From: Trypanosoma brucei
Lineage: Eukaryota
DNA: 64,000 nucleotides
Reading direction: 5' to 3'
Assembly (NCBI GenBank): GCA_000002445.1
Contig: CP000066.1
Coordinates: 1,184,001 to 1,248,000 of the forward strand
Numbering within the stretch: the first letter of the stretch is position 1; each line of letters begins with the position of its first letter. Made by a program: the position numbers and the translations under genes. This document shows positions 1-64,000 of this stretch, in pieces. The notes beneath the pieces were generated by a model, which was not told where the DNA came from, searched no databases, and saw nothing but the letters and a program-made list of their open reading frames with translations.

Positions 1-1220
1 TTCCGACATTCGGCTGCATGCGCCTCTTGCTTTCCTCGACAAGACGGGTACAAGGCAAGCCCTAGTGCATCGATAATGAGCTCGGCATGCATGCACGCCA
101 GTGCGTAGGCTTCCTTCTTTGTTGGGGCCTTACCACAAGCAATGCGCTCGCCAAAGCGGCCATCGATAGGTAACCTAATTTGTGCAACGAACAGTTTGCC
201 ATTATCTTCATCATCAGAGGTAGCCAAGCCACTGCATGATGGGGGAGCGGCATCGCCACTGCCAGACCCCACCCTATTATCATGCTTGTGCAATGCCGTT
301 ATGCGGCAATAACGTCTAAGGAGGCAGTTGTACGATACAAAAAACTGCTTCACACGATAGACGCTACCGTGGTCCAACAGAAGCGGTGAAGCAAGCGTGA
401 GCTTCATGGGTGTGAAGGTTCCAGCAGTAACCGTGGAAAACTCGAGCTTGTCAATCTGAAGCCGCCTCTCCGCTTCTCTCATAGCACCCTCACGCACCAG
501 TTGCAGTCGTGGCGGTGACGGAGTGCTTGGAGGTAGCGGGTCATCACCGGGCATTGGGGCCCACCTTCCAGAACTACGGGCGGCCTCTGCATGCCGCTGC
601 TGCTTAGATGTTAGTTGGAACATCGGTATGCCCAGTGTATCGATAATTCGCTCTGCGTGCATGGCGGCAACAAGCTCCGCCTCCTTCGACGACGGGGCGA
701 GTCCCTCCGCCCAACGACCGCCGTAAGCACCGGGCAGAGGCACAAATAACCGCGCATGGAACAATGTATCGCCATCGCTCTCCGATGTTTGCACCTCCCG
801 CACCTCCACAGTGAGCTGTCGTGAGCTTAGCGCCCCCTGAGGGCCCGGTGCGTCCGCCGCGGATTGCACACGTTTGATGAAATTTGCCACCTTCGCCCGT
901 GCAAAGGTATCGAGAACAGTTATGGTCTCCGCGGCACCATCCTTTGGAGCGCCCTGCTCACCAGCCTCTGGGAGATTTTCGATATCTTCCTCCTCACCAT
1001 CCATGACATCAATTCCTTCAGGCGAAAGTAATTCAACCTCTAGGAGTTCAGGGCTTCCGTCGTCCATGTGGGGTGGCGGCTGCGCTTTAACATTTGTGTT
1101 ACCTCCCGCAAGATGGGGAGTAGTACCGAATATTCGGGTCCCAACTGTCGTCAAGCGGGCCCTACGCCACACCGGGCACAACAACCGGTCAGACACTCGT
1201 GACACCCACGGCCGTATCAT
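1..1220 (-). CDS. Partial CDS whose C-terminal part lies beyond the window start. It is a hypothetical protein with an internal ~20-aa repeated motif (KEAxLxAxMHAExIIDxLG, seen twice about 190 aa apart).
   Basis: Hand translation of the minus strand from an ATG at 1220..1218 (MIRPWVS...) down to position 1 found no stop codon, about 406 codons. The only listed ORFs here are short plus-strand shadow ORFs (523..726, 874..1248). A purine tract on the plus strand at 1240-1275 corresponds to a polypyrimidine tract upstream of the ATG on the coding strand. The two nucleotide segments near 62-115 and 633-686 are clearly similar. Confidence 0.5.
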   Translation of the reverse strand, partial: MIRPWVSRVSDRLLCPVWRRARLTTVGTRIFGTTPHLAGGNTNVKAQPPPHMDDGSPELLEVELLSPEGIDVMDGEEEDIENLPEAGEQGAPKDGAAETITVLDTFARAKVANFIKRVQSAADAPGPQGALSSRQLTVEVREVQTSESDGDTLFHARLFVPLPGAYGGRWAEGLAPSSKEAELVAAMHAERIIDTLGIPMFQLTSKQQRHAEAARSSGRWAPMPGDDPLPPSTPSPPRLQLVREGAMREAERRLQIDKLEFSTVTAGTFTPMKLTLASPLLLDHGSVYRVKQFFVSYNCLLRRYCRITALHKHDNRVGSGSGDAAPPSCSGLATSDDEDNGKLFVAQIRLPIDGRFGERIACGKAPTKKEAYALACMHAELIIDALGLALYPSCRGKQEAHAAECR

Positions 1221-2242
1221 TTTTCTCCGGTATACGAAAAAAAAATAAGGAGGAGGAGGAAGAAAAAGAAGGTTGCGTACGTGCTCTGCGAAATAGGTCC
1301 GACAGACACATACCGGGGGAAGAGTGACCCAACTCATGAAGTCACGCAGAAAACAAGTTCGTGTAGAGAGAAATACGCCAGTGAGCGTGTACACGTATAC
1401 TGAAAAGGGCAGAAGAAAAAAAAGTGGCCGAAGAAAACGCTCGCTGATGGAAATAAAATTTGGGGAGAGAGTGCATGAGGGAGGGACGAAAACAAGTCTG
1501 CCGTCCGGACACTACCGAACAGACGCCTTCCACGTAGGGGTGACGTGTTGACGGCGACACATGGAAAAAAGAAACGGGGAGATATAGACAAAGAGATGGG
1601 ATAGACCGCCCGTATTCGTGTGAGCTTGTCTTTCACTTCAAAAAAAAAAAACAAAAAAAAACAAAAAATAACAATAATAACGATCCGGCACAACACAGCA
1701 CATGGGGCAGTGGCCGACTGTTTTCTTCAGAACACTTATGACGCGTGAACTGCCATCTTTTTTTTTCCCCCTTCCCCTCGAAGCAGTATACCAAGTCACG
1801 GTCATCCCATTTCCCTCTTCATTTTTGTTTTATCCTTCCATTCCCCTCTCTGCTGCGAGCACTCGTCACTTGTTGCACTTGAATACTTCTATATAACCAA
1901 CCCACATATTCCTCTACGCTGTCTTGACACCTCTCTTTCATCCAATTGCGCCCGACCTCTGCCTATCTACACATTTTTAGTTTCCCCTCTCCCCCCTTGC
2001 CTTTTCCACCCCAACCATACGCATCAACTTGAGCCGAAGAACAAGCAAGCACCCGAATTCACATCCATAAGCGCCTCCTTTTTAAAAAAAAAATATATCG
2101 CACTTGCACATGTTTCATCAACTGCTTATCCGCAACGAGGATACACACACAAAAATGGAACTTTTCTTCCAGCCCCACGTTCACGCACCTCTTCCGCCCT
2201 CCCGATCGCACGAGCCGTGTAGACCACTTCTGCAACAGTAAT

Positions 2243-4852
2243 CTACTCAAAATCCTCATCGTCGTCGTCGTTCACTGCAATAATATCATCACTAGAATTG
2301 CTATCAACTTCCCCAAGCTCGGCTTTTACATCCTCTTGCTGCTCATCTCTCGGCTCACCGCAGTATTTCCCAATGGTACGGTTGATATTAAGGCAATACT
2401 CAAACGTCTCCTTCACCAACCTCTTACGAGGATAGCCAAAATTCACAGCCAGGCGCAGTGCATGCAACAATTGTAGGGGGAGCCCAACGAGCAAAACAGC
2501 GGAGATAAAAACAAATTCGCCCACCGCCTTTAGGTAGAGCTTGTAGTCCAGAAGAAGGAATGAGGCGTTGAATGCGCAGCACAGGAGCGCGGCGTTACAT
2601 GGCATCACCAGCAAAAGTAGCGCCGCCAAAAGAACGGGCAGTGCCCAAAAGACTCCCGTTGAAGCAATGAAAAACATAGCGGAAAAGATGATGAGACGGA
2701 CCTTGAGCCATGCGGGTCGCTTCTGTTCAGGAGGCAACACTCGCTCACGACGAAGAAACACAAATGCTAAGGGGACCCTCTGCGTTGGCACATCGCCTTC
2801 GCCACCTGCTTGAAGCCAGTTATCCAACGTCTGTAGCCGTTCCTTGTCAAACAGAAAGTCCTCCATGTACACCACATGCGCCGCAAGCCACACAGCTATG
2901 GCCCGCATAACTCGCAGCTGCGTCCGCTTAATGGGGAAAACCTTCAGGCACGACACGATGACTCCCGTCCCTGCTCCGAGTAGTATATTAATAGAGGAGG
3001 TCGACGAGAGAAAGTGAATGAGGGATTTGACGAAAGGAAGCGTATTGGCCAAAAGACCAGAAACCACCAACGAGGGCACTTCCAGTGGCTCCGTCAACAA
3101 CTCCTGCAACGACCCCCATCCACTCTCAAATGAACCATCAAAAGGCGGAATCACTCCGTTCGCAGGCGAATTCCCCATCAAATATTCGCCACTGTTGTGA
3201 AGAACCCACGCCAGTTTGATACCCGCAGACCCAAACACCTTCGTCGCAAGAAGGTCATTCAAGAAGAACATGGCCTGAAGCGGGAGTGCCAGAAATGCAA
3301 ACAGTGTCACAACCTCAATTAACGCCAAGCGGGGGAAGTCAAATAAAACCTGAAGGGGGTCCGAATCAAATATTTGTGCCAGTATAAAGCTCCAATAGGC
3401 GGAGTCACTGTCGACGTTTAGATCCACGCTGCGAACAAAAAACAGGTCCACACCAGGAGCAAATATGTTCACAATCACCGTTGTTTCGATGCACATCAGT
3501 AAGATGGAGGACAAAGTGCCTGACGCCCAGTACAGCAAAAGTCGAAGAAACGTGATACTCTCATTCAAAGCCGGAATGGAAGTTGGGAACGTCAATATAT
3601 GAGGGGAAAGCGCGTAGTGAATGACAAGACCTCCAATTATGGTCAGAGCAAACGAAAAGAGCGCCATTTCGGTGATGTATGTAATGAACCACTTCACTAG
3701 ATCGGAGTACGTTGCATTATGCCTCCGCTCCTGCGCCTCGTCAAATCGGCGCATGTTGTCGTTGATTTTCTTCCGCTGAAAAAGCAACCGCATAAGAACT
3801 GCACCCAGAAAAATGAGAGTGAACACCAGTACTCTCCCATACGTAAAACTAATGATGTATGCGATCGCAGTGAGTGCGCACAGCTCCATGGAGCGAAGCC
3901 ACAACATCTGACGCGTGCATCCCGTCATACTGACGACAATATCAAAATAATAATGAAGGCATTCGACCAGGGTGTATGGTGGGGGCTTCGGAGCATCATC
4001 TACCGCATCGTTAATGAATTCAGCGCGCCACTGTCCCCAACTGACCCACAAACTGCGCCACAGAGCTGTGCTGCACCAACCGAACAGCATAACACCGACC
4101 CACAACCAAACACCACTAGAGCCCCCCACCCCACCATTTGGTGCATTTGCGCGGGTGGTCGCAGTGCTGCCACCCAAATCCGCAGCAGCGCCAACATTAC
4201 CGAATGATTTGGGCGCTTGATCACCAGCATCGGCAAACACCTCCCCATGATAGAAGGCACATCCAACGGCAAACGCAATAGCGAAACCGTTAATCACCAG
4301 CCCCAGAAGAATACTTGCACATTTACAAAATAAAGGCAGATAGAGGTGCCGAACTAGTAAAACTGCTTCATGTAGAAACCCTTTGGGGAAATCTTCACTA
4401 CTAACAGAAATAACGTTGTATGTTGCATTGCAGCTCGGACATCGGACGCGGCGCTGCGAGAACACCCAATAATTGAGGCACCCGGTGTGAACTAAACCAA
4501 TCGACCCACGACAGCGGCATAAACCACTCGTTAAGCGATTTTCTGGCGTATCGGACGCCTCACGGCAGATCCAACACTCCCTGGCATCAGCAACCACCGA
4601 CGTTGTGGAATCATTTTGGCTCCCCGAAGGACCCACCGGCTCAATTCCCCTTGTGATTTGTGTTGAATTCCTTTCTTTACTGTCAACCATCTCCACACTG
4701 TCACGATGCGGAGAGGCTCCACATGCGTCCTCATGTGCAACTTCAACATAAGCACCGTCGCTGATTCCTCTTGCCTCCACTGCACCTTGAGGTGATGATG
4801 CACCATTTGGCCCCAATGTCCTTAGCTGCAGCGGTGCGTCCATACCACTCAA
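2243..4852 (-). CDS. Multipass membrane protein with an N-terminal RING-CH (C4HC3, MARCH-type) zinc finger. Possibly a Doa10/MARCH6-like ER membrane E3 ubiquitin ligase.
   Basis: The 869-aa ORF contains CWICREASDTPENRLTSGLCRCRGSIGLVHTGCLNYWVFSQRRVRCPSCNATY near residue 95, which matches the RING-CH cysteine/histidine spacing. It is followed by at least 10 hydrophobic helical segments. Confidence 0.55.
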   Translation of the reverse strand: MSGMDAPLQLRTLGPNGASSPQGAVEARGISDGAYVEVAHEDACGASPHRDSVEMVDSKERNSTQITRGIEPVGPSGSQNDSTTSVVADARECWICREASDTPENRLTSGLCRCRGSIGLVHTGCLNYWVFSQRRVRCPSCNATYNVISVSSEDFPKGFLHEAVLLVRHLYLPLFCKCASILLGLVINGFAIAFAVGCAFYHGEVFADAGDQAPKSFGNVGAAADLGGSTATTRANAPNGGVGGSSGVWLWVGVMLFGWCSTALWRSLWVSWGQWRAEFINDAVDDAPKPPPYTLVECLHYYFDIVVSMTGCTRQMLWLRSMELCALTAIAYIISFTYGRVLVFTLIFLGAVLMRLLFQRKKINDNMRRFDEAQERRHNATYSDLVKWFITYITEMALFSFALTIIGGLVIHYALSPHILTFPTSIPALNESITFLRLLLYWASGTLSSILLMCIETTVIVNIFAPGVDLFFVRSVDLNVDSDSAYWSFILAQIFDSDPLQVLFDFPRLALIEVVTLFAFLALPLQAMFFLNDLLATKVFGSAGIKLAWVLHNSGEYLMGNSPANGVIPPFDGSFESGWGSLQELLTEPLEVPSLVVSGLLANTLPFVKSLIHFLSSTSSINILLGAGTGVIVSCLKVFPIKRTQLRVMRAIAVWLAAHVVYMEDFLFDKERLQTLDNWLQAGGEGDVPTQRVPLAFVFLRRERVLPPEQKRPAWLKVRLIIFSAMFFIASTGVFWALPVLLAALLLLVMPCNAALLCCAFNASFLLLDYKLYLKAVGEFVFISAVLLVGLPLQLLHALRLAVNFGYPRKRLVKETFEYCLNINRTIGKYCGEPRDEQQEDVKAELGEVDSNSSDDIIAVNDDDDEDFE

Positions 4853-5737
4853 CTAAATAATGCACCCCTGCTTCCGTAACCGCTTGCCTTTCACAAAAAT
4901 AGTAATAATAATAATAATAGCAGCAATAAATCCCTCGCTCACTCGAGGCTTTAAGATATAAAAAACCCTTTGCCACAGTGAACTTCCGTATGTTTCACAC
5001 GAAAAGCTGGGTAAGAGGATAGACCTGCCCTCTCCTCTACTCAACTTCGCTGGCGGTTTGTGAACACGCTTCAAATCATTCCGGTGAGATGTGTGAGATT
5101 TTAAAAGAAGAAAGAAACAAAAAAAATAGGCGGATGATTAGGAATAAAAGCAAACAACCAAACAAATGAGTCTCCCCCGCGCGCAAGCCGAAACCCATCA
5201 GAGACGTACAGAGACACACAGTCAGAGAGAGAGAGTGAATGATCCAAGAGCAGTAGCGCATGAAAAATAAACATAAGAAGGGTGATTTCATTAACGTTGC
5301 TCGTGTTTCTTTCCTTTTGTTTTTTACTTATCTCGTGAAAGCATAGAAACAAGACACGGAGCAAACCCTTTCGGACCGAAAACTCACAGCAACGAAACGG
5401 CGTAAAAAGGAAAAAGAAGAAAAGAAAAGAAATCATCAATGGGTCAAAGAACCCCTTGCAAACACAAGGCCACAACTAGAGAAACAAGAACGTCATTTAT
5501 GCCAATCAAAAAGAAACAAGCACAGGCCAAACCGTTTAGCAAAACAACCAAGTAGCCGTGAAGAGAATAGGAAAAGAAAAAAAAGTTACCCCTCACAACA
5601 GAAAACCAAGATGAAAAAGAAAAAGATAGGAATGACGAAAAGTTTTGGAAGGATCACTCACGTTCGTTACGAGGACAGCAAAAAAAAAACATACATGGGC
5701 ATACAACCACCTGAACATACTTATTGATCACGGACGT

Positions 5738-5773
5738 ATATATGTATGTATATATATATATATATATATATAT
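5738..5773. repeat. (TA)n / (TATG)n microsatellite. Similar (TA)n tracts occur at about 12389-12406, 14614-14642 (followed by (GT)n), 17361-17376, 17824-17844, 18474-18500, 18637-18659 and 35465-35478.
   Basis: Direct reading of dinucleotide runs in intergenic regions. Confidence 0.85.
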
Positions 5774-6316
5774 GCACATACGCAAACAAAAAAAACAAAA
5801 AACGAATTCCCTCCCTTTTTCTCTCCCCCCGTCTGCTTGTCTATCTGTTTGTTGCTGTTGTTGTCGTTTTCACATATTTGGAGTTTGCCTCGCATGTTGG
5901 AGGTTCAAATTTTACGAAAGAGAGGAATAGGAAGGGGAAACACACCTGCACGACGACAATGGCGGGAATAATACTAGTAGGGACGACAGCGATGATGATA
6001 ATGACAACAATAATAATAATATTATTATTATTATTTAAAGCAGTGAGAGATACACATGACGGGCAGCTGCTTCCATCAAAAGTATGTGGTAAACATACAT
6101 GCTGATGCCTTGAGGAAGATACGAATTTTGTCAACCACTTCGTTGCTGATGTTCCTTTTAATTTTACTTTTTTTCCCCTCTTCTTTATGCATATGAACAC
6201 ATGTCTCATTGTAGCCTATCCTTTTCCGCTTCCTTTCGGCACATGAACCGAACGCTATTCGAATGCTAGTCATCTTTGACTTTCTTTTTCTTTCTTTTGT
6301 TTCGCGCTCACTTTCT

Positions 6317-9300
6317 TCATGGTAGTCTTTCCATCTCAATATATTCTTCCCTTCCGATATAAGTGTTTTCACTACTCCCTTCCCTATTCTCCGACCTCAT
6401 GACCCCTTCACAACCCCGCTGGTGCGTTTGCGCCCCTTTTCCCTTTTCCACAATCACTTCGGTATCACCGGCGGCGGAATAACCCGTGCCACTCATTAAT
6501 GCTTGCCCGGAGGCTGACGTTTCTAAGGAACTATCGGGAGTATTACGGCGTAACTTATACATCACCAAGCCAGCAGCAACTACCAACAGAGAAATCAGAA
6601 GTATGGAAACAACGAAAAGAATTCCGATCGTGCGGGCGACGTCTTGGAACCCAATACCAGTTTCGTTCACGTCGCCTTCAAATCCTAATGGCGGGATCCC
6701 CGACGCCATAAACTTTCTGCAATAGAGGAAGAATTGCTGACGGTGGCTGGACTCAACCATCGACAACTCATCAGCAAATTCGCTAAAAAGAACTTGGGCG
6801 CCGGGCCTGCCCTGCTCGGGATAAACGGCCAGACGAAAAGAGGGGACATCCTGCACTTTATTCTGCGATGAGGCATTGTGAACGAGAGTCATGAATACTT
6901 GTGCTGTGGATTCCCCTATAAGTAGTGAGCGGCCTATGGTCATCCGCAAGTACCTGCATGTGGGCCCCATTTCGACCTTCTCTTCACTAAGGACAGACAC
7001 GATTGAATCGCCCCTAATGGTACCGTTACGGTAGTTACCAGTATCCACACTAGTTTTGTGCAAAAGTCTGACCACTAACCCCAACCCATTGCTCGGTACA
7101 CGGTGCAACCCATCCTCAAAGTGCATGTGTACATTAAGGTGGGGTGCTGATCCGTTGACGTTGGTGAAAAGTATGGAGCTCTCAGCATTAACTGAGACAT
7201 TGAAGCGGGTGACATTGTTAAGGTTATTCAAATCAACTGTGATGGACTCCGCTTTGGTTTCTTCCGTTGGCGCATTTTCGCACATCCAACCCGTGTTGTT
7301 AACGTGGCACATGCAGAACCCACCACCCAAGTCGCTGCAACTGGCACCCTCAACGCAGTTGAACGTGCAGCTGGGATCGTTAGGCTCAACAAAGCTGTAG
7401 CGTATTTTAAATCCCTCCCGCCTCCGGGACCAACCTGAGGTGAAATGGAGGAGGACAACGTTCGAATGAGATAGAAACACGGCTCCCTGGGCAGTGTCAC
7501 CTGTGTCTGTACGGACAGGTGCAGATTCATCATGCCCCAAATCGGTCACATGGAGCGCGTCCGACGGCTTGTCCACGTTGAACTTCTCATACACAAGCTT
7601 TATGCGGTAACCACGCGGCGCCTCAACAATCCACCGACAAAACGTCACAGGTGCGTACTTGCCAAACCCATTAATCTCAATATACCCCTCGCTGGGAGCA
7701 GTTACTAAAGTGGGGAACCCGTCCTCGGCACACCAATGACTGCGTTCGTTGCATAATTCACCGTGGAAGTTGGGACAGCAATACTCACAGTTGGGCCCGG
7801 TGAAACAACCCTCCCCGCCAACCCGCGTATCCGCTCGACATTTGCACTCCCCCGAATTTTCATCACATTCCCCTCTTCCACTGCATTTGCAGTCCGATAA
7901 GCATGATGGGCCGTACCACCCCTTTTTGCAACTGGAGCAACTGGCATCGGCAAAATTCTCGCTAATGCATTCACATCCGCTTTCCGGCGAGGTACATGTA
8001 CCCTGCCCGTGGCACACAGACTCTGCATCGCACACAGAGCAATCAATGAAGCGATATCCTTCATTACACCTGCATGTGCCGCTGTTGCAGGTCCCGTGGC
8101 CACTACAACCGTTCGGGCAGGTGTGGCTAACTTCTTCACAGTTCCTAACATGTTCAAAGCCCTCGGCAGACACAACGACAGCGTACGGTTGTGTCTTATT
8201 ATCGGGAATGGAAGCCCCAAAGACGACAACACGGAACCCATTGTCCATGTCGCTCGTAGACATCAACTGTATTCGCTCTACCACATTAGAAGAATCACGT
8301 CTCTTTTCCCCTCCGGCGTGGTAAATAGTCCCTTTAGAGTCAGTGACAAAAAGATCCAAATCGTTCACGAGCGATTTGCGAGCGCCTTCGAGAGCAACGC
8401 CTCGGTCAGTCCACGCAAGTGATACCCGCACGGAGCGCTGAGAGTCAGTTTGATCTGCCTTCTTCTTAAAGCAGTACACATTTGTTCCGTGGTGGCTGAT
8501 ATCTTCTCTGTCGCGGAACCATCCCCTTGTGCCCGTTGGGGAAAAGAAGAGAGATAAATCAAGACGGCCAAAGCCACTCACGGTGGAGTTACTCAACGGC
8601 ACCGTAGAGTGGACCATCAGAGCTTTCAGCAAAGCAGCAGAAGGTGAAGCAGTTCGATTTAGCCTCCGTACATACTGACGCAACAGTGTAGCGGCGCCCG
8701 CGACGGCCGCAGTTGCCATCGATGAACCCCGCTTGGCCACCACTTTACATTGTTTTGCTGATGCTTTGCCAGAGGAAAGAGCAGACACCACCTCTTCCCC
8801 GGGACCGACAAGATCGGGTTTCATCCTACCGTCGTATGTTGGACCATGCGAAGAAAACGAAGAAACAATGTCTTTCGAAGCGTCAAACACGTTTTTGTGT
8901 GACCCCACGCACATCACGTTCTTACCACGACACGGAGTCATTAGGCCATCTTGGATACTGTTGCCAGTGGAGAAGATAAGTAGCGCATCGTCATAACTAC
9001 TCGCAAACTCATCCATATCCTTTTCCACAGCAGAATACTCGGAGGGAGCAACAAAACCCCACGAGTTTGAGAACACACGGGCTCCAGCGCCATATCCGGG
9101 ACGAATAATTTGAGTAACGTCGTGGGGGAGGACAAGCTCTGACTGGGATGGGCAGCCCAACCCCCTGAAGAAAATCTTCGCCCCCTTGGCGACACCATTA
9201 TACTTGGCATTACCGTCGTTACTAATAACACTCCCCGCTGCGGTACCTGCCACGTGCGTGCCATGACCTATTTCCTCATCCCCAGCAAAGTAATCCCCCC

Positions 9301-10489
9301 GGATGAAGTCACACGGGGCAAATGACACGATTTTGCGGTGGTTATAGTTAACCTTCGGGTAAAGCGCCACCTCTTGATTTGGATCGTGGAAGAAACAGCT
9401 GTTAAAGTCGATACCCGTATCGGCTACCCCTATTATCTCACCACTACCGTCAATACCAGCATCCCACAAGGGCCTTGAAGGATGATCCTCACTCTGTCTA
9501 CTTTGCTGTAAAAGGGCAGTGGCATGATAGTTGTGCATTTGCGCCTGCTCTACTGCAATTTCCATCCAGCGCACCGCCTGATGGCCAACCACCGCGTCAA
9601 GGAGTGGTGCACAAGCGCACATAAGCGTGATCTTCTGCCCAGTGACCGGCCCATCCCCCGAATCAGTTGAGGCGCGGGTAAGCGACCACCGTACAATCCC
9701 TTTACCAGAAACTAATGATGTCACCTCCCACTTGCAACCCGAAACTTCGTCTAACGACACTCCCCGCAGCGCCTCCTCCACAACGTGCTCTCGATTAGGA
9801 GCAGTGCGGGTATTAAGCGAGACTCGCATCTGGTTCTTTTCTGAGGTAACCTGGTTCTTATTTCCGCACTCAACCAATGCACCGCGGATCACGCGTGACA
9901 GTTTCATGCGGGCCACACCTGGAGAAGAGAAAATATCCAATACTGACATGGAGGTTAGTGACGCCGCGGCGCCACTAGCTTCAAAGGCGGAAAGGATCCG
10001 TGCGGAACGCTCGGAATCCATATAAACTAGCATATGCATGTCGTCAATGTGATGTGCGTCACCTAAACTGTGTTCCGCCAGCGCCTGTCGGGCTATCCGG
10101 CGCTCATGGTGACGCAGCTTATCAAACCGAGCCACAACGTATCGACCGTCATGTGGTACCAAGGAAGACCGATGATCCGCCGTCTGTCCTATCATTCCTT
10201 CAATAGGCAAATGCATACTGGCGCGCGTTCCGACATAAGATTTTACCGTGCGACTCGTTGTGTTGCCAGTTGGTCGACGCTGCCTTACGAACCAGTGAAG
10301 CGGAACTTCGTGTTTTCTTGTCCACTCTGAGTGGAGCCACTTCTGCAGTGGTGAACGTTTTTTATGATTCCTCCCCTCCGCTGCTGTTTTTACCGAGGCG
10401 CACAAGGCGGGACGACAGAGAGTCACATAGAGTACAACGGTGATGAGTGAGAGCAGTCGCAGATGGTTTTGACTGGACGACATGAACAC
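6317..10489 (-). CDS. Subtilisin-like serine peptidase (S8 family) that is a type I membrane protein. It has a signal peptide, a catalytic domain, a Cys-rich EGF-like region, a CUB-like module, a transmembrane helix and a cytoplasmic tail.
   Basis: The 1390-aa ORF has an N-terminal signal peptide (LLSLITVVLYVTLCRPALCA). The S8 motifs are all present: GVADTGID (Asp), HGTHVAGTAAG (His), FSTGNS (Asn) and GSSMATAAVAGAATLL (Ser). There is a cluster of CxxC/EGF-like cysteine spacings (CPNGCSGHGTCNSGTCRC...), a CUB-like segment (FCRWIVEAPRGYRIKLVYEKF) and a C-terminal transmembrane helix (ILFVVSILLISLLVVAAGLVMY) followed by a basic tail. Confidence 0.7.
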   Translation of the reverse strand: MFMSSSQNHLRLLSLITVVLYVTLCRPALCASVKTAAEGRNHKKRSPLQKWLHSEWTRKHEVPLHWFVRQRRPTGNTTSRTVKSYVGTRASMHLPIEGMIGQTADHRSSLVPHDGRYVVARFDKLRHHERRIARQALAEHSLGDAHHIDDMHMLVYMDSERSARILSAFEASGAAASLTSMSVLDIFSSPGVARMKLSRVIRGALVECGNKNQVTSEKNQMRVSLNTRTAPNREHVVEEALRGVSLDEVSGCKWEVTSLVSGKGIVRWSLTRASTDSGDGPVTGQKITLMCACAPLLDAVVGHQAVRWMEIAVEQAQMHNYHATALLQQSRQSEDHPSRPLWDAGIDGSGEIIGVADTGIDFNSCFFHDPNQEVALYPKVNYNHRKIVSFAPCDFIRGDYFAGDEEIGHGTHVAGTAAGSVISNDGNAKYNGVAKGAKIFFRGLGCPSQSELVLPHDVTQIIRPGYGAGARVFSNSWGFVAPSEYSAVEKDMDEFASSYDDALLIFSTGNSIQDGLMTPCRGKNVMCVGSHKNVFDASKDIVSSFSSHGPTYDGRMKPDLVGPGEEVVSALSSGKASAKQCKVVAKRGSSMATAAVAGAATLLRQYVRRLNRTASPSAALLKALMVHSTVPLSNSTVSGFGRLDLSLFFSPTGTRGWFRDREDISHHGTNVYCFKKKADQTDSQRSVRVSLAWTDRGVALEGARKSLVNDLDLFVTDSKGTIYHAGGEKRRDSSNVVERIQLMSTSDMDNGFRVVVFGASIPDNKTQPYAVVVSAEGFEHVRNCEEVSHTCPNGCSGHGTCNSGTCRCNEGYRFIDCSVCDAESVCHGQGTCTSPESGCECISENFADASCSSCKKGWYGPSCLSDCKCSGRGECDENSGECKCRADTRVGGEGCFTGPNCEYCCPNFHGELCNERSHWCAEDGFPTLVTAPSEGYIEINGFGKYAPVTFCRWIVEAPRGYRIKLVYEKFNVDKPSDALHVTDLGHDESAPVRTDTGDTAQGAVFLSHSNVVLLHFTSGWSRRREGFKIRYSFVEPNDPSCTFNCVEGASCSDLGGGFCMCHVNNTGWMCENAPTEETKAESITVDLNNLNNVTRFNVSVNAESSILFTNVNGSAPHLNVHMHFEDGLHRVPSNGLGLVVRLLHKTSVDTGNYRNGTIRGDSIVSVLSEEKVEMGPTCRYLRMTIGRSLLIGESTAQVFMTLVHNASSQNKVQDVPSFRLAVYPEQGRPGAQVLFSEFADELSMVESSHRQQFFLYCRKFMASGIPPLGFEGDVNETGIGFQDVARTIGILFVVSILLISLLVVAAGLVMYKLRRNTPDSSLETSASGQALMSGTGYSAAGDTEVIVEKGKGAQTHQRGCEGVMRSENREGSSENTYIGREEYIEMERLP

Positions 10490-11174
10490 GGACCGTGCGA
10501 AATGAACTTCTTTTCCTTTTCGGCTTTATCGAATTTGTTTTCTTTTTTTTTTTTGCTCCCCTTTTCCTCCCCCTTTAACTTTGTCTCTTTAATCCTTTTC
10601 ACTCTGATCACTGAATCAAGGCTACACAGAGTATAGGGTACTTCCGACTACGAGAAAAAAACGACACTAATACTGATTTATTGGAGAATGCCTCTTTCTT
10701 TTTTCTTTTGAGATGTCCTAATGAGCAACAACGACAACAACAAAATATTTCGCTTTCGCCTTTGTTGTTATCCCTGAAAAGGAGGGAACCTCTTTCTTTT
10801 TTCTTGTATTTACGTGTGGTCTTCCCTTTCCCTCTCCTTCACTCAGCTCAAACCTATACTAGGTGAGCCAACGCCACCCAACACTACCGTAATATACCAC
10901 TAAGCACTCAGCGATTGGTGAGAACTACTACACACACACACACATACATACATACATAACAGAGGTTGAACAAAGAAAAAAGGAAGAAGGGAAGAAGTTA
11001 AAAAGCCCCCATCGAAGGAAATCAGCGATATGCGACAGTAAAAAAGATTAAAAAAAAACAACGTGCACACACGTGGTTCCCTCTGAGTGTCATCCGTAAA
11101 TCGACCAAGTTTTTGACTGCGTGACATATTTGCATCAGCGTGTCCTCTCATCATCACGCGTCTGCCTGCGATAA

Positions 11175-11777
11175 TCAATTTGTCGCCCCACCCTCTTCTA
11201 CTAACAACTTACTTACGAGTTCCTGCAGCTTCTGCTCGCTCGCCCCTTCCAAGTGACCAATAATGCGACCACAGCGATATGCCACAAATGTGGGAACGCT
11301 GCGTATATCGTGTAACGCACTAATTACCGGATTCTCATCCGTGTCTACTGAAATAATGCGTACGCCACGAGTGACGCCCTCCCGCAGCACACCGAGTGCC
11401 TCAGGAGAAACCGCGACATCCGCAAATGTAATCCCCAACAATCTCAGCAACCTTTGCGTTAGTCCTAACGTATCCTCTTGTGAACAAGCGTGTGATGAGC
11501 TACATTGGGGAATGGAAGAGGAAACGACGCCCTGTTCCTTCTCCGTTTCCATTTCTTCTAACGCCCGCGTGATGGATATGCACGGCTTACACCGATTGGT
11601 GTGGAAGTACACTAAAACAGCTGCATCAGCGTTTACATGATCGGTGAATATCCTCAGCTGCCCGCTCAAGCAGGCACCGCTCCGCCGTAGCGCATAACCT
11701 CGTATAGCTTCTTGCCGTAACCGACTAACATTTAAAATAGACGTGACGTAACGGCGGAGGCCCACGGTAGCAGACAT
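11175..11777 (-). CDS. Thioredoxin-like protein, probably mitochondrial.
   Basis: The 200-aa ORF has a CKPC (CxxC) motif after a beta-strand (AVLVYFHTNRCKPCISI) and a cis-Pro region (RSVPTFVAYRCGRIIGHLEG) typical of the thioredoxin fold. The N-terminus is Arg-rich and presequence-like (MSATVGLRRYVTSILNVSRLRQ). Confidence 0.5.
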   Translation of the reverse strand: MSATVGLRRYVTSILNVSRLRQEAIRGYALRRSGACLSGQLRIFTDHVNADAAVLVYFHTNRCKPCISITRALEEMETEKEQGVVSSSIPQCSSSHACSQEDTLGLTQRLLRLLGITFADVAVSPEALGVLREGVTRGVRIISVDTDENPVISALHDIRSVPTFVAYRCGRIIGHLEGASEQKLQELVSKLLVEEGGATN

Positions 11778-12060
11778 GTATTAAAACTCCTCACGGGAGG
11801 CACAAGCGGTAGACTTCTGAGGTTATGGGTGCGCTTCCATGCAGCAGTGGAGGGGGCGAATAAAAAGAGGCAAAAACAAGTGCTCAAAGGAAACAACAGG
11901 AGAAAAAACAAACACGTGACGGGGGGAATACGACCGACAACCAAGTGAAGACAGCGATGTTAAGGCACTAGGCCGGAATAAGGGAAGTTCCGCCGTCACA
12001 ATTACAATTCGGAGAAAAGTTCACACCGCGAATGGGTAAACAATTGTTTATGCGAGGCGC

Positions 12061-12083
12061 GGGGGGGGGAAAGGGGGGGGGGG
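12061..12083 (+). repeat. Homopolymeric G tract (G9-AAA-G11), a potential G-quadruplex-forming sequence.
   Basis: Direct reading shows ggggggggg aaa ggggggggggg in intergenic DNA between two minus-strand genes. Confidence 0.8.
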
Positions 12084-12903
12084 CATTTATCCTAAAAAAA
12101 AATGAACATCAGAGAAAAAACGAAGGACTGACACAGGAGGGCTGGCAAACGAAGAAAAAAAACAGAAAAGTTAAAGGGATTGTCTCCCCCATCCGTTTTT
12201 TTCCTACTGCACTCGTGCTCCCTTTCCTAAACAAATCATGCGCATTGGGCAAAAGGAACAAACAAGCACGCCCAAAGACAAACACAGATGCATACATACA
12301 ATTGAAAGAAAAGAAAACATATAAAAGGGTCCCCTTTGGACGCTCCTTAAATCACCCTGAGAGGCAAATGCACACTACTCGCTGTAAATATATATATATA
12401 TATATTAATGTATTTATGTATTAATTTACCCATCTACACCAACCCACCCACACACACACATATACACACAGGGAGAAACCCGTTGTCTCACGGACCCAAA
12501 TAAAAATATCACAGACATATATATTTATATACCAATTACATAGTAAATGTGTGACAACAAGATACGGCTCAGCCCTGTTGCATCACCTGTCGCACTCAAA
12601 TAGTAGGCGCATACAAACTGCAGCTGTTGCGCATTGCCCACCTAATCATTAACGGTAACATTCACAGTGGCAAAACGCCGATAAAAAACTGGGAAAGGTA
12701 GGCAAAGGAAAATAATAAAGAAAAAAAGTAATAAGTTTAAATGTCTGAATATGAATATGGGAGGGTAACGATCCTCATACCACACAAGCGGTACCTATTA
12801 TGTGAAAAAAGAAAAGAAAAAAAAAAAACACAAGCGATGCAGCATCTCCAGTTTGTCCGTGCCATTTTCCGAGTGCACCACCACGAGGAACAAAACTCGT
12901 GGA

Positions 12904-13662
12904 TCACGTTGATGTATCATACGGAGGACCCAAAAAAGATGAAACAATATCTTTCCATTCCGACTTCTCGGCCTCCACCAAGCCTGAATCCGTGTGTAAT
13001 AATGTTTGCCATAAACTTGCGATATTGTCCTGTTGCTCCTCCATAAGTGAGGCAGCATCCTCTGTGGGAGTGTCTGTTATGCGTGCTGCATTTATCGTTA
13101 AAACTAATAACATGAGAAGTGCACGGCGGCGCTGATGTCGTCGATCTCCATCATCCTCCGGAGATGCACAATTTTCACCTACCAATCTCCGAATCGCAAG
13201 CAAGAACTCATCAACTTTCGTCTCTACTGAAGTTAGGTCTGCATAGTCATCTGTATCGCAGAAGCTAATGCCTTCTCTACTCTCATCGTAGTCATCTGGT
13301 GGTTGCATTGTTTTATAAAAATCAGCCAACGCCTCTTGCATCATTACTGTGATGTTTGCGATATCCTCGTCATTCTCCACTTCTGCCATTAGACGACGCC
13401 ATTGAACCGCTTTGGATGTGCTACGATATTTCTTCCGCGCGTCGTCCAACTCCTTCTGCAAAAGACCCATCGCCTCCTCCAGCTGGTTAACTTTTTCAGC
13501 TTGTGCCTTACACTGCACCTCCAACGCAGCAATTGCCTCAGGCGTTAAGTCCTCAACCGTTAGTTGCAACATGAAGTAAATTATCAGTAGCGCCCAGGTA
13601 GAAGATAAAATAACGGCAAATACAAGCGGTAGGTTAATTAAAACAGACACGTACGCGCGCAC
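12904..13662 (-). CDS. Hypothetical protein with an N-terminal signal-anchor or transmembrane helix followed by a coiled-coil.
   Basis: The 252-aa ORF has a hydrophobic N-terminus (LINLPLVFAVILSSTWALLIIYFML) followed by a heptad-like charged region (QCKAQAEKVNQLEEAMGLLQKELDDARKKYR). It fits the same-strand gene arrangement. Confidence 0.4.
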   Translation of the reverse strand: MRAYVSVLINLPLVFAVILSSTWALLIIYFMLQLTVEDLTPEAIAALEVQCKAQAEKVNQLEEAMGLLQKELDDARKKYRSTSKAVQWRRLMAEVENDEDIANITVMMQEALADFYKTMQPPDDYDESREGISFCDTDDYADLTSVETKVDEFLLAIRRLVGENCASPEDDGDRRHQRRRALLMLLVLTINAARITDTPTEDAASLMEEQQDNIASLWQTLLHTDSGLVEAEKSEWKDIVSSFLGPPYDTST

Positions 13663-14787
13663 ACACAGACCGATTAGCTAAATTCTTTCTTCCTTCAATT
13701 TATACTACGTTATGGCTTGGAAGTTCGACAAACTACTCATTCAGTTGGATAGCAAAAGAAAAAAAAGAAGACCAACAGGAGGGCAACGAAATGCATGTAA
13801 CGATACAAAAGAAAATAAAGAACCAAGCAAAAAAAAAAAACTCGAGCGAAAAAGAAAAACAACTTACTAAAAGTGGCGCCGTCACCTCTCAGAGGCGGGA
13901 GAGAAACGGAGGCACACGTAGACGCGGGCGCACATAAGTGGATATTCGTTTCTAAACATTTAAATATTTGTTAATTTATTTACAATTGAGAGGTGGGTAA
14001 AAAAAAAAAAGAAAGAAAGGAACGATAGACCTTCACGCAGAATGAAGAAATTTTGATGACGAAGACGAATCCTCCCCGTTTGCTCTCGCCCCGCACACAC
14101 ATCAAAAACAAAACAGAAGATCGATCACCTCAATGGCATATGCAACCAAGCGCACGAATTAAGGAGCAGAAAAGAAAAGGGATACGAAAAAGAACGGACG
14201 CGCACGGGTTTAATGCCGCGCAAAGATATAAGCAAACCAAAAAGAAAAAAAAAACAAACGAAAGGACAAACATATTCCTACAAGAAATTTAACTCAATCG
14301 CTTCGCAGGACGGTAAATCATGACGGAGAGGCAAAGAAGTAGAGTAAATGGGAGGCGAAAAGGAAAAGGAAACACTTATTTTCTCTTATCAATAACTTTT
14401 CCCTTTTCCCTCCTCATTAGGTTCGTTTCTCCCGATAGCAAATAGCGGGCAGACGCATATGAGCCTTTGAATAACAAAAGATGATGAGGAAACATGGGAG
14501 ATAAGAAAAAAAAATGAATAAACACACACATACGCATGTACATCTATACATGCATGTACGTGTTTTCACTTTCCTTTTATTTTTACATAAATCCGTGTAT
14601 CTGTTTATTTGCGTATATATATATATATTTGTGTGTGTGTGAGTGGCATTGGCAGAGGGGGAGGGGAGATGATCATTCGTTGCGCAGTAAAATACAAAAA
14701 AAAAAAACAGAGGCAAACCCAAGAAAAAAATAAAAAGCATTCGTGTAAGAAAAAGGGTAAAGCGGAAACAGATGACCACACGGGGAA

Positions 14788-15894
14788 CTACCGCCTGCTA
14801 TTGCGCGACCTCCGATACCGCTCCTTTGCCTCAGCGAAACGTAGCAGTTCCTCCTCCGTCGCTGCACTCAAATCTAATCCTTTCGGAATAATCGTCTTTT
14901 GCCCGATCTCGTTTAGATTAATCAACACAAAAGAGGCACGGTTTGTGGTAACGACATGGCCATCGCGTTCCACCACAAGTTTGACGTCAACCTCCATTGT
15001 TGTGTTGTGAACATAAATAATATCCGCCTCCAACGTTACCCAATCAGTACCAAACACGGGATGATGGAACTCCACATTATGCATGGCAACCGTTGAGATG
15101 TGACGATTGCCCGTGAACATGCGACCGCAATGAACGGCATGTCGCTCCATCCAACGCATCAATTCACCACCAAAGATGGTTCGGTTATTATTCAGGTGGT
15201 AAAGCAAAAAAATGCGATGGGCAGAGGTGCGCGTGGAGGCGATCGGTACGCGAATGGGTTTGGCCGCGTTAACAGTGCATTCCACATCGCTACAAGTTAT
15301 GGATTTCTTCTGCAAATCAGATGATATCTTTTTTGCCTCAGCGGCAATATTGCGTGCAGCCAAGTAGCCATTGTGGTAACTCACATCATTTTCATCGGTA
15401 AGCTCAACCGCGGGAACGGTTTTAACGGCGCGCAAATTTTCATCAATTGCCACCATCGTGAAATAGCTTTCACCCGTGAGAGATTCGGTTATGGTAGATG
15501 GTGATCGTCTGTAGAAGCGGATGTGAATTCCCATGGAACTGCTTCCGCAGTAAATTAAGCGTCCATGCATGCGAACCACATCACCGTGCAGAACAGGGGA
15601 GTAAAATGTTGTGGTACTTACACCCACTGTGCTGCAGCTTACACGCGGCTTCATGGAGCTGAGATAAACTTCCGAAACGCGTTTGGCGCATAAATCCATC
15701 ATTGCCAGTAACTCACCCGCTGCCAGTCGGTTTTCTGACCACAGTTCCTTTCCCACAAGGTCTGTCCAGTCCACACTAGCAACAGGCTTCGTGCCGTTTT
15801 TACTATTGCCTACGACAAGTTGCCGCCGGCTGCTCAAACACCCGCCACATAAAAACGGGATTAAATGCGATGGGGTAAAACAGCGACGCAACAT
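14788..15894 (-). CDS. Acyl-CoA thioesterase-like protein with two tandem hotdog-fold domains (ACOT9-like, probably mitochondrial).
   Basis: The 368-aa ORF shows two hotdog-type segments. One is MHGRLIYCGSSSMGIHIRF...FTMVAIDENLRAVKTVPAVELTD. The other is LNNNRTIFGGELMRWMERHAVHCGRMF...NVEFHHPVFGTDWVTLEADIIYVHNTTMEVDVKLVVE. Together they resemble the BFIT/ACOT9 family. Confidence 0.5.
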   Translation of the reverse strand: MLRRCFTPSHLIPFLCGGCLSSRRQLVVGNSKNGTKPVASVDWTDLVGKELWSENRLAAGELLAMMDLCAKRVSEVYLSSMKPRVSCSTVGVSTTTFYSPVLHGDVVRMHGRLIYCGSSSMGIHIRFYRRSPSTITESLTGESYFTMVAIDENLRAVKTVPAVELTDENDVSYHNGYLAARNIAAEAKKISSDLQKKSITCSDVECTVNAAKPIRVPIASTRTSAHRIFLLYHLNNNRTIFGGELMRWMERHAVHCGRMFTGNRHISTVAMHNVEFHHPVFGTDWVTLEADIIYVHNTTMEVDVKLVVERDGHVVTTNRASFVLINLNEIGQKTIIPKGLDLSAATEEELLRFAEAKERYRRSRNSRR

Positions 15895-18461
15895 TTAACC
15901 CTTTCCTCCACTTTGGCTTGCTTTCTTTTCCTTTCCTCTTTAAACTCAATTCCTTTCGCCTTACCTGCCCTATTGTTATGACAACTCTGCGGGTACGGAC
16001 GCAACCCTATAGCAGCAATGCACACTACCCGATTGCAAAATATCCAAATTGTTCCCTCTCTGTTTTGTTTCCTTCTATCACTTTCGCTATTCTTAAATAA
16101 CGTTAAGTTCCAAAGCTTATCTCCTTGCCTTTTTTTTTTCCACCTTCCTCTCTCTCTTTCTTTCTCTTTTTCTCTTTGTTGCTTTATTGTCAGCTTCTCT
16201 CCAGTCCTTCTGCTTTGCTTGTGACGCAATACACGATCCGAAATCACAGTCAATTAATTAACAAGAGATGTGGGAAAAAGAAAGAGTAACTTAAGGTACT
16301 GAAGAGTTGAGGTTTGGATCCTGCAGCTCCACAGATTTATACACAAGTGAGGCGACAATGCATTTTTTTTCTTTTTTTTTTTTACGGACGCACGTTCAAC
16401 ACGTGCGCTGCACCCATGAAGCAGACCGTTAAAAGGGAGGGGAGAGGGAGAAACATTTGAAAAAAAAAAGGAAACGAAACACAAAATAAATGTGCATAAA
16501 ATATAAATCTAAACACAAATGGATCATATGTGTTGTACAAATCGTGGTAGTGAATGCACATGTTGACCACTTAATATACTTTATATTCCTTCATTCGATC
16601 CCTTCATATTTCCTTTTTTTTATATTCCTAACCCTTTACCTTCATTTGCCATTTTCATGTTATTCCCAATACTTAACTCTTTGTTGTTTTATTACTTTTT
16701 TTTTTCCTTTTTACTCACCCCCTTTTTTGTTCCTCCCTCTCTAACCTCCTTCATTCGATGCATTTACATTTATTACTTCATACCGCTTTCATCAGTACAT
16801 ACGTTTATTGAACAAATACACATCTGCCACAAGTCTAGATATTACGCAAACACACATCTCTTTTTTTTTCTTTTTATTTTTCTTTTTTTTTCCCCCTCCC
16901 CCCGCTGCACGGCTCAACCATTTCATTTAATAAAAAGAAATTACCTCCACTGGTGAGTGATCAGAAAAGGGGGAAAGATCAAGATAGAGATAAGGAAATA
17001 GAGATAAGGAAATAGGGAAAAAGGAAAAAAAAAGCAAAAGAAAGATTAGAAGGCGGAGAACACAGCTGAAGTGGTGGGGTGCCACCACAAGCGCGGATTT
17101 CTTATTGAGTTTTTTTTTTTAATTTCATCTTTTAAAAGGAACTCGACACTGGAAGAATCACAGCCGCGAGACAGGCACTACACAAAACAAATTAAAACAA
17201 AAACAGCTTGATATATCATTTCACACTGAGCAGAAAATGGCGAGCAGAAATTTTATAAAACAAAAAAAAAAGAGGAAAAGATAAAAAACAACAACAACAA
17301 CAATATAAGGAGACACAAACATGCACTCGCACATACAGAGATTTAAATATATAAATAAATATATATATATATATACGAAAGTGCACATCATTTGTTATAA
17401 TTGTAATTATAATTGTTACTGTAGCGATTGTTACCATCACGATTAAGTGAAAAGAGGGAGCGCCATATCTTCCCTGATATCTTGCTTGACTGCGCTCTCT
17501 GTTATTCTCCTCTTTTTGCTTATGTGTGTGGTTAGGGGTCTTAACTCCTTTATTTTATTTTTCATTCGACTTAAGGTTTGATTTCTTTAGAAGTCCGCTT
17601 CCACCAGGTCACAATCATTTTTTTTTCCTTCGTTATACTTCATATATTTTCCTCATCACTCTGCTTTCCTCGTTTCATCAAATACAGCTCAATAAAAACA
17701 ACAATAATTTTAATATTTATTAACAATACAAGCGTTAAGAATATGATAAATAAAAATGATGGTGATAACAGAACGTGCCGAAATACATACATATATATTA
17801 AAAGGTAAAGGTAAAGATAAATGATATATATATATATATATATTATTTATTGATTTAAAAAAAAAAAACCGACACACACAACCAGTTAGGCGTTACAATT
17901 TCTCTCCTTGCAGGAGTTGGAAACAAAGAAAAAAAAAAAGGGAGCCTGTAGAGAAACAAACAAAACACTGCGCGTGAGGGGAAATAATGACGCTGAACCA
18001 ACTTTTAAAAAAAACGGGTGGAAGAACAACTTCGATGACGGTAATGACATACGGAAGAAAGGGAAAGAGGAGGAGAAAATATTAGCAAAATACGCACGCA
18101 AGAAAAATAATAATAATAATAAAAGGAGAACAACAAGCGAAAAAAAAAAAGACAGCTGATTATTCCATATTGGGAAGCCTGCGGCGAACACCACCCAAAC
18201 TGATACATTTTATCTGTTCTGCAATCCGTTTGGTATTGGAGATGATCGCAAAAGTGGGTTAAGGGGCAAAAACGCAAAAAAAAAAAGAGGAGGGAGGGAA
18301 GGGATGGGCAATAAGCAAATATCACATTTTTGAGAAAGAAAAAAAAACAGGAGCAAACATCAGGGGACGCTTGCACTTGCTTGCCTCTGCTCCGGATGTA
18401 CCCCACCTTCCGTCACACGTCATGTGTGCTCCCCCGCCACACATACACAAAAAAAAGTCAT

Positions 18462-18493
<32 letters not shown>

Positions 18494-18788
18494 GTATATG
18501 TATAGATGAACCCAAGCCCGTGTCAACAAAGTTAATTCCTACCATAAACATCAGTTACGGGTGATGATATATCAATGTCATCATTGCTTTTGCCAGACGA
18601 CACTCTCCCCGCTACCATCGTTAAATGTGTCACTTCATATATATATATATATATATATAAACACGCATACGCATGTGTATACCGCTTTCTACCGCACTGT
18701 TTGCCTCAGCAATGGTTTGTGGACTTCCGGGGAGGGGGTGGTGGTACGAACTCCATCTACAGGGTTTTTTTTAAAAAAAGAAGGAGTC
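15895..18788. other. An unusually long (~2.9 kb) low-complexity intergenic region (presumably the 3'UTR of the MORN gene plus the 5'UTR of the thioesterase gene) that is strongly CT-rich on the plus strand.
   Basis: No ORF with plausible composition. There are long CT/T-rich and poly(A)/(TA)n tracts. The only listed ORFs are low-complexity artefacts such as 15861..16253. Confidence 0.5.
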
Positions 18789-21563
18789 CTACATGAGGCT
18801 GGCAAGATCCTGCAGGGCGGTACGTCGCTCTTGCTGGAGAGTCTGCAGGGAATCTGGGTCGGGTTTCTTCTCAGGTGTCACGGGATCTGCTGAGCTCCAT
18901 GTGGCGGATCTTGCCGTTTTTGCCGTCCAAATCCGATCGTTGACGTTCTGAAGCGATTCAGTTAATCTTCGTATCTCGTGTTCCCTGTGGTCGGGTGTGC
19001 CGCTGTTTCTCACCACAGAACCACTCAGTGCAGGAAAGCGCTGGCCATTTGAACTGGCTACCCGAGGCTCCAAACACAATGGGGGGCTAAGAGGCCGAAG
19101 GCTGTCATTTCTCATCGTTGAGGCGCTCGTTCTCACCAACGCGTCCCGTTCCAGTGAGAAGTTGGTCCCGCTCATTCTTGGACCGGGAAATAAAAAAGGA
19201 GCGCTGGGAGACTTTGGTGAAAACGAGGGGGAGCCTTGGCCTGCGTTTCTCACCCTGACTTGCCCAATTGGGTAGGGATCTGCCAAAGAGGCTTCCCCGT
19301 CACGTCGTGGAGTTTGAATTTGAATTTGGGGAAGTGGCACAAACTGCTTTTCTACACATGCGGGTGGTACCGGTTTTACTCCCCCAAACGGCGGCGAGCC
19401 CGTGTTAGGGGATCCACACACTGCTAATGAAACATTGCCATGACAAGCCTTCCTTGAGGGCAACGAACGGCAAATTTTTATCCCAACAGCGGAGATGTCG
19501 GCACTTTCGGAGGTGTTTGTATCGGTCGACATATGTTTTGATACGGCGTCGGACAGATCGCCGCTGGTTGCGGGATCCACCTTATCGATGAGCTCATCAA
19601 AATCCAATATGCCCTCTGTATAACTGCGCCTTGAGCGGATTCCGTTGCTTGAGGTGTACAACCCCTCTCCAACCAGAACATTGCGCTTCCAAGTACACTC
19701 CAACTTGCCCCCCTCAAAAAACATATAAACGCCGGGACCGTCACGGTGCGGAATCAAGTCGCCGCTGGACACGATACCTCCCTCGTACACATCACCGTGT
19801 GCGTAAAGAATGCGGCCAGTACCAAAGGCAGCGCCATTTCTGTACTTGCCCTGAAATACCGTTCCGTTTTTGTGAATGGCCTCTCCATCCCCACTCATTT
19901 TCCCGTTAATAAATTCACCCTTGAGAATGTGGCCCTCCCTCGTGGTCATCTTGCCGGCTCCAGTCATCTCTCCCGAGATGAAGTTACCCTCATACACTTC
20001 ACCGCTGCGAATCAGACAGAGTTTTCCCTCTCCGTGTTTATTGCCTTGGCTAAACTTTCCCGTGTAAGTACGCTCATATGGAACGATCTCGGTGCCGAGC
20101 CCATCCACGAGTCCCTTGGACCATTGGCCCTTGTAGCTGTATCCCCCGTGCAACTTCAGCAAGCCTTCCCCGTCGAAATAACCCTCCTTCCATCCGCCCT
20201 CGTACGTGTTCTCAACGCTGGCACCGACCGTCCATGACGCTTTTCCAGTTCCATTTGGTAATCCCTTAACGAACGAACCGGTGTAACTAACCGATGAGCA
20301 GGTTAGTGTCCCCTCTCCATGGGGGAAGCCACGCAGTACATCCCCGCAGTACGTGCGATCAATTTGGTCCCATATCCACTGACCTTTGCCATTGGGTAAT
20401 CCATCGGTCCACGAGCCCTTGTAACGACCAGAAAAGTTGTATTTTGGAAGGAAACCACGGGGTTCCAGGGGGCTCTCCTCACTGAGAGTGTCGGTGTCCG
20501 GATTCGCAGCAAGAAACACACCCTCACCGCTACCTTTGGGGAGGCCCGCTACGAACTCACCGTCGTACTGAAGTATAAAATCCCCGATCTCGGGAAGGGT
20601 GACTGGTTTCTTGAGCAGCACGCCCTTCCCATGTGGCTTGCTCATGCGCACTGATCCTCTGTAGCTGTACCCTTCCCTGTACTCGATTACTGCATTGTCA
20701 CCTGTCAACTCCCCGCGTACGGCAGGCCCACAATAATATACCAGGGACGGATCAGCCCTCGGTATCTTATCTCCTGTAATTGTCACTACGCCCTCGAGGG
20801 AACCATAGTGCCACTCACCGCGATACTCGGCACCCGATATAATCATAACGCCGGGACCGTGCCGCCTGTCGCATTCGAAAGATCCTTTGAACACACACCC
20901 AGTGCTTGAACGGTGCACGCCCTTACCGTGTCGGTGTAATCCCTCAATTTCACCCTCGTAGGTGGAGCCATCTGAATATTTCAGCGTTCCAGCACCTTTC
21001 GGGACATCATCAACAAACGTACCAACGTAGCTTGAAACGTGAGACTCTCCAGGTATGGGCTTATATCCGGGGATAGAGGCGTTTTTACCCACTTCCAACT
21101 CCCCACGCCCGTGGCGCTTGTCATCAAGCCACTCTCCCTTGTACACGCTTCCGTTTTTGTAACGGCAGGTGCCATCTTGGCCCCTTCGCTTGCCGTTGGC
21201 AAAAGGACCTGTGTAATCCACAAAGTCATCCGATTCTTCGTTCCCAAAAAGAATGCCCATGCCGTGCATATTGTCTTTAAGCCACCCCCCCTCATACCTC
21301 CTTCCATCTGAGAAGACACAAATACCGCTGCCATTGCGGTCCCCTTCAAAGAAGTTGCCTTCATACGTAAACCCGTTTTCCCCCGGTAGTACGTACGTAC
21401 CTTTCCCGTGAGGCCTATCATCGCGCCACATGCCTGTGTAGGTGGCTCGATTTGCCTTCCAGAAAACTTCAGCGTGATCAGCACCACATGACTTCTGACG
21501 TGTTTCCCCCCTATAGCGGCTGTCGCTCGGATGCCCCATCACCTCGTGAGATCCTTTCTCCAC
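18789..21563 (-). CDS. MORN repeat-containing protein with about 20 MORN repeats and a Ser/Pro-rich C-terminal region.
   Basis: The 924-aa ORF has many YxGxWxxDxxHGxG repeats (YTGMWRDDRPHGKGTYV, YEGGWLKDNMHGMGIL, YKGEWLDDKRHGRGEL, and others). The C-terminal ~250 aa are low-complexity and S/P-rich. Confidence 0.75.
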   Translation of the reverse strand: MEKGSHEVMGHPSDSRYRGETRQKSCGADHAEVFWKANRATYTGMWRDDRPHGKGTYVLPGENGFTYEGNFFEGDRNGSGICVFSDGRRYEGGWLKDNMHGMGILFGNEESDDFVDYTGPFANGKRRGQDGTCRYKNGSVYKGEWLDDKRHGRGELEVGKNASIPGYKPIPGESHVSSYVGTFVDDVPKGAGTLKYSDGSTYEGEIEGLHRHGKGVHRSSTGCVFKGSFECDRRHGPGVMIISGAEYRGEWHYGSLEGVVTITGDKIPRADPSLVYYCGPAVRGELTGDNAVIEYREGYSYRGSVRMSKPHGKGVLLKKPVTLPEIGDFILQYDGEFVAGLPKGSGEGVFLAANPDTDTLSEESPLEPRGFLPKYNFSGRYKGSWTDGLPNGKGQWIWDQIDRTYCGDVLRGFPHGEGTLTCSSVSYTGSFVKGLPNGTGKASWTVGASVENTYEGGWKEGYFDGEGLLKLHGGYSYKGQWSKGLVDGLGTEIVPYERTYTGKFSQGNKHGEGKLCLIRSGEVYEGNFISGEMTGAGKMTTREGHILKGEFINGKMSGDGEAIHKNGTVFQGKYRNGAAFGTGRILYAHGDVYEGGIVSSGDLIPHRDGPGVYMFFEGGKLECTWKRNVLVGEGLYTSSNGIRSRRSYTEGILDFDELIDKVDPATSGDLSDAVSKHMSTDTNTSESADISAVGIKICRSLPSRKACHGNVSLAVCGSPNTGSPPFGGVKPVPPACVEKQFVPLPQIQIQTPRRDGEASLADPYPIGQVRVRNAGQGSPSFSPKSPSAPFLFPGPRMSGTNFSLERDALVRTSASTMRNDSLRPLSPPLCLEPRVASSNGQRFPALSGSVVRNSGTPDHREHEIRRLTESLQNVNDRIWTAKTARSATWSSADPVTPEKKPDPDSLQTLQQERRTALQDLASLM

Positions 21564-22169
21564 TCGCGTCCCCTACAGAATCCTCACCGCTACTTTCTCC
21601 TGCAGTCTTTTTTTTTTTAATTACTAATGGAAGCTGATTTTGGCAGTCAATACTTGCAACGGGCACTACTGGCGGGTTTTTTAAAATAGCAGTCAATAGA
21701 CAAAGGATAAGCAGAAAAAAAAAAGAAAACGGTAATGACAATAACAATAAATGGGATAGACGGATCAAATAGTCCGGGATGTCGTTATGCATCACCCAGA
21801 GTTGAAATACCTTCTAACAACACCACCTTTTAAAACAATTACCCGGGATAACAAGTTCTTTCTAAACCAAGAGAGAGATGTTACCGGTGGCACAAACCCA
21901 TTACTAAGTATCATTGAGAAAAATTACGAACAAAGTAACTAAACAAATAACGAAACCAGCATCTGTCGATAACGGAAGTAAGGAAGTGAAACAAGTTGAA
22001 GCAAAGAAAAGAAGTGCATGTAAAGGTGTCAACACCAACACACCTCAACAACAACAAAATAGTACTTAAAACGTAAAAAGAAAGAACGGTTTAAGCGAAC
22101 GACATGAATCGGTCAGCGTAGGAGTACTGAAAGGATGCAGACGTGAGGACACAGGAGGAACCACGGTAT

Positions 22170-24542
22170 TCAAACACACTCACTGGTCATCACGCTCCAG
22201 GCTCTTCGAAGAAGCACTTCAGGCACAGAGTGCTGAAAAGCGAAGTGCAGTGCCCGAGAGGAAACTTCATCATCCGGTAGCTTTCCGTCCTCACCAACAT
22301 TTCGCACTGGAACCGCATTGTAAGAGGGCACAAGTTCATAGCTGCCACCAACGAAATCTGTACTATCCGCTCCCAAGTGCGCCCTTACCCCGTCACGAGG
22401 TCTTTTACGGCTACTCTCCAGGAGTGTCGTCAACATTTCGATCAGAATAATTTCCCCCCTGGGCACAATGTTTGGTTGAACAGCTTCCATATAATGTGTC
22501 GCTAATAGCACTAACGGGCGCTGGTTTCCCATCGAAATAAATGTTCGCAGAGAAGCCGCCAGCAATGCGGCTCCATCCACCGAAAGCGTTCCTTTTCCAA
22601 ATTCATCAATCACTAGAAGCATCCGGGCCGCCCCTTCATCGCTCTCTCTGCAGCGGCTGCCACAGCGTTGTAGCATGCGGCTCATAGATGCAAGCTCGTT
22701 ACCAAAACTGGAATGCAGCTCCTTTACCGCAAAGGTTAAATCTTCGTTACCCCTACAGGCGGAAGGAGTATGTAGCGCAACGAATGTATCTATTAAACCG
22801 ATGGCGGCATGCGCACACGGTACGTACGAGCCAATATGAGCGAGAAAGACAGTGTGGGCTATCGTTGTTATGAACACCGATTTTCCACTCCCATTTGCCC
22901 CAGTGACCACACACACACGGTCTGCACTGCGTCGGATTGTCAAGGAGCACGGAACCACCGGTTGTGACATTCGAGCCAATATAGGGTGCACCGCTCGAGA
23001 AATTTCAAGTACGCCCGCATCAGGTACAATTTCAGGACGACTCCACTGCCCCTCCAATGCGCACAGTGCAAAACCTATTAGGCAGTCCAATTCCGCACAG
23101 AGATGCAAGGGAATAAGCGCTGGCGACAATTCAAGCAATCGGTGATCTACCCGACGTTGCACTTCACCTTCCCGATCCAGTATGGCTGAGCGCAAATCAC
23201 CCACCTCCTCATCCAGCCTCCGTGTTAGAGACGTCTTAAAGAAAGGCCCATCATCCGTCTGCAGCACTAACTCCCAGTCCCGTGGTAACTCAGTTTCCAG
23301 CAGCGTTGGTGGACAATGAGGAAGCACAATTACATGACCCCATTGCGGAGCAAACGCACAAAGTAGTGTACCCGGTCGCCAGTGCGGTGGAAGACCCTGT
23401 TTTTCCTCCTCAGCCACGCGCGTCAGCAGTTCATCAAGGTGGGCAAAATGCTCTCGAAGTTCATCCAGTTCCGGGTCACAGCCGGGGCGAATTCGGACGT
23501 ATGTCTTGCCAAGCGTGTCGCGAGGCTCTCGGGTTAAAGATATTGATCTGGTGATTATATCGCTCATCTCCTCCAACTGCGCGGCTTGGCAACTCGCGAC
23601 GATGCGCATGAATAAAGGAAACCTGTGGGCCTCCGTAGAGAGGAGCGAGGCAATTTGCAAGAGTCCAAGGGTGGAACGCAATAGGGAATCGTAATCACCA
23701 GTTGTGTGCTTGGAAGCACGCATCTTTGTGAAGATACTGCCCGGTTGCCTCAGCCGTTTCAGGGAGCGTCGAAGATTAGTCATTATGCTGTGGTTATCCC
23801 TATTTGTGAAAAAGTCAACAACGCTGTACCGCTGCTGTAATTCCCTCTCGTTCTGCAAGGGGAGCGCGAACCATTGCCGCAACAAAGCCCCTCCAAGGGG
23901 GCCGCTGGTCCTGTCCACCACACTCAAAAGGGAGAGGCCCTCCTTTGACTGTCCAATGCCTTGATAGTCCATAGGGTGCGCCTCCGTGCGGATTATTTGT
24001 AAACTAGACAGTGTGTCCGCATCAACATACAAAACACCGGCCGGAGGCACCTCGGCAACGTCAGCAACGGGGTGGCGCGAGTGCTGTAAATGCAACAAAA
24101 GCGCTGCGAGTGTCATAAGCATTACATGTTTATGAACACATATACGTGCGCACCATTCGGCTCTCTTCACATTAGCCCAGAGTTGGGCGAGGATATCCCA
24201 CAACCTGGCGCTATCGAAGTCACTGGGTGGAGCAAATACTACGTTGAGGCTGCACAACCGAGCAATATCCAATATCACCTGCGACCCAGCGGCTGGCACC
24301 AAAACAGATGATGGTTTACATATTGTCAAGTATTGTAACAACCAGAGAAGCTCACCAGGCACATCCATTGTTGAGTTAATTGGAACATCGCCATCAAACC
24401 TTGACGCAAACGACTCTGAACAGTGCACAACACAAAGACCGCTGCTATAAGAAGCAAGACCAACGCGCCCTTGATGCGCAATCAAACTCACAACGTCAAC
24501 CACTACATCATTTTCAGCAATATCATCCAAACCTTCGTCCAT
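22170..24542 (-). CDS. MutS-family ATPase homologue that lacks the N-terminal mismatch-binding domain. It is most likely a meiosis-type MSH4/MSH5-like protein.
   Basis: The 790-aa ORF has a Walker A motif in MutS context (VVTGANGSGKSVFITTIAHTVFLAHIGSYVPC), a Walker B motif (LLVIDEFGKGTLSVDGAALLAA) and a MutS-type helix-turn-helix end (LLATHYMEA). At 790 aa it is too short to carry domain I of MSH2/3/6. Confidence 0.6.
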   Translation of the reverse strand: MDEGLDDIAENDVVVDVVSLIAHQGRVGLASYSSGLCVVHCSESFASRFDGDVPINSTMDVPGELLWLLQYLTICKPSSVLVPAAGSQVILDIARLCSLNVVFAPPSDFDSARLWDILAQLWANVKRAEWCARICVHKHVMLMTLAALLLHLQHSRHPVADVAEVPPAGVLYVDADTLSSLQIIRTEAHPMDYQGIGQSKEGLSLLSVVDRTSGPLGGALLRQWFALPLQNERELQQRYSVVDFFTNRDNHSIMTNLRRSLKRLRQPGSIFTKMRASKHTTGDYDSLLRSTLGLLQIASLLSTEAHRFPLFMRIVASCQAAQLEEMSDIITRSISLTREPRDTLGKTYVRIRPGCDPELDELREHFAHLDELLTRVAEEEKQGLPPHWRPGTLLCAFAPQWGHVIVLPHCPPTLLETELPRDWELVLQTDDGPFFKTSLTRRLDEEVGDLRSAILDREGEVQRRVDHRLLELSPALIPLHLCAELDCLIGFALCALEGQWSRPEIVPDAGVLEISRAVHPILARMSQPVVPCSLTIRRSADRVCVVTGANGSGKSVFITTIAHTVFLAHIGSYVPCAHAAIGLIDTFVALHTPSACRGNEDLTFAVKELHSSFGNELASMSRMLQRCGSRCRESDEGAARMLLVIDEFGKGTLSVDGAALLAASLRTFISMGNQRPLVLLATHYMEAVQPNIVPRGEIILIEMLTTLLESSRKRPRDGVRAHLGADSTDFVGGSYELVPSYNAVPVRNVGEDGKLPDDEVSSRALHFAFQHSVPEVLLRRAWSVMTSECV

Positions 24543-24863
24543 AAAGCCCCTTTACAAACCACACAAAAAAAAGAATGAAATAAAGGAATACAGTCAGGTA
24601 AAAAAGAAAAAAACATAAAAAGCATAACCCAAACCATTAACAGAAAAAAGTGGAGATTATCACCTAAAAATACATCAGAAAGAAGTGAACAAGAAGCATT
24701 TTCTACACTTCCATCAAACAGCACGACCACCCACAAGTAACAATCTCGCAAAGATCACTAACTCAAAAAGTAAAAACTATGACAAAACTTCTAGAAGAAT
24801 GGGTTGGTTCATAAGAAAAAAACATCTACAAACAAAAAAATCTACATAATAATTGCGGCCACA

Positions 24864-26633
24864 CTATTCGAGGCGTGCCGGTGCAGTGTTGTTTCCGATG
24901 CGGACCTGCTCGCCACCGGCACCAGAGCTGCGCAGTAAGCGCGCCCTCTTGATTTCCTCGCGTTCGGCGGCAATCTTCACCTCCTCCTGCTTCGTCAGGT
25001 GCGAGCGGTACTCCACCATCTTGCTGCGGCGTGTAAGCACCTCCTCGTTGTTCTCGTCCACAGGGTGGTTGAACTCGATGCCAGCAGCGTCCAGAGCCTC
25101 CTCTGACTCCTTGAACTCCTCCAACGCCTTCGCCTGCTTCTCTTTCAGCATCGCCAGCTCCTCCTCTACGCCCTGGCGCAGCCTGTATAGCTCTTTCTTC
25201 ATGTCGGCGTGCTTCTTCGCATTCGGGTCGAATGTTTCCACACAGAACTCCAACTGGATGTGCGTTGTACGGATGTTCCGGTCAATCTCCTCCATCCGCT
25301 TCTCTTTCTTGTAGATAAGAGAACCCAACGTGAGGTACAGCATGCGGAAGTACTCCAAGTGCTCTTTATGAACATCCAAACGAAGGGCTGCAAGATCCTG
25401 GCTCGTTTTGTCGTGGCGGGCCTTCACCGCGGCACAGCCCTCCGACACCAGCTCCTCCACCAGCCCGGTACAGCGGATCGCGAGGTCGCAGTTGTACACT
25501 GTCAGCTCGAGCAGTTTCTTGTGCTGCGAGGCAACCTCCAGGAATTGAGAGTACTCCACACGTCGCTTCTCCTCGCGGTCAATCTCCTCAATCCGCCGCT
25601 TGACCTCATCGAATCGCTCCGTGCCAAGCTTCTGCAACTGCCGCTCAAGGTCCTGGATCTTGTTCCACGTCTCCTCCTGCCTATCCTCGTTCTCTCGGAT
25701 GTAGCGGTCGCTTTTCTCTTTGTTCGCAGCGTGGCGCTTCGTCGCCTCGGCATCCTCAAGGTCAGCCTTCTGGATCGCGTCGTGGATGTGCTTCAGATCT
25801 GTCTCACACCGCTGCTTCAGGCGACGCTTCGCATCCTTCATCTGACTCGTTTCCTGATTCGCCTGTTTCTGCACCTCATGGATTTTGCTGAAGGCCTGGT
25901 TCTCCTCCTCACATTTGCTGATCAAGCGGAATTTGTCCTGAATCAGATCGATTAAGCGCTCCTGAAGCTGTACCTTCGTCCACATTTGCTCCTCGGCGAC
26001 CTGCATCTCACCATCATGCATCGCAACGTTCTGGATCTCGTTCGTTTTTTCAAGCTGCGCCAACTGCGTCTTGATCTGGTCGTCAGTTGAGGCAAGCGCA
26101 TTCTGGATTTGCGTTACGTTCATGATATCCTCCACTTGCTTCAATGTCTGTGTGGGGACCTGCGCCAACTGCGTTGCATCCAGCTGCGAGCGGCGAAGCT
26201 CCTCCTCAACCTTTTCAACCTTCGCGATGGCGTTGTCGATCATCTGCGTGAAGCTCACAACACGCGTCTTGTTGCGGTTCTGACGCAGGTCCTGAAGCAC
26301 CTTTTTCATGGCAATAATGTCCATGAATTGTGCCTTGTCCTCAGGGCGGTAAAGCTCGCGTTGGCTCATCTCGAGTCCACACACGCGCATCAGCTTTGCG
26401 AGGTCGTATACCTCCGTTAGGTTCCATTTCGTACCGACGTCCACAGCGGCAACCAGCTCCTCAGCCTTCAGGTGGGCGCCGCGCAGCTTCTGCCTCTGTG
26501 TCTCGCTCCAGTCAGATACATGCAATTCCTGTACAAGTTCCTCATTCTCCAAACAGGCTGTCTTCAGCTTCAGGTTGTGGATCTTCTGCTTGCGCGCAGC
26601 CTCCAAACCAGTGGCATCGTCAACTGCGGCCAT
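24864..26633 (-). CDS. PFR1: Paraflagellar rod major component, copy 1 of 5 (PFR1/PFR2 family). Neighbouring genes suggest the PFR1/PFR-C-type locus.
   Basis: The 589-aa ORF is coiled-coil-rich and carries conserved PFR blocks (LEAARKQKIHNLKLKTACL, HVSDWSETQ, MRVCGLEMS, VSFTQMIDNAIAKVEK, IDRNIRTTHIQLEF, LTRRSKMVEYRSHLTKQEEVKIAAEREE). It is tandemly reiterated. The PFR1-versus-PFR2 call rests on recalled synteny (subtilase, SAM50-like and the LipDH point-mutant paralogue nearby) and is uncertain. Confidence 0.9.
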   Translation of the reverse strand: MAAVDDATGLEAARKQKIHNLKLKTACLENEELVQELHVSDWSETQRQKLRGAHLKAEELVAAVDVGTKWNLTEVYDLAKLMRVCGLEMSQRELYRPEDKAQFMDIIAMKKVLQDLRQNRNKTRVVSFTQMIDNAIAKVEKVEEELRRSQLDATQLAQVPTQTLKQVEDIMNVTQIQNALASTDDQIKTQLAQLEKTNEIQNVAMHDGEMQVAEEQMWTKVQLQERLIDLIQDKFRLISKCEEENQAFSKIHEVQKQANQETSQMKDAKRRLKQRCETDLKHIHDAIQKADLEDAEATKRHAANKEKSDRYIRENEDRQEETWNKIQDLERQLQKLGTERFDEVKRRIEEIDREEKRRVEYSQFLEVASQHKKLLELTVYNCDLAIRCTGLVEELVSEGCAAVKARHDKTSQDLAALRLDVHKEHLEYFRMLYLTLGSLIYKKEKRMEEIDRNIRTTHIQLEFCVETFDPNAKKHADMKKELYRLRQGVEEELAMLKEKQAKALEEFKESEEALDAAGIEFNHPVDENNEEVLTRRSKMVEYRSHLTKQEEVKIAAEREEIKRARLLRSSGAGGEQVRIGNNTAPARLE

Positions 26634-27026
26634 GGTAGCACTCTTTTATTAAGGATAATCGATTTCTTGTGTTGAAAGTTGTGTGATTTCTGTCTGGTGC
26701 TTGAAGTTCTTACGTGATGTTTCTAGATCTTATTCCTTGCTTTCCTACAAGCTATTGCGAAAAACTGTTTGCCGGACGCGTACAAGATGATGAAGAAAAG
26801 TGTGAGCATCAGTGCAATGTTAAAGCTACACAGGCAAGTGGTGGTGCCGGAAGCCGTCGGTTTGGCACAATAACAGAGCGGATGCTCGAAAACGCATCAT
26901 GGTGACCTACATATACCGACCCAGTTGGGCCTTTATTACATCTAGTACAAGAATAAGAAAAGACTGCACAAGACATTGGCATCAAATAACTAGTTGCACT
27001 CAATTTACATAATAATTGCGGCCACA
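26634..27026 (-). promoter_or_regulatory. PFR inter-CDS spacer carrying the RNA-processing signals. Reading 5' to 3' on the coding strand it holds a short 3'UTR and poly(A) site region, a polypyrimidine tract, a trans-splice acceptor AG and the 5'UTR. It is repeated identically between all copies.
   Basis: On the minus strand the spacer reads ...tcttttcttattcttgtactag... (polypyrimidine then AG) and ...ttttcttcatcatcttgtacg... upstream of the ATG. This is the kinetoplastid pattern of coupled polyadenylation and trans-splicing. The exact sites were not determined. Confidence 0.4.
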
Positions 27027-28796
27027 CTATTCGAGGCGTGCCGGTGCAGTGTTGTTTCCGATGCGGACCTGCTCGCCACCGGCACCAGAGCTGCGCAGTA
27101 AGCGCGCCCTCTTGATTTCCTCGCGTTCGGCGGCAATCTTCACCTCCTCCTGCTTCGTCAGGTGCGAGCGGTACTCCACCATCTTGCTGCGGCGTGTAAG
27201 CACCTCCTCGTTGTTCTCGTCCACAGGGTGGTTGAACTCGATGCCAGCAGCGTCCAGAGCCTCCTCTGACTCCTTGAACTCCTCCAACGCCTTCGCCTGC
27301 TTCTCTTTCAGCATCGCCAGCTCCTCCTCTACGCCCTGGCGCAGCCTGTATAGCTCTTTCTTCATGTCGGCGTGCTTCTTCGCATTCGGGTCGAATGTTT
27401 CCACACAGAACTCCAACTGGATGTGCGTTGTACGGATGTTCCGGTCAATCTCCTCCATCCGCTTCTCTTTCTTGTAGATAAGAGAACCCAACGTGAGGTA
27501 CAGCATGCGGAAGTACTCCAAGTGCTCTTTATGAACATCCAAACGAAGGGCTGCAAGATCCTGGCTCGTTTTGTCGTGGCGGGCCTTCACCGCGGCACAG
27601 CCCTCCGACACCAGCTCCTCCACCAGCCCGGTACAGCGGATCGCGAGGTCGCAGTTGTACACTGTCAGCTCGAGCAGTTTCTTGTGCTGCGAGGCAACCT
27701 CCAGGAATTGAGAGTACTCCACACGTCGCTTCTCCTCGCGGTCAATCTCCTCAATCCGCCGCTTGACCTCATCGAATCGCTCCGTGCCAAGCTTCTGCAA
27801 CTGCCGCTCAAGGTCCTGGATCTTGTTCCACGTCTCCTCCTGCCTATCCTCGTTCTCTCGGATGTAGCGGTCGCTTTTCTCTTTGTTCGCAGCGTGGCGC
27901 TTCGTCGCCTCGGCATCCTCAAGGTCAGCCTTCTGGATCGCGTCGTGGATGTGCTTCAGATCTGTCTCACACCGCTGCTTCAGGCGACGCTTCGCATCCT
28001 TCATCTGACTCGTTTCCTGATTCGCCTGTTTCTGCACCTCATGGATTTTGCTGAAGGCCTGGTTCTCCTCCTCACATTTGCTGATCAAGCGGAATTTGTC
28101 CTGAATCAGATCGATTAAGCGCTCCTGAAGCTGTACCTTCGTCCACATTTGCTCCTCGGCGACCTGCATCTCACCATCATGCATCGCAACGTTCTGGATC
28201 TCGTTCGTTTTTTCAAGCTGCGCCAACTGCGTCTTGATCTGGTCGTCAGTTGAGGCAAGCGCATTCTGGATTTGCGTTACGTTCATGATATCCTCCACTT
28301 GCTTCAATGTCTGTGTGGGGACCTGCGCCAACTGCGTTGCATCCAGCTGCGAGCGGCGAAGCTCCTCCTCAACCTTTTCAACCTTCGCGATGGCGTTGTC
28401 GATCATCTGCGTGAAGCTCACAACACGCGTCTTGTTGCGGTTCTGACGCAGGTCCTGAAGCACCTTTTTCATGGCAATAATGTCCATGAATTGTGCCTTG
28501 TCCTCAGGGCGGTAAAGCTCGCGTTGGCTCATCTCGAGTCCACACACGCGCATCAGCTTTGCGAGGTCGTATACCTCCGTTAGGTTCCATTTCGTACCGA
28601 CGTCCACAGCGGCAACCAGCTCCTCAGCCTTCAGGTGGGCGCCGCGCAGCTTCTGCCTCTGTGTCTCGCTCCAGTCAGATACATGCAATTCCTGTACAAG
28701 TTCCTCATTCTCCAAACAGGCTGTCTTCAGCTTCAGGTTGTGGATCTTCTGCTTGCGCGCAGCCTCCAAACCAGTGGCATCGTCAACTGCGGCCAT
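27027..28796 (-). CDS. PFR1: Paraflagellar rod major component, copy 2 of 5.
   Basis: Identical 589-aa translation to copy 1, in a repeat unit of period 2163 bp. Confidence 0.9.
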   Translation of the reverse strand: MAAVDDATGLEAARKQKIHNLKLKTACLENEELVQELHVSDWSETQRQKLRGAHLKAEELVAAVDVGTKWNLTEVYDLAKLMRVCGLEMSQRELYRPEDKAQFMDIIAMKKVLQDLRQNRNKTRVVSFTQMIDNAIAKVEKVEEELRRSQLDATQLAQVPTQTLKQVEDIMNVTQIQNALASTDDQIKTQLAQLEKTNEIQNVAMHDGEMQVAEEQMWTKVQLQERLIDLIQDKFRLISKCEEENQAFSKIHEVQKQANQETSQMKDAKRRLKQRCETDLKHIHDAIQKADLEDAEATKRHAANKEKSDRYIRENEDRQEETWNKIQDLERQLQKLGTERFDEVKRRIEEIDREEKRRVEYSQFLEVASQHKKLLELTVYNCDLAIRCTGLVEELVSEGCAAVKARHDKTSQDLAALRLDVHKEHLEYFRMLYLTLGSLIYKKEKRMEEIDRNIRTTHIQLEFCVETFDPNAKKHADMKKELYRLRQGVEEELAMLKEKQAKALEEFKESEEALDAAGIEFNHPVDENNEEVLTRRSKMVEYRSHLTKQEEVKIAAEREEIKRARLLRSSGAGGEQVRIGNNTAPARLE

Positions 28797-29189
28797 GGTA
28801 GCACTCTTTTATTAAGGATAATCGATTTCTTGTGTTGAAAGTTGTGTGATTTCTGTCTGGTGCTTGAAGTTCTTACGTGATGTTTCTAGATCTTATTCCT
28901 TGCTTTCCTACAAGCTATTGCGAAAAACTGTTTGCCGGACGCGTACAAGATGATGAAGAAAAGTGTGAGCATCAGTGCAATGTTAAAGCTACACAGGCAA
29001 GTGGTGGTGCCGGAAGCCGTCGGTTTGGCACAATAACAGAGCGGATGCTCGAAAACGCATCATGGTGACCTACATATACCGACCCAGTTGGGCCTTTATT
29101 ACATCTAGTACAAGAATAAGAAAAGACTGCACAAGACATTGGCATCAAATAACTAGTTGCACTCAATTTACATAATAATTGCGGCCACA

Positions 29190-30959
29190 CTATTCGAGGC
29201 GTGCCGGTGCAGTGTTGTTTCCGATGCGGACCTGCTCGCCACCGGCACCAGAGCTGCGCAGTAAGCGCGCCCTCTTGATTTCCTCGCGTTCGGCGGCAAT
29301 CTTCACCTCCTCCTGCTTCGTCAGGTGCGAGCGGTACTCCACCATCTTGCTGCGGCGTGTAAGCACCTCCTCGTTGTTCTCGTCCACAGGGTGGTTGAAC
29401 TCGATGCCAGCAGCGTCCAGAGCCTCCTCTGACTCCTTGAACTCCTCCAACGCCTTCGCCTGCTTCTCTTTCAGCATCGCCAGCTCCTCCTCTACGCCCT
29501 GGCGCAGCCTGTATAGCTCTTTCTTCATGTCGGCGTGCTTCTTCGCATTCGGGTCGAATGTTTCCACACAGAACTCCAACTGGATGTGCGTTGTACGGAT
29601 GTTCCGGTCAATCTCCTCCATCCGCTTCTCTTTCTTGTAGATAAGAGAACCCAACGTGAGGTACAGCATGCGGAAGTACTCCAAGTGCTCTTTATGAACA
29701 TCCAAACGAAGGGCTGCAAGATCCTGGCTCGTTTTGTCGTGGCGGGCCTTCACCGCGGCACAGCCCTCCGACACCAGCTCCTCCACCAGCCCGGTACAGC
29801 GGATCGCGAGGTCGCAGTTGTACACTGTCAGCTCGAGCAGTTTCTTGTGCTGCGAGGCAACCTCCAGGAATTGAGAGTACTCCACACGTCGCTTCTCCTC
29901 GCGGTCAATCTCCTCAATCCGCCGCTTGACCTCATCGAATCGCTCCGTGCCAAGCTTCTGCAACTGCCGCTCAAGGTCCTGGATCTTGTTCCACGTCTCC
30001 TCCTGCCTATCCTCGTTCTCTCGGATGTAGCGGTCGCTTTTCTCTTTGTTCGCAGCGTGGCGCTTCGTCGCCTCGGCATCCTCAAGGTCAGCCTTCTGGA
30101 TCGCGTCGTGGATGTGCTTCAGATCTGTCTCACACCGCTGCTTCAGGCGACGCTTCGCATCCTTCATCTGACTCGTTTCCTGATTCGCCTGTTTCTGCAC
30201 CTCATGGATTTTGCTGAAGGCCTGGTTCTCCTCCTCACATTTGCTGATCAAGCGGAATTTGTCCTGAATCAGATCGATTAAGCGCTCCTGAAGCTGTACC
30301 TTCGTCCACATTTGCTCCTCGGCGACCTGCATCTCACCATCATGCATCGCAACGTTCTGGATCTCGTTCGTTTTTTCAAGCTGCGCCAACTGCGTCTTGA
30401 TCTGGTCGTCAGTTGAGGCAAGCGCATTCTGGATTTGCGTTACGTTCATGATATCCTCCACTTGCTTCAATGTCTGTGTGGGGACCTGCGCCAACTGCGT
30501 TGCATCCAGCTGCGAGCGGCGAAGCTCCTCCTCAACCTTTTCAACCTTCGCGATGGCGTTGTCGATCATCTGCGTGAAGCTCACAACACGCGTCTTGTTG
30601 CGGTTCTGACGCAGGTCCTGAAGCACCTTTTTCATGGCAATAATGTCCATGAATTGTGCCTTGTCCTCAGGGCGGTAAAGCTCGCGTTGGCTCATCTCGA
30701 GTCCACACACGCGCATCAGCTTTGCGAGGTCGTATACCTCCGTTAGGTTCCATTTCGTACCGACGTCCACAGCGGCAACCAGCTCCTCAGCCTTCAGGTG
30801 GGCGCCGCGCAGCTTCTGCCTCTGTGTCTCGCTCCAGTCAGATACATGCAATTCCTGTACAAGTTCCTCATTCTCCAAACAGGCTGTCTTCAGCTTCAGG
30901 TTGTGGATCTTCTGCTTGCGCGCAGCCTCCAAACCAGTGGCATCGTCAACTGCGGCCAT
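29190..30959 (-). CDS. PFR1: Paraflagellar rod major component, copy 3 of 5.
   Basis: Identical 589-aa translation, in a repeat unit of period 2163 bp. Confidence 0.9.
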   Translation of the reverse strand: MAAVDDATGLEAARKQKIHNLKLKTACLENEELVQELHVSDWSETQRQKLRGAHLKAEELVAAVDVGTKWNLTEVYDLAKLMRVCGLEMSQRELYRPEDKAQFMDIIAMKKVLQDLRQNRNKTRVVSFTQMIDNAIAKVEKVEEELRRSQLDATQLAQVPTQTLKQVEDIMNVTQIQNALASTDDQIKTQLAQLEKTNEIQNVAMHDGEMQVAEEQMWTKVQLQERLIDLIQDKFRLISKCEEENQAFSKIHEVQKQANQETSQMKDAKRRLKQRCETDLKHIHDAIQKADLEDAEATKRHAANKEKSDRYIRENEDRQEETWNKIQDLERQLQKLGTERFDEVKRRIEEIDREEKRRVEYSQFLEVASQHKKLLELTVYNCDLAIRCTGLVEELVSEGCAAVKARHDKTSQDLAALRLDVHKEHLEYFRMLYLTLGSLIYKKEKRMEEIDRNIRTTHIQLEFCVETFDPNAKKHADMKKELYRLRQGVEEELAMLKEKQAKALEEFKESEEALDAAGIEFNHPVDENNEEVLTRRSKMVEYRSHLTKQEEVKIAAEREEIKRARLLRSSGAGGEQVRIGNNTAPARLE

Positions 30960-31352
30960 GGTAGCACTCTTTTATTAAGGATAATCGATTTCTTGTGTTG
31001 AAAGTTGTGTGATTTCTGTCTGGTGCTTGAAGTTCTTACGTGATGTTTCTAGATCTTATTCCTTGCTTTCCTACAAGCTATTGCGAAAAACTGTTTGCCG
31101 GACGCGTACAAGATGATGAAGAAAAGTGTGAGCATCAGTGCAATGTTAAAGCTACACAGGCAAGTGGTGGTGCCGGAAGCCGTCGGTTTGGCACAATAAC
31201 AGAGCGGATGCTCGAAAACGCATCATGGTGACCTACATATACCGACCCAGTTGGGCCTTTATTACATCTAGTACAAGAATAAGAAAAGACTGCACAAGAC
31301 ATTGGCATCAAATAACTAGTTGCACTCAATTTACATAATAATTGCGGCCACA

Positions 31353-33122
31353 CTATTCGAGGCGTGCCGGTGCAGTGTTGTTTCCGATGCGGACCTGCTC
31401 GCCACCGGCACCAGAGCTGCGCAGTAAGCGCGCCCTCTTGATTTCCTCGCGTTCGGCGGCAATCTTCACCTCCTCCTGCTTCGTCAGGTGCGAGCGGTAC
31501 TCCACCATCTTGCTGCGGCGTGTAAGCACCTCCTCGTTGTTCTCGTCCACAGGGTGGTTGAACTCGATGCCAGCAGCGTCCAGAGCCTCCTCTGACTCCT
31601 TGAACTCCTCCAACGCCTTCGCCTGCTTCTCTTTCAGCATCGCCAGCTCCTCCTCTACGCCCTGGCGCAGCCTGTATAGCTCTTTCTTCATGTCGGCGTG
31701 CTTCTTCGCATTCGGGTCGAATGTTTCCACACAGAACTCCAACTGGATGTGCGTTGTACGGATGTTCCGGTCAATCTCCTCCATCCGCTTCTCTTTCTTG
31801 TAGATAAGAGAACCCAACGTGAGGTACAGCATGCGGAAGTACTCCAAGTGCTCTTTATGAACATCCAAACGAAGGGCTGCAAGATCCTGGCTCGTTTTGT
31901 CGTGGCGGGCCTTCACCGCGGCACAGCCCTCCGACACCAGCTCCTCCACCAGCCCGGTACAGCGGATCGCGAGGTCGCAGTTGTACACTGTCAGCTCGAG
32001 CAGTTTCTTGTGCTGCGAGGCAACCTCCAGGAATTGAGAGTACTCCACACGTCGCTTCTCCTCGCGGTCAATCTCCTCAATCCGCCGCTTGACCTCATCG
32101 AATCGCTCCGTGCCAAGCTTCTGCAACTGCCGCTCAAGGTCCTGGATCTTGTTCCACGTCTCCTCCTGCCTATCCTCGTTCTCTCGGATGTAGCGGTCGC
32201 TTTTCTCTTTGTTCGCAGCGTGGCGCTTCGTCGCCTCGGCATCCTCAAGGTCAGCCTTCTGGATCGCGTCGTGGATGTGCTTCAGATCTGTCTCACACCG
32301 CTGCTTCAGGCGACGCTTCGCATCCTTCATCTGACTCGTTTCCTGATTCGCCTGTTTCTGCACCTCATGGATTTTGCTGAAGGCCTGGTTCTCCTCCTCA
32401 CATTTGCTGATCAAGCGGAATTTGTCCTGAATCAGATCGATTAAGCGCTCCTGAAGCTGTACCTTCGTCCACATTTGCTCCTCGGCGACCTGCATCTCAC
32501 CATCATGCATCGCAACGTTCTGGATCTCGTTCGTTTTTTCAAGCTGCGCCAACTGCGTCTTGATCTGGTCGTCAGTTGAGGCAAGCGCATTCTGGATTTG
32601 CGTTACGTTCATGATATCCTCCACTTGCTTCAATGTCTGTGTGGGGACCTGCGCCAACTGCGTTGCATCCAGCTGCGAGCGGCGAAGCTCCTCCTCAACC
32701 TTTTCAACCTTCGCGATGGCGTTGTCGATCATCTGCGTGAAGCTCACAACACGCGTCTTGTTGCGGTTCTGACGCAGGTCCTGAAGCACCTTTTTCATGG
32801 CAATAATGTCCATGAATTGTGCCTTGTCCTCAGGGCGGTAAAGCTCGCGTTGGCTCATCTCGAGTCCACACACGCGCATCAGCTTTGCGAGGTCGTATAC
32901 CTCCGTTAGGTTCCATTTCGTACCGACGTCCACAGCGGCAACCAGCTCCTCAGCCTTCAGGTGGGCGCCGCGCAGCTTCTGCCTCTGTGTCTCGCTCCAG
33001 TCAGATACATGCAATTCCTGTACAAGTTCCTCATTCTCCAAACAGGCTGTCTTCAGCTTCAGGTTGTGGATCTTCTGCTTGCGCGCAGCCTCCAAACCAG
33101 TGGCATCGTCAACTGCGGCCAT
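31353..33122 (-). CDS. PFR1: Paraflagellar rod major component, copy 4 of 5.
   Basis: Identical 589-aa translation, in a repeat unit of period 2163 bp. Confidence 0.9.
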   Translation of the reverse strand: MAAVDDATGLEAARKQKIHNLKLKTACLENEELVQELHVSDWSETQRQKLRGAHLKAEELVAAVDVGTKWNLTEVYDLAKLMRVCGLEMSQRELYRPEDKAQFMDIIAMKKVLQDLRQNRNKTRVVSFTQMIDNAIAKVEKVEEELRRSQLDATQLAQVPTQTLKQVEDIMNVTQIQNALASTDDQIKTQLAQLEKTNEIQNVAMHDGEMQVAEEQMWTKVQLQERLIDLIQDKFRLISKCEEENQAFSKIHEVQKQANQETSQMKDAKRRLKQRCETDLKHIHDAIQKADLEDAEATKRHAANKEKSDRYIRENEDRQEETWNKIQDLERQLQKLGTERFDEVKRRIEEIDREEKRRVEYSQFLEVASQHKKLLELTVYNCDLAIRCTGLVEELVSEGCAAVKARHDKTSQDLAALRLDVHKEHLEYFRMLYLTLGSLIYKKEKRMEEIDRNIRTTHIQLEFCVETFDPNAKKHADMKKELYRLRQGVEEELAMLKEKQAKALEEFKESEEALDAAGIEFNHPVDENNEEVLTRRSKMVEYRSHLTKQEEVKIAAEREEIKRARLLRSSGAGGEQVRIGNNTAPARLE

Positions 33123-33515
33123 GGTAGCACTCTTTTATTAAGGATAATCGATTTCTTGTGTTGAAAGTTGTGTGATTTCTGTCTGGTGCTTGAAGTTCTT
33201 ACGTGATGTTTCTAGATCTTATTCCTTGCTTTCCTACAAGCTATTGCGAAAAACTGTTTGCCGGACGCGTACAAGATGATGAAGAAAAGTGTGAGCATCA
33301 GTGCAATGTTAAAGCTACACAGGCAAGTGGTGGTGCCGGAAGCCGTCGGTTTGGCACAATAACAGAGCGGATGCTCGAAAACGCATCATGGTGACCTACA
33401 TATACCGACCCAGTTGGGCCTTTATTACATCTAGTACAAGAATAAGAAAAGACTGCACAAGACATTGGCATCAAATAACTAGTTGCACTCAATTTACATA
33501 ATAATTGCGGCCACA

Positions 33516-35285
33516 CTATTCGAGGCGTGCCGGTGCAGTGTTGTTTCCGATGCGGACCTGCTCGCCACCGGCACCAGAGCTGCGCAGTAAGCGCGCCCTC
33601 TTGATTTCCTCGCGTTCGGCGGCAATCTTCACCTCCTCCTGCTTCGTCAGGTGCGAGCGGTACTCCACCATCTTGCTGCGGCGTGTAAGCACCTCCTCGT
33701 TGTTCTCGTCCACAGGGTGGTTGAACTCGATGCCAGCAGCGTCCAGAGCCTCCTCTGACTCCTTGAACTCCTCCAACGCCTTCGCCTGCTTCTCTTTCAG
33801 CATCGCCAGCTCCTCCTCTACGCCCTGGCGCAGCCTGTATAGCTCTTTCTTCATGTCGGCGTGCTTCTTCGCATTCGGGTCGAATGTTTCCACACAGAAC
33901 TCCAACTGGATGTGCGTTGTACGGATGTTCCGGTCAATCTCCTCCATCCGCTTCTCTTTCTTGTAGATAAGAGAACCCAACGTGAGGTACAGCATGCGGA
34001 AGTACTCCAAGTGCTCTTTATGAACATCCAAACGAAGGGCTGCAAGATCCTGGCTCGTTTTGTCGTGGCGGGCCTTCACCGCGGCACAGCCCTCCGACAC
34101 CAGCTCCTCCACCAGCCCGGTACAGCGGATCGCGAGGTCGCAGTTGTACACTGTCAGCTCGAGCAGTTTCTTGTGCTGCGAGGCAACCTCCAGGAATTGA
34201 GAGTACTCCACACGTCGCTTCTCCTCGCGGTCAATCTCCTCAATCCGCCGCTTGACCTCATCGAATCGCTCCGTGCCAAGCTTCTGCAACTGCCGCTCAA
34301 GGTCCTGGATCTTGTTCCACGTCTCCTCCTGCCTATCCTCGTTCTCTCGGATGTAGCGGTCGCTTTTCTCTTTGTTCGCAGCGTGGCGCTTCGTCGCCTC
34401 GGCATCCTCAAGGTCAGCCTTCTGGATCGCGTCGTGGATGTGCTTCAGATCTGTCTCACACCGCTGCTTCAGGCGACGCTTCGCATCCTTCATCTGACTC
34501 GTTTCCTGATTCGCCTGTTTCTGCACCTCATGGATTTTGCTGAAGGCCTGGTTCTCCTCCTCACATTTGCTGATCAAGCGGAATTTGTCCTGAATCAGAT
34601 CGATTAAGCGCTCCTGAAGCTGTACCTTCGTCCACATTTGCTCCTCGGCGACCTGCATCTCACCATCATGCATCGCAACGTTCTGGATCTCGTTCGTTTT
34701 TTCAAGCTGCGCCAACTGCGTCTTGATCTGGTCGTCAGTTGAGGCAAGCGCATTCTGGATTTGCGTTACGTTCATGATATCCTCCACTTGCTTCAATGTC
34801 TGTGTGGGGACCTGCGCCAACTGCGTTGCATCCAGCTGCGAGCGGCGAAGCTCCTCCTCAACCTTTTCAACCTTCGCGATGGCGTTGTCGATCATCTGCG
34901 TGAAGCTCACAACACGCGTCTTGTTGCGGTTCTGACGCAGGTCCTGAAGCACCTTTTTCATGGCAATAATGTCCATGAATTGTGCCTTGTCCTCAGGGCG
35001 GTAAAGCTCGCGTTGGCTCATCTCGAGTCCACACACGCGCATCAGCTTTGCGAGGTCGTACACCTCCGTTAGGTTCCATTTCGTACCGACGTCCACAGCG
35101 GCAACCAGCTCCTCAGCCTTCAGGTGGGCGCCGCGCAGCTTCTGCCTCTGTGTCTCGCTCCAGTCAGATACATGCAATTCCTGTACAAGTTCCTCATTCT
35201 CCAAACAGGCTGTCTTCAGCTTCAGGTTGTGGATCTTCTGCTTGCGCGCAGCCTCCAAACCAGTGGCATCGTCAACTGCGGCCAT
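33516..35285 (-). CDS. PFR1: Paraflagellar rod major component, copy 5 of 5 (the most upstream copy in the transcription unit).
   Basis: Identical 589-aa translation. It carries one synonymous difference from the other copies near 35051 (GTA to GTG, Val). Confidence 0.9.
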   Translation of the reverse strand: MAAVDDATGLEAARKQKIHNLKLKTACLENEELVQELHVSDWSETQRQKLRGAHLKAEELVAAVDVGTKWNLTEVYDLAKLMRVCGLEMSQRELYRPEDKAQFMDIIAMKKVLQDLRQNRNKTRVVSFTQMIDNAIAKVEKVEEELRRSQLDATQLAQVPTQTLKQVEDIMNVTQIQNALASTDDQIKTQLAQLEKTNEIQNVAMHDGEMQVAEEQMWTKVQLQERLIDLIQDKFRLISKCEEENQAFSKIHEVQKQANQETSQMKDAKRRLKQRCETDLKHIHDAIQKADLEDAEATKRHAANKEKSDRYIRENEDRQEETWNKIQDLERQLQKLGTERFDEVKRRIEEIDREEKRRVEYSQFLEVASQHKKLLELTVYNCDLAIRCTGLVEELVSEGCAAVKARHDKTSQDLAALRLDVHKEHLEYFRMLYLTLGSLIYKKEKRMEEIDRNIRTTHIQLEFCVETFDPNAKKHADMKKELYRLRQGVEEELAMLKEKQAKALEEFKESEEALDAAGIEFNHPVDENNEEVLTRRSKMVEYRSHLTKQEEVKIAAEREEIKRARLLRSSGAGGEQVRIGNNTAPARLE

Positions 35286-35485
35286 GGTAGCACTCTTTTA
35301 TTAAGGATAATCGATTTCTTGTGTTGAAAGTTGTGTGATTTCTTGAAAACAGTTGTGTGAAGATTTGAATAAGTTTTATCAAAATTTTAGCGGTCTTTCG
35401 ATTAAGATATTGTTATAATTTTTAATTTTCGTTGTTTACGCATATTTATATTTTTTCTTTATTAATATATATATATATTATTGGT

Positions 35486-36655
35486 TTATAGGGATTTGTT
35501 TGTGTAGACAGCCCATTTTCCTCCGTCCTTTGAATAATGGTCCATTGGGTAATGTACGTCGTTCCAGTTTACGTTTCCCAAGGCTACTTCTGCCTCATAA
35601 GGTGACAATAGAGGCTTATCGAACGCGTATCCCCAGTCGATGGAAAGTCTTGGACATGCTACCTGAATATAGCAGTCAACATCCTGAATTCTTGCCAGTT
35701 TCTGAGGGAAGATTTCGGACATGAGAAAGAGGGTGACTGTTTTTCCTCGCTTCTCCGCAAGTTGCATTATGCGGTCTACCAACCGTGGGTTTCCCTGACG
35801 TCCTAACGTTCCCATAATAAGTGCAAAACTACTAGCGGCTTTTCCCAATTGGACCGCCTCGCGCCGCAGAGTTCTCATTTCGCTCGTGTTGTAGCTTTCT
35901 GTTGTCATTGTCTTCTTGTAAGGATCATATTGTAAAGCGTTTAATGTTGGGTGAGCAATTAGAAAAGCTTCAAGATGGAAACGTCCATCACCTACGTACA
36001 GCACAAGATCCACAGCCGTTGGGTCCAGTACTGGGCTCGTGCAACCCAACAACTCCCCCCTTGAGAGCGGCTTATTTTGTGGCACAACAACAGGCTGATG
36101 AAAGTGGTTCTCTAACATCTGAACCCCAGCGCGCATGGAAGAAACGAACTGAATCGTTGCAATGCAGGCCAGGCGAGTCTCTGGGGGGACAAGGGAGCGA
36201 ACGGTATCAACGAAATGTTGTACATCAATGTCAATTTCGACAAACACGTACATCATATTTTTTATCAGACAATCTTTTATCGATATAAGGCAACTGTGAC
36301 CATAGTGAATCAAGAAGTCACAACCCAACGCTAGGGCCGAATAATCGTCTACGCAGCAGGCGCCGTATGTAACATCACCCAGAATTACCATCTCAGCTCC
36401 CGTCTGTTCCTCGAGAATATCAGCAATTGGCGCAGCGAACATCAGAAGGCCCTCGGGAAACTGGAGGGCTACGCGCGTAGCGCCCTTTTCCCTTATGCGT
36501 CGGGCACACTTCTCAATCTCAAACCTGTAGTTACTTGGAAGACCCAACTCCGCCTCCATGGTGTCTATGGCCCTTAGTAAAGCGTTGAAGAGAAACGTGT
36601 GGAGAAGATTGGTGAAAGACGACACAGCGGTATCTTCATTGCAACATCGGCTCAC
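35486..36655 (-). CDS. DPH1: Diphthamide biosynthesis protein 1, 2-(3-amino-3-carboxypropyl)histidine synthase subunit (DPH1-like).
   Basis: The 389-aa ORF has the motifs ALQFPEGLL, GDVTYGACCVDD and HYGHSCL, which are characteristic of the DPH1/DPH2 radical-SAM-like family. The length and the GDVTYGACCVDD form favour DPH1. Confidence 0.6.
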   Translation of the reverse strand: MSRCCNEDTAVSSFTNLLHTFLFNALLRAIDTMEAELGLPSNYRFEIEKCARRIREKGATRVALQFPEGLLMFAAPIADILEEQTGAEMVILGDVTYGACCVDDYSALALGCDFLIHYGHSCLISIKDCLIKNMMYVFVEIDIDVQHFVDTVRSLVPPETRLACIATIQFVSSMRAGVQMLENHFHQPVVVPQNKPLSRGELLGCTSPVLDPTAVDLVLYVGDGRFHLEAFLIAHPTLNALQYDPYKKTMTTESYNTSEMRTLRREAVQLGKAASSFALIMGTLGRQGNPRLVDRIMQLAEKRGKTVTLFLMSEIFPQKLARIQDVDCYIQVACPRLSIDWGYAFDKPLLSPYEAEVALGNVNWNDVHYPMDHYSKDGGKWAVYTNKSL

Positions 36656-36868
36656 TATGCTCCCTTACCCTTGAGTGTACCTAACTCGCGGCGTATCGCG
36701 TCGCTGTGCACCATTTCGGCGTCTCATAGGGGTAACCTAATCCTGCACACAGTTTGGAGGGCGGTGGGAACGAATAGGAGCCAACAAGACAACACAGAGA
36801 CACCACATGCTACCACGTGCACGAGTTCAGCGGCAAAAAAATGAACTTTACAACAATGCCGAATGATC

Positions 36869-39262
36869 TCACGAAGAATCCTTCGGGCGTTTGCGCGCTC
36901 CAGTTTTCGGCATGAGTTCGTAGATAACGGGATCCGGTTCTAGTGTACACAGACAGTGCGCTATGTATTCCATCCTATATACCTTCAATCGTGAATTGAT
37001 AGCCGCAAGCTGCCCCTGCTCCCAGTTGTTGTCGTCGGAGAGGACGAAGTTTATGCTGTCGACAGGCCCAGACCCCTGAAGCAGAGCATCCACCAACTCC
37101 TGGGGTGTATACGGAATTACAGCCTTGCAGCCCCCACTTTGCAGAACGCGGGCGAAGCTCTTCGTCCTTAAATCAGTCGAACAACACAAAGCAACAGTCC
37201 AGGAAGCAAACGGCCGCTCGGTTCGGCGCCGTTGAAGCTGACACGCTTTCACAAGTTCAGAGACGGAGTTACGAAGCGACGCTCTTCGAGCCATTTCCGG
37301 GCACCATTCGTGTGGCTCCTCGGGGGGAATGCGATTTTCTTGTCTTGCTTCCTTAATAAACGAGGGTGCGAGCACCCACTTCCCTGCCGCAACGGCACTG
37401 AGAAAATATTCAGTTCTAGAAGGTCTTTCGGTAATGTAGTGTGTGCACTCTTCTACACTTATAGCTATCGTAAGTCCTAACGGCAGCAACTGAGAAAGTT
37501 CCTCTTCCAGATGTAAAAGTGATCTCGACAGCATAATACAACAAGGGGAAGGTGAAAACTCCCCCCGCCCCCCGCGTGGTGTATCGTCAATTTGAACCCT
37601 TTCACCTTCCTTTTCTGGATGAGGCGACACCCCTCTGTGTTCTATCTCTTTCCGCTCGCTTTGCGGTTGCTCCATATCAGCTTGCTTGTAGACTATCATC
37701 TGTGACGCTGGTGGAGTTTCCCGCCCGAACCTTCTACCGCACGCTGAAGAAGCAAGGGCATTAAAGGACACCTCTACATTGCAGGCGCATACGTCCCCCT
37801 CGCCCCGATCCTCTGCAGACCTACTTTGTGCCTGTCCCACACCCACAGCAGGTGACGTAGGCGTGACACTGGTTGCATCGGTCTTTGTTTCCAGTTCCCC
37901 AATCAGGTGCTCGAGCGAGCTTGAGAGCACAGAATCCCTCGGTGTTACGTCCTTGGAGAGACGTTGCAAACCATGGCCGTATGCACTGCTCCCACTCCTT
38001 CGCCCGTCGGCCAACACACCAGCAGATGCGACTGTCGCATTCCCCAACTCCTTGTTAAACTCGGAGAACTGTGGTGTATTCATGATGAAAGGGGAGCAGT
38101 CCTCCCAATATCCCGCCACAAGTGAGTGGTGTAGCCAGTCCACATGCACAAAAAAACACTCAATCACCCGTAGCTTATACCTTCGCCAGGCCAATGAAGC
38201 AACCTTAGTTGACCCTGCCAGGCCGTCAGCACTACCCACAACCAGGTGAGTAGTGTTGCTGCGCGCAAATGAGCCAACACTGTTCGCGCCCAGCACAAAG
38301 TCGTCCTGTATAACACACTGCATCCCGGCGCGCTTTAGGGAGTTCCGGAACGCCTCCCGGTCCTCTTGAGGCACAGCGGTGAATGTAATAACTGGTTTCA
38401 GAACACTAGAAACAACATACGGCTTCGCACACACACGCCCGTGACCTTGCGCTGCACACTCCTCGAGCCAGGAAAGTGAGACAAACTCTAGGCCGGGCCG
38501 AGGTGCAAAGAATTCAGTTGTTGGGCCCAGCAACACTACGTGGGTGGTAACTATTGTCAACGTCTGAGCCTGACGTATACCCGAGCGTTTGATTAGTTCC
38601 TTCACATCATCTGATACTAGATTAGGTGGAAAACAGTAGGCAACTGCGCCCGACCTCTCCCGCAGAGCGGTTATGCGCGTCGATATATCCCGCAGACCCG
38701 ATACTCCTACTAGTCCACCGTACTGTTGCGAAAACTGACAGTACGGTTTAACGCAGCATTGGTACTTCCGGGCAAACTGAACCTTAGCGTTTCGTGATAA
38801 ATCCGATATTCTGCTTGGAACAACTAATACTGAACATCTCCGGGTCATTTCGGGAGAGTACCTAGCTTGATGAGTCTCGCAAATTCTTTGCACCATCTGT
38901 CGTTCCGCAACATCCAATGAAGTTGTACACACCTCCAGCCCTCGAAGTGAGTAGTCAATCCCAAACTCACTTACTCGATCCATCGAGCAGTTGCCTGACA
39001 GCACCCACTCTGGTGTAACACATGGAATCCCGTGTACCTTAGCCAAAGCATATTTTTTCCCTTCGGTACTCCTGGCAACCAACACATTGGTCCTGTCCGT
39101 CAGTGTTTCTGTGTATGTCATACCTTGCTGCTCCAGCTTAGATTTAATGAGTTCCAGGTCATTTCCAGATATCGCTGTTGTTGTAACAAGCATGTATTTC
39201 GGTATATGGCACCCACGAGAGACGAAGACCACCCTCTCGTGGCTTATGGAAGAAACGTACAT
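36869..39262 (-). CDS. Protein with multiple BRCT domains (TopBP1/Dpb11/Cut5-like DNA-damage or replication scaffold).
   Basis: The 797-aa ORF has at least five BRCT-like units with the T-hhh...K.xxA...G..hV...Wh pattern (TRRCSVLVVPS..., THLVVGSADGL...VDWL, CTHYITERPSRTEYFLSAVAAGKWVLAPSFI, CCSTDLRTKSFARVLQSGGCKAVIPYTPQELV). Confidence 0.45.
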   Translation of the reverse strand: MYVSSISHERVVFVSRGCHIPKYMLVTTTAISGNDLELIKSKLEQQGMTYTETLTDRTNVLVARSTEGKKYALAKVHGIPCVTPEWVLSGNCSMDRVSEFGIDYSLRGLEVCTTSLDVAERQMVQRICETHQARYSPEMTRRCSVLVVPSRISDLSRNAKVQFARKYQCCVKPYCQFSQQYGGLVGVSGLRDISTRITALRERSGAVAYCFPPNLVSDDVKELIKRSGIRQAQTLTIVTTHVVLLGPTTEFFAPRPGLEFVSLSWLEECAAQGHGRVCAKPYVVSSVLKPVITFTAVPQEDREAFRNSLKRAGMQCVIQDDFVLGANSVGSFARSNTTHLVVGSADGLAGSTKVASLAWRRYKLRVIECFFVHVDWLHHSLVAGYWEDCSPFIMNTPQFSEFNKELGNATVASAGVLADGRRSGSSAYGHGLQRLSKDVTPRDSVLSSSLEHLIGELETKTDATSVTPTSPAVGVGQAQSRSAEDRGEGDVCACNVEVSFNALASSACGRRFGRETPPASQMIVYKQADMEQPQSERKEIEHRGVSPHPEKEGERVQIDDTPRGGRGEFSPSPCCIMLSRSLLHLEEELSQLLPLGLTIAISVEECTHYITERPSRTEYFLSAVAAGKWVLAPSFIKEARQENRIPPEEPHEWCPEMARRASLRNSVSELVKACQLQRRRTERPFASWTVALCCSTDLRTKSFARVLQSGGCKAVIPYTPQELVDALLQGSGPVDSINFVLSDDNNWEQGQLAAINSRLKVYRMEYIAHCLCTLEPDPVIYELMPKTGARKRPKDSS

Positions 39263-39452
39263 ATGTGTTCAAACATAAGAAGGAAAGGAAAAAGGAGATG
39301 CCCATGCATGACATGTGCGGCAAACCAGTATATTCGGATAACAATAAAACGGCTGGTACATGTGGGAAGAAAAATAACATGAGAGGAAAGGAATAATAAT
39401 AATAAAAAGAAAAAATTACGCGCAGCTACGAAAAGGACAAGACGGATGGCTC

Positions 39453-39845
39453 TTAGTAGAAGAAACCGAGCACTTTACCACCAGTATTGCGAGCACGGGC
39501 CTCTTCGTGGTCCATGATGCCAAGTGACGTCGTGAGCACGACGAAGCCAAACTGCCGACTAGGGAGAATATTCTTCACCCACTTTTCGAAGTCACGAGCA
39601 GTGCAGTCGAACCGAGGGCAGATGGCCCCGCATTTATTGAGGCGCCCATTGAGATTTACGACGATCTTCCCTGCACGGTGGTCGTCAACAATCTCAAACT
39701 CACCAATGTAGCCGTGTTTCTGCATTACCTGCAGAAACTTCACTACTACTTTCGATGAAGGCCGGATGAGAACCTGGCGCTTGCCGCGGCGCTCTGCGCC
39801 CGCAATGCAGCGGAGCGCATTAGCCAAAACGCTCATCATTGTCAT
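39453..39845 (-). CDS. RPS15A: 40S ribosomal protein S15a (uS8).
   Basis: The 130-aa ORF is near-colinear with eukaryotic S15a ([68 protein letters not shown]...[37 protein letters not shown]). Confidence 0.95.
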
Positions 39846-40041
39846 TTTGCTTAACCACTACTAGAAATGACAAAGAAAAAGAAAGCAAGAATGAAGTGTG
39901 CAGTAAGTGTTACAAAGCAGACGAACGAACATACACCAACAAGCAAGTGTCATACATGGAAGTGTGTCGATACAGCTTTTTCCGAACCCCCATGGTGCAC
40001 AAGTTAACGAAGGGAAAAAACAACGCAACACACAACAGGCC

Positions 40042-41736
40042 CTACGCACTCCCAAGAAAAATTAATGCGTCATGGTCGTAGCTAGAGTTTACCATCGAGT
40101 TCGGCTCTACCCTGCCTCCAGAGTCAACAAAAACGGCGCCAGTATCACCAGAAAAAAAGTTTGCATTACAGGAGGATTCGACCGAAGCTAGCCTACTTGA
40201 TGGGAGGCAATAGTCTCCCAGGAAGAAATCAAATAGACGATGCCAAATTGGACGCGAGTGCCGGTAAGAGGTGCGTCGTTTACCCGAGCATAGTGAGTCT
40301 TTGTTAGTAATGCGGGTCGCACCTTCCTGGAACAATTCCGCGTATAGCCGACCCCGCAAGACAGTCTCCACCACTAGTTGCTCGATGTGGAACTGCAGTT
40401 TTTTACACGTACGAGCAGCAGCAGGTACGAACATGTGTGACCGAAGCAAATTCGTGAACTGCTTTACGACGCTGGAGCGGGACACGTCCCCTATTTTATG
40501 ATATGCGTGGGGTTTATCTGTGTCTGAACCCCGCCCACAAGCACCATAGTTGTGGATGGAAACGATACGCCCCGAATCATCTACATTTACGCAAACCACG
40601 TCCGAATGTGGAACACCAGCGTTCGTCTGACGTGTCATTTCGATAAGCGTCCCGAGACGGACAGGCGTATTAAAGCTGAGTATTCTACTTTCGCATGGTA
40701 GTCTGTACTTCTCCGAGAAAACTGAAACGGACCTGAGTGATCTCGGCAGTATTTGCGATAAGGAAATCGCCAAGCCGGCACAGTGGATATTGTCCGCACC
40801 ATACACAACAATTTGTTTGCCCCGCAGGAGAGCGGATAAAAGCAACTCCGTTTCGTCAAGACCGGTATCACTCCACTCTAGAAACACCAGCAACCAAACC
40901 GAAAGAGGCTTTAGCAAATGAAAGGGGCCTAAAGACACAACCCTACTGTCGCCCAATGATACGCATCTGCCGATTTCAGGTGGCCAACCGACATCAACAT
41001 CAATAGTTTCCACCAACGGAAGCTTCATCTCGAGATATTGTTTCACTGTGTTCAAAACCGCAGTTTCGCAGGTCGGTTCTTCAGGTATCAATGGCGTCCT
41101 TCCAAACAATGCCAAAAGAACACATTCGAAAAAGTTGTGGGTGCGCCTAAACGCATCAGCTTCTGCTTCGTCGTCTTCCGCCAACAACGACATCAGTGGG
41201 CGCATTGGACGTTTGCGTGCCTCCTCACGCCGTCTCTCGAGGTCGGGAAACGTAGAGTATTCGGACGCCAACCGCCTTTCTGTCACATCAACCCAGCCCT
41301 CTAGCAAAATCCTCATAAAGCAAGAAAGAACAGGCCATCGGCGTATGAGCTCATCACTTCGAGGATGTGTAATTATCACACAAAAACGGCGACTTTCGCC
41401 CCGGGCAAGTATGTCTCCCAGACAAAAAGCTATACCGGACACACCACCTGCATCAGGGTCCGACATCACGACAGATTCTTCATTTGACTCATTCGAATCG
41501 AGAACACGGGCAACAAGTTCTCTCATTTTCTGCTTAGAATGAGGGCGCAGCGATCCGCTAATTGAATGAGCACTGAAAAGCGCTTTTCCATGAAACGCAG
41601 AAAGTTGTGGCATCTGTGCACCAAACGAATTCATTTCTTGATATTCATAATACTCTGTAACATGAAGATCCTTTGGACCCTCAATGGCATCAAATTCCCC
41701 CAATATTACCGCGGGAACATTCCATACCGTCTGCAT
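40042..41736 (-). CDS. Hypothetical protein with a DENN-like core (possible Rab-GEF-type module).
   Basis: The 564-aa ORF has a central segment LLLSALLRGKQIVVYGADNIHCAGLAISLSQILP that resembles the cDENN signature, with a uDENN-like region upstream (IAFCLGDILARGESRRFCVIITHP). Confidence 0.3.
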   Translation of the reverse strand: MQTVWNVPAVILGEFDAIEGPKDLHVTEYYEYQEMNSFGAQMPQLSAFHGKALFSAHSISGSLRPHSKQKMRELVARVLDSNESNEESVVMSDPDAGGVSGIAFCLGDILARGESRRFCVIITHPRSDELIRRWPVLSCFMRILLEGWVDVTERRLASEYSTFPDLERRREEARKRPMRPLMSLLAEDDEAEADAFRRTHNFFECVLLALFGRTPLIPEEPTCETAVLNTVKQYLEMKLPLVETIDVDVGWPPEIGRCVSLGDSRVVSLGPFHLLKPLSVWLLVFLEWSDTGLDETELLLSALLRGKQIVVYGADNIHCAGLAISLSQILPRSLRSVSVFSEKYRLPCESRILSFNTPVRLGTLIEMTRQTNAGVPHSDVVCVNVDDSGRIVSIHNYGACGRGSDTDKPHAYHKIGDVSRSSVVKQFTNLLRSHMFVPAAARTCKKLQFHIEQLVVETVLRGRLYAELFQEGATRITNKDSLCSGKRRTSYRHSRPIWHRLFDFFLGDYCLPSSRLASVESSCNANFFSGDTGAVFVDSGGRVEPNSMVNSSYDHDALIFLGSA

Positions 41737-42004
41737 GGCATTCCCTCTGGAATTATGCGTACATAGAAATACACGGAGATAAACAGTTTTAAAGGGGGGT
41801 AGAGAAGGAATAAAAAATAAAACAACAAGATTTAAACGTTAGTGAAGCAGTCGAACACATATTGTAACAAGCATAATGAAGAAAAACAATGTGCATTAAG
41901 GCGGTATTTTTACTTCATGGATTAATATATCTCAACTCCTCTTGTACAAATGAGGAAAGTAATAAACACACAATGATGGATGACTCAACACTTGTGCAAC
42001 GAAA

Positions 42005-43540
42005 TCACATGGAAAAAGCGGATGACCATGTAAGACCAAATTTCACATGATCAAACAGGCGATTATTCCCATTCCTCCATGTAATGTTGCCACGCCCATC
42101 CACACCAACAGGTACACAAAAATTAAGTTCAAACCGACCGTTCGGCGTGACACCGAAAAGAGGAACCCTTGTCACGACAATACCAAAGCCTACAGACGCA
42201 GCACATGTACGAAACCAGCGGTATGTGTCAAAGAGTTCTGAAGACGAATTTACCATTCGAAGATTCCCGACATTACCGAATAAATGCATGGCTGCAAGAC
42301 CATTATTCGGAAAAAAGAGAAATGGAAAATTTACGCTGAGTGACGTCGCCCATAGCGCATTTCCTCCTGTTGCCGCAAAGTGACCACCCTCTCTCACGCC
42401 ACCGTCAACTGTCGACGGACCAACACTCCTGAACCCTCGAACGTGACATGACGACAGGAAAAGTCTGTCACTCAACGGTATCCTAGCCCGTTTGTATGAC
42501 CAAATCCCCGCAACTTTACTGTTCCATTGAACACTGCAAAAAGGGCCCAAGGGCCAGTACTTGGCAGTTTGAATTTCGGTCTTCAAGAAATTGAACCCAC
42601 CTCCGAGAGGACCACCCGCCAGCTCATTTTTCATGCTCAACTGGACGCCCTTTATGGGTAGCGGGTAGATGCCACACAGATAGGGGTCTGCATGATGCCA
42701 CACGTTAGAAACTCCCAACTCATGCCTGAAATAACCTTTGAAGGTCGTTCTAAAGTCCTGTAACATTTCATCAGGCAGATTCGTTCCTTCCCTCGATACG
42801 AGGAGCCTACGCTGAAATCCGATAGTGAATTCGGATAAAAGACCTCGCTTTTCATTTCTCGTGGTGGCTTTAACTTCGTCGATCCTTTCGTTGCTGGCAA
42901 GATGGTACATTTTATTTTCACTTCGTCGCCCCAAATAATACTCACCCGTTTGACCCAAATACGTAGCATTCGAAAGCATTGAAAGCGAAACCGCATGCGC
43001 TCGGGATGTAGGGGGAACGTAGCTTCCAGATAGCGAGTACCTACCACCTAAAATATTTTCCAGCGAAAGTGTTAACTCTGGAAGAACTGTTTCTGTTGTG
43101 AAGACTCCAAATGTCTTCTTAGGTTTAGCCTCCACAACGTCGATATGAACACAAACATCGTTAGATTCCCCATGAAATGTAGGCTCTAAATTGAAATCTA
43201 CCTTACTGAAAATACCCATGCGTGCCCATCGTGTTCTAGCTTCGTTCATATTGTTCGTAATGTCTTCAATGTTTTCAGACCGTTTAATTGCCTCGACATC
43301 ACGACTGATAACACGGGGATGAATGTTTTCAATGCCTCTGATGCGGACGTGTGTACGTATAGGAACGTTAAGCACCTTACCGATATCCTCTTCGCCTATA
43401 TAGACCTCTTGAGGAGGTACACTACTCTCGCTAGAAAAGGTCATACGATCCTCACAACTAGTGTCCCTAGGATAAGTAAACTTGTGTGTCCCTTGTAGGG
43501 GTTGAGAAAAAACTTTAGTGCACAGAAAATGGCAAAACAA
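42005..43540 (-). CDS. Omp85/SAM50-like outer-membrane beta-barrel protein (bacterial surface antigen D15 family; a candidate mitochondrial SAM50).
   Basis: The 511-aa ORF has an N-terminal POTRA-like segment (VPIRTHVRIRGIENIHPRVISRDVEAIKRSENIEDI...RMGIFSKVDFNLEP) followed by about 300 aa of alternating hydrophobic, Gly/aromatic-rich strands typical of a 16-strand barrel. Confidence 0.45.
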   Translation of the reverse strand: MFCHFLCTKVFSQPLQGTHKFTYPRDTSCEDRMTFSSESSVPPQEVYIGEEDIGKVLNVPIRTHVRIRGIENIHPRVISRDVEAIKRSENIEDITNNMNEARTRWARMGIFSKVDFNLEPTFHGESNDVCVHIDVVEAKPKKTFGVFTTETVLPELTLSLENILGGRYSLSGSYVPPTSRAHAVSLSMLSNATYLGQTGEYYLGRRSENKMYHLASNERIDEVKATTRNEKRGLLSEFTIGFQRRLLVSREGTNLPDEMLQDFRTTFKGYFRHELGVSNVWHHADPYLCGIYPLPIKGVQLSMKNELAGGPLGGGFNFLKTEIQTAKYWPLGPFCSVQWNSKVAGIWSYKRARIPLSDRLFLSSCHVRGFRSVGPSTVDGGVREGGHFAATGGNALWATSLSVNFPFLFFPNNGLAAMHLFGNVGNLRMVNSSSELFDTYRWFRTCAASVGFGIVVTRVPLFGVTPNGRFELNFCVPVGVDGRGNITWRNGNNRLFDHVKFGLTWSSAFSM

Positions 43541-43813
43541 ATTACTTTATGTAATTTTCGATGATATTTTCGGACAGAATGCTAATAGTTAACACGACAT
43601 TGTAAATCCAGGTATACATGCATTCATGCAGGAGCGTACATTAATATAATAGTAATAGAGGAAGCATACTATGATACGGCCGGTGGCCCTTACAAGGAAA
43701 CTAAAACTACGGCTTCCATCATTGCGAGAAAGCGTACTAGATACGTCACAATGATGGGGCTAAACATCTAACAACGAACCCGTCCTCCTCGCACGGTTAG
43801 GGAATAAAACAGC

Positions 43814-45331
43814 CTAATATGCTCTGCCTCGGTCAAGATTTGGAGGCGACCACTCATTAACGATAAGTTCGGGGAAAACATTAGGTTTCAAAGTTGAAGT
43901 ACCAAGAAGCATATTGACACACTCTTGGAACCCTTGGGTTATTGCAGGGTAAGCTGTATGGAGCTGACTCAGGTTATAAATCGATTCGCGATTATGAATT
44001 GCCAATGAAGCCAACTCAATAATGCTGCTTGCATGCGGTCCAACAGCTCGCACACCAAGAACCTGCATTTTGTGATCATTTGTAACGATAAGCTTCACAA
44101 AACCGCTCGTATTGCCCATTGCGAGGGCCCGACCCACAAATTCATAACCGTACCTGGCCACCTTGTATGCTATGTGTTCCTTCCTGCATTGTTGCTCATT
44201 GCGACCTACAGCGGCCACCTCCTGATCAAGAAACATAATCGTCGACAGATTGTCCAGGCGTTGAATAAGTTCTCCCTCCGGATATGGACGATACATATGC
44301 TCAATACAGGAACGCGCTTCCAACTCCCCAACGTTAACAAGCGCCACCCTTGAGCCGACATCACCACACGCATAAATATGCTTGTGTGGAACAACGCAAT
44401 AAAACTGGTCACGCTGGATTCGACCCTGCTTCAACTCAACACCGATTTTGTCGAGTCCAATGCTACCCACATTTGGATCCCTTCCTATTGAAACCAACGC
44501 CTTGTCGACCACGTGGTCTGTTAGCCTGTTGTCTCTCAAATCACGCAGCGTGTAACGGAATTGGCCGCCCTCCACCTTGTTGCTTTGCAAAGCAGAATGG
44601 TGGTGAAAATTGACCATCTTTGCCTCCAGGAGCTTCTGAACGAAGAGAGCAACATCATCATCTTCCATTGGCAATATTCGATTAGACTTTTCAATAACAT
44701 TTACTTCGGTAAGTCCAAAGTTCGCAAATATCGATGCAAACTCACATCCTATAACGCCAGCGCCGATAATGACAATGCTTTTCGGAAATGGTTGAGTCAT
44801 TATATCATCGGAAGTGAAGACAACCTCACCGTCGGCAATTACGGAAGCATGTTTACGAGGTTGAGCGCCGCACGCAATGACAAAGTAGTCGGCCCGTACC
44901 TCCTCAATGCCTCCACCCAACAGTTTAACATCGACACTGTGAGGTGACGTAAATGACCCATGACCACATATAACGTCAACGCTAACCTTCTCAAGCTGAT
45001 GAAGAATCTGGCCGTGACGGAACTCTGCTGCGCAATCTATTGATTTCTTAATATTCGAAAAATCAATACATGGGAGAGCTTGACGGCACTTCATAAAACG
45101 ATTGGCGGTTTGGCCGTTCATAAGGCGGACGAATTTTGCCATTTCCCATAACGTCTTCGACTGTAGCGCACCGTTCCAAAGGTCAGCACCTCCAATCCGT
45201 GATGACTCGATTATGCAAGCCCTTTTTCTATAATCCACAGCCCGCAACGCGGCGGCCACTCCTGCAGGTCCTCCCCCTATGACACAAACATCCACATTTT
45301 TCGCCCAGCTGAGCCGGGTTTTAGCAAACAT
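43814..45331 (-). CDS. Dihydrolipoamide-dehydrogenase-like flavoprotein lacking the redox-active disulfide (a 'point-mutant' LipDH paralogue, likely a pseudoenzyme).
   Basis: The 505-aa ORF has an FAD-binding GxGxxG motif (VCVIGGGPAGVAAA), an NAD-binding GxGxxG motif (IIGAGVIGCEF) and a C-terminal dimerisation region with a His...Glu pair. The canonical GGTCLNVGCIPSK active-site box is replaced by GGADLWNGALQSK, so both cysteines are lost. Confidence 0.6.
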   Translation of the reverse strand: MFAKTRLSWAKNVDVCVIGGGPAGVAAALRAVDYRKRACIIESSRIGGADLWNGALQSKTLWEMAKFVRLMNGQTANRFMKCRQALPCIDFSNIKKSIDCAAEFRHGQILHQLEKVSVDVICGHGSFTSPHSVDVKLLGGGIEEVRADYFVIACGAQPRKHASVIADGEVVFTSDDIMTQPFPKSIVIIGAGVIGCEFASIFANFGLTEVNVIEKSNRILPMEDDDVALFVQKLLEAKMVNFHHHSALQSNKVEGGQFRYTLRDLRDNRLTDHVVDKALVSIGRDPNVGSIGLDKIGVELKQGRIQRDQFYCVVPHKHIYACGDVGSRVALVNVGELEARSCIEHMYRPYPEGELIQRLDNLSTIMFLDQEVAAVGRNEQQCRKEHIAYKVARYGYEFVGRALAMGNTSGFVKLIVTNDHKMQVLGVRAVGPHASSIIELASLAIHNRESIYNLSQLHTAYPAITQGFQECVNMLLGTSTLKPNVFPELIVNEWSPPNLDRGRAY

Positions 45332-46711
45332 TAAAATTATTCGGTAAACCTGATACGATAGCAGGGAAATAATTAGCGGAAGTAAGAGTTTTTCTCAGGC
45401 AGAAGCGACAGAAAGTTAAAATACGCAGCTGAGGGTTATCGTAGAGAGTCAGATGAGCACATATATTTATCTTATGGGAAGTCAAATGGCACACACTGAA
45501 GGAAAGCAGCAACACAAACACCCTATTATACCACTTCCTTCCTCTCAGCGGTGCTTCTAAAACCATTCCCCTTCACTCCCTCCTCCTAGAGCGGACGCGA
45601 CCAGGTGCAAGAGAACGAGAAGGAAAGGCGCAGCGGGCAGATCTGGCCATCCGGACGAGAACACACTAAGCATCCTGACTGAAAACGGCGGTGCTAAGCG
45701 ACAGTGAAGGTGAAAAAAAGAACCACAACAGCAGTGTTACAGCAGACAGCGACACGCATGCAAATTTCGCTTTGCAAGTCAAAGGTAATGGGGAGCGAGG
45801 GGAGTTGGCAAGCGTCCACCGGTAGTGTGGAGCGCGAGGCCCGCGCAGTTCGCCCCACCCTCCATTAACCAGGCCAAACGAGCCAAACAAATCGAAAGGG
45901 GGAAAAGCACGACCACTCCTGAGAGCGACAATATTGCACCCAACCCTTCACACACATCCGTACGGAACCGGAGGCTGCATGAAATTCCGCCTACGGTCAG
46001 CCCAGCATCGGGAATATGGCTCAGCACCGCGCACCCAGCGGTCCCGCCCAGCCCCGCAATAATTCTAAGCAGCGGTCACCGCCCCGACGCCCCCATCACA
46101 TACTTCACCGTCCGAAAGCAAGGAAGCGGCCAGACGTACGTTCAGGCGGACGGGCGGCAACATAGCGCACAAAACCCGGGAGGGTAGTTCAACCGAAGGA
46201 AGCAGCTTCCTCCTCCCCCACCGGAGTCGACGTCAGCATCAAACGAGGAGGAAAACAAAGGAAGACCGGCACCATGCGGCCCCTCGAAAAGAGATATGTG
46301 CGGCGGGTGGTCAAAGCACCCGCGCAAGGAACATAATACTGCAAAGGGCTTTTAGCCCTTTAACGGGCGAGCACAGCCGGTCGGGTATATGACGACGGGC
46401 AAGGGGGCGGCGGATCTGTCCCTAAGAAACGCCGAAGCCATCTTTCACACTCCAGTGCCGCAACAACGCGGTTCCCCCGGGAGTGGGTGGGGCCCGTTTC
46501 TCAGCATGATTTTCCCTCGCCCGAACCCCACTTCGGCTCACTGACGAAAGCCTTTCCGCGCACAGACACCAACAAGAAGCACGACGCGGCAGAAAATCGT
46601 CACAGACGACCACGTAACGGTCTAGCGAACCACTTACACAGTTCCCTTCTTCGAGGGGTAATCCCTTCAGAGAGCCCCTCCTCAGCGGATATCACATAAC
46701 CAAGAGCCAGT

Positions 46712-46859
46712 TCAGTGTCTCACGCCCTTGTTTCCTGGGGGGAAAAAAGCATTGGGAGGGGGCGCGCTACTCGACTTCCCCGGCGCTGGTGGTGGTGACA
46801 AAGCGGTGCCCCCTCCCAATGCTTTTTTCCCCCCAGGAAACAAGGGCGTGAGACACTGA
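46712..46859. repeat. Perfect inverted repeat (palindrome) with 52-nt arms (46712-46763 and 46808-46859) separated by a 44-nt spacer.
   Basis: The reverse complement of 46712-46763 (..agtgtctcacgcccttgtttcctggggggaaaaaagcattgggagggggc) equals 46808-46859 exactly, by manual base-by-base comparison. It sits in a GC-rich, ORF-free region. Confidence 0.85.
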
Positions 46860-49523
46860 GGTGAAGGAGAACCTTCTGGATGCCCCTCCGAAGTGACCTG
46901 CTAACGACCCCACCGAATAACCGCCTACAGACCCCACTAATAAGCAACTGCCGCACCTTTTCGTTTGGTAACTGTTGATGCGGAGAGTGCGTTTCAACCC
47001 CAACTCCATTTGGCCTGAGGAAGCGGAAAGCATCATTTTGAAGAGGAGAGAAATGTTGACAAGCGCTGTCGTTCTAAGAGGGCAGGCCTAAATACAGTCA
47101 CTATCGAAGGGAGGGGTCACCTGCATAGAGGGCAAAAAACAAATTTGTTCAAGGAAAACCAACCAATCCGAACGATTTTTGATTCTCAAGGGTAAAAAAT
47201 CATCGATACAGCATCACGGATGATATCTAAATTCTTCCTTCGCGCCGTAAAGGGAACCCATTTGGCATCTCTACTGACATTTTCACTGTGTATTCAAGTC
47301 ATCCGTTATTTGTTTATTTATTTTAGAAACGATACACACTTACAAGCGGAGCGCGGCGTCACGTTTTCACCTTAACTCAGCAAGTGCAGGCCCTCTACAA
47401 CCGGAGGTTTGGAAGGGGGCGTTTCGTTTCGTTTGTGCACACCATCCTGCAGGAAAGCATGCCCCTCCACCCTTTCGTACAAAGGTCCGCGCACCACATA
47501 CAGCAAAACCAAGGGTCGAGCCCCCTCCTCTCCCCAACACACACGTAACATTTCAACATGTCGCTGGAAAATGATGCCCAAGGGCAATATATTGGAGGAG
47601 ATCCATTCCTACCAGTTGGATCACCCGAACCCTAACAAAAGCCGGCCACCTTTCTGGGGAATCAGCCCTTGAGTCACCCTCGGCGGCGGATGCAGGTTCC
47701 CTCGAACGTCAGGGAGGAAATCTGCAAAAAAAAAATGTAGTTTTACTCCACAGATCTCTGAAGGTTGATCAAACACACCGCTGTTGAGTTTTCTTTCTGT
47801 TATACAAATGCCCATCGTTGGTGCCATAACTTTCGCCTCCCCAAAATGGAGTGCGCTCTGATGCCACAGGCGTTCTGAGTTCCGCATCCCTAGCAACGGC
47901 TCCCAACCTATTTTCCGCGTGAGGATGGGCACAATTTCAAGGTCACGCAGAGCATACGCCCATAGTGCCTCTTTATTCTGTTTTCAAGAACACTGCGTTC
48001 GCTGGGGGCTATTACCCACATTAGCTCACCCAGTGGTCTTTGTTCTTCGTCCTTCACTTGAAAAATATCACTCTGGGAGCGCCTTTCCATTTGAGGCGTG
48101 TAGTTGTGTTAATGACCGGTTTATCCGGGACTGTGAAAGAACAGGCTTTGCGATCATGATGAGGGAGGCTAAGATTGGTGTTGATGGGCGGAAAATTCCC
48201 TCGCGATGCCGGCCACCTCATCATGGGTCTAGGGTCCAGTACACCATCTCATCGGGTTAAGCCAAGAGCCAGCAGCGTTCTTCTCCAGGGTAACACTGCT
48301 CTGCCCGGCTGCGGCATCATACAGCACAGGGATCAGCAGCGTCTTGCTGGGACACCGCTTTTCATTTGTCGGTCCCTGGGTGTGTGCCAGTGTGCCATCA
48401 GCGGCAGAACGGATGGTGTTTTCCTTGAAAAAGCTGTGCGTCTATTTTTCCGCAACCGTTTCAGCACTGCGATGGAAAGAATATTGAAAAAAAGTGTTTA
48501 ACAACAAGCTTAAGAGGAAAACTCAGTGATGAACAGTGTTGGCGATGGTGGAATTGTCTGTGCTCGTTGATTGTTGTGTGCATTGTGCGAGTGATAAAAG
48601 CGTGTTTTATCTACATGTTTCTTCCGTGCGTTCGTTTCCTTCAATATTATGCACTCTAGCCTTTAGGCGAAAGCCTAAGCATCCGCGCAGTTTCCGCACA
48701 TACCGCAATTTACACTCGTTATTTTTGGTTGTGTACTCGTTGCCGACGGCTGGAAACTCTGAGTGTGAAGAAATCGGGAATCTCTGTGGGGCCCGTGCTC
48801 TTGGACGTAATCTCACCGTTTGTGAAAAGAGCGCCTTCATTGCGGAGATCGGGTGGCCTAGTGGAATGAAAATGGTCAACACGTACCACTTCCCCCACAC
48901 AGGGACAAAAACGTGGTAGTTCCAGAGAGCGATCTGGGCAACAAATATAACCTTGCACAAGGAAGCTCTTTTTCACGGCATGCGCAACTTTTTTCTTTGT
49001 TTGAAGGATGCGGGTGCAAAGTTCGAACAGGTACGTCAAAGGCTTATGCGGGATGTCACTCTGTCCTTCGAAGGACCTTTCTCGTTCCGATACCAGTGCG
49101 CCAAAAACGAAACTTACGCGGAAACGCCTCCACGCGCAAACCTCTTCTCGCGGCGCCAGCTGTTGGGGAGACGGCAACGTCAACTAAGTAAAGGCCTCAA
49201 ACCCGACGGCAGCGGAACGAAAACAGGAACCGACGCCACGCATTCGGACGCCAGCCCCGGCGCTGCTGACCCGTCTCTTTTGAAGCAACACAAATCAAAA
49301 ATTTAAATAACAAGAACTTTGTCACGAGGTTAATTTTTCTCTCCGGAGCGGTTGTTGATTTAGAGCAGTTGCCTGAAGTCATGGTTAAGGGGTTCGGTTC
49401 CCCGGTCATCTGTCGTTTTTTCCATAAAGCGCTTTTCTCAGAGCCTTCGGCCGGCGTCGTGTAGCATACATAAATATAAGTACGTCAAATTTTAGTAAAT
49501 TTAGTAAAGAGGTCGGCGCACGT

Positions 49524-49604
49524 GTCACCATACCCAAGTGGTTACGGGGACTGACTAGAAATCAGTTGCGATCTCGCGCGCAGGTTCGAATCCTGCTGGT
49601 GACG
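49524..49604 (+). tRNA. tRNA-Ser (anticodon AGA), class II with a long variable arm.
   Basis: Cloverleaf fold: acceptor GTCACCA/TGGTGAC, D-arm CCC-AAGTGGTTAC-GGG, anticodon stem ACTGA/TCAGT with loop CTAGAAA, 13-nt variable arm, T-arm GCAGG-TTCGAAT-CCTGC (B box), discriminator G, followed by T6 at 49605-49610. Confidence 0.88.
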
Positions 49605-49610
49605 TTTTTT
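49605..49610 (+). terminator. Pol III oligo-T terminator for tRNA-Ser(AGA).
   Basis: TTTTTT immediately 3' of the discriminator base. Confidence 0.7.
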
Positions 49611-49809
49611 CGTCAATTCCCCGTGTTCCGCTGCTTTTGTCCAGTCAACTTTTTTCCGTAACAACAGCGATTGGGAATTGGGAAACGGTACGCGCACCAC
49701 AGGCCAGTTGTGACCACCAAGCAACACAGAGACGCCGCGGAGGACGGACAGCGTTGGGCAACACCGCTCCGAAGGGTGAAAACAATCAGCCGATTTGGGT
49801 GCGAAAAAG

Positions 49810-49891
49810 TGACAAGAGTGGGGTTTGAACCCACGCCTACGAATAGAAGAGAACTTGAGTCTCCCGCCTTAGACCACTCGGCCATCTTGCC
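49810..49891 (-). tRNA. tRNA-Leu (anticodon CAA), class II.
   Basis: The reverse complement gives GGCAAGA-TG-GCC-GAGTGGTCTAA-GGC-G-GGAGA-CTCAAGT-TCTCT, a variable hairpin (CTA-TTCG-TAG), GTGGG-TTCAAAC-CCCAC, TCTTGTC and discriminator A. A T5 run on the coding strand (A-run at 49804-49808) follows the 3' end. Confidence 0.88.
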
Positions 49892-49950
49892 ATCGACGGC
49901 CACAACAGATTTGTTTTAGACACTTTTTTTATTTATGCAATGCCAAAAAC

Positions 49951-50031
49951 CGTCACCAGCAGGATTCGAACCTGCGCGCGAGATCGCAACTGATTTCGAG
50001 TCAGTCCCCGTAACCACTTGGGTATGGTGAC
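49951..50031 (-). tRNA. tRNA-Ser (anticodon CGA), class II. It is identical to the plus-strand tRNA-Ser except for a single anticodon base.
   Basis: The reverse complement equals the 49524-49604 sequence except that anticodon loop CTCGAAA replaces CTAGAAA. A T5 run on the coding strand (A-run at 49945-49949) follows the 3' end. Confidence 0.88.
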
Positions 50032-53000
50032 ACCGCCTCGCCACCACCTCTCAAATGCGTTACCCTTGCACAAGCGATCGATGCCGTGATTTTTTTGTGC
50101 GTTTCTGTGCGATGCGGAGTGTGAAGCGGTTGGTGGTGGTTTGCCGTCCTCCAACGGACGGCCGCCAGTCACTTGTCGTATGAGCCGATAAAGCTGCGCC
50201 GGAGTTTTCCTGGAAGTCCTCTCTGAACAATATAACTGTGGGATGTGGACGCAGAAATTTGTAGGGCTTAAAGTCACGGCGTCAAGTTGCAGTGCCAGTC
50301 GTTGATGGGCGGGCCACCATCGGATAAGAAGGGTGGGGGACACTACGCGCCACAGAACAGCACTATGAGACTATAAAAATGAGGTAAAGCCGCACATGAG
50401 CTTGTTGTAGTCACTCAGTTATGTGGTGGAGCGTCTCACGAGTCGGCGCGGTGGCCATGGCAAATGGAAAGGACATTGGATCATCACAGTACCATTACAA
50501 GTGCACATCTTTCGGTGCTTTGTTTTGGAGTTAAAGAAGATGGAAGAGTCGGAAAATTTTCTTCAATTTAACACCACTAACTCAGTGCTCTTGAGCTTCA
50601 CTATCAACAGTTTCCGTTTGTGGCTCGTGTGTCCCAAGTGTCCACAAGGTTTGTACGCCTCGGGCCTCTCGGAACAGTAACGTGCCTGCGGATTGTGGAG
50701 AAAAAGTGGATAGTAAAATTAATGAATGTAGGGAGAACACGCCCTATGTACTGATTTTTTGTGAGCTTTTTTCTCGTGTTAGAGACTCACCCGCTCAAGT
50801 TACTGCATTCTTCAGGCTATGGGGAAGGCCATATTCAAGAAAATTGGCTGTGTGAACAGCAGCTGCCTCTGAATAGAGCAGGTGAATCACCGATTGGGCC
50901 TCCATGACTTTCCCACGGTGGGGAACATAAGAATTCCACATATTAATGTCCACGGAGCCGTGCAGATAGGCGTTTTTATGTTCCTAAAAACCTACTAGCG
51001 TCAACCGTGTTGGCACAACAGCGTTGAAGCCGTCTCTAGAGTCTCCGCTGTGGGGAGTAATCGGCGTTTACTTTCCTGTGAGATGCCCGTTCACCTCCAT
51101 TATTTCACGACATCAAAAAAAAAAACGTTCCAAACTTGGTTATGTGGATACTTAATGTTCAAGGGGTCAAGTACACGGGTCGAAAGTTTCATCGTTTCAA
51201 AAAATTTATTACCAGCAATGTTAGGTGTGTATTGAACTGTTTTTTCCGGGAAAAGTTGGTAAATGAATCTGTCATAGGGAAACTTGCCACCTTCACCAGC
51301 CCATTCTGAACAACAGCCCCCAGCATGTAGATTTTGAAATACGCATTGTTTTCCACGGGATTCGCACCGGTTTCTTCTGCGCGCCTTTGTGTTTTCGCTT
51401 ATCGCTCTGAAAGTCACATTTTTTTGTGGAAACATCTGCATGGTTCCCCTCGATTATTTCTTCGGTCCGGGCGCCGCATGTGCGTGAATTTCTGTCGATG
51501 TGTGTCCCAACAGTTGGATTGCCTCTTCAGTCTTTACTGAACCTTGTTGACTTCTACGTGCGCTGCGTGGGTTGCCTGCAGCGTGCTTAGGGTCATTTTA
51601 CCTTGGGATGCTCTCTGTTCCCGTGCCGAAGTGACGGCTGTAGTTGAACCGTTGTAATGAGCTTAAATGATCCTTTGCTGCGTGTCCAAAATGCTCAAGT
51701 ACTATGGACGCCCCACCCCCTGGGATGAAGTTGCCACACCAAGAGCACCGGCCACGATTACTCGTGCGGATGAAGCCGCGGACTTCCCACCGATTTGAAT
51801 GTCACCGTACTTATGGTCGTGTTGGGCGCCGTTGGCGTCTTACAAGCCACCAGCACTTTGACTCATGATGTTCCAGCGTCTTGTGTTTCATTTCCCGGAG
51901 TACTGGTTTTATCTGCTCTACTATACCAAATGTATGCGGTTGCTGCGATCCACGTGAGAAAATACGAACTGCGGTGCGCACTGCGTAAGTCTGTCTAGTC
52001 AAAGCTTTTATTTGGCCCTTTTCGCCGCATTTTCCGCTTGTAAAAAAAGTTGATCTCGGCACACTTTGTTTTACTTTCTCTAAATATTGCTCCAGTCAAT
52101 ATGTTTGGAGTCTTCTGCAGCCTCTTTCCCTATTTTTGGTGCCTTTGAATATTCTCGTCCAGCTAGTTTTTCTCTTTTTTTATTTTCTCTGGCTAGTCTC
52201 GCCTTTTCTCCTTCATAAATTAACTTATATAATTGGCGTTCTGCAGTTGCAAGTTTGTTGGTACTCTCGTTTATTCCGCTGCTTTTCTGGAGTATATCTT
52301 CCCTCCATCCTCATTTTTCCTACGTTCTCGTTTTTGCTGGACCACTGTAGTTGAACGCCGTTGTAATTTTCCTAACATCTGTTGAAACCCATTGAAACTT
52401 CATTGTGATCTCCACTCTCATATAGGTTGTGAAATTTGACAAGTCTTCTAAACATCGACTCACTGCCTTCGTTCGTGTCGGTTTCACGGGTATTGTGTCG
52501 CTTCAGTGGTGCAACCTGGCACTTGTGCGTGCGTGTCTGCTAAAAAATTTGTTTTCTCAACACAGAGAAGTGCTGGCATGGACTAGGTGCGTGGTGAAAC
52601 TACTAACCTACGTTGTTTTATTTTTTTTTGTTAAGTTATAAAAGGAAATCTGGAAAATTTGAAAGGTTATAAGATTCTGGCACAGTTGCCTCCTTTGTGT
52701 CTCCGATGTGCTGGTCAAGTCCTCCATGACTGTGCTCAACTGAATCAAGTATCATCTCTAAGTTTAGAAACGTCGCTACGATTCAAGAAAATGGCTTTCC
52801 CCCAGTTTGATTGCTTTTGCCGCTTCGGAAATGAAGTTGGTGGTGGCCGTCCATGGTCGAAACCTTTACTGGCGTATGCGTTTCTGCCCTTCCAAGCAGT
52901 CAAGTCGCTGAGCTACCACTCACCCCCTATTACGTTGCACACTCCATAGTAATGTCAGGGCCCATATTCCAGATGAGAGGGAAAACCGAGCGTGTTCATC

Positions 53001-55475
53001 AATTCTGTTCCTTAGTGATTGGGGCCGGCAGATGATTGTCGGCCTCCGGGGGGAGCAGGCATCAAAGTCATCGGTTCTCGGGGATGAAAAGGAACATCAC
53101 CTTACCCTTCTGCAATCGTGAGGGCACCTTTTCGGTGGTCTGTAGGCCAGCACAGTCATCAAGCACGCTCTACAAAAATAACCCGGACACAATCCCACAT
53201 GGATCGCAATGGGGAGCTAGGGAGCTCCCACAGCCGAAAAGATTCGCTTTGGCAAAGCAACTTCACAGTTACGACGTCAATTTCTGAATTTTGCGAGGAT
53301 TACGTGTGCCCAAAGAAGCGGAATACAAAAATGAAATATTAACAGAAGACCATAGAAATTGCACGGCCCTGAAAATGAAGACAGAACCAATACTTGAAAC
53401 GGGTAGCGACGGTATGCTTTGGGCCCCGCGATGTACAGGGAGGTATGAAAGAGCATCGGCTAAATCGATGCCGGGCAGGGGCTATAAGTCACATTTCTGC
53501 CAACATATCCCTAAAAAGCGGAAGCGGCCACAAGGCGAGCGCCGGATTCGCTCCGCCCAACAGTTAGCGCATTGATGACCGGTGCCGATATGAACTGGAG
53601 CAGTCGGGAGTTAGCTCCATACACACAGCCAGGCGAAGCAGGCTGCCTCGTCCAGGGGCATTTGGAAGGGAAACTGAGGAGAGCCAACTCTGGGAAGGCC
53701 GCAATAAAGCCTCGAAGGCGTAACTGGTCCTCACAGCTGGGCGTGGCCACATACGGAGGGTGCTGGGTATTAAACTGGAACTCGAAATTGAACTGAATTA
53801 GCGACAGCAATAGAATCATATTCTAAGTAGGGATGTGCATGAATGCTGATAAAGTCATTTTTTTTGTACTTTCACCACACACTACTCGCAGAATAAGAAC
53901 GATTGAATAGCTTGCCAACAAACACAGGTGCACGGGGTAAAGAATGGCTCGAGCGTGACCCAAAGAAAATAGGAATATAAAGGAGGTTACGCTATTGTCT
54001 CCGGTAAGAATGGAAACACAGACGACAACACCAAAAACAGATACACTGGCGCAACACTTCTTGAGCAAAGAGCTGAAAATCTTCTAAATGGAATGACGTT
54101 ATGTGACAATGTAAGCGGAAAAGTAGCGGAGAAACATAAGGTGAAAAGTCTAATCAAAGGAAAGACACAGAGTGATGGAGAGGAAAAACATTTAAGGCAA
54201 GAAACACAGAAACAGCAGCCATCAACTCAACCAATCAGGAATTCCCACCGAGGTTACAAAACACGCAAGAAATAATTGTCACCAGGCCATTGCCGATAAA
54301 GGGACGGCTGCAGCTGTAATATCACCGGGGGCTGAGGAAGTAAGGACATATTATTTCCATGGAACAAGCAAACTAACGCGCAGTTGCTGAGCAAAAGGTG
54401 TGGCAACGGAAGGAGGACCCAGAGCATTTATTGGCATTTGGGGAAACGGTTAAAGAGCGGAAGGACATTGGCGGCACTCGCCAACTTACTGTCCCCACGA
54501 TTAACTCTAAAAATAGGTCCTGCGAAAGTAAAGGAAGGGATGCTATGATGGACGTGGAAACACAGGGCGAAATTAACCAAAGGCGTAGAACCAACCATCA
54601 GGTCAACGTTTTCACACTGTCGGACAAAGAAAAATTATGAAATGGAGCGAAAACCCAACGAGGGCAACCTCACTTCAAAACAGTGCTCGGCGTGGTAGAC
54701 GGGGATTGCCACCGCAGTGGCGGAAAAGTTGAAAAGGAATGGCGAAGGGAAGCGGTACCCAATGTCTATGGCCAAAAAAAATATGAGAGGTCCTTGCCAA
54801 AGCGTGCCTCCCTCCGGGTAGTTCCGGCGAACTCACTGGAAAGCCAACAGCACGGTCGCGAATAGGGGCGCCCCGCACGTAACCGGGGGCTGTGTAGTGG
54901 GACTGAGAATTTTGTGGCAACTCCTCCTCCTCCTCCTACCTTTTACTGAGGTTCAAGTAACTTTTCCCTTTCCCCAGGAAATTGCAGGTCGAATTTTTGG
55001 CATTTCAGATGATGCGAATTATCGCTGTGAGTCGCTTGTGGCATCAGCAGTAAGAGCCTGGAAACGCCTCCGGGTCGCGTTTAAACCGCCCGGCTTCGAA
55101 CTAGCAGTGTGCGACGCACTGGGCCGGTGCCGTTGCGCACACAAAGAGGGCGGCTGCATTGTCAGCGGCTTATTCCAATATTGCGTGAGGGGCATTTCAG
55201 AAACTGCTGAACTTGTGGCGTTTGAGCATTTTTTCATTTAGAAAGGGAGAAAAGATGAGATATCTGCCATGCTACTTTTCGGATGAAGTAAGTTTGAGCG
55301 TTGCCGCAGCCCTGATAATGCGGCGGTGGGAGTGGTAGTGGCTAGATGATTTTAAATGTTACAGTGATTGGGTGGATGCTGTGGGTGAATTTTAAGTAGG
55401 AAAATGCGACCACTCAGAGGCTGCCTCTCCATTTGAGTTGCTGGTGTTTCGCGTTCGCGCAGGATATCCAATGGG

Positions 55476-56639
55476 TCATACGTCCTTCACTGCCCCTACC
55501 TCCGTCCTGAGTGATTGATGTCGCAAAGCGACATCCTCCACCTTGTAGAACTCCTTCTGCACAAGGTTGTCAAGCGCGTCGGCCACCAGGGCTTTCTGCG
55601 ACAACTGGGACCTGAGTTTCTTGCATTCCATGTCCGCCTGGCAGCTTATACGACTGATGCGTGCGCTAAGGTCGGCCCGACCATTATGTAGTTGCTCGAC
55701 ATCTGAAGATATTACCTCCACGTGTTGTTTTACACGCTGAAGGTTTCGAGTAACCCACTGTCTTGTCGTTTCTATTTCTTCCATGAGCAATGCCCGCGCC
55801 TGCTTCGCCTCGTTACCTAAAGTCACCACGGTGCCCGCAGTCTTGTCAACCTTTTGCTCCAGCGAACTGAGCGACTGGGTAATACCGTCAATTTTTTCTT
55901 GAAGCGGTGGAACCCGTGAATAATCCCGTCCTACTGACATCTCCAAATCCCTTAAAGAGCTTTCCACGAGCCGTAATTTTTCACGAAGGGTATCTTGCGC
56001 CTCTTGCCTTGACAAGTCCTTCTGCTCCGCCTCGCCCCACAGGGATGCGATCCGCTCCTCCACATCTCTTCTCACGTCACTCACTGTGTTTTCTATGCGT
56101 TGTTTCGTTCGTGCCGCTTGCTCTTCTCCGTCGGCTCGGATCTTCGCCAGATCACTCAAAAATGCTTGGTGGGCATCTTCTAATGTTTCCTGTACCTTGG
56201 AAATGATGAATTGTTTGAATGTTTCCATATCCTCTAACCTTGCACAGGCCTGCTCTAACCGTTTTAACCGCGACAGCAGCTCCTGCTGCTGAAACCTGAT
56301 GTCGGCCTCCTTTTCCTCTTGGATTCCTTGGGCTAGTTTCACCAACTTCGTAAGGTTCACCATTTTTTCATCGAACATACACACGCGGGCGGAGAGCTCC
56401 TCTACTCGATCAAGCAACTGCTGAACAGAGAAGGCGCCCTTCAACATCCACTCCACTCGTGACTCGGCGGCTGAGTCCACCTGTGCCGACCTTAAGGGCT
56501 CTTGAGGAGATACACTTTCCTTCTTTCGTGGCCGCAAATATATGTCAGTGTAGTCCATCGCTCGCACTGCGTCGGACAATCGTCTTGTTATGCTTTCCAA
56601 AAATAACAAAAGTAATGTAAAAGAGATGTGGGAGAGCAT
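55476..56639 (-). CDS. Hypothetical coiled-coil protein. The true start may be the internal Met (MDYTDIY...).
   Basis: The 387-aa ORF is dominated by heptad-like E/K/R/L/Q-rich sequence with no recognisable catalytic motif. It fits the same-strand gene run. Confidence 0.45.
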   Translation of the reverse strand: MLSHISFTLLLLFLESITRRLSDAVRAMDYTDIYLRPRKKESVSPQEPLRSAQVDSAAESRVEWMLKGAFSVQQLLDRVEELSARVCMFDEKMVNLTKLVKLAQGIQEEKEADIRFQQQELLSRLKRLEQACARLEDMETFKQFIISKVQETLEDAHQAFLSDLAKIRADGEEQAARTKQRIENTVSDVRRDVEERIASLWGEAEQKDLSRQEAQDTLREKLRLVESSLRDLEMSVGRDYSRVPPLQEKIDGITQSLSSLEQKVDKTAGTVVTLGNEAKQARALLMEEIETTRQWVTRNLQRVKQHVEVISSDVEQLHNGRADLSARISRISCQADMECKKLRSQLSQKALVADALDNLVQKEFYKVEDVALRHQSLRTEVGAVKDV

Positions 56640-56824
56640 GAGGTGAAGAAAACACCAGCAAGTCGAGACGATATCAACTTTTTACACACCACCACTAGTA
56701 GAGTCACCATGGGAACTCTGCTTGTTGTCCGGTCCCTCCATCCTGCATCTATAATCCCGTCTATCCTTTTTATTTTTATTTTTATTTTTTCCACACCTCT
56801 CCCAGTGATAGAAATCATGTACAC

Positions 56825-57487
56825 TCAAACCAGCCTATCGGAATCGTCCACGTAGAGACATGCTTCGAGTGTTTTGTTTTCCACATTCCACCTAACATAT
56901 GCCTTGCCCGCAAACACCTTCTGTGGCAGTGCGGCGCGAAGAAAATACTTTGTAGAGGAAAGCCTAAATTCATATGGATCGACTTCAATAGCTACATCAG
57001 CAATACGGGCCTGTTTCGGCATCGTAACTTTCACAAGCAGGCCGGATGAACCCGTTCTGGTGAAATCCATGCCCAAATACAAGTCCTCCGCCGTGACCTT
57101 TTCTTGGTGAAGAATGGTGTATTCGGGTTCCTCAACACCATCCCTAGGTTTTGTTGTAGTATCCTTTCGGAACTGATGAACTTCGTTGAGTTCGTCATCT
57201 GTCCAGATTGCGTAACCCTTAGGCCTTCGAGCTTGATGCTGTTTTGCCTGAATTCTTTTTGCTTCCCGACTTTCTGAAGGGATTGGGAGGCATAACTGCT
57301 GATCGATTACCGTCGCGGGAAGGGGGATATTCGATGGGTTTGGAGCGGCGGCGCTGTCGCCATGGTTCACGACGGCCGTCGGCGCCGTTTCCTGCAAACT
57401 GTAGCCAACGGATTGGCCGTCAGGGCGTTTAAAACCGTGGTTTCTGTCTAGAAGCTGGGCGAGGCTCTGAATGTCACTATAAGACAT
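56825..57487 (-). CDS. Hypothetical protein whose C-terminal domain is PIH1/CS-like (a possible dynein-arm or R2TP-type assembly factor).
   Basis: The 220-aa ORF has a C-terminal ~90 aa (LLVKVTMPKQARIADVAIEVDPYEFRLSSTKYFLRAALPQKVFAGKAYVRWNVENKTLEACLYV) that matches the alternating pattern of PIH1 C-terminal CS domains. Confidence 0.3.
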   Translation of the reverse strand: MSYSDIQSLAQLLDRNHGFKRPDGQSVGYSLQETAPTAVVNHGDSAAAPNPSNIPLPATVIDQQLCLPIPSESREAKRIQAKQHQARRPKGYAIWTDDELNEVHQFRKDTTTKPRDGVEEPEYTILHQEKVTAEDLYLGMDFTRTGSSGLLVKVTMPKQARIADVAIEVDPYEFRLSSTKYFLRAALPQKVFAGKAYVRWNVENKTLEACLYVDDSDRLV

Positions 57488-57844
57488 TTCCGCTTCCCTT
57501 TCCTTTCTTTTCCACTAACCGACTGACTTCCACTCACTTTCTACCAACACTACATTATGGTGTCGTCATCCCCAAGGGGGGGGGGGAAAGCAAAAACGCA
57601 ACACACAACACAGTGCCAATAAGGAGTGGGAGGTGATAGATAGTAACGGTCAACTTTTTTTTTCACCTCCTCGGCACGATAGGCGCTGCTGAGGAGGTTA
57701 GTGGAGGTGAGTGAGATGGAAAACACGTGAAGGGGGAGGTTTAGCTGTCAACTGTAACATAAGGCCCGCATGTACGTCTGTTGTTGCGTCCTGTGCCATT
57801 CGCACCGCCCCCTCCACCACCTCGCAAGGCTGAATCAATTCGTA

Positions 57845-59176
57845 TCACATTTTGCTCGCATTTTCCAGGAGGGGATCCAAAAGCAGTCTGTCGAGTACTT
57901 GGCGGATCTCGGGCTTGAAAACAACAAGAGAAATATACTGTTTGGCCTGGAACGCAGTAAGAACGGAAGTGCGCATACAGCCGTCTTCTATGATTATGGT
58001 ATTGAGCACCTTGTGATCCATCTCTGTAAATGGCATACGTGCCAGCTTTGAGGGGGATTCCCTCGACCACAATCGGAGCAACTTAAGTGCATCTTTGCTG
58101 AGATACCTTAGCGGCAGACTATTCTTCGGATGCTCCACTACAACGTACATGGTGCGGATCAACGACTCATACGCAGCTACGAGGTTTTGCTGCGTGTTCT
58201 CACGAACCTCCAAAACCTTTTTTGCGTTGTAAAACTCCATGAACTGCAGTGCGTTTTCTGGCCAACGCAGCACCGCGTACGCTAATGGTTCTTCATTCTC
58301 TTTAAAGTGCCTGAGGACTGAGCTCATGGAGTGCGCTTGCTGCGTGTGTTCCACCATCTCCCGTATGAGTGGTTCAATTTTTCCCAGATAGTGCTGAATG
58401 TCAGGTATTCCCGCTGCCCGTTGAAACAATCCACGTACAGCCTCCTGAGCATTAAATATGGCCGCCAAACGCGGTTTGGATGCCACCGCCGCTCCCGCCT
58501 GCGCCGCGACTGCATCGTCTTGAATGGGATGCAGTTGCACAATGTAGCCACAATGCGGCCGAAGCGTGTTGATCGGGTTTGGCTCCCGGAGGTAGGTTAT
58601 GATGTCCCCGTCATCAGCCTTATGCTGGTACAGGGTATTTTCAATGAATAGTTTGCACCCCGGTGACTCAAACGTGATGGCAGGCGCTCGGTCTTCTACC
58701 GCACGACATGCGGCAAGTACGGCACCGAGGCTATGACCGGTATAACTAATGAACCACTCCCCTTCACCTTCCCCCTTTGTAGCACTCAAATGGATCCGCA
58801 CCTGCTTGGAAAATTGTTGGGCCAGGCTAAACAAGATAGTCCTTTCGTTGAAGTAATACCAAACCCCCGAGCGCAAGCTCAACGCATCAGCCGTTCCACG
58901 GTGAGCGATGATACAGTGACGCAGTTCTTCATTTATATATGAAGCAGCGAAGTAGCCATCTTTGTCTAGCCCCAATTCCGCGGCCGTCAGGTGGAGGTTC
59001 CAGGGTTTAGGCAGCGGAGGCGCGTCAGCGATGCCGTAGACATGTAATGAAAGGAGCGCGTACACGTAATGCGAGACAAGCGGAAGCGAGGGAACTTCGT
59101 CTGGCGTCAGCTTCGATAGTGAACTTGGGGACGTCGTTTCTGGCTTAGCGGGGAGGAAGTTGTAAAAGATACTCAT
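57845..59176 (-). CDS. Class-3 lipase / alpha-beta hydrolase-like protein.
   Basis: The 443-aa ORF has a GxSxG nucleophile elbow in the typical Lipase_3 context (WFISYTGHSLGAVLAACRAVED). Confidence 0.5.
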   Translation of the reverse strand: MSIFYNFLPAKPETTSPSSLSKLTPDEVPSLPLVSHYVYALLSLHVYGIADAPPLPKPWNLHLTAAELGLDKDGYFAASYINEELRHCIIAHRGTADALSLRSGVWYYFNERTILFSLAQQFSKQVRIHLSATKGEGEGEWFISYTGHSLGAVLAACRAVEDRAPAITFESPGCKLFIENTLYQHKADDGDIITYLREPNPINTLRPHCGYIVQLHPIQDDAVAAQAGAAVASKPRLAAIFNAQEAVRGLFQRAAGIPDIQHYLGKIEPLIREMVEHTQQAHSMSSVLRHFKENEEPLAYAVLRWPENALQFMEFYNAKKVLEVRENTQQNLVAAYESLIRTMYVVVEHPKNSLPLRYLSKDALKLLRLWSRESPSKLARMPFTEMDHKVLNTIIIEDGCMRTSVLTAFQAKQYISLVVFKPEIRQVLDRLLLDPLLENASKM

Positions 59177-59454
59177 CTCGCCGCCTCAGCGAGTGATGAC
59201 TGTAAACAAACGAGGGGGGAACGGAAAAAGCTATTTTCCTCACCCATGCCGTCGAAACAAACGAGCCAGGGAAAAAGAGAAACCAAATTAGATAAAAAGG
59301 ACGGATAGAGTGACCCGTGGTGAAGGTGTGTGCCATTGGGTTTGCAGAGGGTGTGAAACTACAGATTAGAATGAAATGGATTGAGTATGCGTTGGCATGT
59401 GCTCCGGTGAGCAACACATTCCTTTCGGCTGACTGGAGGTGACGTGGTAACTAA

Positions 59455-61335
59455 CTAGCGCTGAACACGTTCCCTCCATTCCCGTTGTGCGAGGGCCTCG
59501 AGGGTGCGCCTCACCTGCCAAAGTTCCCTTTGCCTCGGGGGTTTGACTGCCTCTATCCATGGCGGTTGGGACCGGGGAAGGCGGTGGCGCTGCCGTGTGA
59601 AGCGCATGATTGGCGCAACCACAGTAGCCTCATCCACGAGCCCACGGGGTGCTTCCTTCCCCTGCAACTGATGGATGGCAGCAAGACGGGAGGTAATCTT
59701 CGAGTTTAGCGAGTATCCGACTAGTGGCGGACCTGCACCAGTTGTTTTGCCATCGTTGAGGAGTGCGCGCGCCTCCATCATGAGAGTTTCGTAGTCGCTG
59801 TTTTTCAGTGTGGGTTGCGTCAGAACCCATTTAAGCGCAATAGATAACCACTGAGCTCTCGCGTAGTCGGACGCGTCGGCTTGAAGTTCCCTTTTCAACA
59901 CCATGTAATATTTAAAGAAGCTGACGTGCTCCATTTCCTGCACGATACGAAGGAACAATGTCGCATTTCTTACGGAGAAACCGGCGCGGCTTAGACATCC
60001 GTCGACATGGGTAAGATGTTTTTCCACACGTTGGACAAGTTCTTCCCCAAGGAACAAATTGTGCCGGCTATACAACAAATCAAGATACAAATACTCCTCT
60101 CCTGTCTGTTTCACGTGACCAGACTCCTCTAGCGTGCGGAGCACCTTTTTGAAGTCCTTCACTCGACACTTTGCCAGGGCCACAAGACACGGGAAGATAC
60201 TATGTGGTGATGGCGAAGAGGGCTGGCGTTCACTAAGAAGCGCTTGCAGGCACCACACGGCAAGTTCCCCATCCCCCGCGTCACCAGCAAGTCTTGCTGC
60301 ACTGTGTATTACCATCGCCGAGGGAATATACCCCACCAACGCTTCGCGGATGCGCCCAAACCATACAACCCCCGCCTTACTAAACGACGATGAACTGAAG
60401 TACGTTAGACAATGCTGCAAAAGGGTGTCATCAGGATGGTTCGCTCTGGAAAGTAGGCAGTCACGGGAAACATTCACATAGCGGCCCGCCAAGTCCCAGC
60501 GTTCACCCTTCACACACGAGCGCAGCATCGCCACTAGGCAGGGTGGCTCTACCCACTTCAGAAATTCCTCGCCATGGTAATTCTCCCAACAGGAAAAGAA
60601 CTGCTCGTAAACCGCAGCTTCCCCCTTGTCTTTCTGGTGGTACAACACGAGCCGTTTGACCCTTGCCCACCAATCGCTAAACAGAACGTCATCTGGGAGC
60701 TTAAGGAGGCGAAATGCTTCCTCCGAAACCGCACGGTAGCGCCCGAGAACTGTCTCGCGCTGCTTTGCCGCACCTCGTTCCCCCCTGTCCTCACTCCATT
60801 CCTTACGGCTACGTTCGATGCACACGAAACACCTTGTACTCTGCCAGAATATACGAAGAACGATGACTGCTTCATGGGATGCCAGGCCCCGAGTGAGAGA
60901 TGTACCGTCACTATTAGATAGGCACTTTTGTAAGTACTCCGGATCCAACGTGCATGCGGCAGCATTAATAACAAGGTCATTTAGAGTGACAGGGCCCATC
61001 TTGCGGCAGCTAAAAAACATTTCCGCACACTCCGCATGCAACCCCGCAGCGTGGGCCATTCGACAGGCTTCTTTGCAAAGTCGTGCCTTGCGAGAGTCAG
61101 AGCACTGAATGAGTTTTCTCATCAACTTTCCCAACTGTTTAATGTCGATGAGGCCGCTGGATTTTGACAACGAGCGCAAGCTGGCTTCCAAAGTGTCGAC
61201 TCCCTCCGTTGCTGTCGGCACAAGTGTTGTCACTGCTCGCCCTTGAATACACCGGGAGAGTGCACTAACTAACCGTTGCATTTTAAATAAGCATCGGCGG
61301 CGGAACTGCGTTACCCTTTCCCGAAAAACAGACAA
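59455..61335 (-). CDS. Hypothetical helical-repeat protein with a mitochondrial-presequence-like N-terminus (possibly PPR/TPR-like).
   Basis: The 626-aa ORF has an Arg-rich amphipathic N-terminus (MSVFRERVTQFRRRCLFKMQRLVSALSR) and the rest is predicted alpha-helical repeats. No catalytic motif was recognised. Confidence 0.35.
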   Translation of the reverse strand: MSVFRERVTQFRRRCLFKMQRLVSALSRCIQGRAVTTLVPTATEGVDTLEASLRSLSKSSGLIDIKQLGKLMRKLIQCSDSRKARLCKEACRMAHAAGLHAECAEMFFSCRKMGPVTLNDLVINAAACTLDPEYLQKCLSNSDGTSLTRGLASHEAVIVLRIFWQSTRCFVCIERSRKEWSEDRGERGAAKQRETVLGRYRAVSEEAFRLLKLPDDVLFSDWWARVKRLVLYHQKDKGEAAVYEQFFSCWENYHGEEFLKWVEPPCLVAMLRSCVKGERWDLAGRYVNVSRDCLLSRANHPDDTLLQHCLTYFSSSSFSKAGVVWFGRIREALVGYIPSAMVIHSAARLAGDAGDGELAVWCLQALLSERQPSSPSPHSIFPCLVALAKCRVKDFKKVLRTLEESGHVKQTGEEYLYLDLLYSRHNLFLGEELVQRVEKHLTHVDGCLSRAGFSVRNATLFLRIVQEMEHVSFFKYYMVLKRELQADASDYARAQWLSIALKWVLTQPTLKNSDYETLMMEARALLNDGKTTGAGPPLVGYSLNSKITSRLAAIHQLQGKEAPRGLVDEATVVAPIMRFTRQRHRLPRSQPPWIEAVKPPRQRELWQVRRTLEALAQREWRERVQR

Positions 61336-61828
61336 ACAGATATAGACGTGAAGCGGTGTGTGTGTGTGTGATCCCAGTCTAACGAAGGTTCATATGAATT
61401 TCCGTGCAACACTGCTCTGCAGATTGTAGCTCACTAAGCACCCATATTCCAGAATAACAAAAACGTCATTTTTTCTTTAAATAGTCTGATTTAATTTAAA
61501 AAATTTTCTATTAATGTGTTCGAGCCAGTCCACATGTAAAAACCATTGCGGACTATTTTCACCCGATGCATTACCTTCATACACAACAATTGTGTTATAC
61601 TTTTGTTGCGATGTTGTCGTCGACGCCTTGGCATTGTCGCTGTGGAAACTGAAATGAGGCTGCAAATTAGAAAAATCAAAGTAAAGGGGGGAGGGGAAAC
61701 AACCGTGGGTCAACAGCAACACCAACAACTCCAATAATAACGGATTCCGAAGTGACGGATATTGAAATGCGATAAGTGGTGCCACTGAACCTGCCAACTG
61801 CCGTGGCGTTTGTAACCGTGCGCGGACG

Positions 61829-62869
61829 TTACCGTTTGGCCCTTCCTCTTTTCTGCGGTCCAGTTTTCTTTGGAGATGTTTTTTTCTTAGATGTGCTATG
61901 GTGTTCCAAAATTGCCTTGACGCAATTCGTCCTGTTCAGCCCCTTCTTAAGACCCAACTCTCCCTTGGCGAACGCAACAAGTTCAGACGCGAGGTAGTGG
62001 TTTCGCAGTTCGAACTCGGTAATTTCCGGATCGTACAACTTCCGCCGTAATTCCCGCACGATCGCTTTGGGGATGACAGATGGATTTTCAAGCATAAACG
62101 TAGCGACGTTCTCGCTTGTTAGCAGTACCTCCTCGTTGTTTTCATTTTCTTGATCTCTCTCAGTATCCTCTTCTTCTTCAGCGTTGACTGCCTCGCAGCA
62201 CTGCTCATATGAAGCTATGAGCCAATCCACCATGTCACTCTCTTTTGCTTCATTACCATATGAAGGTGGAAAAACAACATCGATGATGAAATCCTCTACT
62301 GCATTGGGGAGCTCAGCAGCCCTACCGCGTGCCGCCTCCAGCACCTCAGGTTTAACACCGCACGCCACCACGAGGGCGTCATTTTCTTTATGGCTTCTGC
62401 CATTCATCCATCCATCGATGGCGTCGATAAGAAACTGCTCGGATATTTTCACACTGCCGCTGCTAACCTTTTCGTTGCCATCCGTGTTGAGTGCGACGGC
62501 CTCCTGCAAACGCAACCGAGCCCACACCGGTAAAGCGCTGTCAACAACTTCGTCAAATTCCTGCAGTGACGGAGGCTTTAGAACCCCTTCACCAAATACG
62601 GTGGGAGTTTCATTGGGATCCCCCACCAATAGAAGCAACTGCTCCCGCTCCTTTTCATCAGCGAAGAGACGTGTGATGTTGGCGCGTAATGCGTGGAGGC
62701 CGCTGCGCAGGATGTTGTGCATCACAGTCCCGGCACCAACCGTCCGATCGGGGTTTATGAAGGTGCCGTCACTTTTTAAGTCATTTGCGTGGGAAAAACG
62801 CTGAAGGCCAACGACATCCAGAAAAGCAAGTAGTCGAAAGAGTGGGTTATCCTTCCATTTCTCTATCAT
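61829..62869 (-). CDS. Hypothetical protein with an acidic central stretch and a basic NLS-like C-terminal tail.
   Basis: The 346-aa ORF has an acidic run (EEEEDTERDQENENNEE) and a C-terminus KKKTSPKKTGPQKRGRAKR. A purine-rich tract on the plus strand upstream (63040-63100) corresponds to a polypyrimidine tract on the coding strand. Confidence 0.4.
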   Translation of the reverse strand: MIEKWKDNPLFRLLAFLDVVGLQRFSHANDLKSDGTFINPDRTVGAGTVMHNILRSGLHALRANITRLFADEKEREQLLLLVGDPNETPTVFGEGVLKPPSLQEFDEVVDSALPVWARLRLQEAVALNTDGNEKVSSGSVKISEQFLIDAIDGWMNGRSHKENDALVVACGVKPEVLEAARGRAAELPNAVEDFIIDVVFPPSYGNEAKESDMVDWLIASYEQCCEAVNAEEEEDTERDQENENNEEVLLTSENVATFMLENPSVIPKAIVRELRRKLYDPEITEFELRNHYLASELVAFAKGELGLKKGLNRTNCVKAILEHHSTSKKKTSPKKTGPQKRGRAKR

Positions 62870-64000
62870 TTACTTTTCCACCTCCACCTCCAGTTCAGAA
62901 TCAATCCTACGAGTGTTTGAGTGTACAGCTCCAAAAAGGAAAGCGATATCAGGACAACAAATTGCTTCCTTTTACCTACTACTGGAGGGTTGGGTTTATG
63001 ACGAACCCTCCCTCCCAATAGTTTTTTTAAAAAAAAGGTGGAGGCAAAAAAAAAAAAACCAGTAACAAAACCAACAAAAGTAATAAGGAGAAACAGAAGC
63101 ACTTCGAAAGTCCCGGTTCTTTCTTTTCTTTTTCACACTACTTACACTATCAATGGGTGACGTTTACCAGTTGTGGTGCGTATGCGCAGAAGTTTCTCGG
63201 ATAAAGGGGCGATGTTTCAAACTTTCTATTTGTTTTTTTTTACCTGTTTGTGTCGGAAAATGACCCTCACAAACACCTGTTCATTTAAACGCACTTAACG
63301 TGAACGGCAACGTCCTTGAATGGACACAAAACCAAAAACGAAAAGAAAGTAGAAGAGACCTTTAGCCATGTTTATAGAACACCAACAACTTTTGTCGTGG
63401 AACTCCCTTACTTCTCACTGAGGATACAGTATCATCCAAGGCTTCTTCTGTCTCACGGTCTTCTTTTATCTTTTTCTTTTATATTTGTTTCACCATAATA
63501 ATGTGTATATTTCCTCAGTCCTCCTAACACAGCCTTTTCTTCACTCCACTTCACCTTTTTTTCATATATATATATATTTGTACGCATCTTTCCCCCCTTT
63601 TTCCAGTCACCACATGTGTTTAGTAATCTCACCCAAACGTATGTCTTGCCCATCCTGTGATTAGACAAAAACAAAAACAAAAAGAGAAGAGAAAAAAGAC
63701 ACCACCACCGCCAGCTGCTGCTACCATCCCAACAACAGCACGGAAGAAGATATTACGAATTGCGACTTATTTCTTCCGTTCTCAACGCAACCAATTGATA
63801 ACGGTGCAGCGGATTGTGAAGCACAACTATTCGTCTAGACCGTGACGTCTCAGAACACATGTTAGCACTACCGTCGTTACAACCATCATTTGCTTTATCA
63901 TTCCGAGAGACGCCTTCACGCTCTCGACATCGTTTCCGCTGCGTGACGAGCGGCTGGGTTGGGAACAACACCCCCGTCTTTTTGTCCCTCAGCATCGCGT

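What the first reader, a model, noticed from the sequence alone, without database searches (positions are those of the whole stretch)
45332..55475. A ~10-kb stretch free of protein-coding genes between two same-strand transcription units, likely a combined Pol II termination and re-initiation zone
All confident genes on both sides are on the minus strand, but 45.3-55.5 kb has no ORF with convincing composition. The six-frame ORFs there are short and have no recognisable motifs. The stretch contains the tRNA cluster, so Pol III is active there. Its downstream edge (45.6-47 kb) is GC-rich and holds the palindrome. In trypanosomes such head-to-tail boundaries carry base J/H3.V termination marks and H2A.Z-marked initiation zones, and they sometimes host degenerate retroposon or pseudogene remnants. 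The region is also where an undescribed ncRNA could be hiding.
Basis: partly seen in the sequence, partly recalled or inferred. Interest (0 to 1): 0.5.

Follow-up and report, generated by a model that had tools for sequence, protein, structure and literature searches.

The report
Known tRNA-marked boundary between transcription units
The 10-kb gene-free stretch is a boundary between two same-strand transcription units on Trypanosoma brucei chromosome 3, marked by three tRNA genes; a 2010 transcriptome paper already lists it as such, so it is ordinary.

Summary
Window 45332-55475 has no ORF longer than chance, no Pfam domain in any frame, and no homologue for its longest ORFs. The next-largest gap between long ORFs (150 aa or more) in the window is 2.9 kb.

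The window maps exactly to T. brucei TREU927 chromosome 3, Tb927_03_v4:1,184,001-1,248,000. The gap lies between Tb927.3.4400 and Tb927.3.4390.

Kolev et al. 2010 (PMC2936537, Table S14) list Tb927.3.4400 as the last gene of one minus-strand unit. They list Tb927.3.4390 as the first gene of the next unit, typed "next to tRNA".

The same paper lists one spliced, polyadenylated, low-abundance transcript in the gap, Tb3.NT.54 (window 47120 to 45442, minus strand). It covers the GC-rich segment and the palindrome, and I found no coding evidence for it.

No retroposon or pseudogene remnant is detectable in T. brucei. VIPER-like retroelement remnants do sit at the syntenic boundary in T. vivax, T. 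melophagium and T. cruzi. The Ser/Leu tRNA pair also marks this site in Leishmania.

One small new point: the palindrome has three different structures in three T. brucei genomes.

Novelty: already known. Interest: low.

The parts
55344..55475 (-). 3' UTR of Tb927.3.4400, the last gene of the upstream unit. The mapped transcript end is at 55344.
   Evidence: Kolev 2010 Table S1 gives the transcript as 1240592..1239344, which is window 56592..55344. The ORF is 55476-56639.
50033..55343 (.). 5.3-kb spacer between the last mRNA of the upstream unit and the tRNA cluster. It has no listed processed transcript and is the presumed Pol II termination zone. The extra length is specific to the T. brucei lineage. 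Strand composition flips inside it: the plus strand is pyrimidine-rich at about 51-53 kb and the minus strand at 53-55 kb.
   Evidence: No ORF, Pfam hit or homologue. No novel transcript is listed between 1231120 and 1239344. The same interval is 475, 447 and 686 nt in T. vivax, T. melophagium and L. braziliensis.
49950..50032 (-). tRNA-Ser(CGA), same orientation as the flanking units, followed by T5.
   Evidence: Syntenic in T. vivax, T. melophagium and L. braziliensis.
49809..49891 (-). tRNA-Leu(CAA), same orientation as the flanking units, followed by T5.
   Evidence: Syntenic in T. vivax, T. melophagium and L. braziliensis.
49523..49605 (+). tRNA-Ser(AGA), opposite orientation, followed by T6. 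It forms an 89-nt, 98% complementary inverted repeat with tRNA-Ser(CGA).
   Evidence: A tRNA-Ser(AGA) lies upstream of DLD in T. vivax, T. melophagium and T. cruzi.
47121..49522 (-). Presumed Pol II initiation zone of the downstream unit, between the tRNA cluster and the first mapped splice-acceptor site. It contains a hypervariable patch at 49209-49362.
   Evidence: Inferred. Table S14 types the unit as 'next to tRNA' and the first spliced transcript starts at 47120. There is no ORF or Pfam hit. The patch is shown.
45442..47120 (-). Tb3.NT.54: a spliced, polyadenylated transcript of 1678 nt at 0.25 RNA per cell, with no coding evidence. It is the first processed RNA of the downstream unit and covers the GC-rich segment.
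   Evidence: Kolev 2010 Tables S7 and S12. On the minus strand an AG (47122-47121) preceded by a polypyrimidine tract sits directly upstream of 47120 (read). The longest minus-strand ATG ORF is 89 aa. The transcript is absent from Tables S8-S11.
46712..46859 (.). Perfect palindrome with 52-nt arms and a 44-nt spacer, inside Tb3.NT.54. Its structure differs among T. brucei genomes.
   Evidence: RNA fold -126 kcal/mol, z -15. The spacer is inverted in T. b. equiperdum, with a C/G-to-T/A substitution at mirror positions in both arms. The central 86 bp are absent in T. b. gambiense.
45332..45349 (-). 18-nt 5' UTR of Tb927.3.4390 (DLD). The major splice-acceptor site is at 45349.
   Evidence: Kolev 2010 Table S12 gives SAS 1229349 and a 5' UTR of 18 nt. 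An AG lies at 45351-45350 on the minus strand (read).

Best explanation
The stretch is the head-to-tail boundary between two minus-strand polycistronic Pol II transcription units on T. brucei chromosome 3: Tb927.3.4890 to Tb927.3.4400, and Tb927.3.4390 to Tb927.3.4020.

The proposed sequence of events is as follows.
1. Pol II coming from the upstream unit makes the last mRNA, which ends at window 55344.
2. It then terminates somewhere in the 5.3-kb spacer or at the three Pol III-transcribed tRNA genes (50032-49523). The transcription complexes and nucleosome-free chromatin of those genes would act as a roadblock.
3. Pol II starts again in the 2.4 kb downstream of the tRNAs.
4. The first processed product is a rare spliced transcript with no coding evidence, Tb3.NT.54 (47120 to 45442). 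The DLD mRNA follows, spliced at 45349.

Shown: the absence of genes, the tRNA genes, the mapped splice and poly(A) sites, the published unit boundaries and the synteny. Inferred: the exact termination and initiation positions and the roadblock role of the tRNA genes.

The extra DNA itself is unconstrained filler. It diverges faster than its surroundings and its length and content differ between trypanosome lineages.
For: - Mapping: the window maps exactly to Tb927_03_v4. Gene identities agree: PFR1 is Tb927.3.4290, Sam50 is Tb927.3.4380, DLD is Tb927.3.4390, and the gene order matches.
- Published unit table: Tb927.3.4390 is the first gene of a unit typed 'next to tRNA', and Tb927.3.4400 is the last gene of the preceding unit. 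The supporting text on 5'-triphosphate reads, histone marks and tRNA genes as strong Pol II stops is.
- Transcripts: only Tb3.NT.54 is listed between the two genes.
- Literature on the class: head-to-tail termination regions often coincide with Pol III genes, and 20 termination regions overlap tRNA or snRNA genes. There are 57 non-divergent start regions.
- No coding content.
- Synteny: the Ser(CGA)/Leu(CAA) pair sits between the same two genes in L. braziliensis, T. melophagium and T. vivax. In T. cruzi synteny breaks here and DLD heads a divergent cluster.
- Divergence between TREU927 and T. b. equiperdum: 0.26% in CDS, 0.97% in intergenic DNA inside the unit, 1.52% in the gap.
Against: - I could not inspect ChIP or nascent-RNA tracks. 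The boundary call rests on one published table and general statements.
- The 'next to tRNA' class in that table may partly reflect position rather than a site-specific signal.
- G+T richness on the coding strand at 45.5-47 kb is only 0.56-0.60, against a window mean of 0.52 (sd 0.04). Coding regions elsewhere in the window match it, and the presumed initiation zone at 47.1-49.5 kb is not GT-rich.
- Loss of base J gave no read-through at head-to-tail sites in T. brucei, so the causal role of the expected marks is open.
Confidence: 0.9

Rival explanations
1. The stretch is only a long intergenic region inside one continuous Pol II unit. Polymerase reads through the tRNA genes and there is no termination or re-initiation.
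For: In L. braziliensis the same tRNA pair sits in a 1.9-kb intergenic space between same-strand genes. Not all tRNA genes coincide with a termination region.
Against: The published unit table splits the cluster exactly here. No processed transcript is listed across 8.2 kb. T. cruzi has a strand switch at this point. Acetylated-H3 peaks are reported downstream of all tRNA clusters that lie inside Leishmania gene clusters.
Confidence: 0.05
2. The stretch hides a fast-evolving or unannotated protein-coding gene, or a recent pseudogene. One candidate is a product encoded by Tb3.NT.54 or by the 105-124 aa ORFs annotated in T. b. gambiense.
For: A spliced, polyadenylated transcript exists. The T. 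b. gambiense annotation calls four short ORFs in the gap. A few short ORFs reach the codon-usage scores of real genes.
Against: ORF lengths are at or below chance. There are no Pfam hits and no homologue for any segment of 100 aa or more. tblastx finds no conservation with T. vivax, T. melophagium, T. cruzi or Leishmania outside the tRNAs. The gap diverges faster than intergenic DNA inside the unit. Tb3.NT.54 is absent from the paper's tables of transcripts with homology or peptide support.
Confidence: 0.03
3. This concerns the origin of the DNA and is compatible with the best explanation. The extra 8-9 kb would be decayed insertions of mobile elements that accumulated at a boundary where they do no harm, as in other trypanosomes, and are now beyond recognition in T. 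brucei.
For: A roughly 3-kb degenerate retroelement lies in the syntenic gap of T. vivax, T. melophagium and T. cruzi.
- It has a Gag-like CX2CX4HX4C motif, a tyrosine-recombinase-like ORF and an RNase H, in the VIPER order.
- It is multi-copy in T. melophagium, T. theileri, T. grayi and T. vivax.
- It sits at different positions relative to tRNA-Ser(AGA) in T. vivax and T. melophagium, which suggests independent insertions.

The T. brucei gap expanded in an interval that is under 0.7 kb in the other species. It also contains a segment of reversed strand composition.
Against: Nothing in the T. brucei gap matches the element. A tyrosine-recombinase profile gives a best E of 0.98, and phmmer with 69 element segments gives only scattered, non-collinear hits. 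No reverse-transcriptase, endonuclease or RHS domain is found. No repeat is shared with the other 54 kb of the window. I had no T. brucei repeat library (ingi, RIME, DIRE, SIDER), so remnants detectable only at the DNA level were not tested.
Confidence: 0.35
4. The stretch is primarily a chromosome-maintenance element, such as a centromere or a replication origin, rather than a transcription boundary.
For: From my own knowledge, not checked here: T. brucei origins and ORC1/CDC6 sites lie at unit boundaries. Cohesin is enriched at boundaries that contain tRNA genes.
Against: There is no AT-rich satellite array or any tandem repeat in the gap. GC is average or high. Nothing in the sequence points to a centromere. 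An origin cannot be read from sequence.
Confidence: 0.1

Closest known systems
Head-to-tail (non-divergent) Pol II unit boundaries next to tRNA genes in T. brucei (Siegel 2009; Kolev 2010; Wedel 2017; Staneva 2021)
   Same: Same-strand flanking units, a gene-free interval, Pol III genes inside it, and a downstream unit starting 'next to tRNA'. This exact locus is in Kolev 2010 Table S14.
   Different: Nothing essential. The interval is long (10.1 kb), and about 5 kb of it lies upstream of the tRNAs and is specific to the T. brucei lineage.
tRNA-associated Pol II termination in Leishmania major (the chromosome 3 convergent region, and tRNA clusters inside gene clusters with acetylated-H3 peaks downstream)
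   Same: tRNA genes separate Pol II units and re-initiation marks lie just downstream. The same Ser(CGA)/Leu(CAA) pair sits at the orthologous site in L. braziliensis.
   Different: The Leishmania interval is only 1.9 kb and has no tRNA-Ser(AGA). I did not check marks at the Leishmania orthologue itself.
GT-rich dispersed Pol II promoters of T. brucei (Wedel 2017, PMC5579346)
   Same: The coding strand upstream of the first gene is somewhat G+T-rich and GC-rich at 45.5-47 kb.
   Different: The enrichment is about 1-2 sd and is matched by coding regions elsewhere in the window. The segment lies downstream of the first mapped splice site, and the presumed start zone is not GT-rich.
VIPER tyrosine-recombinase retrotransposons of trypanosomatids (PMC6681497)
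   Same: Degenerate copies with Gag-like CH-box, tyrosine-recombinase and RT/RNase H order occupy the syntenic gap in T. vivax, T. melophagium and T. cruzi.
   Different: Not detectable in the T. brucei gap.
Long inverted repeats that produce siRNAs in T. brucei (Tschudi 2012, PMC3447711)
   Same: A perfect inverted repeat lies inside a Pol II transcript and would fold into a 52-bp double-stranded RNA stem.
   Different: The published repeats are 422-10,011 bp and none is on chromosome 3. The only chromosome 3 loci in the paper's supplementary files are three convergent transcription units at other coordinates. The repeat is structurally unstable among subspecies.

Membership tests
Head-to-tail Pol II unit boundary (termination region plus non-divergent start region) | Protein-coding genes on the same strand on both sides, with a gene-free interval between them | tested here: met
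Head-to-tail Pol II unit boundary (termination region plus non-divergent start region) | Experimental evidence that one unit ends and another begins (5'-triphosphate RNA, variant or modified histones) | tested here: met
   Checked by look-up only. Kolev 2010 Table S14 lists Tb927.3.4400 as the last gene and Tb927.3.4390 as the first gene of separate units, typed 'next to tRNA'. I did not see the raw tracks.
Head-to-tail Pol II unit boundary (termination region plus non-divergent start region) | H3.V, H4.V and base J over the termination side; H2A.Z, H2B.V and H4K10ac over the start side | not testable with these tools
   No ChIP tracks were available. The flanking genes do not appear in the supplementary tables of PMC4721609.
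Head-to-tail Pol II unit boundary (termination region plus non-divergent start region) | Pol III-transcribed genes inside the interval (frequent, not obligatory) | tested here: met
   Three tRNA genes with T-run terminators.
GT-rich Pol II promoter | Marked G+T enrichment on the coding strand in the start region | tested here: inconclusive
   0.56-0.60 at 45.5-47 kb against a window mean of 0.52 (sd 0.04), and 0.46-0.55 at 47-49.5 kb. The cross-species pattern is weak.
VIPER / tyrosine-recombinase retroelement remnant | Detectable Gag-like, tyrosine-recombinase or RT/RNase H coding similarity | tested here: not met
   For T. brucei, profile and phmmer searches gave no significant or collinear hit, while positive controls scored 1e-77 to 1e-83. 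The feature is met in T. vivax, T. melophagium and T. cruzi.
ingi / RIME / DIRE / SLACS retroposon remnant | Reverse-transcriptase or endonuclease domain, or DNA similarity to the element consensus | tested here: not met
   No RVT or endonuclease Pfam hit. DNA-level comparison with a T. brucei repeat library was not possible.
RHS, VSG or ESAG pseudogene | Residual protein similarity to the family | tested here: not met
   No Pfam hit and no homologue for segments of 100 aa or more.
Pol III small RNA gene with a divergent companion tRNA (snRNA or 7SL type) | A structured, conserved small RNA about 100 nt upstream of a tRNA gene and divergent from it | tested here: not met
   Rfam finds only tRNAs, at gathering threshold and at E up to 5. 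The two candidate positions fold no better than shuffles, z +1.2 and -1.5. Conservation with T. vivax and T. melophagium stops within about 10 nt of the tRNAs.
siRNA-producing inverted repeat | A transcribed inverted repeat with mapped 22-25-nt small RNAs | tested here: inconclusive
   The hairpin and the transcript are present. The locus is not in the published lists. Small-RNA reads were not available.

The most novel reading that the evidence does not exclude
The palindrome inside the first transcript of the unit could be an active element rather than debris. Three T. brucei genomes carry three forms of it: the spacer in either orientation, or a central 86-bp deletion. A substitution between strains sits at mirror positions in both arms. 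It could therefore be a cruciform or hairpin-forming fragile site, a recombination hotspot, or a source of double-stranded RNA, placed in the start region just downstream of the presumed initiation zone. Separately, the Ser/Leu tRNA pair may be a boundary element that predates the split of Leishmania and Trypanosoma and has repeatedly captured retroelement insertions.
Probability: 0.1. Interest if true: 0.45.

Novelty: already known. Interest (0 to 1): 0.15.

Why it matters
It matters little beyond confirmation. The locus is a textbook example of how trypanosomes separate polycistronic Pol II units with Pol III genes, and it is already tabulated in the literature.

Three comparative points are modest additions.
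- The tRNA-marked boundary is conserved from Leishmania to Trypanosoma, while its length varies from 1.9 to 10 kb.
- Retroelements sit in the same gap in three other trypanosome lineages.
- A palindrome in the start region differs in structure among T. brucei subspecies.

These could serve as a small case study of how unit boundaries evolve.

Tried and rejected
- **Codon-usage scoring of gap ORFs.** It separates genes from spurious ORFs too weakly here, so I did not use it as evidence.
- **Direct translation of whole frames in the Pfam tool.** I replaced it with stop-to-stop segments and stop-to-X frames. The sixth whole frame of 50040-55475, and whole frames of 45.3-50 kb, were tested only as segments of 45 aa or more.
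- **Protein-collection searches with concatenated ORFs.** Only the 19 segments of 100 aa or more were searched, with no hit. The short ORFs annotated in T. b. gambiense were also not returned. That collection therefore evidently lacks them, and the negative result says nothing about annotation status.
- **Exact-product look-ups.** The window's DLD and Tb927.3.4400 products are not on record. Loci were reached through homologues and Sam50 instead.
- **VIPER remnant in T. brucei.** Rejected.
- **Companion Pol III small RNA next to the tRNAs.** Rejected.
- **GT-rich promoter signature.** Weak.
- **Weak microRNA-family matches over the palindrome.** Far below gathering scores; they only reflect the hairpin.
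- **Centromere.** No satellite repeats.
- **siRNA locus.** Not in the published lists.
- **H3.V/J paper supplements.** The flanking genes are not mentioned.
- **Bacterial promoter and terminator scan.** Not run, because it does not apply to this organism.
Full report
**Where the window comes from**

The 505-aa ORF at 43814-45331 on the minus strand is a dihydrolipoamide-dehydrogenase-like (DLD) protein. It shows 100% identity in the search output to a T. brucei equiperdum protein. The T. b. equiperdum locus has this gene order: flagellar-rod protein array, diphthamide synthase, BRCT protein, ribosomal S8 family, folliculin, Omp85/Sam50, DLD. It has no called gene in the 10 kb upstream of DLD.

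Papers give PFR1 as Tb927.3.4290, Sam50 as Tb927.3.4380 and a DLD as Tb927.3.4390. The supplementary tables of Kolev et al. 2010 (PMC2936537) fix the mapping exactly.
- The Tb927.3.4400 ORF at 1240639..1239476 equals window 56639..55476.
- Tb927.3.4350 at 1223262..1220869 equals window 39262..36869.
- The splice sites and 5' UTR lengths of Tb927.3.4370, 4380 and 4390 fall on the window's start codons.

The window is therefore Tb927_03_v4:1,184,001-1,248,000. The finding is the interval between Tb927.3.4400 and Tb927.3.4390.

**The observation**

It is correct.
- The longest stop-to-stop frame in 45332-55475 is 154 aa. Markov simulations of the same length give a mean longest frame of 179 aa.
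- The other gaps between long minus-strand ORFs are 185-2894 nt.
- Pfam finds nothing in any segment of 45 aa or more on either strand. It also finds nothing in whole-frame translations of the 5.4 kb upstream of the tRNAs.
- The 19 longest segments have no match in the large protein collection.
- Rfam finds only the three tRNAs, even at permissive thresholds. The weak microRNA-family matches are just the palindrome hairpin.
- The tRNAs are Ser(CGA) and Leu(CAA) on the minus strand and Ser(AGA) on the plus strand. Each is followed directly by 5-6 T.

**What it is**

Kolev et al. 2010 Table S14 lists two putative Pol II units here: 'Tb927.3.4890 to Tb927.3.4400, minus, Divergent' and 'Tb927.3.4390 to Tb927.3.4020, minus, next to tRNA'. 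The gap is thus a published head-to-tail boundary.

The paper states that 5'-triphosphate RNA reads and the variant or modified histones of Siegel et al. mark the beginnings of units near tRNA genes. It describes tRNA genes as strong stops for Pol II. Later work says the same of the class.
- Termination regions between head-to-tail units often coincide with Pol I or Pol III genes that may block Pol II, and 20 termination regions overlap tRNA or snRNA genes.
- 57 non-divergent start regions are recognised.

**Anatomy along the direction of transcription (high to low coordinates)**

1. The Tb927.3.4400 transcript ends at 55344.
2. No processed transcript is listed for the next 8.2 kb.
3. The tRNA cluster occupies 50032-49523.
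4. The first mapped splice-acceptor site after it is at 47120. It belongs to Tb3.NT.54, a 1678-nt transcript at 0.25 RNA per cell with very dispersed splice sites, ending at 45442.
5. The DLD mRNA is spliced at 45349, 18 nt before its ATG.

The sequence agrees with both splice sites. On the minus strand an AG lies immediately upstream of 47120, preceded by a polypyrimidine tract, and another AG lies immediately upstream of 45349 (read).

Tb3.NT.54 covers the GC-rich segment and the palindrome. Its longest minus-strand ATG ORF is 89 aa. It is absent from the paper's tables of novel transcripts with homology or peptide support.

Initiation must therefore lie between the tRNAs and 47120. Termination must lie between 55344 and the tRNAs. 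Both placements are inferences.

**Comparative evidence**

I fetched the orthologous loci through DLD homologues.
- **Synteny of the boundary.** The orthologue of Tb927.3.4400 is followed by tRNA-Ser(CGA) and tRNA-Leu(CAA), and then by DLD, in L. braziliensis, T. melophagium and T. vivax. A tRNA-Ser(AGA) lies upstream of DLD in T. vivax, T. melophagium and T. cruzi.
- **T. cruzi.** Synteny breaks exactly here. A trans-sialidase, a retroelement remnant and an intact DnaJ-domain ORF lie on the opposite strand. DLD therefore heads a divergent cluster 430 nt after tRNA-Ser(AGA).
- **Interval length.** It is 1.9 kb in L. braziliensis, 7.1 kb in T. melophagium, 9.3 kb in T. vivax and 10.1 kb in T. 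brucei.
- **Where the expansion sits.** T. brucei has 5.4 kb between the last gene and the first tRNA, where the other species have 0.45-0.7 kb.
- **Sequence conservation.** Outside the tRNAs nothing in the T. brucei gap is conserved with any other species, by blastn or tblastx.

**Retroelements**

The gaps of T. vivax, T. melophagium and T. cruzi share a collinear, roughly 3-kb series of degenerate reading frames, on the strand opposite to the flanking genes.
- These carry a CX2CX4HX4C zinc knuckle, a tyrosine-recombinase-like ORF and an RNase H, in that order. This is the layout described for VIPER.
- The family is dispersed in T. melophagium, T. theileri, T. grayi and T. vivax.
- In T. melophagium the element lies upstream of tRNA-Ser(AGA). 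In T. vivax it lies downstream of it. That suggests independent insertions.

A profile built from these sequences finds the T. cruzi and T. vivax copies at 1e-77 to 1e-83. In the T. brucei gap its best E-value is 0.98. I could not compare the gap with a T. brucei repeat library at the DNA level.

**Evolutionary rate**

Between TREU927 and T. b. equiperdum, substitutions are 0.26% in coding sequence, 0.97% in intergenic DNA inside the unit and 1.52% in the gap. This fits a lack of constraint. A patch at 49209-49362 is much more divergent: about 18 differences in 160 nt, mostly specific to TREU927.

**The palindrome**

It folds into a 52-bp stem (-126 kcal/mol, z -15). It is the only long inverted repeat in the window that is neither low-complexity sequence nor the two tRNA-Ser genes.
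- In T. b. equiperdum the 44-nt spacer is in the opposite orientation. A C/G-to-T/A substitution sits at mirror positions in both arms, leaving a single G/A mismatch between them.
- In T. b. gambiense the central 86 bp are missing. That leaves arms of about 24 nt around a 4-nt loop.

This is the behaviour expected of an unstable palindrome: inversion by recombination between the arms, and central deletion. It argues against a conserved function for the full hairpin. It is not among the published siRNA-producing inverted repeats. Chromosome 3 appears in that paper's supplementary files only as three convergent transcription units at other coordinates. Assembly artefacts in one or more genomes cannot be fully excluded.

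**Promoter signal**

G+T content of the coding strand is 0.56-0.60 at 45.5-47 kb, against a window mean of 0.52 (sd 0.04). Coding regions elsewhere equal it, and the presumed start zone at 47-49.5 kb is not enriched. The relatives show only a weak, inconsistent pattern. I treat this as inconclusive.

**Verdict**

It is a documented instance of a well-known kind. The remaining open points are minor: the origin of the filler DNA, the role, if any, of the polymorphic palindrome and of Tb3.NT.54, and the exact termination and initiation sites.

Noticed in passing
window 46712-46859; L001 8479-8624; L010 about 6680-6735: The palindrome has three structural states in three T. brucei genomes. TREU927 has 52-nt arms and a 44-nt spacer. 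T. b. equiperdum has the spacer inverted and a substitution at mirror positions in both arms. T. b. gambiense lacks the central 86 bp.
   Followed up: yes
window 49209-49362: A hypervariable patch 160-300 nt from tRNA-Ser(AGA). TREU927 differs from both T. b. gambiense and T. b. equiperdum at about 18 of 160 positions, roughly seven times the gap average. The cause is unknown; a conversion tract, an old haplotype or a local mutation hotspot are possible.
   Followed up: partly
L002 4231-7224 (-), L007 3781-6740 (-), L004 2289-4931 (-): Degenerate VIPER-like tyrosine-recombinase retroelement copies lie in the syntenic gap of T. vivax, T. melophagium and T. cruzi, always antisense to the flanking genes. 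Several public homologues of the recombinase ORF are named 'trans-sialidase' (P0123, P0124, P0129), which looks like annotation carry-over.
   Followed up: partly
L004 6978-8456 (-): An intact 492-aa ORF with an N-terminal DnaJ domain (E 5e-23) and a multi-pass hydrophobic region lies between the retroelement remnant and tRNA-Ser in T. cruzi. It is not among the called genes of that locus.
   Followed up: no
window 49522-49610 and 49945-50033: The two tRNA-Ser genes (AGA and CGA anticodons) form an 89-nt inverted repeat that is 98% complementary. They are near-identical apart from the anticodon, which suggests duplication or concerted evolution.
   Followed up: no
window 50033-55343, especially 51000-53000: The 5.3 kb between Tb927.3.4400 and the tRNAs has no counterpart in T. 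vivax, T. melophagium or Leishmania. It contains a segment whose plus strand is pyrimidine-rich (65% at 52.0-52.5 kb), the polarity expected of plus-strand intergenic DNA. This could be an inverted or imported fragment.
   Followed up: partly
window 55476-56639: Kolev 2010 Table S1 lists Tb927.3.4400 among ORFs with a misannotated start. The splice site at 1240592 (window 56592) lies 47 nt inside the 387-aa ORF, so the true start codon is further downstream.
   Followed up: no
window 24864-35285: Five tandem copies of a 589-aa paraflagellar-rod gene (PFR1, Tb927.3.4290 onwards) with a 2163-nt period. The tandem-repeat tool does not report them because the period exceeds its limit. In T. b. gambiense the copy nearest the diphthamide synthase gene (the first in the transcription direction) is called at 508 aa.
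   Followed up: no
window 15895-18788: The second-largest gap between ORFs (2.9 kb). It is very AT-rich (GC 0.33-0.36) with TA, CA and poly-T/poly-A low-complexity tracts. This may be a long UTR or intergenic region.
   Followed up: no
L010 2093-2425 (+), 4232-4558 (-), 4619-4993 (-), 5037-5354 (-): The T. b. gambiense annotation calls four ORFs of 105-124 aa inside the gap, with no Pfam hit. They have chance-level lengths and correspond to ORFs that have no homologues.
   Followed up: partly

What the first reader, a model, noticed from the sequence alone, without database searches (positions are those of the whole stretch)
46712..46859. Perfect 52-bp inverted repeat with a 44-bp spacer in a GC-rich, ORF-free segment upstream of a transcription-unit start
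By manual comparison the arms 46712-46763 and 46808-46859 are exact reverse complements (52/52 matches). A palindrome of this length will not arise by chance, and it could extrude as a cruciform or form a ~148-nt hairpin RNA. It lies in the GC-rich 45.6-47 kb segment just upstream, in transcription sense, of the first gene of the downstream minus-strand unit. That is the place where kinetoplastid Pol II initiation zones lie. Possible roles are a foldback or TIR-like transposon remnant, a structured ncRNA precursor, or an initiation or barrier element.
Basis: seen in the sequence. Interest (0 to 1): 0.6.

Follow-up and report, generated by a model that had tools for sequence, protein, structure and literature searches.

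The report
Unstable DNA hairpin repeat in trypanosome
The perfect 52-bp inverted repeat is real and lies in a low-abundance non-coding transcript at the start of a Trypanosoma brucei gene array, but related genomes show it flipped or partly deleted, which suggests a self-perpetuating replication by-product and gives no sign of a functional element.

Summary
Arms 46712-46763 and 46808-46859 are 52/52 complementary around a 44-nt spacer.

The window is T. brucei TREU927 chromosome 3, Tb927_03_v4 1,184,001-1,248,000, so the repeat sits at 1,230,712-1,230,859.

Published RNA-seq (Kolev 2010) makes the downstream gene, Tb927.3.4390, the first ORF of a Pol II unit "next to tRNA". It also places the repeat inside a 1,678-nt low-abundance trans-spliced transcript, Tb3.NT.54.

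Three Trypanozoon genomes carry three structural alleles:
- **TREU927:** the full repeat.
- **T. equiperdum IVM-t1:** the same arms, with one substitution mirrored on both arms, and the 44-nt spacer exactly reverse-complemented.
- **T. b. gambiense DAL972:** a 95-nt deletion between two GGAAA 5-mers, leaving a 24-bp stem.

T. vivax, T. theileri and T. cruzi keep the tRNA-adjacent boundary but have no such repeat.

I found no target-site duplication, no second copy in the sequence held, no Rfam family and no conserved ORF. The one published small-RNA survey I checked lists no locus at this position.

Best reading: a lineage-specific DNA palindrome kept perfect, flipped and eroded by replication template switching and slippage. 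This is a known mutational process. Interest is low to moderate.

The parts
46712..46763 (.). Left arm of the inverted repeat (52 nt). It contains G6A6 and G-rich runs.
   Evidence: 52/52 complementary to 46808-46859. T. equiperdum and DAL972 have CATGCC where the window has CACGCC.
46764..46807 (.). 44-nt spacer (the hairpin loop). It is not self-complementary.
   Evidence: Only 10 of 44 positions match its own reverse complement. The T. equiperdum spacer is the exact reverse complement (44/44) while both flanks keep their orientation.
46808..46859 (.). Right arm of the inverted repeat (52 nt).
   Evidence: It carries the mirrored change GGCGTG -> GGCATG in T. equiperdum and DAL972.
46741..46745 (+). 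GGAAA 5-mer in the left arm; left end of the DAL972 deletion.
   Evidence: Deleting the 95 nt between the GGAAA copies at 46741 and 46836 reproduces the 53-nt DAL972 allele, apart from 4 substitutions.
46836..46840 (+). GGAAA 5-mer in the right arm; right end of the DAL972 deletion.
45442..47120 (-). Published novel transcript Tb3.NT.54 (Tb927_03_v4 1231120 -> 1229442, 1,678 nt, abundance value 0.25). It is trans-spliced and polyadenylated, and it contains the repeat.
   Evidence: Kolev 2010 Tables S7 and S12. The coordinate offset of +1,184,000 comes from two gene coordinates. An AG preceded by a pyrimidine-rich tract sits immediately upstream of 47120 on the minus strand.
43814..45331 (-). 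Tb927.3.4390, a dihydrolipoamide dehydrogenase-like gene. It is the first annotated ORF of the transcription unit. Its major splice acceptor is at window 45349.
   Evidence: Pfam Pyr_redox_2 and Pyr_redox_dim. Identical to the TREU927 protein. Kolev Tables S12 and S14. AG at the acceptor site.
49523..50032 (.). tRNA cluster: Ser(AGA) on +, Leu(CAA) on -, Ser(CGA) on -. It marks the boundary between the upstream and downstream Pol II units.
   Evidence: ARAGORN and Rfam. A tRNA-adjacent boundary is also present in T. vivax, T. theileri and T. cruzi.
55476..56639 (-). Tb927.3.4400, last ORF of the upstream unit (Tb927.3.4890 -> 4400).
   Evidence: Kolev coordinates 1240639-1239476 and Table S14.

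Best explanation
The feature is a lineage-specific DNA palindrome with 52-bp arms and a 44-bp loop. It lies in the non-coding, transcribed 5' stretch of a T. brucei chromosome 3 Pol II unit.

I propose that it persists and changes through DNA-level hairpin dynamics and not through selection for a function. Four steps make up the proposal, and all are inferred:
1. When the region is single-stranded, at replication forks or under the R-loops typical of unit starts, each strand can fold back on itself.
2. A polymerase that switches template between the arms copies one arm from the other. This keeps the arms identical and spreads any new substitution to both arms.
3. An intermolecular template switch that starts in the first arm and returns in the second inverts the spacer. 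This produces the two orientations seen.
4. Slippage or microhomology-mediated joining across the stem deletes the centre.

Because the repeat is transcribed, the hairpin should also form in Tb3.NT.54 RNA and could be cut by Dicer. I regard that as a by-product.

Shown: the structure, its position in a published transcript and unit, and the three alleles.
Inferred: the template-switch and slippage mechanism, and the lack of function.
For: - **Spacer flip.** The T. equiperdum spacer equals the reverse complement of the window spacer at 44/44 positions, with both flanks collinear.
- **Mirrored arm change.** CACGCC/GGCGTG in the window becomes CATGCC/GGCATG in both T. equiperdum and DAL972. The regional mismatch rate is 0.95%, so an independent complementary hit at the mirror site has a probability of about 0.003.
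- **Microhomology deletion.** The DAL972 allele is exactly a 95-nt deletion between GGAAA direct repeats that the stem brings together. It leaves a 24-bp stem and a 5-nt loop.
- **Known process.** Arm homogenisation and spacer inversion are the two published outcomes of template switching at inverted repeats (PMC8604942). The abstracts listed say template switching can create and maintain hairpins (PMC8794818) and that RNA:DNA hybrids promote quasi-palindrome mutations in transcribed yeast DNA (PMC3820800). Hairpin-associated small inversions are common in plastid genomes (PMC12371153).
- **No conservation.** T. vivax, T. theileri and T. cruzi keep the tRNA-adjacent boundary but have no long inverted repeat there.
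- **No sign of function.** There is no Rfam family at gathering score, no Pfam hit, and an ORF end that differs in all three genomes. No siRNA locus is listed at this position.
Against: - Only three genomes were available, with one assembly per allele.
- The DAL972 deletion could have arisen in E. coli clones during sequencing; that route and DAL972's sequencing method are from my own knowledge and were not checked here.
- The 1-nt homopolymer differences in T. equiperdum could be long-read errors.
- The mirrored substitution lies at a CpG, so two parallel transitions are possible, though unlikely.
- Perfect arms and a paired substitution are also what selection on an RNA or DNA hairpin would give. 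One compensatory event cannot separate selection from mechanical homogenisation.
- A 44-nt spacer is much longer than the 2-5 nt spacers documented for yeast spacer inversions.
- The position in a Pol II start region leaves room for a cis-acting role that sequence analysis cannot exclude.
- Genome-wide copy number could not be checked.
Confidence: 0.6

Rival explanations
1. It is a hairpin-RNA gene. The 52-bp perfect stem in Tb3.NT.54 is processed by the nuclear Dicer DCL2 into siRNAs loaded on AGO1, which regulate this transcript or targets elsewhere.
For: The repeat lies inside a mapped Pol II transcript, and the minus-strand RNA folds at -124.4 kcal/mol. T. brucei makes siRNAs from large inverted repeats (PMC3447711). 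The low abundance value of Tb3.NT.54 (0.25) would fit destabilisation. The mirrored arm change keeps pairing intact.
Against: The AGO1-IP survey lists 7 large inverted repeats, none on chromosome 3. Its chromosome 3 entries are three convergent regions, the nearest about 100 kb away at 1.121-1.132 Mb. Its miscellaneous list, which goes down to 84 reads, has no chromosome 3 locus. DAL972 lacks the central 95 nt, which removes the spacer and 28 nt of each arm. There is no counterpart in T. vivax, T. theileri or T. cruzi, and no second copy of the arm that could serve as a target in the sequence held. Arm mismatches give a G-U wobble on the sense strand in T. equiperdum but on the antisense strand in DAL972, so they show no strand-consistent RNA constraint.
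Confidence: 0.13
2. It is a cis-acting element of the Pol II start region or unit boundary. Examples would be a cruciform or hairpin that excludes nucleosomes, a binding site for a dimeric factor, a pause or barrier element, or a replication-origin-associated structure.
For: It lies in the start region of a unit 'next to tRNA' and in the most GC-rich part of that stretch. Start regions of head-to-tail boundaries carry H2A.Z and R-loops in general.
Against: It lies at least 261 nt downstream of a used splice-acceptor site, so at least some initiation occurs upstream of it. It is absent from the same conserved boundary in three other Trypanosoma species. DAL972 has lost two thirds of it. The spacer orientation is not fixed. 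A 44-bp spacer disfavours cruciform extrusion from duplex DNA (established knowledge, not tested here).
Confidence: 0.08
3. It is a remnant of a foldback or MITE-type DNA transposon with 52-bp terminal inverted repeats.
For: The element is short (148 bp) and consists almost entirely of terminal inverted repeats. It is lineage-specific.
Against: There is no direct repeat flanking the arms: the left flank ends ...GCCAGT and the right flank starts GGTGAA.... No other copy occurs in the 64-kb window or in about 58 kb of unrelated Trypanozoon loci, L003-L005. The shortened DAL972 allele is an internal microhomology deletion, not an excision footprint or an empty site. No DNA transposons are known in T. 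brucei (my own knowledge, not tested).
Confidence: 0.04
4. The repeat is real, but part of the apparent polymorphism is technical. The DAL972 deletion may have arisen in E. coli clones, and the T. equiperdum flip or homopolymer changes may come from long-read assembly or polishing.
For: Long palindromes are hard to maintain in E. coli clones and cause sequencing problems (abstract of PMC4057610, listed). Each allele rests on a single assembly. The G6A6 to G5A6 and G6A5 changes are in homopolymers.
Against: The DAL972 remnant carries two extra substitutions, including one at the new loop. That suggests age rather than a fresh cloning event. A 148-bp structure is spanned by single reads on either platform (my own reasoning; the platforms were not checked). 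An exact 44/44 reverse complement between collinear flanks is not a typical polishing error. The mirrored substitution is shared by two independent assemblies.
Confidence: 0.15

Closest known systems
Template-switch mutation at inverted repeats (quasi-palindrome correction and spacer inversion; Ripley model; yeast survey PMC8604942; hairpin creation and maintenance PMC8794818)
   Same: It shows both signature outcomes: the arms are kept identical, with a substitution present on both arms, and the spacer is exactly reverse-complemented between close relatives while the flanks stay collinear.
   Different: The scale is much larger: 52-bp arms and a 44-bp spacer, against 7-16-bp arms and 2-5-bp inverted spacers in the yeast cases. 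The site is non-coding, in a trypanosome Pol II start region. The mechanism here is inferred from three alleles and was not observed.
Hairpin-associated small inversions in plastid genomes (Kelchner & Wendel 1996; reviewed in PMC12371153)
   Same: The loop of a stem-loop in non-coding DNA flips between closely related taxa while the stem is conserved. The reported size range of 4-50 bp includes 44 bp.
   Different: This is a nuclear, diploid, linear chromosome, not a multicopy organelle genome. The stem is unusually long and GC-rich.
Large inverted repeats IR1-IR7 of T. brucei that yield siRNAs (Tschudi 2012, PMC3447711)
   Same: Same organism, near-perfect arm identity, and potential for fold-back dsRNA. 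The authors also speculated about hairpin-based maintenance.
   Different: Those arms are 422-10,011 bp long and have documented AGO1-bound siRNAs. This repeat has 52-bp arms, is not in their tables, and has no reported small RNAs.
Microhomology-mediated or slippage deletion across palindromes (palindrome instability, reviewed in PMC7999016)
   Same: The DAL972 allele is a central deletion between 5-nt direct repeats that the stem brings together. It shortens the palindrome but does not abolish it.
   Different: Whether the deletion arose in the parasite or in E. coli clones is unknown.

Membership tests
Template-switch / hairpin-associated inverted repeat with spacer inversion | The spacer is the exact reverse complement between close relatives while the arms and flanks are unchanged. 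| tested here: met
   44/44 reverse complement. The spacer is not self-complementary (10/44). Flanks are collinear.
Template-switch / hairpin-associated inverted repeat with spacer inversion | Arm homogenisation: changes appear on both arms at mirrored positions. | tested here: met
   C->T on the left arm and G->A at the mirror site on the right arm, in T. equiperdum and DAL972. The chance of an independent mirror hit is about 0.003. This is a single event, so the evidence is limited.
Template-switch / hairpin-associated inverted repeat with spacer inversion | Direct observation of the switch: recurrent flips within a lineage, or both orientations in reads from one clone. | not testable with these tools
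   No read-level or population data were available.
Foldback / MITE DNA transposon | Target-site duplication flanking the terminal inverted repeats. | tested here: not met
   The flanks...GCCAGT | arms | GGTGAA..., share no direct repeat.
Foldback / MITE DNA transposon | Multiple dispersed copies in the genome. | tested here: inconclusive
   There is no other copy in the 64-kb window or in 11 fetched loci, including about 58 kb of unrelated Trypanozoon sequence. The whole genome could not be searched.
Foldback / MITE DNA transposon | Presence/absence polymorphism with a clean empty site. | tested here: not met
   All three Trypanozoon genomes keep the outer 24 bp of both arms. DAL972 has an internal 95-nt microhomology deletion.
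Hairpin-RNA / miRNA-like small-RNA precursor | A transcribed, stable stem-loop. | tested here: met
   It lies inside Tb3.NT.54. The minus-strand RNA folds at -124.4 kcal/mol, z = -16.8.
Hairpin-RNA / miRNA-like small-RNA precursor | Dicer-dependent small RNAs mapping to the stem. | tested here: inconclusive
   The published AGO1-IP tables list no locus here. Raw reads could not be mapped, so low-level production is not excluded.
Hairpin-RNA / miRNA-like small-RNA precursor | Match to a curated RNA family, or conservation across species. | tested here: not met
   Rfam gives only sub-threshold miRNA-model hits, 22-33 bits against gathering scores of 60-105. No counterpart was found upstream of the orthologous gene in T. 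vivax or T. theileri. Only 665 bp were available for T. cruzi.
Pol II transcription start region of a T. brucei polycistronic unit | Location upstream of the first ORF of an experimentally defined unit. | tested here: met
   Kolev 2010 Table S14 gives the unit Tb927.3.4390 -> 4020, 'next to tRNA'. The repeat is 1.38-1.53 kb upstream of that gene's ATG, after coordinate mapping.
Pol II transcription start region of a T. brucei polycistronic unit | The element itself is needed for initiation (promoter activity, H2A.Z deposition). | not testable with these tools
   This needs reporter or deletion experiments. Sequence evidence argues against necessity: the element is absent in other species and truncated in DAL972.
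Site-specific invertible switch (recombinase-driven, as in bacterial phase variation) | A dedicated recombinase and short recombination sites flanking a functional invertible segment. | tested here: not met
   No protein family matched any of the ten gap ORFs scanned. The 44-bp segment carries no recognisable gene or motif. The resemblance is limited to the flip itself.

The most novel reading that the evidence does not exclude
The repeat is a recurrent flip-flop element in a Pol II start region. Its spacer orientation, which places either an AC-rich or a GGTGGTGGTG (GT-rich) tract on the sense strand of Tb3.NT.54, together with its Dicer-cleavable stem, would modulate initiation, directionality or the stability of the first transcript of the unit. 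That would make it a heritable, reversible cis-switch in an organism thought to lack gene-specific Pol II control.
Probability: 0.04. Interest if true: 0.75.

Novelty: new member of a known kind. Interest (0 to 1): 0.3.

Why it matters
As a functional element it matters little. It is not conserved, one subspecies has lost most of it, and no small RNAs from it are reported.

Its value is as an unusually large example of inverted-repeat template switching in a nuclear protist genome: arm homogenisation, a 44-bp spacer flip and a microhomology deletion all at one site.

It could serve as a neutral structural marker for Trypanozoon lineages. It could also be a natural reporter of hairpin-driven instability at R-loop-rich transcription start regions in trypanosomes.

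It is also a caution for annotation. Perfect palindromes in start regions should not be read as promoters or RNA genes without comparative evidence.

Tried and rejected
1. **Link to the siRNA locus CTU7 of Tschudi 2012 (Tb927_03_v4 1,120,900-1,132,400).** At first this looked as if it might be the 10-kb gene-free gap. Coordinate mapping through Kolev 2010 gene positions puts the window at 1,184,001-1,248,000, so CTU7 is about 100 kb away, at the convergent end of this unit. Rejected.
2. **More Trypanozoon alleles.** Exact-protein look-ups for the TREU927 / T. equiperdum OVI versions of the dihydrolipoamide dehydrogenase and folliculin-like proteins found nothing on record. A 10-20-kb contig seen in the counts was never returned.
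3. **T. congolense.** No T. congolense orthologue of either neighbouring protein appeared in the protein searches. The closest outgroup available was T. vivax.
4. **Logan short-read assemblies.** I did not pursue these. A 52-nt perfect inverted repeat exceeds the assembler's k-mer length (about 31, from memory), so contigs could not resolve spacer orientation.
5. **Rfam at permissive threshold.** It gave only weak matches to generic miRNA hairpin models.
6. **Pfam scan of ten ORFs in the gap, including the two that cross the repeat.** No hits.
7. **Coding hypothesis for the first-ATG ORF of Tb3.NT.54.** Rejected, because its C-terminus differs in all three genomes: 89, 104 and 73 aa.
8. **GT-richness of the sense strand as a promoter signature.** It is only slightly raised, 0.56-0.61 against 0.524 with sd 0.057, so it is not informative.

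Full report
**1. The observation**

Reading the sequence and an independent repeat search both give arms at 46712-46763 and 46808-46859. They are 52 nt long, 100% complementary, and separated by 44 nt.
- The 52-mer matches only these two places in the window, with none in 100 dinucleotide-preserving shuffles.
- Across all 64 kb, the only other long inverted repeats are the two tRNA-Ser genes and low-complexity TA or poly-A tracts.
- The 148 nt fold into one long hairpin. As RNA the + strand gives -134.5 kcal/mol, z = -16.1. The transcribed minus strand gives -124.4 kcal/mol, z = -16.8. As single-stranded DNA it gives -77.4 kcal/mol, z = -17.1.
- The surrounding 45.8-47.0 kb is moderately GC-rich: 0.55-0.64 against a window mean of 0.489.

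**2. Where this is**

All ORFs of 180 aa or more that match known proteins or lie in the collinear gene array are on the minus strand. A 10-kb gene-free gap (45.3-55.5 kb) holds three tRNA genes at 49.5-50.0 kb. The flanking genes include a five-copy paraflagellar rod array and a dihydrolipoamide dehydrogenase-like gene.

Nine window proteins are identical to Trypanozoon database entries, eight of them to TREU927 chromosome 3 entries. One, the BRCT protein, matches TREU927 alone.

Gene coordinates in the supplements of Kolev et al. 2010 (PMC2936537) fix the offset:
- Tb927.3.4400, at 1240639-1239476, is window 56639-55476.
- Tb927.3.4350, at 1223262-1220869, is window 39262-36869.

The window is therefore Tb927_03_v4 1,184,001-1,248,000, and the repeat is at 1,230,712-1,230,859. 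As a check, the two splice-acceptor positions taken from that paper, window 47120 and 45349, each fall directly after an AG preceded by a pyrimidine-rich tract on the minus strand.

**3. Transcriptional context, from published data**

Kolev Table S14 lists the Pol II unit 'Tb927.3.4390 -> Tb927.3.4020, minus strand, next to tRNA', and the upstream unit 'Tb927.3.4890 -> Tb927.3.4400'. The paper reports enrichment of 5'-triphosphate reads at such tRNA-adjacent unit starts.

Table S7 also lists a novel trans-spliced, polyadenylated transcript, Tb3.NT.54. It runs 1231120 -> 1229442 on the minus strand, is 1,678 nt long, and has an abundance value of 0.25. In window coordinates that is 47120 -> 45442.
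- The repeat sits 261-408 nt from its 5' end.
- The repeat is thus transcribed sequence inside the start region, downstream of at least part of the initiation.

**4. Comparative evidence**

Look-ups of neighbouring proteins returned the orthologous locus from T. equiperdum IVM-t1 (L001; 98.9% identical over 19.9 kb) and T. b. gambiense DAL972 (L007). Three genomes give three structural alleles.

- **(a) T. equiperdum.**
  - The arms are kept, at 51 nt each. One substitution appears on both arms at mirrored positions: CACGCC -> CATGCC and GGCGTG -> GGCATG.
  - The 44-nt spacer is the exact reverse complement of the window's spacer while both flanks stay collinear.
  - The spacer is not self-complementary (10/44), so this is a true flip.
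- **(b) DAL972.**
  - The site is 53 nt long, with 24-nt arms and a 5-nt loop.
  - Deleting the 95 nt between two GGAAA 5-mers at 46741 and 46836 reproduces it exactly in length.
  - Four substitutions remain, two of which are the same mirrored pair seen in T. equiperdum.
- **(c) The window.** It has the full repeat with the C/G state.

With a regional mismatch rate of 0.95%, an independent complementary hit at the mirror position has a probability of about 0.003. The arms therefore evolve in concert.

Further out, the three tRNA genes lie upstream of the orthologous gene in T. vivax, and tRNA-Ser(AGA) lies upstream of it in T. theileri and T. cruzi. None of the three has a comparable inverted repeat, although only 665 bp of upstream sequence were available for T. 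cruzi. The unit boundary is old; the repeat is specific to Trypanozoon.

**5. Tests of the proposed roles**

- **Transposon remnant.** There is no flanking direct repeat, no second copy in the window or in 11 fetched loci, and no empty site.
- **RNA family.** Nothing reaches gathering score. At a permissive threshold there are only generic miRNA-hairpin hits of 22-33 bits against cut-offs of 60-105.
- **Coding.** The ten gap ORFs scanned, including the two that cross the repeat, have no Pfam match. The first-ATG ORF of Tb3.NT.54 ends differently in each genome: 89, 104 and 73 aa.
- **siRNA source.**
  - Tschudi et al. 2012 (PMC3447711) surveyed AGO1-bound small RNAs and large inverted repeats. 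Their 7 inverted repeats are not on chromosome 3.
  - Their chromosome 3 entries are three convergent regions, the nearest at 1.121-1.132 Mb, about 100 kb away.
  - Their miscellaneous list has no chromosome 3 locus.
  - Low-level processing cannot be excluded without mapping reads.
- **Strand-specific RNA constraint.** The single arm mismatch in T. equiperdum is a G-U wobble on the sense RNA. The one in DAL972 is a wobble on the antisense strand. There is no consistent signal.

**6. Mechanism**

Arm homogenisation and spacer inversion are the two documented outcomes of DNA polymerase template switching between inverted-repeat arms.
- An intramolecular or intermolecular switch copies one arm from the other.
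- An intermolecular switch that begins in the first arm and returns in the second inverts the spacer (PMC8604942).
- By their abstracts, the same process has been proposed to create and maintain perfect hairpins (PMC8794818), and RNA:DNA hybrids promote quasi-palindrome mutations in transcribed yeast DNA (PMC3820800).
- In plastid genomes, hairpin-associated small inversions of 4-50 bp are common between close relatives (PMC12371153).
- In T. brucei, R-loop signal peaks upstream of the first gene at head-to-tail boundaries (PMC6294496). This would leave the non-template strand free to fold. That step is an inference for this locus.

The DAL972 deletion between 5-nt direct repeats brought together by the stem fits slippage or microhomology-mediated joining across a hairpin. 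It could have arisen in the parasite or in E. coli clones.

My best explanation, at confidence 0.6, is a lineage-specific palindrome that is maintained, flipped and eroded by these DNA-level processes, with no dedicated function. RNA hairpin formation and possible Dicer cleavage would be by-products.

**7. Limits**

- There are three genomes, with one assembly per allele.
- No T. congolense sequence was available, and no whole-genome search or read-level data were possible.
- A single mirrored substitution cannot separate mechanical homogenisation from selection on pairing.
- A cis-acting role in the start region cannot be excluded from sequence alone. Loss of the centre in DAL972 and absence of the repeat in other species argue against necessity.

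**8. Verdict**

The positional interpretation is supported by published transcript maps, but none of the proposed functional roles is.

What is there is a new, unusually large example of a known mutational phenomenon. It is of moderate use as a marker of hairpin-driven instability at a trypanosome transcription start region.

Interest 0.3. Novelty: new member of a known kind.

Noticed in passing
window 49522-50033; L008 1208-2415: The two tRNA-Ser genes (AGA on +, CGA on -) form an 89-nt, 98% inverted repeat, with tRNA-Leu(CAA) in the 334-nt spacer. In T. brucei, Leu lies 58 nt from Ser-CGA on the same strand. In T. vivax, Leu lies 65 nt from Ser-AGA on that gene's strand. This is the arrangement expected if the segment between the inverted Ser genes had been flipped. 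It would be a second inversion bounded by an inverted repeat in the same gap, on a longer time scale.
   Followed up: partly
L010 162-242; L011 6747-6995; L008 1208-2415: A tRNA-Ser(AGA) gene lies just upstream of the dihydrolipoamide dehydrogenase orthologue in T. cruzi Dm28c (about 0.4 kb) and T. theileri (about 1 kb). The three-tRNA cluster is present in T. vivax. The tRNA-adjacent unit boundary therefore predates the split of these species. The 4.2-kb stretch between the tRNAs and the gene in T. brucei, including the GC-rich block, has no long inverted repeat counterpart in the other three species.
   Followed up: partly
window 46767-47036 (minus strand): The first ATG of transcript Tb3.NT.54 opens an 89-aa ORF that runs through the right arm and into the spacer. 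Its end differs in T. equiperdum (104 aa) and DAL972 (73 aa). It has no Pfam match and is very unlikely to be a real protein.
   Followed up: yes
window 24864-35285: Five tandem copies, with a 2,163-bp period, of a 589-aa paraflagellar rod protein gene. Each copy carries a spurious 248-aa ORF on the opposite strand. In DAL972 the copy adjacent to the diphthamide synthesis gene is called at only 508 aa, possibly an assembly problem in the array.
   Followed up: no
window 16000-18700 and 5720-5790: Low-GC stretches (0.33-0.36) with long (TA)n, (CA)n and poly-A/T tracts between genes. These account for most of the other inverted-repeat hits in the window.
   Followed up: no
window 48175-49306 (+) and 51100-51441 (-); L007 2093-5354: The DAL972 annotation calls four short hypothetical genes (105-124 aa) inside the gene-free gap, three of them on the opposite strand. 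Three of the four corresponding window ORFs were scanned and have no Pfam match (48175-48501 was not scanned). Judging by consecutive protein accessions, the TREU927 record appears to have no counterparts. If taken at face value they would create spurious strand-switch regions.
   Followed up: partly

What the first reader, a model, noticed from the sequence alone, without database searches (positions are those of the whole stretch)
49524..50031. Compact Pol III cluster with a pair of near-identical class-II tRNA-Ser genes in inverted orientation that differ only at the anticodon (AGA vs CGA), flanking tRNA-Leu(CAA)
The plus-strand tRNA-Ser(AGA) at 49524-49604 and the minus-strand tRNA-Ser(CGA) at 49951-50031 are identical over 81 nt except for one base at anticodon position 34 or 35. 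The second gene therefore looks like a local inverted duplication followed by a change of anticodon. This is a neat example of a new tRNA isoacceptor arising by point mutation. All three genes end in oligo-T runs, and the cluster sits inside a gene desert between same-strand transcription units, a typical kinetoplastid tRNA location.
Basis: seen in the sequence. Interest (0 to 1): 0.5.

Follow-up and report, generated by a model that had tools for sequence, protein, structure and literature searches.

The report
Conserved trypanosome Ser–Leu–Ser tRNA gene cluster
These are three ordinary, already annotated tRNA genes of Trypanosoma brucei; the two serine tRNA genes do differ only at the wobble base, but they are an ancient pair kept alike across trypanosomes, not a newly born tRNA.

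Summary
ARAGORN and Rfam call tRNA-Ser(AGA)+ at 49524-49604, tRNA-Leu(CAA)- at 49810-49891 and tRNA-Ser(CGA)- at 49951-50031. The two Ser genes are identical over 81 nt except wobble position 34 (A at 49557, C at 49998). Each gene ends in a T5-T6 run. The cluster lies in a 10-kb ORF-poor gap between minus-strand genes.

The window is T. brucei chromosome 3, and the genes are already catalogued as Tb927.3.4393/4396/4399 (Padilla-Mejía 2009).

A recent local duplication creating a new isoacceptor is not supported.
- Both isoacceptors are single-copy in T. brucei and L. major (two genes in hybrid T. cruzi).
- Ser(CGA)-Leu(CAA) sits at the same syntenic spot in Leishmania, Phytomonas and six Trypanosoma species.
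- Ser(AGA) sits next to the DLD gene in all six Trypanosoma species.
- The 81-nt body is the same in four of them.
- The T. brucei flanks show no similarity above chance.

So identity cannot date the event. It reflects purifying selection on a shared tRNA-Ser scaffold. Relatives add signs of sequence exchange between the copies: shared 3' flanks in T. melophagium (53 nt) and T. cruzi, a Leu-segment inversion in T. vivax, and shared compensatory changes in an environmental contig. Ordinary and already known.

The parts
49524..49604 (+). tRNA-Ser(AGA) gene (annotated Tb927.3.4393). It is class II with a long variable arm. The anticodon is at 49557-49559, with wobble A34 at 49557. The A box TACCCAAGTGG is at 49531-49541 and the B box GGTTCGAATCC at 49583-49593. 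The discriminator is G.
   Evidence: ARAGORN; Rfam 57.9 bits; box positions; annotation in the supplement of PMC2695483
49605..49610 (+). T6 run, the Pol III terminator of Ser(AGA)
   Evidence: read in the sequence
49810..49891 (-). tRNA-Leu(CAA) gene (Tb927.3.4396), class II. The anticodon loop is at 49853-49859, the A box at 49874-49884 and the B box at 49821-49831. A T5 terminator lies at 49804-49808 on the minus strand.
   Evidence: ARAGORN; Rfam 54.3 bits
49951..50031 (-). tRNA-Ser(CGA) gene (Tb927.3.4399). It is identical to the Ser(AGA) gene except for wobble C34 at 49998; the anticodon is at 49996-49998. The A box is at 50014-50024 and the B box at 49962-49972. A T5 terminator lies at 49945-49949 on the minus strand.
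   Evidence: ARAGORN; Rfam 59.2 bits; alignment
49522..50033 (.). Inverted repeat formed by the two Ser genes, with arms 49522-49610 and 49945-50033 (89 nt, 98% complementary). It encloses a 334-bp segment that carries Leu(CAA).
   Evidence: the repeat finder
45332..55475 (.). A 10-kb ORF-poor gap between two minus-strand gene runs, with the tRNA cluster near its middle. It is the inferred Pol II termination and re-initiation boundary. No ORF reaches 155 aa, no Pfam domain or tandem repeat was found, and only the tRNAs are conserved in other species.
   Evidence: GC skew turns from negative to about zero or positive at 48-56 kb
43814..45331 (-). Dihydrolipoamide dehydrogenase paralog. It is the first gene downstream of the cluster (in the direction of Pol II transcription) and the syntenic anchor for Ser(AGA) in all Trypanosoma species examined.
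   Evidence: Pfam; orthologs; loci
55476..56639 (-). Trypanosoma-conserved protein of about 360 aa with no Pfam domain. It is the last gene upstream of the cluster and the syntenic anchor for Ser(CGA)-Leu(CAA).

Best explanation
The locus holds three functional, single-copy, RNA polymerase III-transcribed tRNA genes of Trypanosoma brucei chromosome 3 (Tb927.3.4393 Ser-AGA, Tb927.3.4396 Leu-CAA, Tb927.3.4399 Ser-CGA). Each has internal A and B boxes and its own oligo-T terminator.

The two Ser genes are ancient paralogs that supply two of the UCN serine isoacceptors on one shared tRNA body. A34 is deaminated to inosine, so the tRNA acts as IGA and reads UCU/UCC(/UCA). CGA reads UCG. Seryl-tRNA synthetase does not read the anticodon. 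One scaffold (long variable arm, G73) can therefore serve both, and only the wobble base needs to differ.

The near-identity in T. brucei is retained ancestral sequence under strong purifying selection. The same 81 nt occur in T. cruzi, T. theileri and T. melophagium. Over kinetoplastid evolution there has also been occasional non-reciprocal exchange or recombination between the two inverted copies, while selection keeps position 34 different.

The cluster sits where one minus-strand polycistronic unit ends and the next begins. It probably marks, and may help enforce, Pol II termination and re-initiation.

Shown here: gene calls, identity, synteny, conservation, compensatory stem changes, shared flanks in relatives. 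Inferred: inosine formation, decoding, the boundary function, gene conversion as the mechanism.
For: Gene calls and structure:
- ARAGORN and Rfam call the three genes.
- The cloverleaf with a long variable arm is 100% paired in 10 distinct Ser sequences. Five pairs show compensatory double changes.
- A/B boxes and T runs are present.

Gene inventory:
- AGA, CGA and TGA Ser genes are single-copy in T. brucei and L. major. The decoded anticodon is listed as IGA (PMC2695483 Table 1).
- The genes are listed with matching coordinates.

Age of the arrangement:
- Ser(CGA)+Leu(CAA) lie just downstream of the ~360-aa gene ortholog in T. theileri, T. cruzi, T. vivax, T. melophagium, T. rangeli, L. braziliensis and Phytomonas, and in L. 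major chr29.
- Ser(AGA) lies upstream of DLD, in divergent orientation, in T. cruzi, T. vivax, T. melophagium, T. theileri and T. rangeli.

Conservation:
- The 81-nt body is identical in four Trypanosoma species for both anticodons.
- The T. brucei flank similarity is at the null level.

Exchange between the copies in relatives:
- T. melophagium: the 3' flanks are identical for 53 nt with 1 mismatch, score 51. T. cruzi: score 26. The shuffled null is 7.3 +/- 1.8, maximum 19. Flanks are not conserved between species, even between T. theileri and T. melophagium.
- Environmental contig L015 carries an AGA/CGA pair identical except at position 34. Both copies share 8 changes, in four compensatory pairs, relative to Trypanosoma.
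- The T. vivax gene order equals the T. brucei order after inversion of the Leu segment between the two Ser genes.

Boundary role:
- All flanking genes are on the same strand and GC skew changes across the gap.
- The literature links tRNA genes with Pol II termination and downstream start sites (PMC2695483; PMC5359979).
Against: In T. brucei itself nothing demonstrates gene conversion; conservation alone explains the identity.

In T. rangeli the two genes differ at 4 body positions, and in T. vivax at 2-3. Homogenisation is therefore neither continuous nor universal.

The organism behind L015 is unidentified. Its pair could be an independent, younger duplication rather than a product of concerted evolution.

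The shared flanks come from draft assemblies.

No expression, modification or chromatin data could be examined here. Function as active genes and as a transcription boundary rests on sequence features and the literature.
Confidence: 0.85

Rival explanations
1. The CGA gene is a recent local inverted duplicate of the AGA gene in the T. brucei lineage. An anticodon point mutation then created a new isoacceptor.
For: The two genes are 80/81 identical, inverted and 346 bp apart. Isoacceptor shifts by mutation of the first anticodon base are a documented route in eukaryotes (PMC3923123).
Against: Ser(CGA) with Leu(CAA) is at this syntenic position from Leishmania and Phytomonas to all Trypanosoma species examined. 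Both anticodons exist in all three TriTryps. The body is identical across species, so identity does not imply youth. The T. brucei flanks show no residual similarity (score 6 against a null of 7.3). By contrast, apparently recent exchanges in T. melophagium and T. cruzi leave 33-53 nt of shared flank.
Confidence: 0.02
2. An ancient local duplication in the opposite direction. In the stem lineage of Trypanosoma, the Ser(CGA) gene was duplicated in inverted orientation next to itself. The copy mutated C34 to A and took over from an older Ser(AGA) gene located elsewhere, as still seen in Leishmania on another chromosome. Under this view the reader's mechanism is right, but it is old and runs the other way.
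For: L. braziliensis and Phytomonas have only Ser(CGA)+Leu(CAA) at this locus. The L. major Ser(AGA) is on chr31 next to Phe(GAA), while Ser(CGA)/Leu(CAA) are on chr29. All six Trypanosoma species have AGA at the locus.
Against: Polarity cannot be determined. Trypanosoma against Leishmania+Phytomonas is a one-against-one comparison, and the only deeper contig found (L016/L017) has no tRNAs at the DLD locus. Relocation of AGA in the Leishmania/Phytomonas branch explains the data equally well. The Leishmania AGA sequence could not be fetched. Environmental contig L015 also has AGA next to CGA, but head-to-head. That hints that adjacency could be old, or could arise repeatedly.
Confidence: 0.3
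3. Purifying selection alone. The two genes have never exchanged sequence since an ancient duplication, and all identity is due to constraint on the tRNA.
For: The body is invariant in four species. T. rangeli and T. vivax show independent drift of one copy. All observed substitutions keep the cloverleaf. This explanation is sufficient for the T. brucei window itself.
Against: It cannot explain the lineage-specific identical 3' flanks in T. melophagium (53 nt) and T. cruzi (~33 nt). These lie outside the mature tRNA and differ between species. It also cannot explain why both L015 copies share the same four compensatory pair changes.
Confidence: 0.2

Closest known systems
Annotated T. brucei TREU927 chromosome 3 tRNA cluster Tb927.3.4393 / .4396 / .4399 ('chr3' locus of Padilla-Mejía et al. 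2009, BMC Genomics 10:232, PMC2695483)
   Same: It is the same object. The anticodons AGA, CAA and CGA, the strands, and the coordinates 1233524-1233604, 1233810-1233891 and 1233951-1234031 equal the window coordinates plus 1,184,000.
   Different: Nothing differs in the genes. In the passages I read, the paper does not remark that the two Ser genes differ only at position 34, and it judged tRNA synteny among TriTryps to be weak. The synteny found here agrees with the later T. cruzi study (PMC12204681).
Isoacceptor anticodon shifts / tRNA gene recruitment (Rogers & Griffiths-Jones 2014, RNA 20:269, PMC3923123)
   Same: The two tRNA genes have the same amino-acid identity and differ by a substitution at the first anticodon base. 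This is the commonest kind of isoacceptor shift: 39 of 44 in that survey.
   Different: A shift is defined by orthologous, syntenic genes carrying different anticodons in related species. Here each syntenic ortholog keeps its anticodon across Trypanosoma. The one exception, T. vivax, is better explained by an inversion. No recent shift is detectable.
Concerted evolution of tRNA genes by intergenic conversion (own knowledge: serine tRNA genes sup3/sup9/sup12 of S. pombe, Amstutz et al. 1985 Cell 40:879; in general see PMC4981973)
   Same: Paralogous Ser tRNA genes stay alike within a genome. Lineage-specific flank sharing is seen in T. melophagium and T. cruzi, and shared compensatory changes in L015.
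   Different: Conversion is inferred here from comparative sequence only. It is not evident in T. brucei, and it is not continuous (T. rangeli and T. vivax have diverged copies). The copies are closely linked and inverted rather than unlinked.
tRNA genes at boundaries of kinetoplastid polycistronic transcription units (L. major chr3 tRNA region; T. brucei termination and start sites; PMC2695483, PMC5359979)
   Same: The tRNA cluster lies in an ORF-poor gap between two same-strand gene runs. The composition changes across the gap, and a GT-rich block (on the sense strand) lies upstream of the next gene.
   Different: Termination and re-initiation at this particular locus were not tested here. 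Only sequence context is available.

Membership tests
Eukaryotic nuclear class-II tRNA gene (Pol III type-2 promoter) | Cloverleaf fold with a long variable arm, scored by a tRNA covariance model | tested here: met
   Rfam RF00005 gives 57.9, 59.2 and 54.3 bits against a gathering score of 29. ARAGORN calls the genes. All 23 pairs, including a 3-bp variable-arm stem, are 100% paired in 10 distinct Ser sequences, with 5 compensatory pairs.
Eukaryotic nuclear class-II tRNA gene (Pol III type-2 promoter) | Internal A box (positions 8-18) and B box (GGTTCGAANCC in the T arm) | tested here: met
   Ser has TACCCAAGTGG and GGTTCGAATCC. Leu has TGGCCGAGTGG and GGTTCAAACCC. They fit the class-II consensus features described in PMC2695483.
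Eukaryotic nuclear class-II tRNA gene (Pol III type-2 promoter) | Oligo-T terminator within a few bases of the 3' end | tested here: met
   T6, T5 and T5 start 0-1 nt after the discriminator base.
Eukaryotic nuclear class-II tRNA gene (Pol III type-2 promoter) | Transcribed, processed, aminoacylated with Ser/Leu; A34 converted to I34 in Ser(AGA) | not testable with these tools
   Needs tRNA-seq or northern data. Inferred because each is the only gene for its anticodon.
Recent segmental (inverted) duplication | Similarity extends into the flanks of the duplicated unit | tested here: not met
   T. brucei 3'-flank local score is 6 and 5'-flank score is 6, against shuffled nulls of 7.3 +/- 1.8 and 5.7 +/- 1.4. 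Identity stops at -2 and at the T run.
Recent segmental (inverted) duplication | One copy is absent from the syntenic locus of related species | tested here: not met
   Both Ser genes are present at the locus in T. vivax, T. melophagium and T. rangeli. In T. theileri and T. cruzi each gene was found separately, next to its anchor gene.
Isoacceptor anticodon shift (synteny-defined) | Orthologous tRNA genes in conserved synteny carry different anticodons in related species | tested here: inconclusive
   In five of six Trypanosoma species, plus Leishmania and Phytomonas, the Ser gene paired with Leu is CGA, and the one next to DLD is AGA. In T. vivax the Ser gene in tandem with Leu is AGA. This would count as a shift. 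It is equally the result expected from an inversion by crossover between the two Ser genes 3' of position 34.
Concerted evolution by gene conversion between paralogs | Paralogs within a genome share lineage-specific sequence (including non-functional flanks) that orthologs in other species lack | tested here: inconclusive
   The feature is seen in T. melophagium (53-nt 3' flank, score 51), T. cruzi (score 26) and contig L015 (8 shared body changes). It is not detectable in T. brucei, T. vivax or T. rangeli.

The most novel reading that the evidence does not exclude
The inverted Ser(AGA)/Ser(CGA) pair is a long-lived, recombination-active unit in kinetoplastids. Repeated gene conversion and crossover between the two inverted copies homogenise the tRNA body and its 3' flank, and occasionally flip the enclosed Leu gene, as in T. 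vivax. Selection holds the wobble base different. The AGA copy at this locus itself arose in the Trypanosoma stem lineage as an inverted duplicate of Ser(CGA) with a C34-to-A shift, and replaced an older AGA gene. That would be a dated example of isoacceptor replacement in a genome where nearly every tRNA is single-copy.
Probability: 0.25. Interest if true: 0.35.

Novelty: already known. Interest (0 to 1): 0.15.

Why it matters
For the window itself it matters little. These are catalogued housekeeping tRNA genes. Two isoacceptors sharing one body apart from the wobble base is a common state of eukaryotic tRNA families.

The useful lesson is methodological. Identity between tRNA paralogs cannot be used to date a duplication, because the 81-nt body has been frozen across four of the six Trypanosoma species examined.

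The comparative by-products have modest interest for tRNA gene evolution in genomes with minimal tRNA redundancy. They are shared flanks in T. melophagium and T. cruzi, a Leu-segment inversion in T. vivax, and co-varying copies in an environmental kinetoplastid-like contig. The locus is also a clean head-to-tail PTU boundary that could serve in studies of Pol II termination at tRNA genes.

Tried and rejected
1. Other Pol III genes near the cluster (snRNA, 7SL, 5S, tRNA-like). Rfam at gathering score over the whole window, and at E<=10 over 48000-51500, gave only the three tRNAs plus noise hits (plastid or Listeria families at E of 1 or more).

2. ARAGORN at lowered thresholds gave 4-11 extra calls in 2.5 kb. 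One was 'Pro(cgg)' at 49363-49439, over an element with A-box-like and B-box-like motifs and a T6 run. I judged these spurious: the false-positive density is high, there is no Rfam support, and there is no conservation in other species.

3. Content of the 10-kb ORF-poor gap. Pfam on the 11 largest small ORFs found nothing, TRF found no tandem repeats, and tblastn with the genes called between the tRNAs in T. vivax, T. melophagium, T. theileri, T. rangeli and T. cruzi found nothing. blastn of their intergenic DNA matched only the tRNAs.

4. Outgroup for polarity. The deepest DLD relative with a long contig (L016/L017, 61% identity) has no tRNA near DLD. The T. grayi contig starts 131 bp upstream of DLD. 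The Leishmania Ser(AGA) sequence could not be fetched, because there is no protein anchor and no eukaryotic DNA search.

5. Testing the T. vivax inversion through flank orthology. The T. brucei AGA 3' flank against the T. vivax CGA 3' flank scores 13. This is the highest in its row but within the null range (maximum 19), so the test is inconclusive.

6. Identification of the organism behind contig L015. Its ORFs are uninformative.

7. The 19-nt inverted repeat I2 (49334-49352 / 49763-49781, 79%) and the two 14-nt direct repeats were treated as chance.
Full report
**1. What is in the sequence**

ARAGORN finds exactly three tRNA genes in the 64-kb window:
- Ser(AGA) on the plus strand at 49523-49605
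- Leu(CAA) on the minus strand at 49809-49891
- Ser(CGA) on the minus strand at 49950-50032

Rfam's tRNA covariance model confirms them at 49524-49604, 49810-49891 and 49951-50031. The scores are 57.9, 54.3 and 59.2 bits against a gathering score of 29.

Aligned, the two Ser genes are identical from two bases upstream (GT) through all 81 nt, with one exception. That exception is tRNA position 34, the wobble base:
- A at window 49557 in the plus-strand gene
- C in the minus-strand gene, read as G on the + strand at 49998

So the difference is at position 34, not 35.

The repeat finder reports the pair as an 89-nt, 98% complementary inverted repeat. Its arms are 49522-49610 and 49945-50033, and they are 334 nt apart.

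Each gene is followed at once by an oligo-T run:
- T6 at 49605-49610
- T5 at 49804-49808 on the minus strand
- T5 at 49945-49949 on the minus strand

A and B boxes sit at the expected tRNA positions.

**2. Where this is**

All long ORFs in the window are on the minus strand. None of at least 155 aa lies between 45331 and 55476. The window also contains a five-copy tandem array of a 589-aa paraflagellar rod protein gene.

The protein encoded at 55476-56639 is 100% identical to a T. brucei equiperdum protein.

The supplement of Padilla-Mejía et al. 2009 (PMC2695483) lists three genes on T. brucei chromosome 3:
- Tb927.3.4393 (Ser, AGA, 1233524..1233604)
- Tb927.3.4396 (Leu, CAA, 1233810..1233891, complement)
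- Tb927.3.4399 (Ser, CGA, 1233951..1234031, complement)

These are the window coordinates plus 1,184,000. The cluster is thus an already annotated and published locus.

Table 1 of the same paper shows that Ser-AGA (decoded as IGA), Ser-CGA and Ser-TGA are each encoded by one gene in T. brucei and in L. major. In the hybrid T. cruzi strain each has two genes.

**3. Age of the arrangement**

I fetched syntenic loci using orthologs of the two flanking protein genes. One is the ~360-aa protein; the other is a dihydrolipoamide dehydrogenase (DLD) paralog at 43814-45331.

In the orientation of the protein genes, the tRNA content is as follows.

| Species | Gene order |
|---|---|
| T. brucei | [360-aa gene] – 5.4 kb – Ser(CGA)> Leu(CAA)> <Ser(AGA) – 4.2 kb – [DLD] |
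| T. rangeli | Ser(CGA)> Leu(CAA)> – 1.7 kb – <Ser(AGA) [DLD] |
| T. melophagium | Ser(CGA)> Leu(CAA)> – 5.3 kb – <Thr(AGT) <Ser(AGA) [DLD] |
| T. theileri | The same two halves as T. melophagium, about 15 kb apart |
| T. cruzi | Ser(CGA)> Leu(CAA)> after the 364-aa gene; <Ser(AGA) 430 bp upstream of DLD |
| T. vivax | Ser(CGA)> – 0.9 kb – <Leu(CAA) <Ser(AGA) |
| L. braziliensis | Only Ser(CGA)> Leu(CAA)> between the two protein genes |
| Phytomonas | Only <Ser(CGA) Leu(CAA)> between the two protein genes |

In T. cruzi the two halves are probably about 16 kb apart, with a trans-sialidase gene between them.

L. major has Ser(CGA)/Leu(CAA) adjacent on chr29 and Ser(AGA) on chr31 next to Phe(GAA).

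Two conclusions follow. The Ser(CGA)-Leu(CAA) pair predates the split of Trypanosoma from Leishmania and Phytomonas. The full three-gene neighbourhood predates the radiation of Trypanosoma.

**4. Why identity does not mean youth**

The 81-nt body is identical, for both anticodons, in T. brucei, T. cruzi, T. theileri and T. melophagium. The T. vivax Ser(AGA) is also identical.

Variation exists elsewhere, and it respects the fold:
- T. vivax CGA has 2-3 changes.
- T. rangeli AGA has 4 changes, including a compensatory 29-41 pair.
- L. braziliensis CGA has two compensatory anticodon-stem pairs.
- Phytomonas CGA has two changes that give G-U pairs.

On an alignment of 18 Ser genes (10 distinct sequences), all 23 cloverleaf pairs are paired in 100% of cells. 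This includes a 3-bp variable-arm stem. Five pairs show changes on both sides.

Flanking DNA evolves fast. Even orthologous flanks of sister species score at the level of shuffled sequence. For T. brucei, the two Ser genes' 3' flanks (60 nt) score 6, against a shuffled null of 7.3 +/- 1.8. The 5' flanks score 6, against 5.7 +/- 1.4.

A recent duplication would have left shared flanks. None is present.

**5. Signs of exchange between the copies in relatives**

- **T. melophagium.** The 3' flanks of Ser(AGA) and Ser(CGA) are identical for 53 nt with one mismatch, score 51.
- **T. cruzi.** The flanks are alike for about 33 nt with one indel, score 26.
- Both scores exceed the null maximum of 19. 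These flanks differ between species, including between T. melophagium and its sister T. theileri.
- **Environmental contig L015.** A metagenome scan for this tRNA body with any base at position 34 found a 1,089-bp contig (L015). It carries Ser(AGA) and Ser(CGA) head-to-head, 65 bp apart. They are identical except at position 34. Both carry the same eight differences from the Trypanosoma sequence, in four compensatory pairs in the acceptor and anticodon stems. Two other contigs carry a Ser(TGA) with a related body.
- **T. vivax.** The gene order is what results if the segment between the two inverted Ser genes of the T. brucei-type order is inverted by a crossover inside the genes, 3' of position 34. 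Leu flips strand and remains about 60 bp downstream of a Ser gene, which now carries AGA. The CGA gene stays in place. This is an inference from gene order only.

Together these observations fit occasional gene conversion or recombination between the inverted copies. This is a known behaviour of tRNA gene families (PMC4981973; own knowledge: S. pombe serine tRNA genes, Amstutz et al. 1985). It is not continuous, since the T. rangeli and T. vivax copies have drifted apart. Nothing shows it in T. brucei itself.

**6. Most likely function**

The three genes are standard Pol III type-2 units with internal A/B boxes and T-run terminators.

Ser(AGA) is expected to be deaminated to I34. The Padilla-Mejía table lists IGA; the ADAT2/3 enzyme is own knowledge. 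It would then read UCU/UCC(/UCA). Ser(CGA) reads UCG and Leu(CAA) reads UUG. Each is the only gene for its anticodon in T. brucei, so all three should be essential.

Seryl-tRNA synthetase recognises the long variable arm and acceptor features, not the anticodon (established knowledge). This is why one body can carry either wobble base.

The position between two same-strand gene runs fits the reported association of tRNA genes with Pol II termination and downstream re-initiation (PMC2695483; PMC5359979). Two features of the window agree with this:
- The strand-typical negative GC skew is lost between about 48 and 56 kb.
- A GC-rich block that is GT-rich on the sense strand lies at 45500-47000, just upstream of DLD.

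That role is inferred, not shown.

**7. Verdict on the interpretation**

It is a real and documented route: 39 of 44 isoacceptor shifts in PMC3923123 affect the first anticodon base. It surely underlies the ultimate origin of these paralogs.

It is not a recent event, however. It does not create a new isoacceptor, and the direction proposed (AGA giving rise to CGA) is the less likely one, because the CGA-Leu pair is the older resident of the locus.

An ancient CGA-to-AGA duplication in the Trypanosoma stem remains possible (about 0.3). It cannot be told apart from relocation of AGA in the Leishmania/Phytomonas branch without Paratrypanosoma or bodonid genomes.

**8. Dead ends**

- No further Pol III RNAs were found by Rfam.
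- Low-threshold ARAGORN hits looked spurious.
- No domains, repeats or conserved sequence were found in the 10-kb gap apart from the tRNAs.
- The deeper outgroup contig had no tRNAs.
- The T. grayi contig was truncated.
- The flank-orthology test of the T. vivax inversion was inconclusive.

**9. Scores**

The object is already known, and interest is low (0.15). The comparative hints of concerted evolution are a small, publishable-as-a-note addition at best.

Noticed in passing
window 24864-35285 (-): There are five tandem copies (period 2163 bp) of a 589-aa paraflagellar rod protein gene (Pfam Flagellar_rod, E=6e-107). Each contains a 248-aa shadow ORF on the opposite strand.
   Followed up: partly
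window 50032-55475: T. brucei has about 5.4 kb between the ~360-aa gene and Ser(CGA). The other species have only 250-690 bp there (T. cruzi 250, T. rangeli 419, T. melophagium 447, T. vivax 475, T. theileri 607, L. braziliensis 686). The extra DNA has no ORF over 114 aa, no Pfam hit, no tandem repeat and no similarity to the other species' loci. Its origin is unexplained.
   Followed up: partly
window 49361-49421 (+): About 100 bp upstream of Ser(AGA) on the same strand there is an A-box-like motif (TAGAGCAGTTG, 49361-49371) and a T-arm/B-box-like hairpin (GGGGTTCGGTTCCCC, about 49389-49403), followed by T6 (49416-49421). ARAGORN calls it 'Pro(cgg)' only at a lowered threshold. Rfam finds nothing at E<=10, and it is not conserved in other species. 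It could be a decayed tRNA or tRNA-like remnant, or chance.
   Followed up: partly
window 45500-47000: A GC-rich block (55-61% GC) lies just upstream of the DLD gene. It is G+T-rich on the sense (minus) strand. This is compatible with the GT-rich Pol II start regions described for T. brucei (own knowledge). It was not tested.
   Followed up: no
L009 (T. melophagium) 9012-9064 and 3396-3448: The 3' flanks of Ser(AGA) and Ser(CGA) are identical for 53 nt (1 mismatch), although the sister species T. theileri has different flanks at both genes. This looks like a recent gene-conversion tract that starts inside the gene.
   Followed up: yes
L007 (T. vivax) 1208-2415; also L004 11567-12775: Leu(CAA) is on the opposite strand, and in tandem with Ser(AGA) instead of Ser(CGA). 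This is consistent with an inversion by crossover between the two inverted Ser genes 3' of the anticodon. The two T. vivax assemblies also differ by one base (T16C) in Ser(CGA).
   Followed up: partly
L015 640-866 (JGI metagenome contig Ga0169931_10365108): The contig carries a head-to-head Ser(AGA)/Ser(CGA) pair, 65 bp apart. The two genes are identical except at position 34, and both share four compensatory pair changes relative to Trypanosoma. The source organism is unidentified. L013 and L014 carry Ser(TGA) with a related body, next to Leu(TAG) and Met(CAT) genes.
   Followed up: partly
L009 8853-8925 and L011 8736-8807: A tRNA-Thr(AGT) gene sits directly downstream of Ser(AGA) in T. melophagium and T. 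theileri only. It is absent from this locus in T. brucei, T. vivax, T. cruzi and T. rangeli.
   Followed up: no
L002 11601-15588 vs L005 5002-8980 (T. cruzi): A ~4-kb segment directly after Leu(CAA) in one assembly is 93.6% identical and colinear with the segment directly before Ser(AGA) in another. A trans-sialidase gene lies beyond it on opposite sides in the two assemblies. This suggests a ~4-kb direct repeat flanking an inserted surface-protein gene between the two tRNA halves, or else a difference between strains.
   Followed up: partly
window 49334-49352 / 49763-49781: A 19-nt inverted repeat (79% complementary) brackets Ser(AGA). It is probably chance.
   Followed up: no
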